NCBI RefSeq assembly: GCF_021869535.1
Contig: NW_026262626.1
Location: 10,416,001-10,480,000, forward strand
Source: Mytilus californianus
Taxonomy: Eukaryota
DNA: 64,000 nt
Direction: 5' to 3'
Under the pieces are notes generated by a model. The model saw nothing but the letters and a program-made list of their open reading frames with translations. It did not search any database and was not told the origin of the DNA. This document shows positions 1-64,000 of the stretch, one piece after another. Positions within the stretch are counted from its first letter, which is position 1. Each line of letters starts with the position of its first letter. The position numbers and the translations under genes were made by a program.

Positions 1-39
1 CTAAATTAAATCATGTATTAACAATATATTTGTATGTAT

Positions 40-465
40 AAAAGCAGTTCTTTTGTTACCTATTCTGACATCGGACTCGGACTTCTTTTAAACTAAGTTT
101 TACTGTGCGTATTGCTGTGTGTTTGTTTATCCTACATTGGCTAGAGGTATAGGGGGAGGGTTGAGATCTCACAAAACATGTTACACCCTGCCGCATTTTT
201 TGTGCCTGTCCCAAGTCAGGAGCCTCTGGCCTTTGATAGTCTTGTATGTTTTTTAATTTTATTTCATTTATATGTTTTCGAGTTTAGTGTGACGTCCATT
301 TTCATTGAACTAGTACACAGTTTTGTTTAGGGGCCAGCTGAAGTCCGCCTCGGGGTGCCTGATTTTCTCGCTGTGTTGAAGACCCATTGGTGTCCTTCGG
401 CTGTTTTCTGCTCTTTGGTAGGGTTGTCGTCTCTTTGACACATTCCCCATTTCCATTCTCAATTT
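40..465 (+). mobile_element. Family A retroelement 3'-end copy
   Basis: Colinear with the reverse complement of 59879-60290 (CTGACATCGGACTCGGAC...CCATTCTCAATTTT). Confidence 0.8.
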
Positions 466-612
466 TATAATATATAAGCGTTTTAGTATGCTTTCAATCT
501 TGAAATGGTTAAAACCAGAAAACTAAGAAGGTTAGGTCGCTTTTGCTTGGAAGTTAAAAAAAATAATTATTCACAGAGTATAATCAAACATTTGATAAAA
601 ACAGTAACTCAC

Positions 613-717
613 CCCAGTTTTACTTTTGTCTAACATTCTTATTCCATACTGACTTATTTCTACTGTACATAATGGTGGAGGCACTGAACTCTTCTGTGAC
701 CGTCTGGATAAAGCAAC
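613..717 (-). CDS. MAPK8IP1: JIP1-like scaffold, PTB-domain exon (gene continues beyond the left edge)
   Basis: ttttgacag|GTTGCT...ACTGGG|gtgagt, 105 nt, phase 0-0; VALSRRSQKSSVPPPLCTVEISQYGIRMLDKSKTG fits the JIP1 PTB segment. Confidence 0.85.
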
Positions 718-1164
718 CTGTCAAAATAGATAAAGAAAAAAATGTTAAACTAAGTTTGAGATGAAACAAATGTGTAAACCAATTTTTTTCTGCAAATACT
801 TTTTTTTGCGTTTAGTCCATTCTAGGCGACTTTGAAGCGATATATTTTTGCTTACTTTATTGATTTCTAATAAGAAAAGACCACAGTTTGACATACTGGC
901 AACAATTTACACTGGATTTTTCACCTACTAGCGAAAGTCATGAAAATAAATTGCTAGCAAACATTAATTGCTTTCCAGTATTTTCAAAGCAACTCAAGCA
1001 ATGCTCTGGTCATTTGCAAAAATGCAAAGATGAATACAAAGATGGTACAGTTTGTCAGCAATCTGTTTCAGGGTATGTGGGTATTGTCAGCAATCTGTTT
1101 CAGGGGATGTGGATAGTGGAAGCATCAAGGTTTTTATTTCTCTAAAAGCTTATATTTAAAGGAA

Positions 1165-1545
1165 TTTTCTGTGTCCAAGCATCACAACTCCTGCAAATCA
1201 CTCAACCAGAATGAAACTAAAGCTCAATCTGTACATTCTTATGATATGACCATGTATGATAATACCAATATCATATCTACTGATTCAGAAATATCAGAAA
1301 AAAGTGTAGAAAACACATAATTTCAAGCAATTTTCTATGTCAAAGGGGGTGCAACTTCGGCATAAATCGCTCAAGTGGACAAAAACTCATACTTGATCTG
1401 TAACTTCTTATAATATGACAAATTATGAAATGTCTAATCCATCAATTCAGGCATTACAGAAAAAAGTGCAGAAAACTTACTGGATGGACACACGGACCAA
1501 GTGCAACCTTCGTCTTCTGTAAAAAAACAGGAGTGCTTAAGCCTC
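1165..1545 (+). mobile_element. Degenerate HINE-like element
   Basis: Two ~160-bp-type units followed by GGATGGACACACGGAC. Confidence 0.45.
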
Positions 1546-1574
1546 GCATCAGTAAATATTTCCATAGTACAAAC

Positions 1575-1675
1575 CTTATTTATTGCCTGACATAAAACTT
1601 CATCTCCTTTGTGCCCATTAACTTCTACTGATCCTAAAAATCGTAACTGGAATCTCCAACTTCCATCTTCGTCCT
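1575..1675 (-). CDS. MAPK8IP1: JIP1-like scaffold, start of PTB domain
   Basis: tttatag|AGGACG...AATAAG|gtttgt, 101 nt, phase 1-0; FQLRFLGSVEVNGHKGDEVLCQAINK matches the JIP1 FLGSV...HKG..VLC motif. Confidence 0.9.
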
Positions 1676-2367
1676 CTATAAATATCAGGAAAAATAATTA
1701 AAAAGTATGTCAATTTATTTGTTTTTGTAACTATGTATAATAGTAGGTCTCTCTTATAAATAACTATCAATGGGATATAAGCAACAAAATACATTCTGAT
1801 ATGTGGCAGTCAGACAAACTTTAGGTAATAGCCAACCAAACCACTTTATAGCAGGCTTGACAGTATTATTAAGTTAATAAATAGCTAGAAAACATGAGTA
1901 AGTATAGGATCTAACGAAAGTTCACCTCACTGCACTTTAATGTGCAAACTCACAAACACAGGAAGAGACAATGGTTGAAATAACCAGCCAGTGTCTCAAT
2001 TGCACTGTACAATCTTTATCCCCCCCCCTCAAAAAATTTAATGGCCTAAAAGAAATTACCCCTGCTTTTTGGTGGGGTTCGTGTTGCTCAGTCTTTAGTT
2101 GTCTATGTTGTGTTTTGTACACTGTTGTTTGTCTTTTGGTTTTTTCCTTTTTTTCCATGAAGCTGTCAGTTTATTTTCAAACTTATGAATTTGGATGTCC
2201 CTTTTGTATCTTCTGCCTCTCTTTAATATTTTAGAAAATACAAGCAACTAGATAAGATACAAAAATATATCCAATAGTTAAATCAATGGATATTGTCTTC
2301 AATGTCGATTAAATGAGCTATCAATCAGTTTAGTTGCAAATAAAGTGCACTTAGCACCTTAAATTAC

Positions 2368-2448
2368 CTGTTTCTTCCTCTAAGAACTGTAAATCTGTTG
2401 CATACATTGATGGGAATATTCCTTGTTGTCCTGATCGTAAATTGACAC
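2368..2448 (-). CDS. MAPK8IP1: JIP1-like scaffold, C-terminal half of SH3
   Basis: ttaaag|GTGTC...AACAG|gtaatt, 81 nt, phase 1-1; GVNLRSGQQGIFPSMYATDL (SH3 GIFP..Y motif). Confidence 0.9.
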
Positions 2449-3232
2449 CTTTAAATCAATAAACATTTATAAGTATATGTCATTAATTTGTCATAAATTA
2501 TTGCTTTTATTTTTTTTTTTTTTTTTGTAGGTAAGACATTTTTACCTTTTACCTATTTTAGATTTATCAGAAATGCCTCAAAATTTAAACTTCAAACAAA
2601 TATATATAAATCTTTGCAGCAATAGTTTTAGACTTGAGGTTACATATAAAAATAAATTTTCCATTTACAATTTTCAATTTATGTTGTATGCAAGTGAATA
2701 CAGTTTACAATGTAAACATAAATATCTGTTTCATTGCAACATGACAACAAAATTGATTGCAAAATGAAAAAAAAAACAACTAGTGTAACCCAAACAACAG
2801 TTGACATACCTGTCCCAAGTTAAGGATTTTTTCAGCGCTTGTTTTTCCGTTCTGATATATGATAGTCTGTTGAATTTTTTCACAACTTATTTAAGAGCTT
2901 GTCATGCAGTGTTGTTGCAAATTTACTGGATTTTGATCTCTATATATGTTTATTTTGATTAATTTTTATTAATGGGTTGCCGTCTAATTGATTTTTCCCG
3001 AATCCTTTTTATAAAATTCATAAATGAAAGAAAATACTACATTTAAAACGAACTCCCAAGATTTTTTTTTTAAGTAAATAAAAATACCCAAATTTTTCAT
3101 TACTTGACTGCATAATTATGTGTAATCCATGTGAAGAAATCTCAGATACCTTATGTGACATACAAATTTTAGTACATTCTAATAATATATTGAGAAATAA
3201 AATATAATTTATGTCCATATATAAGGACAAAC

Positions 3233-3406
3233 CTTCACACCAAAGATCATCACTGGTTTTTGTTACATGGAGGGGATCTCCTATTTCTATCTCCACTTCG
3301 TCTTTATGTCTTGGTATAAATCTGTGCATTCCTCTGTGGGTTACTTCCAAATCTAAATAATTAACACCAGGGTAACTAGACGATGACCTTCTCCTTGAAC
3401 CTGAAC
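3233..3406 (-). CDS. MAPK8IP1: JIP1-like scaffold, N-terminal half of SH3
   Basis: ctaatctgtacttcag|GTTCAG...GTGAAG|gtttgt, 174 nt, phase 1-1; THRGMHRFIPRHKDEVEIEIGDPLHVTKTSDDLWCEG is the JIP1/Aplip1 SH3 signature. Confidence 0.9.
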
Positions 3407-3626
3407 CTGAAGTACAGATTAGGAGGTTATTATAGATAACTATTTAACATTTTCCATATCAGCCTTGGCATCAGTCCTCCTTGTCTCTTAGATCAAGCCT
3501 GAGAGCTTTAGTTCGAGGTCTGATATGGATCAAGGACTGGTTCCATTGACAATAGGGTAAGTATTATATGTAGAACTCTGTGCATTCTTTGGGAATATGT
3601 GTACATTTGATAAATTTAAAACATAA

Positions 3627-3953
3627 GGTTTGGTACCATTAAACATTTAAACCCGCTGCAACTGTTTGCACCTGTCCTAAGTCAGGAATCTGATGTTCAG
3701 TAGTTGTCATTTGTTGATGTGGTTCATAAGTGATTCTCGTTTCTCGTTTTTTATATAGATTAGACCGTTGGCTTTCCCGTTTGAATGGTTTTACACTAGT
3801 AATTTTTGGGGCCCTTTATAGCTTGCTGTGTGGTGTGAGCCAAGGCTCCGTGTTGAAGACCATACTTTGACCTATAATGGTTTACTTTTACAAATTGTTG
3901 ACTTGGATGGAGAGTTGTCTTATTGGCACTCATACCACATCTTCTTATATCTA
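3627..3953 (+). mobile_element. Abundant repeat 'family B' (ends CATACCACATCTTCTT)
   Basis: Near-identical inverted copy at 7213-7541; other copies or fragments at 4800-5045(+), 17488-17860(-), 29946-30330(-), 35500-35590(+), 47190-47535(+), 63520-63665(+). Confidence 0.8.
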
Positions 3954-6189
3954 TATAATCCTTAAATCAAAGTGCTTGTGAGCACTAAAGGATAAAGATT
4001 GCATTAATTTTGCAAACGGAACTAAAAATTAAACATTGCATTGTATTAAGGTAGGGGGTGTGTCTTAATGTTTGACTATAGATTTTTCTTCAACTTCTGT
4101 AAAAGACTTCTGGGTCAATGTACTTCCAAATTTCTATATAAAAACAGGGGTCAGTTTATTTCCTTAAAATACATTAAAATTAATGAAATCAGATATTTTA
4201 TAGGGGTTATATAGGGGAAACTTAAATTTTTCCTTATTCAGAAAATATTAAACAATAGAAATGGTTAAAATTCAATGAGAGAATTGCTTGTCATATATAC
4301 TTCTGAAATATCAAATAAAAATAGGTGGTCTTATTGTAAATACACTTAAAAAAAATTTAATTTTTTAACAGTTTAATCAATAAATTGCAAGCTTTAGATG
4401 TTTCTGTTGAATATAGAATGATACTTGGTAAAATATTTTTAAACCAAAATATTTTTTTGCAACTTTGCCCAGAAGGGATGCTCAGAAAGAGACACTGGAT
4501 CTACCGTAAGCATTGTAGGGCAATACCATGAATTGGAGTCCCTAATTGAAGTTGAACAAAATACAATTATGGACAGAGAAGATAACTCCAATTCTAAATA
4601 TTACTTTAACAATGAAATCATTGATAATTTGTGAATAGATACTAGATTCATGCACCATGCTCAATTGATGTGATTTTCTTGACAAGTATGGTTATAACAT
4701 CATTTTATAACTTGAACATTTGAGAATATATTTCAATGATAAATTTCTGGAAATGTTAACAGCCAAGTTAGGAGCCTTTAGTACAATAGGTGTTGTTAGT
4801 TCATGTCTGGCATAATTTATTTTTGTAAATTGTTTTGTTATAAATTAGGCCGTTAGATTTCTCGTTTGAATTGTTTTACATTTTTTCATGTCAGGACCTT
4901 GTATATCTGACTATAAAGATACGGTATGGGTTTTTCTCATTGTTGAAGGCCGTACGGTGACCTATAATTGCTTATATCACCTAATTAGAACTCTGGTGGA
5001 TAGTTGTCTCATTAGCAATCATATGACATCTGCTTATTTTTATATAGATAGGATGTACAGAATGTTGTGCCGAATTCACTATGTTTTGTTTTTTTTTTCT
5101 CAAAAGTAGTGACAAAGTCTGGAAAATTGATAACTATTAAGCCAGCCACATAAGGGTTTTGATTTGGGTTAATGCAATCCTTACCCCCAAAAAAACATAA
5201 GTTTCTGAAATTAAATGAAAGGATAGTTAATCAATGTATCAAATTTAACCTCAAATAATTGAAGAAGATCTATTTGAAATATCCACAAAAAAGGGAATAT
5301 CTTTAAAAAAAAATCACTAATAGATATGATTTTTAGTACGAATATATAATATCAATATTATCAATAAAATGACCCTACATATCTTAGAAAAAATAAATAT
5401 TGATGCTTATAAAATATATCAATTCTTACAGTGCAAAAGACACTTTTCAGATCAGAGTTTCTAAAACAGTCAAATTATTATTTGAAACACATATTTAGTC
5501 TATACGATAAACTTTAGAATCTACAGGTGCAAAGCTGAATTTTACGAAAATTTTAGTTAGATTCTATAGGGTTGTATATATAATTTTTACAGACTCGACA
5601 GCATTTTCACAAGCCTTTGCTGGTGGGCCTGTGGTTGATCGCAAAGACTGCATATTATAGTAATTCAGTATTTTGATAATGCACGTGTGACGACTCATGT
5701 GTGCTGACACTTCCACCAAACTCTGTAACACACAGTGTTCATGTAAACAATGTTGTATATTAAACATAGTTCATAGAAATTTGGTTGTCTCTATGATATG
5801 CTATGGGATATAAAAAACATTTTTGGTACATGCTCTTTTTCTTATAATAAAAGTCCAGATAGAAATTCTCTGATTAGTCAAAGCAGTACTACACTTGTTT
5901 TTTGTTTTGTTTTTGGGTTTTTTTTGGGGGGGGAGAAGGGGGAGGGGGCAGTTTTAGACTATTAAAATAGTTTGTGTTTTTTTGTCATTCTAATGGTCCT
6001 TCAAATTCATTAACTAATCTCTTCCTTAATATAGATTTACAATAAATTTCTGGATGTTAAAATGCCATCAACAAATCACCCAGTTACTAAACAAAAATTT
6101 ACTCAAACAACTTGGTGCGAACTTAAAGGATCCTGGCCTGATATTTTGGCAAGCAAGATTTTTACAGAAAAATCAATGCACAATCTGTT

Positions 6190-6442
6190 AATGATTGATT
6201 GCTTGGTGTTTAACTCCACTTTCAGCATGCTGGCTATTTCATGGCGGCTAGTTTTTATTGGTGGAGGAAGCCACATTACGTGGAGAGAAGCACAGACCAT
6301 CTACAGGAAAACTGGTAATCCTAGTCAATTAAGATCAGATTCAAAAACACAATGCAGAAGTGGGGTTCTTACTCACAACCTGTGTTGATAGGCTAGTGAT
6401 GACTGTACAGAAACTACTTAAACCACTAGGGCACCGAGGGCC
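6190..6442 (-). mobile_element. tRNA-headed SINE, family 1
   Basis: Reverse complement colinear with 47629-47877. Confidence 0.8.
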
Positions 6443-6513
6443 TTACAGTCTGTTACTTGTTACCTTTAAACAAAAATCACAAAGAAGAATTATAACAGGT
6501 TCTGAATACATAC

Positions 6514-6858
6514 CATCCGAATCTCTTCTGTCTCTTCCGGATGCTGATGCCACAGATAAATGTTTTGTCTCAACAGTTGAATCCTCTTCCAAGTATATAT
6601 TATTAGAATTTAGATATGGTTTTGTGTTCTTTGAAACACTGTTTGTAAAGTGTGAACATTTCAACTCTTCTAAATATTTTCGACTAAATTTTGGATATAT
6701 TTTGTCATTAGCAGATGACTGTTTTGTTACAGTAGGTTCACTAGGTAAAAACACATCGTCCTCTTCAGAATCAGTTTTAAGTAGAGCTTCTTGCAGTTCG
6801 TCAGCAAGACATTTCTCATTTTTAACTGTTGGCTTGTCTTCTTCTACTGGTAATTCAG
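6514..6858 (-). CDS. MAPK8IP1: JIP1-like scaffold, acidic low-complexity linker exon
   Basis: ttcattacag|CTGAAT...CGGATG|gtatgt, 345 nt open, phase 1-1, compatible with both neighbouring exons. Confidence 0.75.
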
Positions 6859-7212
6859 CTGTAATGAAGATCAATTCCAATCACAATACTTAAATCATGA
6901 CTAATTTTTAATCAAAATATTAAAATCATGTTTAATTCTAACAAAAATACTAAAATCAAATTTACATCATCTTAAAATCATTATTTGACAAATATCAATT
7001 CTGATAGTTTGCCTTATAATGTGGCTAAGGTTTTATTGGCTATAATCAGATACAGAATTAGTAACTTGTTCCAAACAGAAGAAGATATTAAATACCTAAG
7101 ACAAGGAATTAAATAACAGTATGGGTACTCAAGTACCGATCAACAATTATTGCTTCATGTTGATTTAGTTTATGATACTGTTAAGCTCTCTATAACTTTT
7201 TAGAAAGGTTAA

Positions 7213-7690
7213 TAGATATAAGAAGATGTGGTTTGAGTGCCAATGAGACAACTCTCCATCCAAGTCAAAATTTATAAAAGTAAACCATTATAGGTCAAAG
7301 TACGGTCTTCAACACGGAGCCTTGGCTCACACCGAACAGCAAGCTATAAAGGGCCCCAAAAATGACTAGTGTTAAACCATTCAAACGGGAAAACCAACAG
7401 TCTAATCTATATAAAAAAAACGAAAAACGAGAAACACTTATGAACCACATCAACAAAAGATAACTACTGAACATCAGATTCCAGACTAAGAACAGGTGCA
7501 AACAATTGCAGTGGGTTTAAACGTTTTAATGGTACCAAACCTTCATCCTTATCTGAAACAATAGTGTAACATCACAACATAGAAAGACACACTATAAAAT
7601 ATCAATTGAAATGGCTTAACTCAATCAAAAGACATATTAACACCAGTGAACATACACTGAACAAATAAATTTGATCTATGATACAATGTA
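7213..7690 (-). mobile_element. Family B repeat, inverted relative to 3627-3953
   Basis: Reverse complement aligns base by base with 3627-3953 with few substitutions. Confidence 0.8.
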
Positions 7691-9539
7691 AATGCAAAAT
7701 AAATGTACATGTATCAAGATAATTCAAACCAAAAACTAAATCAAGATTAATTTTGAATAAAAATACTTAAACCAAGATTATTTCCAATTAAAATACCTAA
7801 AGCAAAACATTTCCAATTATCCTGTTAATGTTTACTCAATCCCATTTCCAAAGGCATTTCACATGAAAGAAAACTAGAGTCTCACATGGCATCGTATTGA
7901 TTATTTGATTACTATGCCTAAATTGTATGGAAATCTCCTTATTTTCAAATACATTGCAAAAAAAGACTCTTTCTAAAGGCCATACTGACTTCACCTGTTT
8001 ACCATACTAATCAAATAACCAATAGTTGAAAATGGCCTTGCAGAGAGCCTAGATGCAAACTACATTTGCTCGTATGCCAGGCAAAAGTTCTCAAGATGAA
8101 TCCAAATTAAAAAAAATTTCATAGCCTCCTATTAAATTAAATTCAACACTAACGTCTTATTAAATTAATCGCTTTTGATGGGGGGAAAGGAGAAGGTTCA
8201 CAAAGGGTTAAAATTGGCTCTTAGATTTTGATGTTTTTTTTAATCAGGCCCAAATACTACAATATTGACATAGAAATAGTTGTGATATTACTATTAATAC
8301 AATATACTTCATTTTTGCATATCACATTAAAAATAACTAAGTTTTGACTCCTCAAGTATGCACTATCAGCCTTCACGATTAACTTTTGAGTCCACAAGCC
8401 TGAAGCTCAATTTTTTTAAATTTTAGTTGGATTCTGTTGGCTTGTAGAGGGAGTTTTACAAGCCCGAAAGCAATTTTACAAGCATGGGCCGTAGAACTTG
8501 TGGTTAAGTGTGAAGACTGCACTATTTGTGTTGTAACGTCAGCTTTGGTCAAATTTTCAATAATTCTTAACAGTTTTTTGCATAATTTACTTTGGCAGCC
8601 ACCCATGATCAAGAAAGTTTTTGTGTCTAAGGAATCAATATCATCATTGGCAACTTTTTGTTACAGAACATTATGGATCCTAGGTTGCGGCCAAAGATTT
8701 CCTCAAGCTTTTAGGTCCGAAAAATGCACTAAATCATAGTAATTTAACAATATATCCAAAATGTGCTGATTCTGAAGCCAAAAATGTACACTTATGAAGA
8801 GATTTACTTTAACAAAGAAGTAAATAGTTATTAAAGGTACCAGGATTATAATTTAATAAGCCAGACTTTTGAAATATACCCATTTAAGAACCAAATTATA
8901 GCAACTTTGAAATTTTATGATAAAGTTGAAATTCAAGGCCATATTTGGCCTAAAGTGAACCTTGTCCTTTGACCATATGATATTTGTATGCCTGCCTGAA
9001 CCAAAAAAATCTTTTAGTATAAAGTATCCCATAAAGGAACATTTCTATTATATTTTCATTCAGTTTGTCAAGTGAATTTCCAGATCTACTGTGGATTCAT
9101 TTATTTTCGTGGGTACCAATTTTCATGGACTAACTAAAAATTGTATTTCCGTGGATATTTGATTTCATGGTTTTACAAAAGTCGGCATACAAGCCTTTAA
9201 AAAATATGTAGAACATTGAACATATAAATTTGTGGTTCACTTGTACCCAAGAAATCCACGAAATTTTTTTTTCCCATGAATAATAATGGTATATATTTCC
9301 TTTATACTCCAATGTTAAAATAAATAACTCATTTGAGTTGTTACAGGTTGGTCTGTCTGTCAAAGCAACAACAGTGAGTTACAATTTATATAAGTATCAA
9401 AAAGGGAACCTTTCGTTAATATTTGTTTTTTATTGCTTTAGTGGTTTGTATGATTTTTCTTACATATTTTCTTTAGGATCCAATAAAAGTTTAAGTTCCA
9501 TACTCACGCCCATATTGGTTGGATAATTTGAACCATAGT

Positions 9540-10720
9540 AATTATGTGAGCCAAAATTTGTTCCTGTGAAAAAAGTTCCAGTGGAACTTATATCACAGGA
9601 AATATGTTCTGGGAGAACTTTTTTCACAGGTAATTTCTATATAATTTGTTCCATCTCTATAAAATAAGTTCCACACTTTACCTGGTGAAATAAGTACCGG
9701 GTTGGTGAAATTTGGTCCTTACCTAGTGAAATAAGTTCCGGGTTTATGAGATTTGTTCCTTACCTGGTGAAATAAGTTCTGAGTTTGTGAGATTTGTTCC
9801 TCACCTGGTGAAATAAGTTCCTTGTCTGTGAAATATGTTCCACTTGTTAAACAAGTTATCTTAAATACTGAGCATTTGTCATCAGTGAGTTTAAAGTTAT
9901 CATTCAAGTGCATTATAAAAATAAGTATTATATTAATAATATAATAGATTAAAAGTGTAAATCATCCAGTTTGGATCCTATGGAGTATAGGAAATGTTTA
10001 ATTATATACTCTGTAAAAAATATCTAAATGACACTTTTGAACCAGAAAAGATTAGAATAAGAAAAATCATTCAGAAAAAAAGTATAGTTTAAGAGGAACA
10101 TATGTACTAATTTGAAAAGGACAAAGTGACTTGATCATTTATAAATATCAAAAGACATGTAGAAAAAAAAGACACACTCTTTTGAAACTGTGCCATGTCC
10201 TAAGTACATGTATGACTAGAACACGGGGCCATATGACAGTTAAGTTGAACTGTTAACAGGAACCAAGGAGGAATACCGCATAAAACATAAATACAAATTA
10301 TGATACATTACCATCGCTTTTATTTCTTATCTTCATCCTATAGTTACAGTCATGCCTTCAATTGCAAATGTATCCCATGCAAGTACACACAGTACAGCAT
10401 TTAGCTTGCATTATAATTTAAGTGTAAATGTTTCGGTGTGCAATAATGATTGAGCGAAACTTATTCATTAGTTTCTAAGAAATATTTACATGTTCGTTTA
10501 AAACTAATGTCACAGGAACTTATTTAAAACTTTTTAATATTAATTGAAACAAAATTCATGGAGCTATGATTTTTGCTCTGGAACTTATTTCACATTTGGC
10601 CAAAAAATTAGTTCCGGAACAAATTTTTCAGAGCTGGAACGTATTTTCTGTGATATAAATTCGGGTGGAACATATTTCCTATGAAATTTGTTCCGGCGGA
10701 ACAAATTTTTTGTTACAATT
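9540..10720. mobile_element. Foldback-like element with long imperfect termini rich in GTTCC/GGAAC repeats
   Basis: AAATTTGTTCC motifs in opposite orientation at the two ends; internal ~40-bp tandem ACCTGGTGAAATAAGTTCC at 9680-9830. Confidence 0.5.
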
Positions 10721-10875
10721 ACACTTGAAAAATTTCTCACATATTTTCTTTAACTGCCTAAACAGCACTTAAAAATATAAATAAAAAATATATTTCCCAA
10801 AAGTTCCAAAGAAATATTAAGTTCTAAGATGTAGACTATATTGGTTGGGTGGACCACCCATGTCACAATTCTTAA

Positions 10876-11360
10876 CAAGAAATGATTGTGAAGGGATGCG
10901 GTTACGAAGTCTCCCAAACAAATCCCCTTAAGTATAAACCCCTAAGGACTTTCCCTATTGAATAAATTGAGAAAAAAAAGTTCAAGGTCAAAGGTCAAGG
11001 TCATAATTGAACATTGACCTTTCGACCTTTCAGTATGTTCCCATGGTCATTACTGAAGACCCCATGTGTCTATCACTAACTGTTCTCAAGTGATAATTAT
11101 TTGATAATAAAACATTTTAAAATCCCATAGGGTTCTATAGTAAACTCCTCCTTTCTTTATGCCCCTCAAAGTACCCCTTTATAAACCCCATTGCACAAAC
11201 AAAACCCTGATTACACCACTAGGCATGTTAGTCTAACATATTGGGGATCCCTAAGTTAATCTGACAAACGGTTTTGGAGACTGGGTGCGGACAAGTTCAA
11301 ATTTAAAAGAAAAGAAGAAGAAGAAAGTCACAACACTCACTAGTCAATATGTTTCACAAG
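10876..11360 (+). mobile_element. Degenerate HINE-like element
   Basis: AACAAGA start, AAGGTCAAAGGTCAAGGTCA core, (AAG)n near the end. Confidence 0.45.
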
Positions 11361-11640
11361 TTTTGATTTTTAATCTAACCTTGTTACCATAGTAATTGAC
11401 CAAAATGAACCATAGTTTCATTTCTCATTTAGTACTATATATGGAATCTTTCTGTTATACATTTGTATTTATTGTCTCAGAGCTTGAAAACTAGAAGATC
11501 TAGAACATGGGTTGTAACAATGTCACCCATATTCATTATCAAATTGGAGGCAAAGTTAAAAATTTTAGTTCAACCTTCAGGAAAATATCTACCCAAGATT
11601 TGGCTTACTTGCAAAACAGAAGTTCAAAGTTTTTATAAAG

Positions 11641-11788
11641 GAGGGTCTGGATGGGGAGTCCTGTATTTCTGTATTCTCTAATTTTTTAAGCCATTATTCT
11701 CTAGTCTTCTTTTTTTGGTCCATTTTTCTCTATTCTTTATATTTTTTGTCTATTATTCTCTATTCTGTAAACCCCCATCCACACCCTC
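11641..11788. mobile_element. Short MITE with TIR GAGGGTCTGGATGGGG
   Basis: Inverted termini and internal ATTCTCTA repeats; relatives near 20670, 40137-40234, 41516-41697, 52090. Confidence 0.7.
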
Positions 11789-12982
11789 ATAAAGGATGAT
11801 CGATAAATAAGATTCACTAAAATCAAATTTATTTAAATTGCATAATCTAAGTTATACATGTACTAGGACGTGTCTTTAGTGAATAAAATAATATTGTAAT
11901 TACATAACAGTATTCTGAATCGATGGTATCAATTTACTAATTATGATTAATCAAATCATAAAAACAGTATTAAATGAATTATTTCTTATTAATGAATACT
12001 CATTTTTCTACTTGTTATAACCTTATAAAAGCTTTATATTCAGAAATTAATTTCAGTAACGTGCAATAGAAATGGAAACATTAAACAATATTAATAATTC
12101 ACTAGAGGTGTAATGAAACACTGATGGTATCGATCTTGTCCTAATTGACACCAGGTTATTGACATTTTAGAAATGGAATAAGGTAAACAAATCCTAGTTA
12201 AATCGAATGTATATTTTTCTCTCATTTAAAATAACAGCAATTTATTAAGAGGTACTTCAAGGTGAGTTTACAAACTTCAGTTGCATACTTAGTCAATGAT
12301 TATTTTCAAAGCATAAACTATAACTTTATATAAAACGAAAATGACTTTAACTGCAGATTTAAATTTAATCAAGGCATCCTATTTAAATTTGGTCAAGACA
12401 TTGATAGTCGCTTAACAAAAGGTGTTGTACCCCATATGCAGGGTTCTAAATACCATTTGGAAGAATAACCCTCTTACAAGTCTAGACAAATACCTGAAAC
12501 ACTTTGTTAAATTGTAAACCATAAAATTCCCCATACTGTAGAAAATCAACCCACTTATTATCTTTGTGAAGATTCAGATATACTGTGGGTTCATTTATTT
12601 TCGTGAATACGAATTTTCATGCATTAAGATAAAAATCTATTTTCGTGGATATTTGATTTCATGGTTTTGTCAAAGTCTGCATACAAGGCTAAAGAAAAAT
12701 GTGTCCTTGAACGTTTACATTCATGGTTCACCTGTACCCACGAAATCCACGAAAATTGGTATCCGAGGAATAATAATGAATCCATAGTAATGCGAAAGCA
12801 AACTGTTACTCTAATGTTGTGATATTAAGTGTCCTACAATGTTTCATGGGAATACATTACATCAAACAAACAAAAAATTGGGTCATTTTGGTTGGTTTGT
12901 AATGATGGGTTGATATCTCAGCGACATTCATCTTTTCTGTTCATACATAGTGCTCCTGTTTAACATAAACAACTAAAAAATA

Positions 12983-13834
12983 CTAAATAAGACTAAATAA
13001 ACAGCTGCGCCATGAGCCCATGATACGCCTGTCGTCTTGTGTGTGAATTTTTATGCAATAATCATAAATAGTTTCTGACATACTGCGTGACATGAGAAAA
13101 CCCCCCTTTTTTAAAAAAAAAACTCAATATCGCTAAAATAAAATTTTGAATCAAAACCAAAAAGTATACAGATCTTAAGATTAATATAACTAAGAAGTGT
13201 GTAAAATTTTAAGCAATAATCATACATCGTTTTTGAGATAAGGCGCGACATGTGAAAACCCCCCTTTTCAAAAAAAAAAAATCAATATCTCTAAAATAAA
13301 ATTTTGAATCAAAACCAAAAAGTATACAGATCTTAAGATTAATATAACTAAGAAGTGTGTAAAATTTTAAGCAATAATCATAAATCGTTTTTGAGATACA
13401 GCGCGACATGTGAAAAACCCCTCCCCCTTTTTTTACAAAATACTCAATAACTCAAAAATAAAATTTTGAATCATCACCAAAAAGTATACAGATCTTAAGA
13501 TTAATATAATTAAGAAGTGTGTAAAGTTTTCAGCAATAATCATAAATTGTTTTTGAGATACGGCGCGACATGTGAAAAAAAACCACACACCTGTTTTAGT
13601 TACTAAGTCCTGTAACTCAAAAAGTTTTAATCTTATTTTCACCAAAAAGTATACAGATCGTTTGACCATCACAAGAAACAACTATATTAAGTTTCATGAA
13701 ATTTGGATAAGTCGTTCTCAAGTTACGATGCGACATGTTTACGCCGGACAGACAGACCGATAGACGGATAGACGGACAGAAGACATTTGTATACCATAAT
13801 ACGTCCCGTCAAAATTTTGACGGGCGTATAAAAA
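12983..13834 (+). mobile_element. Helentron-type non-autonomous element (HINE/DINE-1-like) with ~160-bp internal tandem array
   Basis: Four units starting at 13085, 13243, 13401, 13563; (GACA/GACG) microsatellite; 3' hairpin CCCGTCAAAATTTTGACGGG followed by CGTATAAAAA. Confidence 0.8.
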
Positions 13835-13932
13835 ACTGGAAAATTACTTAAATGGGAATAATATTAGATCTGTATCACACTAAAGTAGTAAATATCAATA
13901 AAATGAAATAATTATCACTTGAAGGTCATTAC

Positions 13933-14062
13933 CATTACATTGTCTAGGAATTTCTGGGAGTTTTCTTGGCCTCTTGGGAATTTTAAAACCATTTGAACTT
14001 TGGCATCGTCTGTTGTTTGGTAAATACTTATGAATTGTTTTGTCTTGAGATTTGTCTAGATC
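13933..14062 (-). CDS. MAPK8IP1: JIP1-like scaffold, exon with RKLPEIP motif
   Basis: tttatttcag|GATCTA...GTAATG|gtaatg, 130 nt, phase 0-1, bridges the phase of the 15.3 kb and 6.5 kb exons; KIPKRPRKLPEIPR. Confidence 0.75.
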
Positions 14063-14561
14063 CTGAAATAAAGATAAAAATTTGCATTAATTTTAGTAGC
14101 ACTTCAAAACACCATCAAAAATGTTTTTCCAAAGTTATTCAATTTTACAGCATTTTTACGTCAGAATTGGTAATGTAATAGATGACATTCTACTTATTAT
14201 ATTAAGGAGCATAATGACTCACAAATCAACACATGATCTGTTAAATTTTGATAAATATATCGATTGGGACATAAAATAGTTGATTAGAAATCAGATATAC
14301 AATCTATAACGGAAAACATTTTCTTAAATGGAACATCCTACAATAACAACTGTTGGCATCCAGTGATCAAGGTCAGTCAAGTCAAAAGTATATCGTAATA
14401 ATATTGATAAATTACTTACTGACGTCAATTAGTTAATATTCAAGTAATATTTCAAGGGGGTATTCTTTAATGGACATATTTGTCGAATGGGACCAAATCA
14501 ATAATATATTTCTAAAACAGCAGAAAAAAATAAAATATGTGTGATTCATATAATAACAATG

Positions 14562-14773
14562 TACTGTGGATTCATTAAATTATTCGTTGGATACCAATTT
14601 TCGTGGATTTCGTGGGTACAGGTAATCCATGAATTTAAATGTTCAACAAATTATAGATTTTCTATAAAAATGTATGCAAACTTTAGCAAAACCACGAAAT
14701 CAAGTATCCACAAATGCAAGTGTTTCTTAATCCAAGAAAATTGCTACCCACGAAAATAAATGAATCCACTGTA
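14562..14773. mobile_element. Tc1/mariner-type MITE, TIR CTGTGGATTCATT, TA target
   Basis: TA|CTGTGGATTCATT...AATGAATCCACTG|TA; further copies at 9087-9290, 12581-12789, 35647-35844, partial 25975-26130. Confidence 0.8.
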
Positions 14774-15324
14774 CCTTATAAGGCAAAAAACTAGGTAGGA
14801 GATTATGGAAAAATATTACTGTTTCATTCTTTAAAAGAAATTATGTTGGCTTTCATGTTATTTGTTTTCATCATTCAGCAGAGCAGTTTATCATTGTAAT
14901 GTAATATAGTTGATTATACAGCAAGAAACATATGTATAATTCACCCTGCAATTAGCTATTGTACAAATAACAGGTATTCAAATAAATGTTTGCTTTATTG
15001 AGAGGGAACAGTAATGTTAAAAATTTCTGTTTACATCACAGTTTATTTTGTTGCTCTCTTCATGCTCCATGGTTTAGTCATGTCTATTTATATAAAAATC
15101 AAAGACTGATAAAAAGTTAAATGGAATAGTGTCACAATTAAATTGCTGGATAAAAACAATATATGAGCTCACTACTACTGAAACAGTGGAAACAGTGTTT
15201 CTAAAGCTAATATAAATAAATTTTATATGTACCAACAATGCACATATAGTTTTTTTTTATTTTGACCCTGAATCCCTTTATGTAGTTCTGTGTCTATTTA
15301 TGAAGTAAAACAACATAAACATAC

Positions 15325-15622
15325 CTCAGAAGTTACAGAACTTGTCCTTGCATCAGATTTATTTTCTTGGCATTCTAGATACTGTGAATTTATAACATTA
15401 TTTAATTTCTCTAGAGCTTTCTGTTGGGAAACCAGTATATCTTCTTTATGTTGGTACCCTAATTTATCCTCTGTTCTTTCAATGTGATTTTTAGGTCTAC
15501 ATCTGTCAACAGTTTTTTGTTTTGTTTGTGATAAGCATGAGAGTATATACTGTTGTTTGGCTGAGTAATCACTACCACCATCTTCTTCATATGCATTATC
15601 AGGGCTGATGTCATGAACAAGT
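15325..15622 (-). CDS. MAPK8IP1: JIP1-like scaffold, exon beginning (R)LVHDISP
   Basis: ttttttcag|ACTTGT...TCTGAG|gtatgt, 298 nt, phase 2-0; RLVHDISPDNAYEED resembles the vertebrate JIP1 N-terminal FRLTHDISLEEFEDED. Confidence 0.8.
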
Positions 15623-16150
15623 CTGAAAAAAGATAGAATTATCAGGGCTGATATCATGAACAAATCTGAAAAAAGAACAAATTTTTATCAGGGCTGGTAC
15701 CATGAACAGTCATGAAAAAGTCTGAAAAAAGAAAAAATATCAGGGCTGATTTCATGAAAAAGTCTGAAAAAAGAAAGAATTATCAGTGCTGGTATCATGA
15801 ACAAGTTGAAAAAAGTATGAATTATCAGGCCTGATATCATGAACATGTCTGACAAAAGATAGAATTATAAGGGTTTGTATCCTGAACAAGTCTAAAAAAT
15901 AAGGAATTATCAGGGCTGATATCATAAACATGTTCATTAAAGAAGGAATATTCATGGCTGATATCATGAACAAGTCTGAAGAAAATAATGAATTTTTAAG
16001 GGCTAATGTCATGAACAAGTCTGAAAAAAGTATGAATTATCAGGGCTGATATCATGATCAAGTCTGGAAAAAAGGAAGAATTATCAGGGATGATATCATG
16101 AACAAGTCTGAAAAAAGATAAATTATCAGAGCTAGTATCACAAACAAGTT
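15596..16150 (-). repeat. ~43-bp tandem array derived from the JIP1 intron/exon junction (resumes at 17160-17300)
   Basis: Unit CAGGGCTGATATCATGAACAAGTCTGAAAAAAGATAGAATTAT, about 12 copies plus about 3 beyond the HINE insertion. Confidence 0.9.
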
Positions 16151-17158
16151 TGAATAAAAGAACAGACTTCCAATGTCTACCGCATTGATCATATTTTATC
16201 TATCCAAGGTATAAGGGCAATAACTAAAAAAAAACACTTTTGTTTGTTCTTTATAACAATTATAAATATCTTAGAGAAATGAAGGCTTCAGAGCAAATGC
16301 AATTTTCCGTATAATCAATATTTCCAAGGGACATAACTCTTTTAAAAATAACTGATTGCATTGATTTTCATATTTGTCTGAAACATTGATAATACAAACC
16401 AATAAAATAAATTTCATAAAAATCTGGAAAGAATTGTACACATGAGATTGCTAACAATGCAATTTTCCATATAATCAATATTTCCAAGGGACATCACTCT
16501 TTTAAAAAAAATTGATCGGCACTGATTTTCACACTCCTCAAAAACGTATAATATAAATTTCACAAAAATCTGGCAAGAATTGTACACATTAGAGTGCTCT
16601 TAAGGCAATTTTCCATATAATAAATATTTCCATGGGGTATAACTCTTTTAAAAATAATTGATCGGCACTCATTTTCCAACTCATAAAAGATATTGCTGAT
16701 ATAAACCTATGATATAAGTTTCATAAATTTCTGGCAAGAATTTTACACATGAGAGCGCTAATATTGCATTTTTCATATAATCAATATTTCCAAGGGGTAT
16801 AACTCTTTTAAAAATAATTGATCAGCACTGATTTTCGAACTCGTCCAAGACATTGCTGCTATAAACCTTTGATATAAGTTTCATAAAAATCTGGAAAGAA
16901 TTGTACACATGAGAGCACTAATGATGCAATTATCCATATAATTAATGTTTCCAAGGGGCATAACTCTTTTAAAAATAATTGATCAGCACTGATTTTCGAA
17001 CTCATCCAAGACATTGCTAATATAAACCTATGATATAAGTTTCATTAAAATCTGGCAAGAACTGTACATGTCAGAGCGCTAACAAGACCGGACGGATGGA
17101 CGGACGGTCATCCGGTATTTCTATGTCCCCTGCAATGTGTTGCGCAGAAGACAAAAAA
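16150..17158 (+). mobile_element. HINE-like element with five ~150-160-bp units, inserted in the JIP1 acceptor array
   Basis: Repeated CAATTTTCC...AAGGG.CATAACTCTTTTAAAAA; (GGAC)n at ~17087-17107; imperfect terminal hairpin followed by an A-run. Confidence 0.7.
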
Positions 17159-17487
17159 AGAATGAACTATCAGGGCTTATGTAATGAATAAGTCTGAAAA
17201 AAAAAAGAATTATCAAAGCTGATTTCACGAAAAAAGTCTAAAAAAATAAAGAATAAATTATCAGGGCTGTTATCATGAACAAGTCTGAAAAAAAGAATGA
17301 ATGATATAAAAAAAGATGTACATGTTTGAATATTTATCATATCCAAGTAATTATCTACCTTGCTTTTCTATTCTTTATCAGTGAAGGAACCTTTAACCAT
17401 AACACACTAATCTGAACTGTACAATTTTTCTTCAAGAAAGGCAGACCAATAAAAAACCTTTAAGATACCAATTTAAGGACTATAAAA

Positions 17488-17860
17488 ATAAGCTGATGTG
17501 TTATGATTGCCAATGATACAACTATCTTCAAACTAAGTTCAAATGAAATGGATGTAAACAATTAGAATTTAGAGGCAATGGTACAGTCTTCAACGATGAG
17601 AAAAACCCATACGGTATAGTTGGCTATCAAAGGCCCTGACATGAAAAAATGTGAAAACTAACAGCCTAATTTATAACAAAACAACTTACGAAAAACAAAT
17701 ATGACAGACATGAACCAACGACAACAACTGAACTACAGGCTCCTGACTTGGGATAGGCACATAAAGAATGTGTGTGTGTGTGTGCAGGGCGGGGGGAGAT
17801 ATTTGTGAGAGCTCAACACTCCCCAAACCTGGGACAGTGGTGTAAAAATCAATTACTATG
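17488..17860 (-). mobile_element. Family B repeat copy
   Basis: GATGTGTTATGATTGCCAATGA...GTCTTCAACGATGAG...CCTGACTTGGGA. Confidence 0.7.
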
Positions 17861-18676
17861 GGCTTAACTCAAAAGATATGAGGCACAAAAACAACTAATA
17901 TAAAAACAATAGACACAAAGCACCGAAGAGTCAACATATTTCTTACGAAGTCGCTGGATCATTATGAAAAACAAAACGATACTGTACACAAATAAGATTC
18001 TACTGTGATTTCATTTTTGTCAAATTTCTGATGTGAATACAGCTGGAATTGCATACAGGTTGCTACATGTAGGCCCTGATGTTGGTGTATGTGCAAATAA
18101 CTGTTGTTCAAAAGAAACTCATCTAAAACAGTAAGTTATACCTGTAGCAGAGAGCTTCTTATTAAAGTAAAAAAAAACATATTATGCAAGGAATTTGGAA
18201 CTTCATTCCAGTTTAGAAGTTAAAAAATACAACTGACATATAATTTACTTTTCCCAAATGATCAATTATCAGGGCTTTAAAATAAGATAAATTTGAAATA
18301 TTTTCAAAGATTATTTATGAAATATTTTACAATTTCAGCTAGGCTACAGGCCTTGGAGTAAATTGCATAGACGGACTACTGACACCCCCCCCCCCCTTTT
18401 TCCCCCACTTTCCTATTTTTCATATTTAACCAAGCATGAGTAAAAGACATCCTCCCAGACAGTATGATTATATGAAACTGTAAGTCCCGGAAGAATTAAT
18501 TATAAATGCTATACATATATACATAATATTGTGAACCCAAATTTTCGCATATGAACATGTATATATGTAAATATTATGAAACAGTCATTGCAGGTATATA
18601 AATATGAACAATATGCTATCCTGATGGCAGACAACACACAATAAACATTACAAAATAAACAACAACATCAAAATAC

Positions 18677-18720
18677 CTGAATGTCAAGTCTGAATTCAGA
18701 GGTCTATGTAATCTTAACAT
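18677..18720 (-). CDS. MAPK8IP1: Candidate first coding exon of JIP1-like gene (MLRLHRPLNSDLTFR)
   Basis: ATG...ACATTCAG|gtattt, phase 2, joins to give TFR-LVHDIS; L.LH...FR resembles vertebrate LGLH...NFR. Confidence 0.5.
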
Positions 18721-20257
18721 AATTCCAAAATTAGACTATTAAAATGTTCAATGTTAAGCTAGTGTTATCCTTATTCCATCATTAAGTGTCATATGCTCTT
18801 TTCCTTGCATGAATTAAAATTTGTGTGTGGGCTGAAGCATCCATTGACGTCTACATAAGACAATATATTACAGAGACTAAATCAATAACCTTTACCATAT
18901 TCCTACTGGCTGGCTTCTCTGATTATGATAATTTGTAGAGAGAAATCAATATCATGTGATGTTAAAAGGAAAAATCTAATTGTTTTATTAAATCAGACTA
19001 TTTACTGTTCATTTAATGATTTATTTGATTATGACAACCTTAACAGGCCATGCTTTGTTAATTCATTGATGGATTTAGTGGAATATTAGTAAAACAAATC
19101 TGAATCAGCGAAATCCCACAGCATTTTTTTATTTGAACATATTAAGTGGAATTTTTTTTTTTATTACTTTTTCAAAGAGGAATTTTTCATGTTTTAAAAC
19201 TTTTATTGAAACCAAAATTTTGTTGGAATGAAATAATTATCATGTTTTGTGGTGAGTTATCTCCCCTTTTCCATTTGGGAAAGACTGTACAGTGTATATT
19301 GTATGATATTTTGATAAAAATTATTATTTTTTTTGGGGGGGTTAAAGATGAATAATCGAAACTAATACATGTATATAAAAGAAGATGTGGTATGATAGTC
19401 TGTTTGACCTCAATAAATCTTCAAAACTTATTCTAAAGTTTGAGTAAGTTAATTAACTGCCTATGTACAAATACATTGGAACCTGGACTAAAAGTATATA
19501 TTTCTGAAATTCTTTTGAGTAACTCAATCAAATATCAAATGATGTTAGATATGAGTCTAGAACTCTCTCAGTGTGTTTGTGGTAAAACTGGTTGCTTGTT
19601 TGCCATGAGTGCAGGTTGGATTCCAACTGGTTCAAATCAAAGGCTTTACTGGTAAAATACATGCCCTTGCACCTGACGTTTAGAAGACAGAAACAATTGT
19701 AGCAAGTAAAAACATTTTCAGATGGATTAAATAAGCCATTATTACCTTTGAGCAAGTAGGATATATACATCAATGTAACTTATACAAAGAAAAAAAACTT
19801 TTTTTTTCATCTAGCAGCTGCCTAGGAGCCAAACCTGCCATTGCTGCCAAATATGGAAAATTAACATATGCACTATGGAAATTTTCCCCTAAAATTTATG
19901 ACCTCAACCCAAAATTTAGTAGTCTTGGCTAGCGGGCCCCTATCAACCCTTTTTTCAAGCATTTTCATCCCATATTATCATGTTCATGTCCAGAACATGG
20001 CCTTAATATTGCCCACTGGATGCTAAACATTCATCTATGGGCAAGTTGAATCACTTGATTCAAATGTCATAGTAATTCACAAGTTATATTGAAATTAACA
20101 TACTAGTAGTTCTGCTTCTATTCAAATGTTTATGGATGTCATAGCTATAATGTTGTATAATATTAAATTGTTTATCAAGAAAAATGCCTCAGAAGCTTAT
20201 TAAACTATAATATTTAAGATGTGAATTTTGACCATACTTACTGCATTATAAACATAA

Positions 20258-20513
20258 GGGAACGACCATTTAACTTCAAGGGGGGGAGGTTTAGGGTTTT
20301 ATATGGTTTTTTCCTAAAAAAATATTCTGTCCCCAATTTGATGAAAAAAATATTGTGGTCAAGCAGACGACAAAAACAAATATTCTGAATCCAGATTTTC
20401 CTTATAGTGTAAAATTTTGAGAAAAATAATTTGATTAATAGCGTCGAAAAACTAAAAAAGAATTTTTTGACTTAAACCATAACCACCCCCCTTGAAGTTA
20501 AATGGTTGCTCCC
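20258..20513. mobile_element. PIF/Harbinger (Tourist-like) MITE
   Basis: TIR GGGAACGACCATTTAACTTCAAGGGGGG / CCCCCCTTGAAGTTAAATGGTTGCTCCC flanked by TAA on both sides. Confidence 0.85.
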
Positions 20514-21420
20514 TAAGAATTAAGATGTGGTACCGATTGCCAATGAGACAACTCTCTTCCAGAGACCAAATGGCAAAGTATAAGTAAAGCTGACAAAAGT
20601 AATCTTGAACAAAACTTTAAAATTTTTCTTTCCAATTTTCATCAATTTTCAAGAATACCAAATCATAAAGGAGGGTCTGGATGGTGTTTACAGAATACAG
20701 AATAATGAGCCAAGACTACAGAGAAATGGGCTAAAAAAAAAAAGAATGGAGAAAAATTGGCCAAAAATTAGAACAGAAATTAATGGGGTGCTAAAATATG
20801 AATAATAGAGAATAATGGCCAAAATAAAGAAAAAATTCATGAAAAATGGTCTGTTTAATAAAGAAATGAAGACACCACCCCCTTTTACAAAATGTGTACA
20901 TTAAATTCAGTGTGTTTGGAAAGTCATAAGCCTGATACATTATCTCTAAATCAACAAAATGGAAATAACACTTTGTAAATTTTGCCGAACTTTTCTGTGT
21001 AAAGATAATGATTTGAAGTTATGTCTGTTGAGATAAAAAAAGCATATAATAAAATTATATTTTAAATAAAAACAATTATCCAACTAGAACAGCTATATTA
21101 ATTGATGCATTTCAAAGAAGACATTTTTAAAATGGGATACCCACATAATAATAAACTAGACAAATATCATAAATCTGTGTTTCTATCTATCAAATCTGTA
21201 CTTATTGATATTTGTCAACCATTACAGTACATGAAAGAAATTTCTATAATCTTTAATTGTTTGATTTTTGGTGTATAATGCCACTTTCAGCGCTATTGGC
21301 TATTTCGTGGGGGCCAGTTTTTATTTGTGGCGGAAGCCAGAGGTGCCCATAGAGAACCAAAAGCTACCTACATTTGCGTGAATTTTAATTTTGACAGGTA
21401 TTACGTTTGCACAAATTTAC

Positions 21421-21539
21421 CTGTAATTTACCAGAGTTTTTACTTTTGTTTTAAACCTGATAAAAACATAATCAGAGAAGTCTTCATTCTTTGAACTGAA
21501 TTTTGTAATACAGACCTGCCAATTTTTGAAAATCCCCAT
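21421..21539 (-). CDS. MAPK8IP1: Alternative candidate first coding exon of JIP1-like gene (MGIFKNW...LVNYR)
   Basis: ATG-open 119 nt ending AATTACAG|gtaaat, phase 2, joins to give NYR-LVHDIS. Confidence 0.35.
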
Positions 21540-23452
21540 GGGGGTTTTAGTGTGTGACCAGACTTTTAAGGGTTACAATTTTTGCGGCATTTCTGTGCAC
21601 AGTTTTTTACTCTAGAAATAGTCTCATATCTCTTCTTTTTTCTTTTGGTATACTGATGATGAGCTTATAAGCCTTGTTTTCTATTATTTCTTGTACTTAT
21701 TAATTGGCAAAATAACTTAACTAATAGAGAAAAATGGTCTAAAAATTAAGAATACAAAATGAAGACACTCCCCCTTTTCCCCTCCAAAAACCTTTTAATC
21801 TTTACACCACTCAAAAGACCTAGATGTCCTATAGTAAGAAGAATTGAGACAGTTCTTGCGTTAGTAACCAGTTATGAGAAAATGGATAAAATTTGAGTTA
21901 TCTTTCTTTGAATTCAGAGGTGCTTATACACAGTAGAAGTGAATATTTTGGGGTTGATTTTAAATCAGAACTAGACAGAAACACGTCTGAGTTCAAAAAT
22001 TTTAACGGATTTCAACATAAACGGTGTTTCCTAATGAGTTCAGTCAGGAACATATATATTGACTTAGATATACTGTTCCCAGGTTCAGTACAGTTTTCGT
22101 CATTCAGTTAATTACTTTTTGTCATGAGACTACGGTAAACGTTGCAAATTGTGTTCATATGATAAATTGATGAAAATGCTAACTGACCGAATTTTACAAA
22201 TTAATTAATTTTAAGGATATTATGACCTATCAAATAAGAAGATTACCTATAACAACAAATTATGACACCTGTAGTGACCATTGATTAGCTGGGGTCGTAA
22301 ACTTGTCATAAACATGTCACCAGGTAAAATTATAGATTGATAGAAATTGATCAGAAAAACTTCAAAATTGGTAACCAACAAATTTTTCGGCCAGATTTTG
22401 TGAAAATCAGGATTTTGACTTGTTTTACAATCCCGCAAACGGGTTGAGGCATGAAAATTGGGATGATACTGACAAAATTGGGATAGTTGGCTGGTCGGGC
22501 CCCATCAAAAAAGAACATACTGGAAAGTAGTACAGATTTGAAACAAAATAGTTCCTATGCATAGGTGTAAATATAAATCTATGTAGAATATATTTTAGTA
22601 ATTAAGTCCTTGTTTGCACATTTCACAAGCAGGGGTAACTGTATTTTAAAATATGTAGTCACCTAACGGTTAACCTTGGCCTTGCAGTACAATTAGAATA
22701 ATTTGTTGTCTCTCAGGATTGTGCTCATATTTTTTCCTGTACTCAAAACTTACATTCAAGATCAGTTCTGATCTGTTATTTCCATAATTTCTTGGTTCAT
22801 CTCCAGCAAATCTCACCATTTATTTTATTTTGAACTCTATATCCTCACGTAAAGTATCTCCTCCGGATATCAAGGACTTAAAAAAATTCCATTGGTTGGT
22901 CTCAGAGATAGTAAACAACTACGTACTATGCTTTATTTCAAAAATCATGATTGTTTCAATTATGTTTTAATTATTTAATAAACGTTTTTACACTTTTGGT
23001 ATTTAGCTATATTCTGCCTCCGAATGACCTTAGATCTACTCCGAATCACCTTTTGACGTCAGGCAACAATCACTTTTTAATTGTGACGTCAAATGTTTTG
23101 AATTATGATGTCAAAGTTTACGGGAACCTGTGTGATTTTACGTAATGGCGGACAAATGTGCATACAAGTGTAAATACGTCTATTAATCCATATTAAAAAC
23201 ATAGTTAGTTTAAAATAGGTACATTTTGTGCAAATATATCGCAGTGAGAACACATGACCTTCGATAGGAAAACTGGCAATCCTTGACAATTAAGATCTAT
23301 TTGGAATGCACCTACTATGTAGGGGTTCGAACTCACAACCTCAATGTTGACAGGCTAGTGATTAAGAAGTATGAAAAAAAAAGAAACACCATAAAACTTC
23401 CCCCACTTTCAAAATTAAGTTGTTCCCCATGATGGATGTATTCTCTCAATTA

Positions 23453-23820
23453 CCTATTGTATTTCCTACTGTCTATATGCAAGCCTAGATCACAATGTAA
23501 GTTTAAGAACTTGTCGTTGCCGTAAAAGTTACTGGTAGAGTCTGAGACTAGAGTGTTTTGAGGTGGGTTTTTTTCTGGTTTTTGACTCGGTTTTTGGCTT
23601 TTGCAGACGAAAATTACGTCATGCCAAAAATGCAATTTTCTTATTTCATCCTATTAATTTTTTTAATCATAAGATGAAATAAATGTATAAAATATGTTTT
23701 ATCAGCAAATTCAAAATTTGTTAACTTTATCTTAATGTACAGCAATGAAAGCTTTGCGACATTGTTTCCGAGCAAATTGACGACTTACGGTAGTTAGTTC
23801 TCTCCGAAGGTCAACGAAAA
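23453..23820. promoter_or_regulatory. Probable bidirectional promoter region between JIP1-like and ATP5PB
   Basis: ATP5PB ATG at 23820; minus-strand donor ACAATAG|gtaatt at 23453 suggests a divergent 5'-UTR exon; locally CpG-richer. Confidence 0.45.
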
Positions 23821-23847
23821 TGCTGTCGAGACTAGCATTAAAATCAG
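23820..23847 (+). CDS. ATP5PB: ATP synthase F0 subunit b, exon 1 (MLSRLALKS)
   Basis: ATGCTGTCGAGA...TCAG|gtaatt; MLSR start typical of the subunit b presequence. Confidence 0.85.
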
Positions 23848-24467
23848 GTAATTGTCGAAAATTTTGAGTGTTTTTGTTGTCGACAGAATGCAAAACATTA
23901 CCTAATAGTTAACAGTATACGTTGAAATCGATAAAATTAACTATACGCAACTGAAAAACGCATATTGAGTGTGTCAAAATCTGAGCTCCAAAATCTTCCT
24001 ATTTTCTGTTGTAAAATATGCCGGTATGTTACTATATCTATATATTAACATAAAACAGGATTGAAACTAGTTTAGAATGCAACAAGTTTTTTAAATGGTC
24101 ACAAACTCTTATGGAAACTGATTGCAGTTCAACCTCGCTACGGGTTTTGAGACAAAATTATTAAACGGGCCAGGAATAACCATTAATTTGTGAATTATAT
24201 CTCAGTTGAGGTATAACCCACCATTTGACATGAATCCGGGTCCGTTTGCCCAAAATCTCCTTTGCTTCCATTCACGTTCGCCCCTTTTCAAAGGTTTTGT
24301 GTTGAATATGTTTTAACCTAGTATTAGTTAATGTATTCCTAAGAACAAAGATGATAATTTATTTCTATTGTTTTAAAATGAAGTGACATTCTAAAAACAT
24401 AAACAGGTTTCCTTTGTATCCAGCTAGCTAGTGGTATACTGTTAATTTTTAATGTGGATTTTTTCAG

Positions 24468-24498
24468 GTTCTGTTGGGAGGCTTTGTGTATTGCAGAG
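24468..24498 (+). CDS. ATP5PB: ATP synthase subunit b, exon 2
   Basis: tttttcag|GTTCTG...CAGAG|gtaagt, 31 nt, phase 1-2, keeps frame between exons 1 and 3. Confidence 0.8.
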
Positions 24499-24918
24499 GT
24501 AAGTGTAAAAGCATGGCATAACTAGATTTCCATGTAATGGAGAAGTACATGTATTGGTATTTCCTTAGTCAATTTATAATATTCTGATTGATCCCATCCT
24601 AAACAATATCATTGTAGTTTGAGTAATGTTCATGACCCAAAATTCCAACACACAAAACAAAACCATAAGCAAATTAACAACACAGTGCCACTTATTAATT
24701 TCAGAGTCACAGTAAGGCATTCAACATGATGATAAGCTTGCACAGTACATCACTGCAAGATCAAAGTGGTCTGTAAAATAGCACCAGCATGTGCTGAATT
24801 CTTTGCATAATGCTGATAATGCTACTACTGTGCATTGAAGATGTGAATATCAAAAAATTACAGATTATATTGCAGAGAAATATAACAAATACTGACAAAA
24901 CTAGAATTTAATTCCTTT

Positions 24919-25847
24919 CAGGCCTCTACAATAACTTTTTTTTCAACTTGCCCAATAGGACAAGTACACATCAAAACTTACTTGTCCGAATGAAATTGTA
25001 ACTTGTCCAAAAAAAAACACTTAATATTAACCTTTTTTGCATTTTAAGTTGATTCAATGAACATAAGAATAGAATTTGATTTATATCTCTTGATATCCTT
25101 TTCAAAAATATGAGTCGAGAACAACTGAATCAAGTCATGTCACAGGATTTAGGTTCTAGTTTTCATCAATGCCAAAGTCTCATCAGACTCTGCACATGAG
25201 GCACAGTCTGGTAGGCCTGTCAGTCTACACTCATTTGGTGTATCCTGGTCTTTCATGTTGTTAAAATATTGATTATTATGATTAATGCCTTACAACAAAC
25301 AGCTTTGTTTTTAATATATTATGGTCAATAATTTCTTCATTTTTTTATTTTTAAAAATATTTTTGTTAAATAAAATTTATCATATTTATTATAAGCAACA
25401 GAAAAAGGTAGGGAAATGAGGTACTGGTTGGCTTGGTATGAAATGTCTCCTACGGTGCCATACTGTCTATTAAACATGGAAGGATTGGTTTCCGTGCCGG
25501 TGCCGAACTGTCTTGTTACCTTATCTACAAAGGCATTCTTGATTTCATCTAAGACTGGTTTCCGAGAATATTACGCGTTTTATCTGTTATAAAGTATCTG
25601 TCAAAGAACCAGTTTTAAATTATCGATTGCAAGTAAACATGGTAAACATGTCAAATTAATATTTGTTTTTATCTTTTCTTGTTTTTTGTTTATTACTCAA
25701 TACTTTGTTCATCAAAGTTGGATTTAATTTATTTTCTACAAAATGATTTTACTTGTCCCGTCGGACAACCTTGATCTAGCTTTTACTTGTCCGACCTTTT
25801 TTTCCTCTGGTACCGGACAATCGGACAAGCGTTATTGTCGAGCCCTG
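24919..25847. mobile_element. Non-autonomous hAT-like DNA transposon with 5-bp TSD
   Basis: TIR CAGGCCTCTACAATAAC / GTTATTGTCGAGCCCTG, subterminal GGACAAG/CTTGTCC repeats, CCTTT on both flanks. Confidence 0.75.
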
Positions 25848-26492
25848 CCTTTTCACAATGACTTTTCAGTGCATATTCTTTTTTAAAAAATCTCTCTGTT
25901 CAAAGAATGACTTATGAAAATAATTAAAATGAGAAAATTGACAGTAGAATTATGTAATGGTGCAATACATGCTGCGGATTCATTTATTTTTTCGTGAATT
26001 GAGGGAAATTTATAATTTCGTGGATATTTGATTTCATGGTTTTGCCAAAGTATGCATACAAGCCTATTGAAAAATTGTACTTTGTTGAACATTTGAATTT
26101 GTGGTCCATCATTTACCCACAAAATCCACAAGATTACTTTACAACCCTGCCATATATTACCTACAATCACCATCATTCAGGCTACCCTTAGAAAATTCTT
26201 TGTTTGATGTTGCCTACCCATGTCTTCTAGCTTTAGGTAGGTAGGTAAGGATATTTTTTTGGCCAACAGCATAAGTTACATGTTTTAGACAAGAAAGTGA
26301 CCTAAGAGCAGGAAAAAATCTTTTAAAAAAAATTTGAAACGATTTGTGTCATAAAATTTTTCGGGTAGTCTGCTTTTTAGGTGGGTAGGTAGGCAACATC
26401 AAACAATTTAAATTTTATTTTTGACCTCACTATGAAAATTTACCAATTAGAGTGATTTTTAACTGATACACCCTGATCTCATATGCTTACAG

Positions 26493-26764
26493 ATGCCTAC
26501 CACAGATCACCGCAAGACCATCCAGTTCTGATTCAAAGACACCAGCAGTTGGAGGTGATAAACCCTTACCTGTCCTCCCTCAGCATCAGGCAATGATAGA
26601 GGACATGGTAAGATGGACAAAAGCCAATGAAGTATTTTACGGAAAGGATAGAGATACAGTCAACTTTCCAATATTAAAAATGTCGCCAGAGAAACCTAAA
26701 ATGAGATTTTTAGTAATACCTCAGGAGTGGTTTGATGCCCTGTATACAAGGACAGGAGTAACAG
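26493..26764 (+). CDS. ATP5PB: ATP synthase subunit b, exon 3
   Basis: cttacag|ATGCC...AACAG|gtaaat, 272 nt; RDTVNFP...MRFLVIPQEWFDALYTRTGVTG is the conserved subunit b motif. Confidence 0.95.
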
Positions 26765-26817
26765 GTAAATATGTGCAAATATCTTGCTTTGATTTTATAG
26801 GAAAATAAGAGATCAGT

Positions 26818-26923
26818 GACTCTTTTCACAAAAAATCTTACGATTAAAACTGATCGTAAGTTATACTGAAATGTGTATGACTTACGAGTATTTTCATTGT
26901 TAAGATTTTTTGTGAAAAGAGTC
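26818..26923. mobile_element. ~105-bp palindromic mini-MITE
   Basis: GACTCTTTTCACAAAAAATCTTA / TAAGATTTTTTGTGAAAAGAGTC; relatives at 28652-28759 and ~38275-38372. Confidence 0.7.
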
Positions 26924-26995
26924 GCAGGCCTTTTGATCATGAAAATTTACTCAGTACTCCAAGTACAAAATTTGTGCTCTAAACACCAAGTCCAG

Positions 26996-27186
26996 TACTG
27001 TAAATTCAGAAATTATTGTGAGGTTTTAATTAATGCGAATAATGCAATCGGTGAGTATCGCAATAATAAGAACTCACATTCTGAATTCAATACATATATT
27101 TATGCAGGTTTTCCAGAAATCGCAATATTTAATCTCTATGTTTTGTCCCTTCTTCAAAAATCGCAATAATTTTTGAATTTACAGTA
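26996..27186. mobile_element. TA-flanked MITE
   Basis: TACTGTAAATTCAGAAATTATTG...CAATAATTTTTGAATTTACAGTA inverted termini. Confidence 0.8.
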
Positions 27187-27429
27187 TTTTGATTGGTTAA
27201 TTTTTGAATATGAGGACTACAATCACACACAAAAATTGTATGACAACAAGGCAAGGATTCAAAAATAATGTAGAAAAGTCTTATTGGAGGGAAAATAGCC
27301 TAGTCAATTTAGCTCTAAAATCACTCAACCTCCAACTAATTGCAACACAAGGTTTTTTTAGTGCAAATTATAATATAGACTTGTACTAACAACATACTAA
27401 AACTATACATTAATATAATTTGCGGAAAA

Positions 27430-28110
27430 GGTTATTTTGGGGTGAAATATGTGGTTTTTAGAGAGAAAATGGTGAAAACTGGAAAAGAAGAATAATTGTT
27501 ATCTATGTTAACATTTTTAGATCTAAAGCTTGTTGAAGACAGGAAACCTTATCTTAATAGACTATTATGTAGTCATCTAGTTATTATTATTGATAATGAA
27601 GTAATTTTGAGGTGAAATGAGTGATTTTTAGTGAAAAAACGTCGAAAACTGGAAACGTAGAAAATCTCCGTTGTTAATGGTTAATATTTTTGAAATTTGA
27701 TCTATATAGAAAAAAGAACATACTATTTTATGTTAATTTTGTGAAGTCCTTTAGTTATCAATTTATTTGGGTAATTTTGGTTGAATATATGTTTTAAGAC
27801 AGAAAACCGGCCCGAAAACTGGAAATGAAAAAATTCGGTTATTGATGGTTAAAACTTTCGAATTGGGATCTTAATAGAAAATACTATCTAATGTTTATCT
27901 TAAGAAGTCCTTTAGTTATTAGTATTTAAAAAAATGTAATTCTTGTGTAAAATGTGATTTGTAGAGAAAAATTGTGAAAAATAGAAATAAAAAGCTCAGT
28001 TATTCATGGTTAAAACTTTTAATATAGGATCTTTATAGACTGACTATATTATCTTATGTTTATATGCATATGTATTCCTCTTATTATCAATATCAATAAT
28101 AATCAATTTG
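27430..28110. repeat. Degenerate ~170-bp tandem repeat (about 4 units) in ATP5PB intron 3
   Basis: Recurring TAATTTTG.GGTGAAAT...GAAAACTGGAAA. Confidence 0.6.
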
Positions 28111-28146
28111 TTGTGTGAAATATTTTTTTTTTACGAACTAATTACA

Positions 28147-28453
28147 AACAAGAATGTGTCCATAGTACATGGATACCCCACCCGCACTACCATTTTCTAT
28201 GTTCAGTGGACCGTGAAATTTGGGTCAAAACTCTAATTTGGCATTTAAATTAGAAAGACCATACCATAGGGAACATGTGTTTTATGTTTCAAGTTGATTG
28301 GACTTCAACTTCATCAAAAACTACCTTGACCAAAAACTTGACCACAAAACTTTAATCTGAAGCGGGACAGACGGACGAACGAACGAACGAACGAACGAAC
28401 GAACAGACCCACAGACCGAAAAACATAAAGCCCCTAAGTGAGGGGCATAAAAA
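28147..28453 (+). mobile_element. Short HINE-like element
   Basis: AACAAGA start, (GAAC)n microsatellite, hairpin GCCCCTAAGTGAGGGGC then ATAAAAA. Confidence 0.8.
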
Positions 28454-28479
28454 ATGAAAATTTCAAAATCTTGGTTATT

Positions 28480-28985
28480 TCCAGTTTGAATTTTGAAAAC
28501 GTAAACAGGGAATGTGTCAAAGAGAAAACAAGGCCACTATAATGGGTCTTTAACATAGCAAGTTAATCCGGTACACGGAGGTAGGCTTCAGCTGACCCCT
28601 TAATTATTTTGTACACTAGTTCAGCGAAATGGACACCACCTCAAAGGCCTTGAGTCGGTTTCACAAAAAAACTTGCGACTTAGATTGATCGTAATTCATG
28701 GACAATTCAGTATACTTACGATCAATCTTAATCGTAAGTTTTTTTTGTGAAATCGACTCCTGAACCTCCTGAACTCCAATACATACAAATGACCCAAAAT
28801 TATCAAAAAAAAAAACAAACAAAACACACAATACAAACAAAGGCTAGATCTTGAGGTTCCTGACTTGGGATAAGTGCAATAATGTGGCTGGGGTAAAACA
28901 TATTGTGTGAGAACTCAATCCTCCCCTAGTTTATCTAGACAATGTAGAATAAATAAACACACAGTAAAACTCAGTTTTAAAGAAG
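28480..28985 (-). mobile_element. Degenerate family A 3'-end copy interrupted by a short MITE
   Basis: GGGAATGTGTCAAAGAGA...CCTGACTTGGGA...CTCCCCTA colinear with 59879-60250. Confidence 0.6.
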
Positions 28986-31917
28986 TGCATTTTGTGGAAG
29001 TTTGAAATTTTTATCTTATGTTTCTGTTATGTATTTATATATTAATTATACGTGTAGGTATAATAAACAAAACAAAACAAAAAAATGATTGTGTTAAAAA
29101 ATAACTGACTTTGATTTTGTCATGTTAATTGCTGGAAGAGTTATTTTTCTAGTGTCCTTGCATCGTCATTGATTGTAGTCCTTTTTTTGTTTATTTTTTC
29201 ATTAGCTGCTTTTTCAACATTTGAATTGTATAAAGTCACAGTTAAACACAGACTAATTTTATTTAGCAAGCTCTATCAATATCCAAGTTTGATTTCAGAT
29301 ATATAAGCTTTTTAAATTTGATAACATTTACTAGTTCACTGAATAAGCATGAAATATAGATCTGATATTTTTTAAGGCAATTTTAAGGGAAGCTTTGTCA
29401 ATATGATTATAAGAGCTTGAATTTAAATAGTAATTGTACCAAGTGGTCCAATTTTGGATGTTGAAAATGAGATAAGCACTGTTGAATGAATTGATAGGGT
29501 CACTTCCTGGACGAAGTGTTAATAGTAACAGCACCTTATGTGTGTACCCAGTAAGGTAAAATCTGTATGTGGTGGTCTGAAACATCAACCAAATTATAAT
29601 GACAAAGGACTATCATGGGTTGTCTGCTGTATGAAAATATTTTGGTCAAAGAGATATATATATATATAGAAAAGCATTACAAAGTTCCTTCTTTAAGATA
29701 TCTCATTGAATTAATTTAATAAAAGGTAATCAGCTTAAGCCTAAGAACTGTAAAAAAGTGGACGACTTATGGTCAGAGTTAGCGTTTAGATAGTCATGTC
29801 TAATCTGAAAAATACACCTCATGCCTAAAGAATATAAATGTTTAGCTTTTAAGGTCCACTAAACTCTATCAGTGATTTCTTGGTAGTACGTTTGATCGCT
29901 TGCCAGTGAAACCATAATTTATTGTAAAATATCCCCACTTTAAAAACATAAGAAGATGTTGTATGATTGCCAATGAGAAAACTTTCCACAAGAGAAAACA
30001 ATGATGTGGGTGTGGATGTTAACGACTATAATAGCTCATCGTTAAAATATAAAACTGTTAAGACAATAAATGGAAAAACAAATACGACAGACAGCAAACA
30101 ATAACCACCAAATAATAAAGGGCCACTTTCCTGTGATAATCATATTAATAGTGTGCAGCGTTAACCATGTTTGCGAGCACTAAACCCTCCCATAATCAGG
30201 AACAGTTTTGAAATAGCAAACAACATAAGAACAAATGGTAAACTCAGTTGGAAAGGGCTCGACTCAAAAAGATAAGCGCGGAGTATATAACCAATTAACA
30301 AATAGACACTGAGTTCTAATAGCTAGTTCAAAGCTTATTACAGTTGATGAATAAATACTGTTGGCACCGACTAAAATATAAATCAGTACACATCCGATTA
30401 GCAACCAAAGTGAAAAGTGGATTCAGTGTTACAGCCAAAGCTTTATTTATATGGTGAGTGAGTACTGAGATCGTCGCTAATTACATGAGTAACCATTTGC
30501 TTCCAGGAGCTTGAAATTTTCATTTGTGAAAAAATATTTAACATACAATCATTTAACACTCATCATTCTTATTTTTTTATGAAAAACATTGTTGGATTCT
30601 AAATCTTAACATGTTTGTTTTCTTTATAGAGTTGTGGGGAATAAATACATTAAAGACTTTGAATTTCAAAATTAAGTCTTGCATTAACATTTTTTTTTAC
30701 AAAGGACAAAACATGTGTTTCGAGAACCCCTCCCCCCAACAAAAAATTAACTGTCAGTGCCTTTAACACACGGGCAGAATTCTTTCAAATAGCGAGTAAG
30801 ATTGTGACTAAGTTAGTTAATCTAATTCAGTACAGTTTTCCATTTATAGGTTACATACCAACACTGTGGTGGAGAATTAGATTCTTAGATTGTAAAATAG
30901 CAGAACACAATTGCGGTCTATATCTTTATTCAAATATACAAATTTTAAGACAAGAGAGTGATGCATTTGTAATATATTTTTTTTAAATTGAGATAAGTAT
31001 GTATTGTATTGTATTATTTCAATTGTTTTAAAAAATACTGAATACTTTTTGTATAAATTAATTTTTTTCAACTTTGGCAAATAAGGGGAAGCAACTCATA
31101 TAACCTTACTTTTACTACAAAAATATTTGATTAATTACACCACTTTCCGCAAAATATATTTTTGTATAATTTTTGAATGTTGTTCATAGATAGTAACAGA
31201 CTTGTTTTTCAGAGAAAAACTTTGTGTTGCAATTAGTTGCAGGTTGTTCACTAAATTGACTAGACTAAAAGGCTTAAATATCAAATATCCTCAAAATTTT
31301 TCACATTTGCAAAATTCAGTTAAATGCTAGTCTTGAAATATCAGTAAATGCTGTAAAATGGAAAAGTAAAACTAAATTTTGACAGTTTGACTCAAAGGTG
31401 TTGAGAAATAATATACAACCCTTGCCCAAAGCAGTATACACATAGGAAGTTTTTTGTATCCCCATAGACAAAAGGAACCAAGGGTAGACATAGGAATCAT
31501 AAATTCTTGTTGTTTTCTGTTCTTAACATTAAGTTAGTATTTGCCTGGATAAAGTTTTTTTAATACATCAATAACTTCGTCAAACAGTCACATAATTTTT
31601 CAAAACTTAGTTAAAAGATTTTTTATGATCAAGAGTTAGCAGCTACTCATGATCTGGACCATAATCTGGATTAGGAATACAATTTTTTTTATTAATTCAT
31701 ATTTTTTTTGCAGATAATATTTAAGGTATGGTCTGTGTTAAAATTTTATAAGACATCTAGAACTTTGTCAAACATTCTTTGAATTTTAGGAAACTTTGGC
31801 AGAAGCTATAAAAGGCCCTGAAATGACAAATGTAAAACAATTCAAACGAGAAAATTAAGGATTAGAGAAGTGTGCATTTGGTTGAATCCTCAAATAATTG
31901 CAGTGACTATTTTCTAG

Positions 31918-32081
31918 GTCCCTATTTGCTAACATATGGACTTGCAGCTACATTGGTCAGCAAAGAAATATTTATAGTTGACCACGTGTTTGCTGATTTG
32001 ATGATGCTTACACCACCAGTTTTGTTGGCTACCTATTTTTGGGGACCAAAAGTTGGTACTTGGTTCCAGAAGAGAATTGAT
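31918..32081 (+). CDS. ATP5PB: ATP synthase subunit b, exon 4 (membrane segments)
   Basis: ttttctag|GTCCC...ATTGAT|gtaagt, 164 nt; GPYLLTYGLAATLVSKEIFIVDH. Confidence 0.95.
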
Positions 32082-33089
32082 GTAAGTACATGTAACAATC
32101 TATCGTATTTCATTTTAAATTGTTTTCCACTGTGTACTTTTGGATTGATATCTGCTAATAAACTTTTTAAACCATAGGTCAGGGATGGATTTATTCTTCA
32201 TCCCATAGCATATAAATTGAGCTATAGGTTGCTGATAGTTAACATAATCTTGGCACTTGATAATTTTTAACATCAGACTTCAAGATGACCTTTTGTAAAA
32301 TTAGACATTGAGGTTGCCAAAAAACATTCTATTTATAACAAGTGCTCAAATAAGTTTTCTATACCTTTTTCTTCTAAAAGTTCATAACAGGAGTAATAAA
32401 ATTGGCCTGTAAATTGTTGCCCTTTTTTACGAGCTTTATTGTGATTATCCTTATCTTCTTTATAAAATTAATTAAGAAACTTGAAATTTGTATGAGTTGA
32501 AGCCATCTGCTTAAAATTAAAGATTAAGTTAAATCAGAAGTACTGAATTTTAAAAATGTTTAGCCCAATTGTATCTAAGTCTAGAGATTTATTAATGTCA
32601 AATTAAATTTTTCCTTTGAAAAGGACCATATATATGGTATTATAACTGATGGTATTAAGAATATGCTTTTCTCAAATTATAGAATTTTTCTTTTTGTTTA
32701 TTTACTGAGTTAATAATTGTAAGAACTGTTAATATATCATACACTTCTCAGGTTTTCAACAACTTACAACAAATTTAAAATAAGATTAATATTTCAATGA
32801 TATTCTTCAGAGAAGAAAAAAGTTTAATAACAAAAATACTGAACTCCAAGGGAAATTCAAAACAGGAATGCATCAAACGAATGGAAAACAACTGTCATAT
32901 TTCTGACTTGGTACAGGCATTTCCTTATGTAGAAAATGGTGTCTTAAACCTGTTTTTTTAGCTAGCCAAACCTCTCACTTGTATGATAGTCTAATAAAAT
33001 TCCAATAAAATGTAATATACAGGGAGACTTTTGTATTCCATTTCAATTACTGTTGAAAAATACATTGATATTTTATTTTATGTTTTTAG

Positions 33090-33218
33090 AAAGAAAACCA
33101 TTTGATCTATGAAAAACCAATAGCAGATACAAAGACTAGCTGTACTAAACAAATAGCCAAACTTGAGACTGCTAAAGAGGCATTAGATGCTACTAAGGAT
33201 TTTGTCCATGCTCAGAAG
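33090..33218 (+). CDS. ATP5PB: ATP synthase subunit b, exon 5
   Basis: tttttag|AAAGAA...CAGAAG|gtaaag, 129 nt, phase 0-0, helical stalk region. Confidence 0.85.
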
Positions 33219-34396
33219 GTAAAGTTTGGTGTTGTGTTTAAAAAGATGACATATAATAGGTGAACGAGAGGAGATCTGAGAGAAGTGTACTGGAGGGAAA
33301 ATAGTCATGGAACTTGCCTTGGCAGCAGTCTATCAAAGCAAAATTTAGTTTAAATTTATGGAACATTTGTGGAAAAATAACTTTTTATTTCATGTTTAGG
33401 GTGTAGCTGTTTGTCTTTCGTTCTTGGGATGTACATGTATGTCTAAGAAAGCCCATGTGAGTTGTTGCCATCACTTGGGTCCGTCGTTGTCATCTGTTCA
33501 TCTGTTGTTGTAAACTTTAAAAAAAAAAGTTCTCCTGAAACTACTGGTCTGAATATCAAAGATGGTGTCCTTGGATTTGACCCATCAATAGATACACTGT
33601 TACTAAGATTATATAACATAGAGGTAAACTGCAGTTTTCAGCTTACATCTCAAAAAGTAAAGTAGCTAAAGTAAAACTGTCAACAGTAAAAATGACCAGC
33701 AGGTCAAAGTCTTTCTCCTATGGAATTTGATATTAAATGAATTTTACCCTTTTTTGCATTTTTGTTGAAAAATTTGGTAGATAATGAAAAACTGTAAACA
33801 TTTAAAATGATAAACAAGATTCTTTCAACAAAACCGAAATTGTATATGATGATTTTTACCCAAATTTTGTGTATTTAGCAAAAACTAGCAGTATTGTTGC
33901 CATTGATGGGGGATTTTTACAAGTTTTTTTTTTGTTTTCAGCGAAAACTATAATAGATATAATAGATAGAGAGAAATTGTAAATAGCATGGTAAATATTC
34001 AGTATAATGAGAAACTACAAATAAGTGAACATTCCCTGAATTGTCAAGTGACCCCCTTATAGGAGTTAAATGCCCTTTTACCTATTATCTCAAAACAATA
34101 ACAATCATTGGACGACTCCTTATAGAAGTTATTGGCTTCAATTGACAAATTTTGCTTATGCCTGTTTTGCCAATTATCTTGAAGTGTATATTAGATAGGA
34201 AGAAACTATAATCAGTAAAATTTTGACTAATGAACCAATCAGACTCTAAGGTGCCTTGTGTTCATATTGCAAAGGATAAAATAGCTTAGATAGATTTGAG
34301 AAAATAATGGAATGTTTATATTTTCTGAAGCTCTTTTTCCAGTAATCCTGCTCTAAAAAAGGACTCTGAAATTATACTATAATTTTATTTTTTCAG

Positions 34397-34474
34397 GAGT
34401 ATGTTTTGCTCCAACTTGAGGCATCTTACAGAGAAAGATTAAACAAAGTCTACACAGAAGTAAAGAAAAGATTG
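34397..34474 (+). CDS. ATP5PB: ATP synthase subunit b, exon 6
   Basis: ttttcag|GAGTAT...AGATTG|gtaagt, 78 nt; LQLEASYRERLNKVYTEVKKRL. Confidence 0.95.
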
Positions 34475-35304
34475 GTAAGTTTAATTTTTTTATATGCCCA
34501 GTGAAATCAAATGCATAATGTAGGGCCTGAGCAAACTTCAGATATTTAGAACACTATTTAAGATTTGTCTTGAATTCATGTTTTACAGTGCTATATGGAT
34601 TTCTGTATTTTCCATGGATTCTGATTGGAAATATACTTTAATAGTTGCAGGTTCAAAATTTACAAAAACATTTAAACCTGGAAAAATTATAGTCTGTGTT
34701 AGGGAAGCAATTTTTAAAGGTGTAATACCACCATTGATTTTCCCCTATTAGTCTTTGTTAAATTTGCACTTTTCAAAAAATTGTGCAGAATTTATCTTTG
34801 TTTCAAATAAAGAAATACTTGGCATGAGTAAAGCTTTATCCTGTCCAATACGTTAGATAAAATTTCACATAACATTTCATTGCATATAAGAAAATAACCA
34901 TCACTGGAAGTTAACCAATCAAATTTTCACCTCTTTTTTACCTGTGTACAAGCTTTAGTAACCATGTAACCTCAAGTTTCCAAAATATTCTATAGAAACA
35001 CCAAATGAAAAAATAATGGTGCTTTGAAACACCCAAGATATATGTTTATGACCCAGAAATTTTTTACTGCAATGAAATGTAGGATTCATTTCCTACAACT
35101 ATCAAATTCCAGGGAATATTTTTTTTCGACCCTTTTTTCGTATGCAACCGGATGTGACGTACTATGATTTGGTGGTATTACACCTAAACCTGCCTTACTT
35201 CTAAGTGTTTCCATCAGCAATTTCATAATTGTCAACCCATGTTCTGAGATTTTTACTAAAATTTTGAATTACTGCATTTTGAGAAATTGTCTGTTTATTT
35301 TTAG

Positions 35305-35406
35305 GACTTCAAGATGGAAGTTCAGAATGCACAACGTAGATTTGAACAAGAACACATGGTTAATTGGATTACATCCAATGTTGTTAAGAGTATAACACCA
35401 AAAGAG
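35305..35406 (+). CDS. ATP5PB: ATP synthase subunit b, exon 7
   Basis: tttttag|GACTTC...AAAGAG|gtaaaa, 102 nt; RRFEQEHMVNWITSNVVKSITP. Confidence 0.95.
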
Positions 35407-36441
35407 GTAAAATATTTTTGGAAAAGCACATAATTGTAAAGGTTTATTTCATAAAATGCATTTTTGAACACCCTATGTTTACTTATAGTTTTAACTTCTA
35501 TTAAAGTCACATTATTGAAGGCCGTATAGTTGTTAACTTCTACGTCATTTGGTCTCTGGTGGAGAGTGTCATACCACATCTCCTTATTTTTATAGGAAGA
35601 AAAGTTAAATTTTTCATCATTGGTTGCTAGTAATTTTGGTTGAAGATCTGTGGATTCATTATTCTTTGTTGGATACCAATTTTTGTGGATTTCATGAATA
35701 CAGCTGGACCACAAATTTAAATGTTTAATGAATTACAAATTTTCTATAGGCTTGGCAAAACCACAAAATTAAATATCCATGAAAATGCAAGTTTTCCTTA
35801 ATCTATGAAAATTGGTTCCAACGTAAATAAAAGAATCCACAGTATGCAAAATGACTCAAAGAAAGTGTGATGGTTGTGGGAGATTTTGGAATTCCCATCC
35901 TATCCCCCCTATACATTTAATGGAATAGCCCTTATTTGGTAGACCCACTGACTTGTCTGATGCAAATTTTGTGTAACAAGTTTTTCATTGGCTAATGTTT
36001 ACAGTCAAATCATGGGTAATATTTCCATTAGAATTCTTTCGATTAGAAAAGTATTGTATTTTACTAGCTCTCTGGGGTTCCACAATTGTAAGTACAGTTT
36101 TAAACCCTTCCAGTTCAAGAAAATTGGTGAAAACTTTATGTAGTATCAAAAATGAAAGCATCACAAACAAACAGTTACTTTTTTTACATGTCACTAGAAA
36201 GAAAAACATTAGTATCACATATTAAAACAGATTATTATGTGAGCTGATTCTTGTACATGTATTTAACAAGGGCAAATTAAATGCTCATGAGGATAATATA
36301 TTCAGAGACATGCAACAATACTCTCTTTGGAAATCTTAACATTGTCTCTTACACTAGAACATGATAACTTTAACCTTCAGATATTCGTAAATAAATAACT
36401 CCACTAAGAAATGTTTGAATAAAGTTTTATTATACTTTCAG

Positions 36442-36513
36442 GAGGAGAAGAGTATTGCTGACTGTATAGCCAACCTGAAGAAATTATCACAGGCACAATC
36501 AGCAACAGCTTAA
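36442..36513 (+). CDS. ATP5PB: ATP synthase subunit b, exon 8 with stop
   Basis: actttcag|GAGGAG...GCTTAA; EEKSIADCIANLKKLS; AATAAA at 36554-36559; total CDS 876 nt = 291 aa. Confidence 0.95.
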   Translation, partial: EEKSIADCIANLKKLSQAQSATA

Positions 36514-38429
36514 TATGAACTTAGTGTGGACTTGATTTGTTATAAAATATTTAAATAAATTTGTGGAATAAATTATACGTTAGGACAATTTCTGTGGATT
36601 TGTATTATTGAAATTTCATTTCAGTGTCTTTGAGGTAAAGATTGCATGAAATGCAATGAAAATCCTTTTGTCACAGGCTTGATATATATATTTTTCAGAC
36701 CTCATCTTCACATTTTAGAGAACAAACAACATAGTACTGCGTCTGAGCAGTGAAGGGAACTTTCTTTAGATCATCCATGTCGAGCAATTTATCAATGCTA
36801 TATACTGGTACTCAGATTTTCAAGTTAAAAAATGGGGTGTATGTGAATAATCATACTTGTCAAGTAAACTATTACATAAGTTATACATAGTGTATGGATC
36901 TATCTGCTCTAAAAATATCTTCAACTACAATTACAGACGGGGGAAGATAAGTCTAATTTAGGATATTTTCTAAATATGTTCCATTGGTAATAACACTATG
37001 CAATGTGTAATTTCAAAATGACATGGCAAAATGAAAACAATCTTTACCTTTCAGTTTTCACAAGATCTTTAACTGTTTGCTATGGGCTACTGAATATGTG
37101 GTAAATATACACATGTAGATATATCAGACTAGGGCTCAAGGAGGTCCTGAACTTGGAAGTATAGCGTAAGCGTTTGTACACCTTTGTGTGACCTTTGGAT
37201 TAAGAACAGAAATAAGAGCACTATTCCATTACTTTTGTCAATTGATATGTGGTGTATAAGTTGATGAGACAAAATCACTACACATTCTTTAAAAAGCATA
37301 AAATAAAGAAACAGTGCTATTATTGCTGTTCTTGATCTCAAAGTCATAATGAGGTCTTCAACATTGCACAAATATCCATAACCATTGGTTTGAGTCAAAT
37401 ATTTTGCCTGATGACCATCATGCTATTTCTGTGCATTGAAAACTCGGCTGGATAGTAATATCGACAAATTATAAACCATATAGGGCAAAGAGATCTAACA
37501 AACAATGTCATAATGTACCCTACTAGCTCACTGCAAAATATTTAGACAACAACAGGGCATAGCAAAGTTCTGTTATATATGAACTAACTTGGCAGAAATT
37601 TGTATGAATAGGGCAGATAATATAGATGGACTGCCTAATAACATTTACAGTATCAGATCATGTATAAGTATGTATTTTAGTGATGTGTTTTGTTGTTAAA
37701 AATCTTCTTTCAAATTATCATTCATATGCTTAATTTACATGTCAATTTTTAATTCCGTACCTGTAATGTAACTTACTTAAAAATAGCTGAAATGTTCAGT
37801 ACAAATGTTGTAAAAATATGGGATTTTTGTTTAAATCCTATCCTTTTTCATATGAAATATATATCAAGAGTTGCCTCCCATATATCACTGATGAGCTCTA
37901 AGTACACACTATTCACTAAGAAAAAAATCGGCTGGCTTCCTTTTAGCAAAGGTAAACCAAGTAAATTCCATCCATATAACAAACACTAAACACTATTTAT
38001 GCCATTACATTGACTGAAATAAAAACAAAATAGATGAAGAACTGCATTAAAAACACTGTCCCTTTTTGAAATATTGATTAATTAAAGTATTTGTGAGTTT
38101 TTTCTCTGGTAAAAGTATAGGTGTGACAACACCTTGTTAGAAATTCATTATGACAAACAAAATTTCAGATTAACAAAATTAAAAAAAACTAATTCTCAGT
38201 CATTAAATCCAGGAGTGATATGAACTTCTGGATGGATTATGATATCAGTAACAGGGGTTCATATACATGTCACATGTCACAAAAAATTTCACGATTAAAA
38301 AGTATAAGTTATACTGAAATGTCCATTTTTATTTCCATAACTTTACTCCTTTGATTTTTGTGAAAAGAGCTGCTGGGTCCTACCTTCATATTTGACTTGA
38401 AAACTTTATAAAATGCATTCATGTTGATT

Positions 38430-39450
38430 TTTATACGACCGCAAAAAACTTTTTGGGATCGTATAATAGTATGATGTCGTCGTCTGCGTCGTCGTCTGAA
38501 GACACATTAGTTTCCGGACAATATCTTTAGTTTAAGTGAATGGATCTCTATGAAATTTTTGAAGAAGGTTCAATACCACAAAAGGAAGGTTGGGATTGAT
38601 TTTGGGGATGATAGTCCCAACCATTTAGGAATTAAGGGCCCAAAAGGGGCCAAAAACAAGCATTTTTCTAGTTTCAGGATATTAACTTGTGTATAAGTAT
38701 TTTGATTGCTCTGAAATTGTACCACAATGTTTAATACCACAAGTAGAAGGTTGGGATTCATTTAAGGGGTTATGGGGCCAACAGTTTAGGAATTAAGGGC
38801 CAAAAAGGGGCCAAAAACAACAATTTTTGTAGTTTCCGGACAATAACTTTTTTTTGTGTGTAAGTGTATGGATCTCTCTGACATTGTACCACAAGGTTCC
38901 ATATCACAAAGGGAAGGCTGGGATTGAGTTTGGGGATAATTGCCACAAACTTGTAGGAATTAGGGGCAAAAAAAGGGCAAAAAACAAGCATTTTTCTAGT
39001 TTCCAGATAATAACTTGTGTTTAAGTGTATGGATCTCTATGAAATTGTACTACAAGGTTCCATACTACAAAGGGAAGGATGTGATTGAGTCTTGGTGTAA
39101 TTGCTCCAAGGGGGGTTTCCAACAGGTTTTATTTTTTTTTTGGGGGGGGGGATTTTTTATCCAAATTTTTTAAGGAATTCATATTTTTTTTTCAAAAATT
39201 TTCAAATTTCAAATTTTTGAAAAGTTTTAAGAAGAAATCTTCAATTGCGCAGTATTGGGCAATAGATTTGTAAGATTTTTACCACATTTATTTTGTGTCA
39301 GAAACCTTTATTATGTCAAAAATTTGATCACAATCAAAATTCAGACAGTATCAAGCTTGAATATTGCATCCAAATTTGCCCCAACTGTTCAGGGTTGGAC
39401 CACTGTGGTCGGATCAGGCTGCGCTCAGCGAAGCATTTTATTGTACTTAA
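38430..39450 (-). mobile_element. HINE-like element with ~160-168-bp tandem units
   Basis: Terminal hairpin TATACGACC...GATCGTATA, (GTC)n, units at 38509, 38669, 38830, 38998. Confidence 0.75.
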
Positions 39451-39666
39451 TATCAATGATCTTTCATAAGAATTTGTTTTGAAAAAGACATGTTCGGTGG
39501 CAAGTATTACATGCATATCAGGATGAAAAACATGTTAAAAGATACAACAGATCTCAACATGACATAAGAAATGAGCAACAAGTTTCAAAGTTTAAAAAAA
39601 TCTTTAATTACTTTAGTCTTCATAATAAAATTGAATTAAAACTCATTTTGTTTGCCAGAATATCTA

Positions 39667-39826
39667 TTAAGCCATTTTCTTGGCACAGTCTATCATCACT
39701 TTGATGCCAGCACCACTTTTAGCAGTCTCGAATGCTTGTAAAGTTTCCTCAATGGTGAAGTTATGTGTAATGATTGGTTTAACATTGATTTGTCCAGCAG
39801 ATATCATTTCTATCAGTGTCGGCCAT
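39667..39826 (-). CDS. SORD: Sorbitol dehydrogenase-like, exon 9 with stop
   Basis: tttcag|ATGGCCG...GCTTAA, 160 nt; WPTLIEMISAGQINVKPIITHNF...IKVMI. Confidence 0.95.
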
Positions 39827-40234
39827 CTGAAATACAAATTAAGAAACAGTCATCAGATCTTGCAAATATACAACTCATTTCATGTGCATACTTGTAAAGA
39901 AATTTATTTTTGAAGAGTGATTACAAAGGCAAAACATGTTTATGAGGTTATATTCCTTATTTTCCTTAAAGATCAAATTCAAGCAAGGGCATATTTATCA
40001 AGATTTTATTTCAAAAATAAAAACCACTCGCAAAAAAATACCACTCTCCATTAATTGAAGATGAAGTATCTTGTTCTGCTATAAATCTTGAAACTTTTCA
40101 GAAAAGTTGAATTTAAATTAGATAGTCCCAATAATTAGGGTCTGGATGGGGTTACAGAATAAAGAATAATCAACAAAAAAAGAAGAGAAAATGGCTTTTA
40201 AGAATTTAAAAATACAGACCCCAATCCAGACCCT

Positions 40235-40806
40235 TTTTAGCCCCCTATCGACAAAGTCGAAGAGGACTTTAGGTTTGCACTCCGTCTGTCTGTCCATCCG
40301 TCAGTCAGGCAAATCAGTTTTCCACACTTTTTTTCTTTTTTCTTGAAGATATTGATTTGATATTTGGTGTATTGTTTTATCATGACAAGTTACAGATCAA
40401 GATCAAATTTTAGTCCGGTCTAATGATTTTGTGCAGAGTTATGGTCCTTGGACTTAGAAAATTCACTCAAATAATCAGTTTTCCTCACTTTTTTTCATCG
40501 TGCTTGAAGATCTTGATTTGATAATTGGTATATAGTTTTATCATGACAAGTTACAGATCTAGTTCGAATTTTGCTCCGGTCTGATGATTTTGTGCAGAGT
40601 TATGGTCCTTGGACTTAGAAAATTCACTCAAATAATCAACTTTCCACATTTTTTTTCGTCGTGCTTGAAGATATTAACTTGATATTTGTTATAGAGTTTA
40701 CACCATGACAAGTTATAGATCAAGTTAGCATTTTGTTCCAGTACAATGAATTTTTAACTGGTAGGGGACTATGTATTGCCAGGCAATACTCACAGAATGC
40801 TTGTTA
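40235..40806 (-). mobile_element. HINE-like element with three ~160-bp units
   Basis: Hairpin CCCCTATCGACAAAGTCGAAGAGG, (CGTC/CTGT)n, units at ~40315, 40474, 40634, inverted repeat GTATTGCCAGGCAATAC, ends CTTGTT. Confidence 0.75.
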
Positions 40807-40959
40807 ATTACAAGATTTATTTTAATCTGGAGAACTTGGTATTATATTTTTGCATCTGGATCTTTCCTGAAGTTTTACGCACATACTGTTCACTATCAGG
40901 ATCAACAATGAAGCTCAACAATGTTAAAGCTATGATGATATTATCTACTTTATACATAC

Positions 40960-41081
40960 GTGTTGACATATCTGAAACAACCTTTAATATCCAGTTCTTT
41001 TGCCACAGTAGTTACAATTGGGAATGAGACTCGTGGTGGTCCATGACCAATGATTCCAACTGCACCTGCATGTCTTGTAGC
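40960..41081 (-). CDS. SORD: Sorbitol dehydrogenase-like, exon 8
   Basis: ctctgctag|GCTACA...CAACAC|gtatgt, 122 nt; ATRHAG...KELDIKGCFRYVNT. Confidence 0.95.
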
Positions 41082-41816
41082 CTAGCAGAGAATAGACAAA
41101 ATTATGTTATTGTTGAACTGTTACCTGCATGTCTTGTAGCCTAGCAGATAATAGACAAAATTATGTTATTGCTGAACTGTTGTTTGTGATATTGACTTAT
41201 TTTATCTCATTGGTGAAGTCTTGGCAATCTCTCATATATCGGCTTAAACAGTGTCATATTTTGAAAGGGAACAACATTTGGAGAGTCTGTGTAATCTATC
41301 TGATATGCACTAATAGAGGGTCTGGATTTTGAGCAATTATTTCTGGATATTTTGAATTCGAATTATGTAGGCCAAGATATATTTCAGGAGCTCCCTAAAT
41401 TCTATAATTTTGACTAAATCAGCACCTCATATATTTTTGTTTGCCTCCCTGGCTGCAGTTGTGTGTACCAACAACATTCTCTTTCCATTTATATCTATTA
41501 ACTAGTAGTTTCATGGGGGTCTGGATGGAGTTTACAGAATAGAGAATAATGGGCAAAAAATATAACAAATAGAGAAAAATAGGCCAAAAAAATAAAGTGT
41601 ATAATAGAGAAAAATGAGGTGCTGAAATATAAAGAATAGAGAAAAATTACCGAAAAAAATAAAGAATACAGAAATGAAGGAATCCCTATCCAGACTATCT
41701 ATTGAACAAGTAACATTGTAGTTGTTATTCAACTTGAAAAATGAACTTAAATCTTTACACATGTGAAATGTAATTAAACCTTTAACCAGACTCACTGCAT
41801 TAACATACTGACTTAC

Positions 41817-41995
41817 ATATACTGCAAGGTCTACAGAAAATTGTGCCCCACTACACTCTATGGTCTGATGTGGTGGTCCACCCATCATTTCACCTATTTT
41901 AAGACCTAGTTCTTCTGGTTTGTCATCTTTACCTATTAGGTATGTATGAGTAGCACCCAGTGTTTTGGCAAATTCTAGTCTCTTAGCATCAACAT
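41817..41995 (-). CDS. SORD: Sorbitol dehydrogenase-like, exon 7
   Basis: tttgtag|ATGTTG...GTATAT|gtaagt, 179 nt; DVDAKRLEFAKTLGA...TIECSGA. Confidence 0.95.
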
Positions 41996-43147
41996 CTACA
42001 AATTGGAAAAACAAAATTTGAAAAGACAACACTTGCAGAAGTAATGAGCCTCCTCAAAGGGTTTTTGATAATGTGATTACCTGGCCGTTTGTATAGTGAT
42101 TATTTGATTACCAGACCAAATATTTCATGAATATTTGATTATTTGATAATCTAGGACTGTATTTTTGATTATTTGATTATCTTGTTTAAGAAAATAATTA
42201 ATGATTATGTGATTATATTGGCAATTTGTGATTATGTGATTACTTGGACACCCCATGAGGGCCACAGTAGTAAATACGATCTGCATCCATACAAGGATTT
42301 GAATCTTAGGCAGAATGCACTTCCAATTATAAATGATTGCTAAATATGCAAATGAACAGCCTGTGCTTATGCTGTGACCACAGAAAACAAAAAATTGTGA
42401 TTCATTTCTTGATCAGGTTGAGAAACTTTAAATTGCTATTTGTTTGGCTTCTCTAATAAGTTAGCAACAGTACTGGATAATATTTTAGTATGGGATGACA
42501 TGTCTCCATTGAAGCTATACCTTATGAGCAATCATTTTAAAAAAACCTACTTTTTGTATTAGTCATCACGGCCAAAGTAGGGGTTATATTCATATCAAGT
42601 CAATATGGTATGAACCTAATTATGGTTAAAAATGACTCCTGCTTAAAAATGTCAGCCCATCAATTTAATTTAGGCCGTTCAGTTAAAGTATGCTGAAGTG
42701 CACCAAATAATAAGCTACTGAATGGAGGTTTATTGAAAAAAAATGATTTTTTTGTCATAATGATATATCAAATTTCATTAGTATGTAAGCCATCTTAGCC
42801 TTTTCTTCACACAATACTAGCATTCTGCATATTGAGATGCCTTGCAATAGGTCTTTGAGGGGTCCGTTGGTGGCCTGTTGTGCAGCTAAATTTGTCCATA
42901 TCCAATGTAATAATGTATACACATTTTCTGTGGTATTTCAAATTTCCCTTCCGTTATCCCTATCAACGCCTTTTGCAGGACCTACCTTTCGTATGTATTG
43001 TTCACTTGTTATCGTCCTGAAAATGCATGAAATACGTCAATGGACGTTAAGCAAACAACAATCTATCAATCAATCTTACAAAACCATCATTTTGCTGAGA
43101 GTGGGAATTGGATTGTATTTCAAATTTTGAATTTTTTTATTACTCAC

Positions 43148-43213
43148 CAGTAATGCATATTGATGCAGCTCCATATGCCTTTGCCACAAGCAGAGAGCAA
43201 AGACCAATTGGAC
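43148..43213 (-). CDS. SORD: Sorbitol dehydrogenase-like, exon 6
   Basis: ttttaaag|GTCCAA...TTACTG|gtgagt, 66 nt; completes the GAGPIG Rossmann motif. Confidence 0.95.
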
Positions 43214-43349
43214 CTTTAAAAGAAGAAACAAATTTGAAAGTTGTTAACCAAAACTATTTTACTATGCTACTGATAAAGTTAAATACAGAAAAGCCCTTCA
43301 CATTCAGGACAATTGTGTATATTCGATTAATCCACAACTCACATTACCG

Positions 43350-43603
43350 AGTTTGTACTTGCATGAACAACACAACGGGTACCACCTATGGAACAGGAAC
43401 TGCTTACCCTTTAAGATCACATGAGAATACACCCGGTTTTGGTAGGGTTCGTGTTGCTGAAGTCTTTCGTTTTTCTATGTTGTTTTTTGTATACTGTAGT
43501 TTGCCGTTTGGCCGTTTTTCTTTTTTTTTTGTAATTTCGTTGTCAGTTTGACATCTACTAATGAATTTTAATATCCCTTGATTATCTTCCGCCTCTCTTT
43601 TGA
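43350..43603 (+). mobile_element. 3'-UTR-only copy of the 55.6-kb Penelope-like element ('family C')
   Basis: CTGCTTACCCTT...GGGTTCGTGTTGCT...TCTTCCGCCTCTCTTTT matches 55630-55860 reversed; shorter copies at 2055-2225 and 62445-62525. Confidence 0.75.
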
Positions 43604-44054
43604 TAATAGAGAATAAAAGAAATATTACGTCAATATTGTAACATATCCCTCTACCAAATTTTAAAATGATGAAGATAAATCATTCAGTGATTTTAAATGT
43701 TGTACAGTGTAGTTATGTACCTGGATGATTGCACACCTCAGTGCAACCAAGGGGTGCAAGTAAAAAAAAACACATTTTTGTTCAATGCTGATATATGAGC
43801 CATAATGTGAATATTTAAATATCAGTCAGTGAAGCATGAAGTCTAGGCCATTGTGACCTGTTTTTATTTGCATGATAACCTACACGGTAATGCATATCTA
43901 CATGAAATGGCGTGTAAAAGAAACATTGGTAAACATAAAATACAATGCCAAGCTATATATACTGTGGGAATCCTATACTATATACAGTTAAGTCATCTCA
44001 TATGTTATATTGGCAAATCACTGAAAAAACGGTAATGGATCATTCGGATGTTAC

Positions 44055-44173
44055 CTGCCCCAGTTATAAGAACATGGTTTCCCATAGTAACACCAACTCT
44101 TCTACAAGCATTGAGACCAACAGAGAGAGGTTCTACGCATGCTCCTTCTTCAAAGCTAACATTGTCTGGTAGT
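44055..44173 (-). CDS. SORD: Sorbitol dehydrogenase-like, exon 5
   Basis: ctttttcag|ACTACC...GGGCAG|gtaaca, 119 nt; [19 protein letters not shown]. Confidence 0.95.
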
Positions 44174-44359
44174 CTGAAAAAGGAAGACAATATAAGTACT
44201 TCAACTGTAGATTCATAGTTTTGAAGGCCGTTAAATAATATATGTAGAAAGAGTTAAATTTAACTTTTCAAGTAAATTTTCATTGAAGTGAATTTTCGAT
44301 TATTCTTTTATTCTTTTTTCATCTTTTGTTAACAAACCAGACGACATTTTCACACTTAC

Positions 44360-44519
44360 TTGAAAACAAAATCTGCTGCATGAACATGGTATCGTGCCAA
44401 AGCACCACTGTCTGGGGGAGTAGCCAAGAAGAACAGATCAGGACACATGTTATACCGCCCTCCTTTACAGAACTCACATGATCTACATGTGATGTGTGGA
44501 TCCATTGCCACTCTATCAC
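44360..44519 (-). CDS. SORD: Sorbitol dehydrogenase-like, exon 4
   Basis: ctttag|GTGATA...TTTCAA|gtaagt, 160 nt; GDRVAMDPHITCRSCEFCKGGRYNMCP...ATPP. Confidence 0.95.
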
Positions 44520-44544
44520 CTAAAGTATTTTAAAACGAGGTTAA

Positions 44545-44762
44545 NNNNNNNNNNNNNNNNNNNNNNNNNNNNNNNNNNNNNNNNNNNNNNNNNNNNNNNN
44601 NNNNNNNNNNNNNNNNNNNNNNNNNNNNNNNNNNNNNNNNNNNNNNNNNNNNNNNNNNNNNNNNNNNNNNNNNNNNNNNNNNNNNNNNNNNNNNNNNNNN
44701 NNNNNNNNNNNNNNNNNNNNNNNNNNNNNNNNNNNNNNNNNNNNNNNNNNNNNNNNNNNNNN
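44545..44762. other. Assembly gap (218 N) in SORD intron 3
   Basis: Run of N. Confidence 1.
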
Positions 44763-44857
44763 ATGACGATGACGATAACGATAACGATAACGATGACGAT
44801 GATGATGAGGAGGAGGAGGAGGAGGAGGAGGAGGAGGAGGAGGAGGAGGAGGAGGAG
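44763..44857 (+). repeat. Compound (GAC/GAT/AAC)n(GAG)n microsatellite next to the assembly gap
   Basis: Direct reading; N run at 44545-44762. Confidence 0.95.
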
Positions 44858-45343
44858 TAAGTGTAAGGTATGGTCCAGTAAGTATTTTATTGATTATAAC
44901 TTTTATGTCGTTACATAAGTATTTTTATCAATATTTTGGTAATTTTCTGAGAATATGTAGTTTTAATGACTACTAGATATTATGCAAATCAGATAACTTT
45001 TTTAAAAATTTACCTTTCAAACAAAAAATACGTATACCTGTACTTTGCTATACTGTGTCAAAATTTCCATCATCTTCATCATTTTGATCTCCTTCAATTC
45101 ATGACAAAACTATGTTGAAACCACATTTTTTTCCTTGTCTTTTAAAGTATTCAGATAGATCAAACTGTTTCTTAGTGTAAACATACCTCTCAGAAACATT
45201 AATGTTAACATTCTTTCCCTTTTCTTTTGAACTTCATGCAACATAACTGGGATTTACATTATTTTTTCAAATAAAATACTTTTTCAACATAAACGTGTAC
45301 ACAATTCAGTAAAAATGAAAGGTAAAAATCAGCTTATACATAC

Positions 45344-45508
45344 CAACTTTAAGATTTTTTACATTTGGTCCGAGTTTAGTGACTATTCCGCTGGCCTCAT
45401 GACCAAGTAATATAGGGCCTTTTACAATAAAATCTCCAATGGCACCTGCTGTCCAGTATTTCACATCTGATCCACAAATACCAACTTTTTGCATTGAAAT
45501 TTGCACTT
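45344..45508 (-). CDS. SORD: Sorbitol dehydrogenase-like, exon 3 (catalytic Zn ligands)
   Basis: cttacag|AAGTGC...AAGTTG|gtatgt, 165 nt; GICGSDV and GHEASG motifs. Confidence 0.95.
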
Positions 45509-46339
45509 CTGTAAGTATCCAAAGTATATAACTGAGATCATGTTTGATAGCAAAAAGATGAAATTAGCAACACGATAGACGTTATGTAAAATGTTTTAAT
45601 TCTATGTGGGTATGTTTTACACTATATTTTATATAGCGAATATTCTTTCTTTAAAAAATGATAATTTACAACAATGGTTTCCCTTATCACCACAGCCGCT
45701 TGCGCTGATGGACTTAAGTTTAGAGTAAATGTTCTTTAATATTTTAGCTTATTTGCATTTATTTAATGTGTTCTTTGATTGGGATTGTGAATTTTGTCAC
45801 CAGAAGCCGATACGATTAAGCCCCAATTCATGTAGGAGTAGTTTGAAAATCACCAAGATGATTCGGAGAGAAGCACTCGCAATTTATCTATATAGGTCCG
45901 CCACACGGGTATCGAATAATGACTAGATAAATGGTTTGAAAAAAAACACACCCAGTTTGAAATTTCATATTGAATTTGATATTAAGGACATTAACATCTT
46001 GTATATGTTCATACTTTGCTTTTTTATATAGTATAACACGCGGAGTTGGATTTTGCCTGTCTAGCACACAGGCATTGACCCCCTTTTCTCTCTCATTTTT
46101 TGTGTTTATTTTTTTTGGTAGATATTCTTCAGTTTGAACATCTTTTCACCTATTTGATGTTTAATGTTTTCTTGCTCTTATCCAAACGATATTACAATAA
46201 CAGTAGTTCATAAACGCTGGGAAATAAGAATAAAGGGGCAGCATATATGAACAACTATTATTGTAATATCGTATGATTAGAGCAAGACAGTAAAGTCAAA
46301 ATGTTATTCAGCGACACATATTGCTTTAAATACAATATT

Positions 46340-46750
46340 ACAGCATCGCTGAATCAATATGGTGTATTAACTCATCACACAAAATAGCTACATGAGATTG
46401 AATCGATATGGTCTATCAACTCATGACATAGAATAGCTACATGAGATTGAATTGATATGGTCTATCAACTCATGACATAGAATAGCTACATGAGAAAGAA
46501 TCAGTATGGTGCATTAACTCATGGCAAAAAATAATTACATGAGATTGGATCGATATGTCTATTAACTCATGACACAAAATAGCTACATGAGAAAGAATAT
46601 ATATGGTGCATTAACTCATGGCACAACATAGCTACACGAGAAAGAATCGATATGGTGCAGTAACTCATTTAATTATGACAAAAAAGCTAGATAAGAAAGA
46701 ATCGATATGGTGTTTAATTCATGACACAAAATAGCTTCATGAGAAAGAAT
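46340..46750. repeat. 49-bp minisatellite (about 8 units) with internally palindromic units, SORD intron 2
   Basis: CATGAG starts at 46391, 46440, 46489, 46538, 46586, 46635. Confidence 0.9.
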
Positions 46751-46877
46751 CGAGAAGTCGAAAAGTCGAATACTCCTACTCAAAATGATATATTATTTCT
46801 TTTATGTTTTATTTTATAGAAAGAACCCTCATATCTTCAGATGAAAACATCTATACTCTTTTATAGATAATAATTAC

Positions 46878-46911
46878 CACCGGGACCAGGCTCCGGAATA
46901 CCCCTATCTTC
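46878..46911 (-). CDS. SORD: Sorbitol dehydrogenase-like, exon 2
   Basis: atttacag|GAAGAT...CCGGTG|gtaatt, 34 nt; EDRGIPEPGPG. Confidence 0.9.
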
Positions 46912-47189
46912 CTGTAAATAAAATATGAAGTTTATATTAAAAATAAACGCTTGCAAAGTAATTCAGTTTTTTTAAACTTCCAATCCCAGAGAAAAAAAAG
47001 CAATTTAATGACTTTTTTACGGACAGTTGAATTAAAGCTAGGAGGCTCTTCAAGAACAAACACCATGATTCCCGTGTGCAAAACGCATGACCTGAAATGA
47101 CCATCGTCAGGCTCGTTTTTTTTATAAAGAGTTCTAAAAAAGCCCAAACAATATATTACTCCTAAGAGCATAATAATAAAAAGACTTGT

Positions 47190-47535
47190 GATGTGCTGTT
47201 ATACCACTGTCCCAGGTTAGGTCACTGGTGAAGGGTTGGCGCGCCCGCAAACATGTTTAACCCCACCACATTTTGTATGTGCCTGTCCCAAGTCAAGAGC
47301 CTGTAATTCAGTGCATGGTTGGCGTTTGTTGCTGTTTATCATATTTATTTTTCGTTTATTGTTTTTTACATAAATCAGGCCGTTAGTTTTCTCGTTTGAA
47401 TAGTTTTACATTTGTCATTTCGGGGCCTTTTATAGCTTGCTATATGCGGTATGGGTTTTGCTCATTGTCGAAGACCGTACGGTGACCTAGAGTTGTCTCC
47501 TAAGTCCTTGGAATCGTTCCACATCTTCTTATTTT
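47190..47535 (+). mobile_element. Family B repeat copy
   Basis: GCCTGTCCCAAGTC...GAAGACCGTACGGTGACC...CCACATCTTCTT. Confidence 0.7.
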
Positions 47536-47628
47536 TCATTTAATATAAAAGCCAATTATAACAATGTATAAAGTCGTGTAATGTCAATTCTTTCTTTTAC
47601 TATGATATGAAACTTTGAATATTATACA

Positions 47629-47877
47629 GGGGGCCTCGGTTGCCGAGTGGTCTAAGTATAGTGAAACAAATGTATCAATTGCCTGTCAACACTGAGGTTG
47701 TGCACGTGGCAGGTGCGCTCGACTCCAATCTTAATTGACTAGGATTGTCAGTTTTCCTACCGAAGGTCGGTGGTTCTCATGGGGCACTCTGGCTTCCTCC
47801 ACCAATAAAAACTGACCGCAACGAAATACAACACAATAGTGTTGAAAGTGGCTTTAAACACCAATCAATCAATCAAT
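47629..47877 (+). mobile_element. tRNA-headed SINE, family 1, with (CAAT)n tail
   Basis: A-box-like TTGCCGAGTGG head, central GGCACTCTGGCTTCCTCCACCA, tail TAAACACCAATCAATCAATC; full inverted copy at 6190-6442, fragments at 21255-21358 and 23305-23365. Confidence 0.8.
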
Positions 47878-49094
47878 ATATCAATATCTTTGGACTGCAT
47901 CGGTTGTTGTAAAAAGTATATATATATATAGGGTTACACTTTATTACTAGCCAATGGAATCATGAGACGGGGTAACAAAACAGGCCTGACTAGTTTGTTA
48001 TAAATAATTTGGCATGGTTCACCTAACAAACATTGTGTCTGGAGGCAGGGTCCTCACAGTCGTCGGATCCAGGACTTCTTAAAGGGTGCGTAATTCCATA
48101 AAAGTGAACATATTTTATGTATACTGCCGAGCGGAGTGTGGCGATATATTTTGGACGATTTTATGCCAAATAATGATATTTTCTCTGATCAAAAGGGGGC
48201 TTTGGGCGTACGTCCCCTTAGAATCCGTCCTTGGCAGGTAAACTGAACTTTAAGGCACTAAGTACATGCTCAAGTAGTCAATTCAATCCGTTCACAATTG
48301 ATTTTCTACATTAGGAATAACATATAATAGTATTGATGGCAACTGTCCTACATGACACTGTAGAAATCGTGCTTAGAAATAAACACTTGTATAACATGTT
48401 TAGTTCTACACATTTTTGGGATTGTGTTTAATGTCTAAACACAATTCTCAGTAAGCACATTAAATGTAAACATGTCTTGAATTTAAACACTATTAAATGT
48501 GTTTTAGAATGAAAGTGTTGAGGAATAAATAAAACACAAATTTCTAAGCTAAACACCATCCTAAACACAATCCCAAACACATTGTACTGAGACACGTTTA
48601 GACCAAAACGCGTAAAAAAAGTGCACAAAAGATATGCTTAGAATTATGTTTAATTAATTATTAAAGTTGGTAAAACACCAATTTTACAGTGAAGTAAACG
48701 GATTGTTTGGTATTTTAACCGGCTGTCTGTTGAATATATTTCATAAACATGAACAAAACAAAGGGTGGTTTAGGTGACATTGTAAGATAATATATATTCT
48801 TTGTCCAGATATAGTTATCAATGTAAACAATGGAATTTCTGGGGTGACCAACAGTCATCAAAGTTTATAAATTTTCAAAAGTGGTAAAGACCATGGCCAG
48901 ACTAAATCTAAATCATGCTAGATGAAATGATCGCTATGGTCAAGCAGGTAATTACACCTACAAAGTGTACTAAACAAATGCACCATAAAGTAGTTTCTGT
49001 TATTTTGGGTAAGAAAATTTGGAAATTAAAGATTTTTTTTAGAAAAGTTTGAAGTATCCATAATAGATGATTGGTCATGCATTTCTTAACTTAC

Positions 49095-49148
49095 CAATCG
49101 AAGATCACCCTTCTTATAAAGAACTGCTGAAAGATTAATATCCGACAT
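49095..49148 (-). CDS. SORD: Sorbitol dehydrogenase-like, exon 1
   Basis: ATGTCGGAT...CGATTG|gtaagt; MSDINLSAVLYKKGDLRL; total CDS 1059 nt = 352 aa. Confidence 0.9.
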
Positions 49149-51595
49149 CTTCGCTATCGTATAGTTTATTCAAAGTAAACAAAGTAGACTTATCTACAAA
49201 ATGTAATCAACTAGGTTCAATATCTAGGTGAAGATAACGTGTAATGGAAAAGGTATACTGAACGACCAGAAAAACGCAGAAGTATGTAGATGACGGCTAA
49301 GCTGTACACACTATTATGTTGAATGTCCAACACTTTCTGGGAAACAGTAAAAAGTTTAAATACCATCCCATCTAAAAATCATGCAAAAGGTGATTCAAGG
49401 CTGGAAAGCCTAACTACACACTTTTATTTTTGATATTTTGTTCAGAATACAAAGTTATACTAAACTACACTTCTATATAATAATTTCTACTTTTATCCAT
49501 GATTGTGGGAGATTTAAAATATATGAAGTAAATGAAAAGTTTGAAAAGGGAGATAAATCAAAAACCAGCAGATCGTTGTATAGTAAATATCAAATTAATT
49601 GTGTTTCATGATCAGGCAGTATGGACATTATAGTTATAAATTTCACGGTGTGCATTAGTTAGTGCGTGCGTAAAATATTAAAAGTAAAAAAATAGTGAAG
49701 CACATTTTTCATGAATTGGATTATCAATATATGGAAGGCTTCTTAAACGAAATCTTTGTTATATGGTGTATGGTATCCATAATGTAGAAATAACAGATGC
49801 AGAAAATCAATTAAAATTTTTATATTGCTTTCAAACAAGACATATTCCAGGCGCATTGTTAACGCTTTAAAGTCTTTCCGTCTCGAATCCTTTCCTAGTG
49901 GTTAAGAATAAATTATAGAATGATCCTGCATTGTGTAAAACACCCGAATAGATTATTTAGTATTATATATTTATAAATGTTGATACAATTTATGCCTGTG
50001 TTTGCACATAATATCCTTATGCTGTGTCACACCTTGTGTTTTTCACCATATGACTACAAGGGGTGTACCACCTTAAATCCCCACCCGAAGAGGCGTCCAT
50101 AACACAATCTAATGAAAACATTTTAAACATTGGTGAATGTGTATTTTAAAAAAGTGGTATAACCAAAAACTTCGCAACAACTCTTTGTCCTTATATTTCC
50201 CCAAGATCTTTAACCAGCCGTGACTGATATACATCGGTTGCTTTACACCGGTTCAATACGGAATGTCTACCATGATGATGGGTTTGGTGTGCAACGTCCA
50301 GTGGCAAATATTACATGCATATATATCATGACGAGAACATGTTACTATGTAATATGAATATAAAATAAAGATATGTGGTATGAACTCTGCTTTGTACTAG
50401 ACCTACCCACTAGGCCGGACTTTAACATGTTAAAAATCATAACTCTATAAAGAGTTAACTGACAATTTCAGTCATGTTGACATATTTGTAGATCTTGTCC
50501 TGCTGGTCATTTTTGATCTATGAAGTTGTTATCTACATTTGTATCTATTACACTTTTCAAGATAAAAGGCAAAAACTCAAGGTATCAGTCCATTGGAATA
50601 CATGTCATGAATTCATGTCAAACATTATCAAGAGTCCGATCCAACCATGCAGTGTTTGCTCTTAATACCGCGTGCTTAGCGGAGAAGAGCAAATACCAAT
50701 TTTTCAATTCCTTGGTTTTGTACGGCCGGAAATCGAATCCCGACCAATTTCTACCTTGACTTTTATGAATACCATTACTTGTTGATATATTCCATATATT
50801 TTATCAGTACCTTTTATTTTTTTGCCATTGTGTTTTTCTGTTTTTTATTTCCATTGGTATCTCTTTCCTATTATCTGGTATGTCCGAGTCCTCCTACACA
50901 AACCAAAGTTAAATTGTTTGTTAGGTAGAAGACCTACTTAGCAGACAATCTCTTATATCTCTAAACAAATAAAAATGCCCTCTAATTTACCGTTGAACTA
51001 TCCACAGAACTTACTTTTGTTGTACGTAAGTTCGGACGTTAAAACTAACCATTGCAGCTTCGGAACTTTGATTTAAGAATTTCGAAAATGATGACTTTAA
51101 ACATATTTACCACTGGAAACGATACAACTTAAATGTAATCAAGACATTTACTAAATTTTATAAGAAATATACTGATTTATAGTTGAATGTAATATGACTC
51201 TTTTTCCAGGATTAAATAAAAAAGTGGCATTTCTGAAATTTACAAGTTTCAAGTTTGGACTTAAAAGACAACACGTATCATGGTCATACAGTGTTTTTAC
51301 ATCATGTAATTTTATTCATTAAAATATGTACATATATAGATTACTAAAACACGTGTACTTACTGATACTGGTCGCATAATACTCTATACATTTTGGTTAC
51401 TTTTGTGAGATGATGAAAATAATTTAAATATAGTACCAAAAAAAGACAACAATAGCTGGATATATACATATTCTTAGGAGCTAATCTAACATTACATTCT
51501 TAATTGGAACAACGCCGAATTATGCAGTGAATTTTGAAACAATTTGGGAATTATACAAAATCAAACTGCAGACTTCTGATAAACTATTAACTTGA

Positions 51596-51942
51596 TGGAT
51601 GGATGGATGGATGCTTAACGTCCAGCTGCAAATTAATATGCATATTCAGAACGAGAACATGTTAATGTAATATGAATACTAACCTTGCTTTGTACTAGAC
51701 TGACACGCTAAGTCGGATTTTTAACATGCTAGTTCACAAGGTAACAGTCCGCAGGAAGACATGTCACATTACCCGGACACATTATTCTGACTCCGAACAG
51801 ACCAGTCTTTGCTCTTACTCCTTAATGCCGCGTGCTTAGCAGAGAATATCAATTTTAATGTCTTTGGTTTGACCCGTCGGGGTTCGAACCAACGACCTCC
51901 CGCACTCGAGGCGAACACTACCACGAGACCACTGAGGCGGTC
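51596..51942 (-). mobile_element. tRNA-headed SINE, family 2, with (CCAT)n tail
   Basis: A box TGGTCTCGTGG, B box GGTTCGAACCC, body CTAAGCACGCGGCATTAAGGAGTAAGAGCAAAGAC; fragments at 50275-50420, 50632-50752, 42960-43075, 61620-61715. Confidence 0.8.
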
Positions 51943-52358
51943 TATTAACTTGAACGTTTGACAATAAGACCATACTATTTTTACAATTTTTACATTGTAT
52001 ATATATTGCTTGTAATAAATGAAATCAGTTGAATCTTTTATCACAGATTTTTAGAATCGTAACAACTGTTTGATTATACCATAATGTAGGGTAGGGTTTA
52101 CAGAATAGAGAATAATGTGGTCTAGTTTCAAATGTCATTATTGCAAACTATTTGCAGTGAGAGACTTGATGAACAATTGTATAAAAACATTGCATAATGT
52201 CACAATGGCACCTTAATTTAATTCCGTATTACAGTTTTAAAGTAACAGCTCGAACGACGTTACGTTCTTTTTGAAAAAAAAACAGTATGTTGTCTTTGAG
52301 CCTGCAGTAAGCGTGTTATAATCTCCAACACTTATGCACACCTTAAGTTTAATTCTTT

Positions 52359-52732
52359 TTAGTTCAATTTAACAATTGTGAAACAGGAATGTTGATATAT
52401 ATACTGAGAACCAGCAGTCCTCACTGTTATTTCATCACCTACATCCAACATCGTCACAAAAACTCTGGTTCTAGTTTGGTAGGAGCCGTCAACTTTACCG
52501 TAATATGTATCAATCATGTCGTCATTGTTTTTATAAATGTAGTAATACTGATTATTTGTGTGTGTCATCATAACTGCCGAAACATGGTACAATCCAGCAA
52601 TAGTACAAATGAATTTTCCGGTTGTTTTATAAGCAGATAAGTCGGATATTCCAATGTTGGCTTTGATATTTGGAAATTGTACTACTTTTCCACCCAGCAC
52701 AGTAGAACCTGTATGGCAGGCGGTAAGAGCAA
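52359..52732 (-). CDS. C1q-domain-containing protein, exon 2 (globular C1q domain)
   Basis: cccttttcag|TTGCTC...AACTAA; VVQFPNIKANIG...TGKFICTIAGLYHVS...LDVGDEITV...SCFTIVKL is a gC1q pattern. Confidence 0.9.
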
Positions 52733-53494
52733 CTGAAAAGGGAAAAAAGATAATATTAAAAAGTTATGACTTGTAAAATTAATTAGAACATCTAAAGATA
52801 TATTATCAAAAGTTAAAATATATTTGTACAAGTCAAATTTCGTTCCTTTTAAGTATTATACAACACCTGAGGTTTGATTTAATATAAAAAAAAACAACCA
52901 ACCAAAACAAGTGAACTCTCTGATCAGATGTAGTTCCTTATAATCTTTATACAACACGTGTAGTATTGTCTAGCAGTTACGAAACCCCAGGTGGTTAGTG
53001 CATTACACCCCTTTTTCTTTTCCTTTTTTTTTGGGGATGGATAATCTTTAAAGTAAATATACACGTGTTCTTGCTCTTATTCATCCGATATTACAATAAC
53101 CAATTATTGGCGAAATATAAAGAAGGAATATAGAATAAAAAGGAAATATTTGTCCCATTTAAACTAACAAAAATTTCCTTTCCGAAATATTGTTATTTTC
53201 ATTTAAAAGAAACATCATTGATTTTGTACCAAACATCGTTCGTTTATACTAGTATTTTTAACTCCAATACCAAATATTGTCACGAAAACTGCCGTTTATA
53301 ACACTTATATAGTTGTCAAATCAATGTGCTACCAAAAATGCGTCGTCTTAGAAAATTATTTGTTTTCGTAATTTTTGCATTTCAAAATTAAATTACTTGC
53401 AGTCAACAACAGGTTGAGATATTTGATATAAAATGAAAAGACGAAATTTCGGACAAAGGAAATATGCGTGTACTTTTATTTCCACATACATCAA

Positions 53495-53700
53495 TGTGTA
53501 AATTTTGCGCCTGTCCCAATTGAAGAACATCTAGCCTTTGTAAGTCTTGTATGGTTTTTTTTTTGGTTTATTTGTATGTTTCGGAGTTTAGTGTGGCGTC
53601 CATTTCGCCGAACTAGTAAACATTTTTGTTTAGGGGCCAGCTAAAGGTCGCCTCCGGGTATGGGATTTTATTGCTGCTTTGAAGACCCATTGCTGGCCTT
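53495..53700 (+). mobile_element. Partial family A 3'-end copy
   Basis: GCGCCTGTCCCA...TTAGGGGCCAGCT...GAAGACCCATTG. Confidence 0.6.
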
Positions 53701-54280
53701 GGACTGATAAGAATCCGAGTTGCTATCGGTTTCATTAGGTTGGGCTCTATGATGTAATTTCAAAGGTAATTTTACCACTAAAATGAACGTGAAATGTTGT
53801 ATTTCAAATATAGAGTGGAAACATTTTCAATCTCAAGGTTATTTAAAAGAAGTGTATCAGCGCGATTGTAGCTTTTTTACTGCGTTAAAATTGAATATTT
53901 TTACCAAACTCTTGAAGCCATTTGCAAAGGTTTTTTTTTTTCTAGATCATTTGAATTTTAAAGAGGAGAAAGTGTTTGGCATAACTGAAAATCTTTATAG
54001 ATATTGTTATAATCTTTTTAAAAAATATACTATTACTTGAATTAAGTAAAATCATTGGTGCACATTAGTTTTGTCTTACATATTTTACTTTCTGTTCCAA
54101 CTATAACAAGCTGAATGATGATAAAACCTTAAATTTTGTTCAGGGTTTTTTTTACGTATTTTGGCTTTCGGCGTTTTTTTCCCCATTATTTTTTAAAAGA
54201 TGTTTATATAAGATAAATAGCAATCGAAATGTTATTAATTGTACCATTATCAGATAAACTGTAATATAAACATAACCTAC

Positions 54281-54841
54281 CTTTCTGCTGTTTTAAAGCA
54301 ATTTCTTGCAAAGAGTTATTGAAGCGAACTTGGAAGTTTCCCACAATCTTTTCAAATGATTCATTGAATCGGTTCTGTTCTTGGTGAAGAAATAACTTCA
54401 TTGTACTATCCCTTTTACGTTCAGCTTCACTAAATTCTATTACTTTAGAAGAAAAGGAATCCAACAATGAATTCATCTGTCTTTCGTAAAACCCAGTTTC
54501 ATTTGCAGACTGCAGCTTGAAATGATCGTCGGTTTCAAGAACAGAATCATTAAACCGCGTTTGGTCCTGTAGATAAGCATCTCGCATTGATTCAACAAAT
54601 GTTTCTGTTTTTGCTTCGCTTCTGTCACTTTATCCAAAATTGACGTAATAGACTCTTCCCATAGCTTTATCTTTTCCGCATATACTTCCATTTTATGTTC
54701 CAGGCGAACAACCTTCTCTAGGACCTTTTCTTCAAAATGAAATTTTGAACAGCTCAATAACGATTCGGACTCTGAACCAAGAGATCTGGTTAAAATCGGT
54801 ATTATTGATATGCTTAAGCAAATAAATTGAAAGACAAACAT
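54281..54841 (-). CDS. C1q-domain-containing protein, exon 1 (signal peptide + coiled coil), interrupted by a 1-nt frameshift
   Basis: Hydrophobic N-terminus MFVFQFICLSISIIPILTRS, then LSCSKFHFEEKVLEKVVRLEHKME; frame switches near the T5 run at 54608-54612; donor CAGAAAG|gtaggt; 561 nt + 1 restores phase 1. Confidence 0.8.
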
Positions 54842-55629
54842 GTTTGCGACTCATTTGTTCTGCAGCAAATGGCAAATGCAAGGTACATTTGAAGCGGAAA
54901 AGATATATACTTATTTCTTATATATTATTCCAATTAATTGCATTAACTTATTACCGGGGCTTATAACGTCTGCATATCGTCTGGTTCCTTTTTTAAGATA
55001 ATAAAATCATTCGTCTGCAGGTAGTTTTTATTATAAATTAATAAGCTTCGCCTATTTTTAATACCATACAGCTTTAATCAAAGCAAGCACAACAAAAGAG
55101 GTTAAAATACTTTCACAATGAAAGAGTAAGGTGAATTTTCCTACCTACATCGATTTTAGCATGCATTTTCCGCATCCTATTATTTCGGGTTTTATACAAA
55201 CTTCAGTGGTGTTTTCATACTGTTGTCTCATATATTATTTTCTTGTAGTCTCATTTTGTATTTTTTATGAAGTCTCATAGTGTGAATATAAGTTCTGTAG
55301 TTTTTGGTCGGAGGTTGTTTAATTATTTTGAGATTGTTTAATGGTCCTGATGGAGCAAGTTTCAAATAAAGTCAAGACAGCAACTAACATAGATTAACAT
55401 TATATATCAATTACCGGCTCCAAACAAACTAAACCAAGGCTAACATAAGGGTTTCTGTGTGTAGACCAAAACATGATCTCAGCAAATCATATTGGCTTAA
55501 ATCAGAAAAATAGTTAGAATGAATAATAATTTGATCATTAACACTAAACTAAATTTAATATTGGCCCTTGAGAAACACTTCGCATACAAATAGAATTTTG
55601 AGTTCCTGCTTGAGTAAGTGAACTTGCAA

Positions 55630-56863
55630 AGGAGAGAAAAAAGATACCAGAGGGTCAGTCAAACTCATAGATCGAAAACAAACTGACGACGCCATTGCCA
55701 AAAATAAAAAGACAAACAGACAAATAATAGTACAGATGACACAACATAGAAAACTAAAGACTAAGCAACACGAACCCCACCAAAAACTCGGGGTGATCTC
55801 AGGTGCTCCGGAAGGGTAAGCAGATCCTGCTCCACATGTGGCACCCGTCGTGTAGCTTATGTTATTACTGGCAAATCCGGTAAATAGTCTAATTCGGTAG
55901 GTCACATTCGTGAAAAGGGAAGGGTATTGTAGTTACGACATAAGGAACATATCCGATATCATCTGTGAAACGGTTATTCCATAACGGTCAACCAACTCGT
56001 GATGGCGTCCGTAAAATTTACGAGGGGATGATTTCAACTTCACCATTTGGAACTCTTGGTTTAATAGCTTCCTTGTGAGCAGCAATCCTCTATCAAGGAA
56101 ATCATGATAGGAAATACAAGCCCGGGAATATCGAATCAATTGGGAGATATATACTCCGTATGCAGGCGCTGCTGGAATGTTGCTACATAGAAATGGAAAG
56201 ATCACAATTGGAAAGCTGAAATCATCTCTTTTGTCGTAAAGTTTTGTTTTCAACCGACCCTCATTGTCAATTTCTAGATGTAAGTCAAGATATGAGGCAG
56301 ACTTAACTGTATCTGTAGTATCCTTTATCTCTAGTTCGATGGGATAGATTCGTTCAACATAGTCACCAAATTTTGTATTATTTAGTGAGAGAACATCATC
56401 TATATAGCGGAACGTAAAGTTAAAGGATACTGCTAACTTCTTATCTTTCTTCCTTAGAAGTTCCTGTATGAAGTCAGCCTCATAATAATAAAGAACCAAG
56501 TCGGCAAGAAGAGGGGCACAATTGGTTCCCATTGGAATTCCGACAGTCTGTTGAAAAACACGTCCTCCAAACGTAACAAATAAATTGTCAATCAAGAAAT
56601 CAAGCATCTTGATAATGTCAGTTTCAGAGAAATTTTTGTTTGAATCAGAGTGATTCTTTACAAAGTAGGATTTATCCCTCCCCAAGACAAGATACTTGTA
56701 TCTACGTTCGCCATTCTTTTTAATGAAACAAAGTAATACCAATTCTTTCAATTTGTCTTTTAGTTTGGAATGGGGAATACTTATGTAAAGTGTAGAAAAG
56801 TCAAATGTTTTAATACTATTGCAAGATGAGAGAGTCTTAGATTGTATGTACTCTAAAAGATCT
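55630..56863 (-). mobile_element. 5'-truncated Penelope-like retroelement (RT C-terminal half + ~300-nt 3' UTR), probably Naiad/Chlamys type
   Basis: Open frame 56863-55933 with TFDFSTLY, GIPMGTNCAPLLADL, FRYIDD, YDKRDDF, YGVYISQLIRY motifs; no GIY-YIG after RT; flanked by TTGCAA at 55624-55629 and 56864-56869. Confidence 0.85.
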
Positions 56864-57239
56864 TTGCAACCTTCTGTGTGAGGAAGAACCTGCCTGCCCG
56901 ACAATGCGCCAGGTGGGGAATGTGGATCAAGGGTTTTCCACGAGGGGATGAAACTAGGCGTCTCAACTGCAGCCGGGGTGTGCAAAGTCTGTATTGGGAT
57001 AGCCCATATGCTAGTAGAGTAGCAGGGGTCTATCAAACTGGCACTGGAATAAATTTGAAAAAAAATTCCCCGGGGGATGGAATGAAATTTTGGAAATGAC
57101 CAGTGATAAAATTCCATCAAGGTCCAAAAACTCAGAATGAACAGCTGAGTGCCCCCAGGGATTTAGTATTTTTGATTTATTAACTTCAATAAAGTCATGA
57201 GAAAAAAAAATTTTTACTCTCTAATTCATTATTATGTAA

Positions 57240-57945
57240 TCAATGGTAATCAGTATTCAAACATTAAAAGCTATATTTAAAGATTTCTCTATAAACTGTG
57301 CAGTTCAGTATTGAAACATGAGAATGCTATGAAAAATGGTACTCAGTATTCAAACATGAGAATGCTAGAAATATTATAATATTCAGTATTCAAACATGAG
57401 AATGCTAGAAATATTATAATATTCAGTATTCAAACATGAGAACGCTATAAAATGATATTCAATATTCAACATGAGAATACTATTAAAAATGATAGTTGAT
57501 ATTCAGTTTGAAAAACATGAGAAGGCTATACAAATGATATTCAGTATTCAATGTTGAGAATGCTGTAAAAATGATACTCAATATTCAAAGTTTCAAAGAT
57601 GTGAATTCTATAAAAATGATATTCAGTGTTCAATGATGAGAAATGATAATCAATATTCAAAGTTTCAAAAATGAGAAAGCTATGACAGATGGAATTCATT
57701 ATGCAATTCAGAGTGAGGAAGAAACTACCTGTCAGACAATATGCCAGTAAGGAAATGTGGAGCGAGAGTTCTCCACAAGGGGTTGGCGTCTCATCTGCAG
57801 CCGGGGTAAGCAAGGTCTACATGGAGGATAGCCCATGTGCTAGTAAAGTAGCTGGGGTCTATCAAAACTGGCACTGGAATACAGGCATGAGTATGCTATA
57901 AAAAATAAATTTAATAGAAAAAATCGATATTCAGTATTCAAACAT
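57240..57945. repeat. ~40-bp AT-rich minisatellite enclosing a ~170-bp GC-richer unit
   Basis: Unit ATTCAGTATTCAAACATGAGAATGCTA...; exact 40-bp period at 57343/57383/57423. Confidence 0.85.
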
Positions 57946-59878
57946 GCTAATATTGCCCGAAACAAATCTTGTGAAGAAGATGACATACTGTTCAGTAACT
58001 ATCTGAGGACCAACATCCTAATACTTGACAATATGATCTGCTTTGGATGTGTGTGTAGTGTCTGCAAGTCGCAAGATAACCATACAAGTGATCTGGATTT
58101 AAACAAAACAAACTTAGTATATGTTTAATGCACTTAAATTTTAAAACAATTCTTCTAACTTAGTACATGGTTTATGCAGTTTATGTTTAGAATAATTCTT
58201 TCTAAGGCTTGAAGCTTCTCATTATTGAATACATGTTTATGTAGTTAATAAAAAAAAAATTCAAAGGCTTGAAAATTTGTGAGATAAGTGTATTAGTTTG
58301 GGAATTTGGCTGTAATCTTCTTTAACTTGACAATATTAAACTACGATTTTAAAAAGCTACATTTGATTTGTACTTTATGCAGTTGGCTAACGTTATCTTC
58401 TTTGACAGGAGCCTTTGGCTGTATCAGTTCAAAAAGTGCCATAATCTTTTAAGATCTTGAAATACAATATCTCCAATACACAATTTGCAGATAGATATAT
58501 GATACATTATTTTTACATCATCAAATATTATATTTGGATTTTATTAATACTGACAATTCGAAAATTTTAATTAACTCATTAGCAGATGTGTTTGTCGAAA
58601 TTTCAAAGTTAACAGCTATAATGTACTGTTAGATTTCTTGGTGTAACTTTCGTATGGTATAGCATGTATAGATTGTAGATGTAACTGCAGTTTTGCAAAG
58701 TAAACATTGTGTGTGTAAAAAGTAGTTTGATACACACGTATACTTAACAGTAAACACAGTATTCACAATGAAATTAACACTTTCAGTTTCAACAGAAAAT
58801 CGTTAACACTTTATAGAGCAATAACACCGATTGTATGTATTGTCTGTACATGCTCTGGCTTTAAATCAATTAGACACTTATGAAAAGGATAAACAAAATT
58901 TGTTTAAGACATAAATTAATATAATTCTCTCTATAATATTCTTAAAGTAATAGGCAGTCTTGTATGGTTCCTTGGTTTTGACAGGTTTTAAAATTTTAAG
59001 GTGTTTGTCTAATGGTGTATGTTGTCAAATTCTAAGGATTCCAGTAGCTTGAAATAGAAGTTCGACCAAAATTGTTTCGGAACCACATTACTTCTGACTC
59101 GTTTGGCACTGATGAGACTGCAGTGCTGTATTTGTAGTCAATCTGATAAAATAGTATATCATACATGATCTGTTTGAATGGTAGGAGAAATAATGTCCAC
59201 ATTGGAAAAAGAATCTAAACACACTTCTGGGGTCCATGTTGAAATGAGGAGGCTCTAGTATCAAATGTTGTACGGATGAAGATGGATATATACTATATCT
59301 TGTTGTATTCCTGTTTGAACATTGGAACATTCTGAACTTGATACGTGTGACTAGTTGTTGAACTTGTGCTTTATACCACAGATGAAGGATGACATATTGT
59401 TAAAGATTATTAAACTGGTGATACTTAAATATGAAAACCAGCAATGTTCAAGTATATTTAGTAGGTATGACTGAGCATCAATCGACCAAATATAAAGTTT
59501 AATAATCAAGCGTGAAAGTGTTTGTCCCAGTGACATAGTTCAGCTGTAGCCACAGCCAAAGTAAAACGAAGCACTGTCAACTGTGGGAGTTCCATGTCTG
59601 TGGTTGTCAATCTGATAAACCAATGTCTCGTTTCCCTCAGTGATTAAATATGCAAATAAAAGAAATGAAAAAAAGGTGTCAGTAATAGGAAAATATCAAA
59701 TGTTGTAAATCATGAAATAAAAATTGTTGGTTCTATTAATATCTATCTGTATAACAAGCAAAGTAACTGTTTAACTCATATAGAAATCATTTGAAATGGA
59801 TTAAATATTATACTAAATGTCAACAAGTGTCAGTTATGGAGAATGCGATATTTCTTTAACATCTATTTAAAAATCTAA

Positions 59879-60765
59879 TAAAATTGAGAATGGAAATGGG
59901 GTATGTGTCAAAGAGACAACAACCCGACCATAGAGCAGACAACAGCCGATGGCCACCAATGGGTCTTTAATGCAGCGAGAAACTCCCGCACCCGGAGGCG
60001 TCCTTCAGCTGGCCCCTAAACAAATATGTATACTAGTTCAGTGATAATGGACGTCATACTAAACTCCAAATTATACACAAGAAACTAAAATTAAAAATGA
60101 TACAAGACTAACAAAGGCCGGAGGCTCCTGACTTGGGACAGGCGCAAAAATGCGACGGGGTTAAACATGTTTTTTGAGATCTCAACCCTCCCCCTATACC
60201 TCTAGCCAATGTAGAAAAAACAAACGTACAACAGTACGCACAGTAAAACTCAATTTAAGAGAAGTCCGAGTCCGATGTCAGAATAGGAAACAAAAGAAAA
60301 TAAACAAAATGACAATAATACATAAATAACAACAGACTACTAGCAGTTACTGACATGCCAGCTCCAGACCTCAATTAAACTGATTGAAAGATTATGTCTT
60401 CATCATATGAATATCAGGCACAATCCCTCCTGTTAGGGGTTTAGTATTGTACCATCATAAAATATATGAGAAGAACATAACCCGTGTCATGTCAACAACT
60501 GGTTTTAGAATAAATATGTTTAATTCCGATGCAAAGACCCTATAAGTGAATCAATATTAAAACCAAAATATGCAATCTTTAATGACCTGACAACAGTATC
60601 GTAACTATATCCCTTCTTAATAAGTCTGTTTAAAGGTTTTGTTAGCTTTTGAGGTGAATACTGACATTTTTGTGCTTTGTAAAGAATATTACCATAAAAG
60701 ATTGGATGTGAAAAACCCGAACGTATAAGATGTCTGCATGTTGAGTTATATTTACGAATGCACAT
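59879..60765 (-). mobile_element. 5'-truncated Penelope-like element, second family (RT thumb end + long 3' UTR, 'family A')
   Basis: ORF 60765-60520 (...KLTKPLNRLIKKGYSYDTVVRSLK...) runs into the abundant 3' sequence ending CCATTCTCAATTTT. Confidence 0.65.
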
Positions 60766-63700
60766 GATGCAAGGAGATATAACAGCATATGGAATATACT
60801 ATTCTATATGATAGTCAGAATTATTGTGTCTCTCAATTATAATAAAGAAATGTTGTAATGAATTACAAATTTGCTCATCATGTGCCTTTTAATGGAAAAA
60901 ATATCTGTATCTTATCTTTAGATCGTGAAACTTCTTCTATAAATGTTTTGCAATAAGCGGGTAATGCTTAGAGGACAACAAGCAATCAACACATATAACC
61001 AATAGAGAGAGACAAATAATATATTTTTTAAATGTATTCAACTAAACAAATGAAAAAACAACTATTATGACTATCCAAAGAAGATGATTAAATGAATTCT
61101 ATATTTGATGTAGCTGTTGTCCATTTCTGAATAGTCATGTTAAGATTATGTGAATAAAAGTGTATTATTAAAACTTAAAGACTATACACCAGTTAAATCT
61201 AGTCTTTTGTTTTGCATGAAGCACTATATATGTATATCTGTATATAAGAAATAAAGTTCAATACATATACTTAAATATACTTGCCTAGATCAAGTCAGTT
61301 CATAAACACCTGATGGAAATCTCTCTGTATGGTCACAAATACATACGGATCTGATGGTGTTAATGTCCATAACACAGATGGTAACAGCTGAGTGTCCCCA
61401 AGGATTTGTGAAGTAAGGGAGTGGATACATTCAATAAGGCCATGAGAAATAAACCCAAACAAATCATAAAAGCAAACATAAAAATAATCGCAAAATAATA
61501 ACACATTAAAAAAATATATGCATTTGATATAACACCTTAAATTCTACCTAACCTACTTTTAACAGATTTTATAGATACTGGTGTTACCCTAATATATCTG
61601 ATGTAACTATCTGACCTATTAATTGATTGTTTGTTGCTTAACGTCCATTGGCAAATATTTCATGCATGTTCATGACGAGAACAAATCAAGTTACAATAAA
61701 TACAATAGGTAGGACCTGTAGTGACCATATTTTTATTCATCAGTCTTTCTTGAGAGTTTAGTTATCTGAAGACCTAGAAGATAAACAAAAACAAGCTAGT
61801 AACTATCAGAAGACCAGCTTGTTTTTTTTATATAAAATGATTTTCTATTTGTCTTTCCGACTCTGTTATCTATCCTATTCTAAAGCTATGAACATTATAA
61901 TGAAAGCCACCTAAATCCAGTGCTTTCTAAATACAGAATTTGGAAGGATAGGAGTAAATTCCTATATTACTGTATAAATTCTAATAAAATCTTGTATGGG
62001 CAGATAAGTCGATCTCCATAATTTATGTCCTTTCTAAATGGATCAGTTTTGTAGGTTTTTTTTAGGGGGGGGGCATATTTCCTTAAGCATTTTATAAATG
62101 TATTGGTAAACCTTTTGTACCGTTAGTAATCACAGTTGTCCGATAGTTGATGGATTGCTGGTTATGAACCAAGAAACTGATTATACAAAGACCATGCATA
62201 TGGCTTTACACACAAATTTGGTAAATCAATCATAAGAGTAGGAGGAGACTGACCTCACTGATTCTCCAATAACATTATTTTTTGTGTAATTAATTTTTAT
62301 AAGATCTGGTATCATATCCTGCTTTTCCTCACCAACAGTGATTGTTTGTGACATGTATCTGATAAAGAAAAGATTAGTATGCCTCCTGGAGAGATCCCAG
62401 TTGTAACTTTAATTATTATACTATTATTTATCTGTTTCTCTTTTTAATTTTGGCCATGGCGTTGTCAGTTTGTTTTCGATCTATGAGTTTGACTGTCCCT
62501 CTGGTATCTTTCGTCCCTCTTTTTCAAAGTGTCAAATAGCAGAGAAATTAACCACAAGATATAAGAATTGGTGTGTGCATCCCCGAAGGTTCACGCATAT
62601 ATATATTGGTTGATGCAGTCTTTCGGATTACCGGAAATGGCTTCTGTCTTTTCGGAATACATCTGTTCTTTTCTATGACCACCTGCGTAATAGGTAATGA
62701 ATTGATCTAATGAATATGTATTAGCGTCCAACAGTTGTTATAGAGATAAGTGTTAATCGAGACTGATTGATATCCTACATAGCTAATTAAATTAGAGTCG
62801 CATATGTTAGGATTTCTGAATTACAAGCTGTGTTCATATTGGAGATCAAATAGATTTTTAGCGAAAAAAGTGACGATCAATGTATAGGGCGTTTTTACGA
62901 TTTTCAAACTGAGCCGTTTTAGCGAAATTAAAAAAAAAAATAAAGTCCGTTTAAGCAGCAATTAAAATTCTACGTCAACCAGGAAAGATGAGAACAATCA
63001 ACGTGTTTCTAACATTGTTCCTATTTTGATTAGAATAACAAAAACGGAATTATTATAATCACATATTATTTAACTGGTAAAATATTGGAAAAAAATACAA
63101 ATTAGAATAAAAAGAAAATTAAGAAAATTAAAGAAAAACAAACTGAACCTTAAAGAATCGTTGAGGTGTGTAAAATGCAGATATAAGATGCTACAATGAA
63201 ATTTTATTTTTTAATAAACATTTAAGTTATAAAAACACTTGACGATTCTAAAAGAATAATTAAATGTTTTGGCTTGATGTTTGTGATGTAGTATAACAGA
63301 AAAAATGATTATGCATATGCAATGCAGCAGTGGTGAAATACTAATACAGGGTCAGAAATAAAATAACAAATGTCTTTTATAGAGAACGAGTGATGATAAA
63401 TACAGTCAGGGATAAGATAATGAATTTCTATTTTAAGTAATTAAGGCTCTACATTTTTATCAAACTTAAATATAAATGAGGAAACGAAAGCAATAATTAT
63501 AATAAATGACAACGCGATGAAATCAGGTAGTTAGTTTTCTCGTATGAATTGTTTTACATTGTCATTTCGGGCGGTAAGGGTTTTGCTCATTGTTGAACTT
63601 CTACGTCACTTGGTCACTAGTGGAGAGTTGTCTCATTGGCAAACAAACCACGTCTTCCTTTTTTTTTATTTAAATAAACCATACTTAATCTTATTTAAAA

Positions 63701-64000
63701 ATACAAGTTAACCCTGGAAATTACGACGAAATTTAAAGGCACCTTTTATGTGTGTAAAATGTAGAACTTACACGTCACATCGAAACAGTTCATAAATGAA
63801 TATGCGTTTTCAAGAGTCCTTAAAATAATTCTGAAGATATGAAAAGATTTACAGACACTAAGTGATTTTCTTTGGAGTTGAGGCGAAAACTCTCTATTTA
63901 TTTAAAACTTATGGTTAATGAAATAAAACAAATTGAGGTTTGATATATTCGTCGATGTTTGGCATTGAAAACTATTATAAATTACTACCGTTATGTGGTT

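What the first reader, a model, noticed from the sequence alone, without database searches (positions are those of the whole stretch)
15596..17300. Tandem array of about 15 copies of a JIP1 3' splice site stacked upstream of the real acceptor
On the gene strand each ~43-bp unit reads pyrimidine tract-CAG|ACTTGTTCATGATATCAGCCCTG, i.e. the true acceptor (15622) plus the first ~25 coding nt (LVHDISP). Many units keep the tract and AG (exon starts would be 15665, 15721, 15763 and so on). I checked the nearest ones: +43 frameshifts, and +99 and +141 are in frame but hit TGA, so only the last AG is productive. The spliceosome must bypass a ladder of near-identical decoy acceptors. Inference: array length could act as a copy-number-tunable splicing/NMD rheostat on a JNK scaffold gene, which is an undescribed use of a minisatellite.
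Basis: partly seen in the sequence, partly recalled or inferred. Interest (0 to 1): 0.75.

Follow-up and report, generated by a model that had tools for sequence, protein, structure and literature searches.

The report
Repeated splice-acceptor copies in mussel JIP intron
A mussel JNK-scaffold (JIP1/2-like) gene carries 15 decaying tandem copies of its intron-1/exon-2 boundary inside the intron, a "mirage" minisatellite of a kind already known from amphioxus and human F7, and the RNA data show only the genuine, exon-adjacent acceptor in use.

Summary
On the minus strand there are 15 decoy units of about 43 bp plus the real boundary. Twelve decoys keep an AG, and every one of them leads to a premature stop. 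RNA contigs from two studies join 15622 directly to 18677, which fixes the true acceptor and a 3054-nt intron. No RNA contig covers the array.

The gene is JIP1/2-like by its SH3 domain. LVHDISPDN is conserved coding sequence in five other taxa that have a single acceptor. The exon was therefore copied into the intron, not the reverse.

Mytilus galloprovincialis has the array too, with about 7-8 decoys split by a different element, a reverse-transcriptase fragment. The array is thus older than that species split. Its units are diverged, and their AGs are kept no better than neighbouring bases.

The "rheostat" reading has no support. Boundary-spanning minisatellites that leave splicing intact are already described: amphioxus "mirages" and the human F7 IVS7 VNTR. 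This is an ordinary new example, possibly the first in a mollusc. Minor use of the decoys could not be tested because read depth was only about 1.

The parts
18677..18854 (-). Exon 1 as far as RNA contigs show it. It holds 5' UTR plus a 44-nt CDS (ATG at 18720-18718, reading MLRLHRPLNSDLTF + AG). The donor GT is at 18676-18675.
   Evidence: RNA contigs X2 record 9 and X4 record 16 run from 18677 upward and join it to 15622. Sequence and frame were read. The exon is conserved in M. galloprovincialis.
15623..18676 (-). Intron 1 (3054 nt). It contains the whole array and the inserted element.
   Evidence: The 15622|18677 junction appears in two RNA assemblies. GT..AG ends were read.
17153..17304 (-). 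Distal block of the array: 3 decoy units (17284, 17237, 17193). They are the most diverged, and all keep an AG.
   Evidence: TRF, unit table, and an independent contig, X15 record 6.
16153..17152 (-). Inserted non-autonomous dispersed repeat (about 1 kb) with about 3.4 internal 161-bp repeats. It landed in the pyrimidine tract of one unit, and removing it restores the 43-bp period.
   Evidence: 5381 candidate copies in the window's own genome, with the scored ones 82-86% identical over the full length. Termini were defined against 5 copies. Read depth there is 1e4-1e5 times the single-copy level.
15623..16162 (-). Proximal block of the array: 12 decoy units directly upstream of the real acceptor. 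Nine keep an AG (16107, 16063, 16020, 15975, 15891, 15848, 15763, 15721, 15665).
   Evidence: RNA depth is 0 across 15650-16049 in X21, X4 and X2.
15641..15645 (-). CTGAT (fits the yUnAy branch-site consensus, with A at -20) inside the last decoy unit. It is the likely branch site of the real acceptor and is a copy of the exon's own Pro-Asp codons.
   Evidence: Sequence and motif distances. Its use as a branch site is inferred, not shown.
15325..15622 (-). Exon 2 (298 nt), LVHDISPDNAYEEDGG...TSE. The real acceptor is cag|A at 15622 and the donor GT is at 15324-15323.
   Evidence: RNA contigs cover 15324/15326-15622 and join both sides. Orthologous ORFs are P0001-P0008.
15575..15588 (-). Purine-rich GAAGAAGATGGTGG stretch at exon positions +35 to +48. 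It is a candidate exonic splicing enhancer present only behind the real acceptor.
   Evidence: Purine fraction at +29..+60 is 0.62 for the real site and 0.22-0.41 for all decoys. GAR motifs number 2 versus 0. Enhancer function is inferred.
3228..3347 (-). Exon that encodes the first part of the SH3 domain of the same gene.
   Evidence: The ten best PDB matches are JIP1 or JIP2 SH3 chains (E 3e-10 to 2e-8). The next family scores 9e-4. Pfam SH3_1 is weak.

Best explanation
This is a 'mirage'-type intronic minisatellite. A roughly 43-bp segment spanning the intron-1/exon-2 boundary of a JIP1/2-like gene was duplicated in tandem in the Mytilus lineage. The segment holds the last 9-15 nt of the intron and the first 28-34 nt of the exon. 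It expanded to at least 16 units and has since decayed largely as neutral intron sequence, picking up a transposable-element insertion on the way.

Only the unit next to the exon is used as the acceptor. How it is chosen is inferred, not shown:
- Each unit carries a full-looking 3' splice site: a CTGAT branch-like motif, a U-rich tract and CAG.
- Only the last unit is followed by real exon with a purine-rich GAAGAAGA enhancer and a 5' splice site. Every decoy is followed 28 nt later by another pyrimidine tract.
- Exon definition would therefore fix U2AF/U2 on the last copy.
- The last decoy unit is not dispensable, because it now supplies the branch site and most of the pyrimidine tract of the real acceptor.
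- Any stray use of a decoy gives a premature stop, and nonsense-mediated decay would remove that transcript.

The array as a whole most likely has no regulatory role.
For: Structure:
- The array and unit anatomy are shown.
- The unit is unique to this locus in the 1.65-Gb genome.

Splicing:
- Two RNA assemblies from different studies join 15622 to 18677, and none covers the array.
- All 12 AG-keeping decoys lead to a premature stop.
- The real site is not stronger by pyrimidine count: 15/20, against up to 17/20 for decoys.
- The purine-rich stretch lies only behind the real site.

Direction (exon copied into intron):
- [LM][VAT]HDISP[DE] directly after ppt-AG is conserved in P0001-P0005, P0007 and P0008 from other taxa.
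- Their loci L010, L011, L012/13, L015 and L016 show one acceptor and no array in 125-1759 nt upstream.
- The array consensus keeps GATATC as in outgroup L011, while the live exon now reads GACATC.

Age and neutrality:
- M. galloprovincialis (L014) has about 7-8 decoys in the same intron, split by an RVT_1 fragment.
- The window's array is split by a different element.
- Units are 55-93% identical, and AG columns are among the least kept.

Precedent:
- In the F7 IVS7 VNTR only the exon-adjacent site is selected (PMC1557585).
Against: - Contigs drop rare variants, and the only raw-read RNA run gave a depth of about 1 on the exon. Low-level decoy use (a few per cent) and its removal by NMD are therefore untested.
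- The selection mechanism (enhancer, exon definition, branch site in the last unit) is inferred from sequence alone.
- Copy number differs about two-fold between two Mytilus species, so the array is not fully static. Nothing here measures whether that affects expression.
- Within-species length variation was seen in one extra haplotype only (X15 contig, same length).
Confidence: 0.8

Rival explanations
1. The decoy ladder is used by the spliceosome at a meaningful rate, produces NMD substrates, and its copy number tunes JIP output as a heritable rheostat.
For: - Twelve decoys keep a branch-like motif, a pyrimidine tract and AG, some with tracts as good as or better than the real one.
- All of them give premature stops.
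- Copy number differs between two Mytilus species: 15 versus about 7-8.
- Minor isoforms could not be assessed.
Against: - Only the canonical junction is seen in RNA assemblies from two studies, with zero RNA depth over the array.
- Decoy AGs are not preferentially conserved. Three are lost here, and the decoy nearest the exon has lost its AG in M. galloprovincialis.
- The units are old and diverged, with no sign of recent homogenisation or turnover.
- Comparable arrays elsewhere are reported as silent (PMC3087553, PMC1557585).
Confidence: 0.07
2. The reverse direction. A pre-existing intronic repeat was partly recruited as the 5' end of exon 2, so the exon derives from the satellite.
For: The first 28-34 nt of the exon are part of the repeat register.
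Against: - The same amino acids (L-x-HDISP-D/E-N) and the same intron position are found in at least five other taxa that have no repeat upstream.
- The SH3 match shows an old, conserved gene.
- The unit exists nowhere else in the genome.
Confidence: 0.02
3. Assembly artefact. The array length is a product of misassembly of a shorter repeat.
For: Repeats are prone to misassembly, and the M. galloprovincialis assembly shows fewer copies.
Against: - An independent short-read contig (X15 record 1, 1491 nt) spans the whole proximal block with 10 substitutions and only 2 gaps. Record 6 spans the distal block.
- The units are individually distinct.
- A diverged transposable element sits inside the array.
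Confidence: 0.01
4. The array has a constructive cis role beyond the last unit. For example, it could act as a landing pad that concentrates U2AF or pyrimidine-tract-binding proteins, raising or gating use of the real acceptor, without the decoys themselves being spliced.
For: - The array carries 15 reiterated U-rich tracts and branch-like motifs next to a site whose own tract is average.
- It has persisted since before the split of two Mytilus species.
Against: - There is no conservation signal in the tracts, whose first half is the least conserved part of the unit.
- Copy number and layout differ freely between species, and two transposable-element insertions are tolerated.
- Outgroups splice the same boundary without any array.
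Confidence: 0.08

Closest known systems
Amphioxus 'mirage' minisatellites (Adh3, globin BflGb6/BflGb9, troponin C, PGBD5). Sources: Ebner et al. 2010, PMC3087553; PMC3902484; original description Canestro et al. 2002 NAR, cited there but not held.
   Same: - Tandem, minisatellite-size duplications that span an intron/exon boundary.
- BflGb6 duplicates the 3' end of an intron plus the 5' part of the next exon, exactly as here.
- Many units keep AG/GT signals.
- The authentic boundary is the terminal unit.
- Normal splicing is not disturbed.
- Copy number differs between haplotypes there, and between species here.
   Different: - The host is a bivalve mollusc rather than a cephalochordate.
- There are more units: 15 decoys, against 3-6 for BflGb6.
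- The units are older and more diverged (55-93% identical, against 81-100%).
- The array is interrupted by a transposable element.
- No somatic or within-population instability was shown here.
Human F7 intron 7 37-bp VNTR (Borensztajn et al. 2006, PMC1557585)
   Same: - A minisatellite whose terminal unit spans an exon-intron boundary, so the authentic splice site is accompanied by a row of near-identical pseudo-sites.
- The pseudo-sites stay silent, and only the exon-adjacent copy is used.
   Different: - It duplicates the 5' splice site (donor) downstream of the exon, not the 3' splice site upstream.
- Its selection mechanism (5'-to-3' scanning) was shown experimentally. Nothing was tested experimentally here.
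Regulated unproductive splicing coupled to NMD (poison exons and alternative sites)
   Same: Use of any decoy would insert sequence carrying a premature stop.
   Different: - No decoy-spliced RNA was observed.
- The decoy sites are not conserved as such.
- Known cases rely on one or a few conserved alternative sites, not a decaying repeat ladder.
Intron gain or alternative splice-site creation by tandem duplication of an AG|GT-containing segment (the Rogers model, as cited in PMC3087553; cases in PMC2891723 and PMC4974935)
   Same: A tandem genomic duplication across a splice signal creates extra potential splice sites.
   Different: - No new intron or exon has arisen here.
- The intron position is ancient and shared with taxa that lack the array.

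Membership tests
Mirage-type minisatellite (tandem duplication of an exon-intron boundary) | The repeat unit spans an authentic intron/exon boundary, and the real boundary is the terminal unit of the array | tested here: met
   The unit is a pyrimidine tract + CAG + the first 28-34 nt of exon 2. The last unit is the RNA-confirmed acceptor at 15622.
Mirage-type minisatellite (tandem duplication of an exon-intron boundary) | Head-to-tail units of minisatellite size (10-160 bp in the described cases) | tested here: met
   Period 42-43 bp, with 12.9 + 3.3 copies by TRF.
Mirage-type minisatellite (tandem duplication of an exon-intron boundary) | Regular splicing uses the authentic site even though units keep splice signals | tested here: met
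   Two RNA assemblies join 15622 to 18677, and none includes array sequence. This holds for the major product only; minor products are untested.
Mirage-type minisatellite (tandem duplication of an exon-intron boundary) | Length instability or polymorphism of the array | tested here: inconclusive
   Between species there are 15 versus about 7-8 decoys. Within the species, one extra contig has the same length. There is no population or somatic data.
NMD-coupled regulatory alternative splicing | An alternative, stop-containing isoform is detectably produced | tested here: inconclusive
   None is seen in the contigs of two RNA runs. Raw-read depth was only about 1 on the exon, and contigs drop rare forms.
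NMD-coupled regulatory alternative splicing | The alternative splice sites are under purifying selection | tested here: not met
   The AG columns are among the least conserved. Three of 15 AGs are lost here, and the nearest decoy's AG is lost in M. galloprovincialis.
JIP1/JIP2 (MAPK8IP1/2, APLIP1-like) scaffold gene | JIP-type SH3 domain | tested here: met
   The ten best PDB hits are all JIP1 or JIP2 SH3 chains (E 3e-10 to 2e-8). The next SH3 family scores 9e-4.
JIP1/JIP2 (MAPK8IP1/2, APLIP1-like) scaffold gene | C-terminal PID/PTB domain | tested here: inconclusive
   The gene runs off the window's start. One candidate 36-aa piece (571-681, minus strand) gave no Pfam hit.
JIP1/JIP2 (MAPK8IP1/2, APLIP1-like) scaffold gene | JNK-binding motif (RPxxPTxLxL type) | tested here: inconclusive
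   A strict regular expression over the three gene-strand frames of 1-15325 found nothing. No looser or profile search was done.
JIP1/JIP2 (MAPK8IP1/2, APLIP1-like) scaffold gene | Conserved N-terminal F-R-L-T/V-H-D-I-S motif | tested here: inconclusive
   Present here (TFR|LVHDISPDN) and in P0001-P0008. That vertebrate JIP1/2 begin with a like motif is my recollection and was not tested against a named JIP sequence.

The most novel reading that the evidence does not exclude
The decoy acceptors are used at a low but real rate, their products are removed by NMD, and the difference in array length between Mytilus lineages or individuals measurably sets JIP1/2 mRNA output. That would make this a heritable, copy-number-graded splicing brake.
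Probability: 0.05. Interest if true: 0.7.

Novelty: new member of a known kind. Interest (0 to 1): 0.3.

Why it matters
As it stands, this is a clean natural example outside chordates of a minisatellite that reiterates a complete 3' splice site 15 times while the spliceosome still picks the exon-adjacent copy. It is the acceptor-side mirror of the human F7 donor VNTR.

It could serve as a ready-made natural substrate for asking how 3' splice sites are chosen among near-identical neighbours. It also shows duplicated coding sequence (Pro-Asp-Asn codons) apparently taking over as the branch site and tract of the real acceptor.

On the practical side, it misleads gene predictors. The M. galloprovincialis model P0006 starts inside the last decoy unit. 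There is no evidence that the array regulates the gene.

Tried and rejected
- **Pfam on exon 2 and the 6443-6880 exon:** nothing useful.
- **Guessing exon 1 with a donor/ORF regular expression:** failed. The RNA contigs later placed exon 1 at 18677 and upward.
- **Exact-pattern scan of JGI metagenome contigs with a 21-nt core of the unit:** 0 hits, so no extra Mytilus loci came from there.
- **JNK-binding-motif regular expression:** no hit.
- **Pfam on a candidate PID piece:** no hit.
- **Canestro et al. 2002 (PMC117041):** not held. 'Mirage' is therefore cited through PMC3087553 and PMC3902484.
- **P0005's contig:** could not be fetched because the file is too large.
- **Higher-order repeat:** an 85-bp period reported by TRF is no better than the 42-bp period (76% versus 77% matches), so I rejected a higher-order repeat.
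- **Recursive splicing:** rejected, because the bases after each AG (ACTTGT) do not regenerate a 5' splice site.
- **Spliced models:** Searches were done exon by exon, by reference. Exon 1 CDS and exon 2 were concatenated only inside a local script, to read frames and stops.
- **Earlier findings:** the look-ups returned only this same finding.

Full report
**What is there**

Read on the minus strand, the sequence between 17304 and 15595 holds a head-to-tail repeat of about 43 bp. Its unit is a U-rich tract, then CAG, then ACTTGTTCATGATATCAGCCCTGATAAT. TRF reports 12.9 copies at 15595-16162 (77% matches, score 591) and 3.3 copies at 17153-17304.

A fuzzy search for the 28-nt core gives 16 units in register, at spacings of 42-52 bp. 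Their first exon-like bases are 17284, 17237, 17193, then 16149, 16107, 16063, 16020, 15975, 15933, 15891, 15848, 15806, 15763, 15721/15711, 15665 and 15622. The last unit is the start of a real exon, so there are 15 decoys.

- Twelve decoys keep an AG.
- Three have lost it: 16149 reads caa, 15933 reads tga, and 15806 has the G deleted.
- The unit occurs nowhere else in the 1.65-Gb genome of the window.

**The gap in the array is a transposable element**

The roughly 1 kb between the two blocks (about 16153-17153) is a dispersed repeat with about 3.4 internal 161-bp repeats.

- The window's own genome gave 5381 first-look candidates. The scored copies are 82-86% identical over the full length.
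- Aligning five copies with their flanks fixes the termini.
- The element sits inside the pyrimidine tract of one unit. Taking it out restores a normal 43-bp unit (17193 to 16149 is 1044 bp, which is 43 plus about 1001).
- The array therefore existed before this insertion.
- Short satellite-like arrays carried by non-autonomous elements are typical of bivalve genomes (titles and abstracts of PMC7492417 and PMC3879986). I did not classify this element further.

**Gene and splice sites**

RNA-run contigs from two different studies both align to 15324/15326-15622 and then continue directly at 18677. These are X2 record 9 and X4 record 16.

- This fixes the acceptor at 15622, the donor of the upstream exon at 18677|GT, and an intron of 3054 nt (15623-18676).
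- Exon 2 ends at 15325, followed by gtatgt.
- Exon 1 carries an ATG at 18720 with an in-frame TAG upstream. The protein starts MLRLHRPLNSDLTFR|LVHDISPDNAYEEDGG.
- No RNA contig, and no read of the one raw-read RNA run (X21), falls on 15650-16049. Exon depth in X21 is only about 1, so this says nothing about rare isoforms.
- X21 reads lie with the first mate on the + strand only, which fits a minus-strand gene in a stranded library.

The gene is JIP1/2-like. The exon at 3228-3347 matches the SH3 domains of JIP1 and JIP2 in the PDB at E 3e-10 to 2e-8. The next SH3 family is at 9e-4. The PID domain and the JNK-binding motif could not be confirmed inside the window.

**Consequences of using a decoy**

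With exon 1's frame, each of the 12 AG-keeping decoys reaches a stop 10-136 nt after the junction.

- The real site is not the strongest on its face. It has 15 of 20 pyrimidines upstream, against 16-17 for five decoys.
- Most units, including the one before the real site, carry a CTGAT (a yUnAy match) with its A 19-24 nt before the AG.

**Direction and age of the duplication**

A full HMMER search with exon 2 found five short ORFs from other organisms. A word search added three more, including one named Mytilus galloprovincialis.

- All of them read [L/M][V/A/T]HDISP[D/E] immediately after a read-through of a pyrimidine tract and AG. The coding sequence and the intron position are therefore ancestral.
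- Loci L010, L011, L012/L013, L015 and L016 (35-70% amino-acid identity) show a single acceptor. They have no second copy of the core in the 125 to 1759 nt available upstream, and no tandem repeat there. L009 offers only 29 nt upstream.
- Exon sequence was therefore copied into the intron, not the reverse.
- The array consensus keeps GATATC as in outgroup L011, while the live exon now reads GACATC.

In M. galloprovincialis the locus is L014, where exon 2 is 94.3% identical and exon 1 is conserved. The same intron (about 3.3 kb) holds these blocks:

| Position in L014 | Content |
|---|---|
| 7693 | one unit |
| 8104-8227 | about three units |
| about 8228-9850 | 1.6-kb insert with a reverse-transcriptase ORF (Pfam RVT_1, 4e-19) |
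| 9852-10017 | about four units |
| 10018 | real acceptor, tag|A |

The decoy nearest the exon there has lost its AG (cat).

- The array predates the split of the two species.
- It arose after the split from the L015 taxon.
- It now differs about two-fold in copy number between the two species.
- It has been hit independently by two different mobile elements.
- The M. galloprovincialis units keep GCATC after GATAAT, matching exon bases +29 to +33. The duplicated segment was therefore mostly exon: about 28-34 nt of exon plus about 9-15 nt of intron.

**Is the array maintained?**

Aligned units are 55-93% identical to each other. The real unit is the one closest to the consensus.

- Among decoys, the A and G of the AG are kept in about 80% and 60-70% of units. 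That is no better than the surrounding columns.
- The first half of the tract is the least conserved part of the unit.
- This is the pattern of an old, decaying repeat. It does not fit either selected decoys or a rapidly homogenised array.
- An independent short-read contig (X15 record 1) spans the whole proximal block with 10 substitutions and 2 gaps. A second haplotype or individual therefore has the same length, and the array is not an assembly artefact.

**How the real site is probably chosen (inferred)**

The only systematic difference between the real site and the decoys lies downstream.

- From +29 on, every decoy runs into the next pyrimidine tract (purine fraction 0.22-0.41).
- The real exon continues with GCATATGAAGAAGATGGTGG (purine fraction 0.62, two GAR motifs against none).
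- Purine-rich exonic enhancers and exon definition are established ways of fixing U2AF/U2 on the adjacent upstream 3' splice site. I propose that this selects the last copy.
- Because the duplication reached only 9-15 nt into the intron, the ancestral branch site is now more than 1.6 kb away. The real acceptor must use a branch site inside the last decoy unit, most likely CTGAT at 15645-15641. That motif is a copy of the exon's own Pro-Asp codons.
- NMD would remove any mis-spliced product.
- None of these steps was tested.

**Comparison with what is known**

- They occur in Adh3, globin genes, troponin C and PGBD5.
- BflGb6 duplicates the 3' end of an intron plus the 5' part of the next exon.
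- Many units keep AG/GT signals, yet RT-PCR shows regular splicing.
- Copy number differs between haplotypes (PMC3087553; PMC3902484).

In human F7, a 37-bp VNTR whose first unit spans the exon 7 donor gives a row of functional but silent pseudo-donors. Only the exon-adjacent one is selected (PMC1557585).

The present array is the same kind of object on the acceptor side, in a mollusc, and with more and older units. The claim that this is an undescribed use of a minisatellite therefore rests only on the untested rheostat idea.

**Verdict**

The structural reading is right. The functional reading is unsupported and somewhat disfavoured. This is a new member of a known kind.

**Limits**

- Minor isoforms were not tested.
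- No within-species population data were available.
- The species of the window was not identified by any tool. It is a Mytilus about 6% diverged from M. galloprovincialis in this exon.

Noticed in passing
window 18677-18694 versus the unit start (for example 15622-15640): The last 18 nt of exon 1 (TTCAGACTTGACATTCAG) share a 10-nt identity, TTCAGACTTG, with the intron-end/exon-2 junction of the repeat unit (TTCAGACTTGTTCATGA). My rough estimate of the chance expectation is about 0.01. The stretch is conserved in M. galloprovincialis. It may be coincidence, since the terminal TTCAG encodes the conserved F-R, or it may be a trace of older duplication.
   Followed up: partly
window 15534: One contig of RNA run X4 matches the exon up to 15534 and then continues for 255 nt with unrelated sequence. 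Depth in that bin is about twice that of the spliced contig. There is no AG at that point, so it is not an obvious splice. It could be a chimeric contig, a paralogue or a repeat.
   Followed up: no
L014 10001-10315 (M. galloprovincialis UYJE01005965.1): The deposited gene model P0006 ('Hypothetical predicted protein, partial') starts at an ATG inside the last decoy unit (MHLYFR, then LVHDIS). The array has misled the annotation.
   Followed up: partly
window 13039-13578, 38508-39109, 40312-40754: Three more short arrays with periods of 158-161 bp lie in the window. They resemble the internal repeats of the element inserted in the array and are probably further satellite-carrying non-autonomous elements.
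   Followed up: no
window 19396-20537: Hundreds of RNA reads and many contigs join 19395 to 20538, skipping 1142 nt (ends TA..AT). Read depth on both sides is very high. It looks like a high-copy element that here carries a nested 1.1-kb insertion, not a spliced intron of the JIP gene.
   Followed up: no
window 17450-17850: An extremely high-copy repeat lies inside intron 1. Summed contig depth reaches 1.8 million in the DNA-like run X15, and the repeat is present on both strands in RNA.
   Followed up: no
window 41532-42032 (-), 55933-57120 (-), 44550-44760: By eye, one ORF looks like a sorbitol/alcohol-dehydrogenase-type exon (…GGPPHQTIECSGAQ…) and a 395-aa ORF has reverse-transcriptase-like motifs (…FRYIDDVL…). 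A run of N at about 44550-44760 was left untouched.
   Followed up: no
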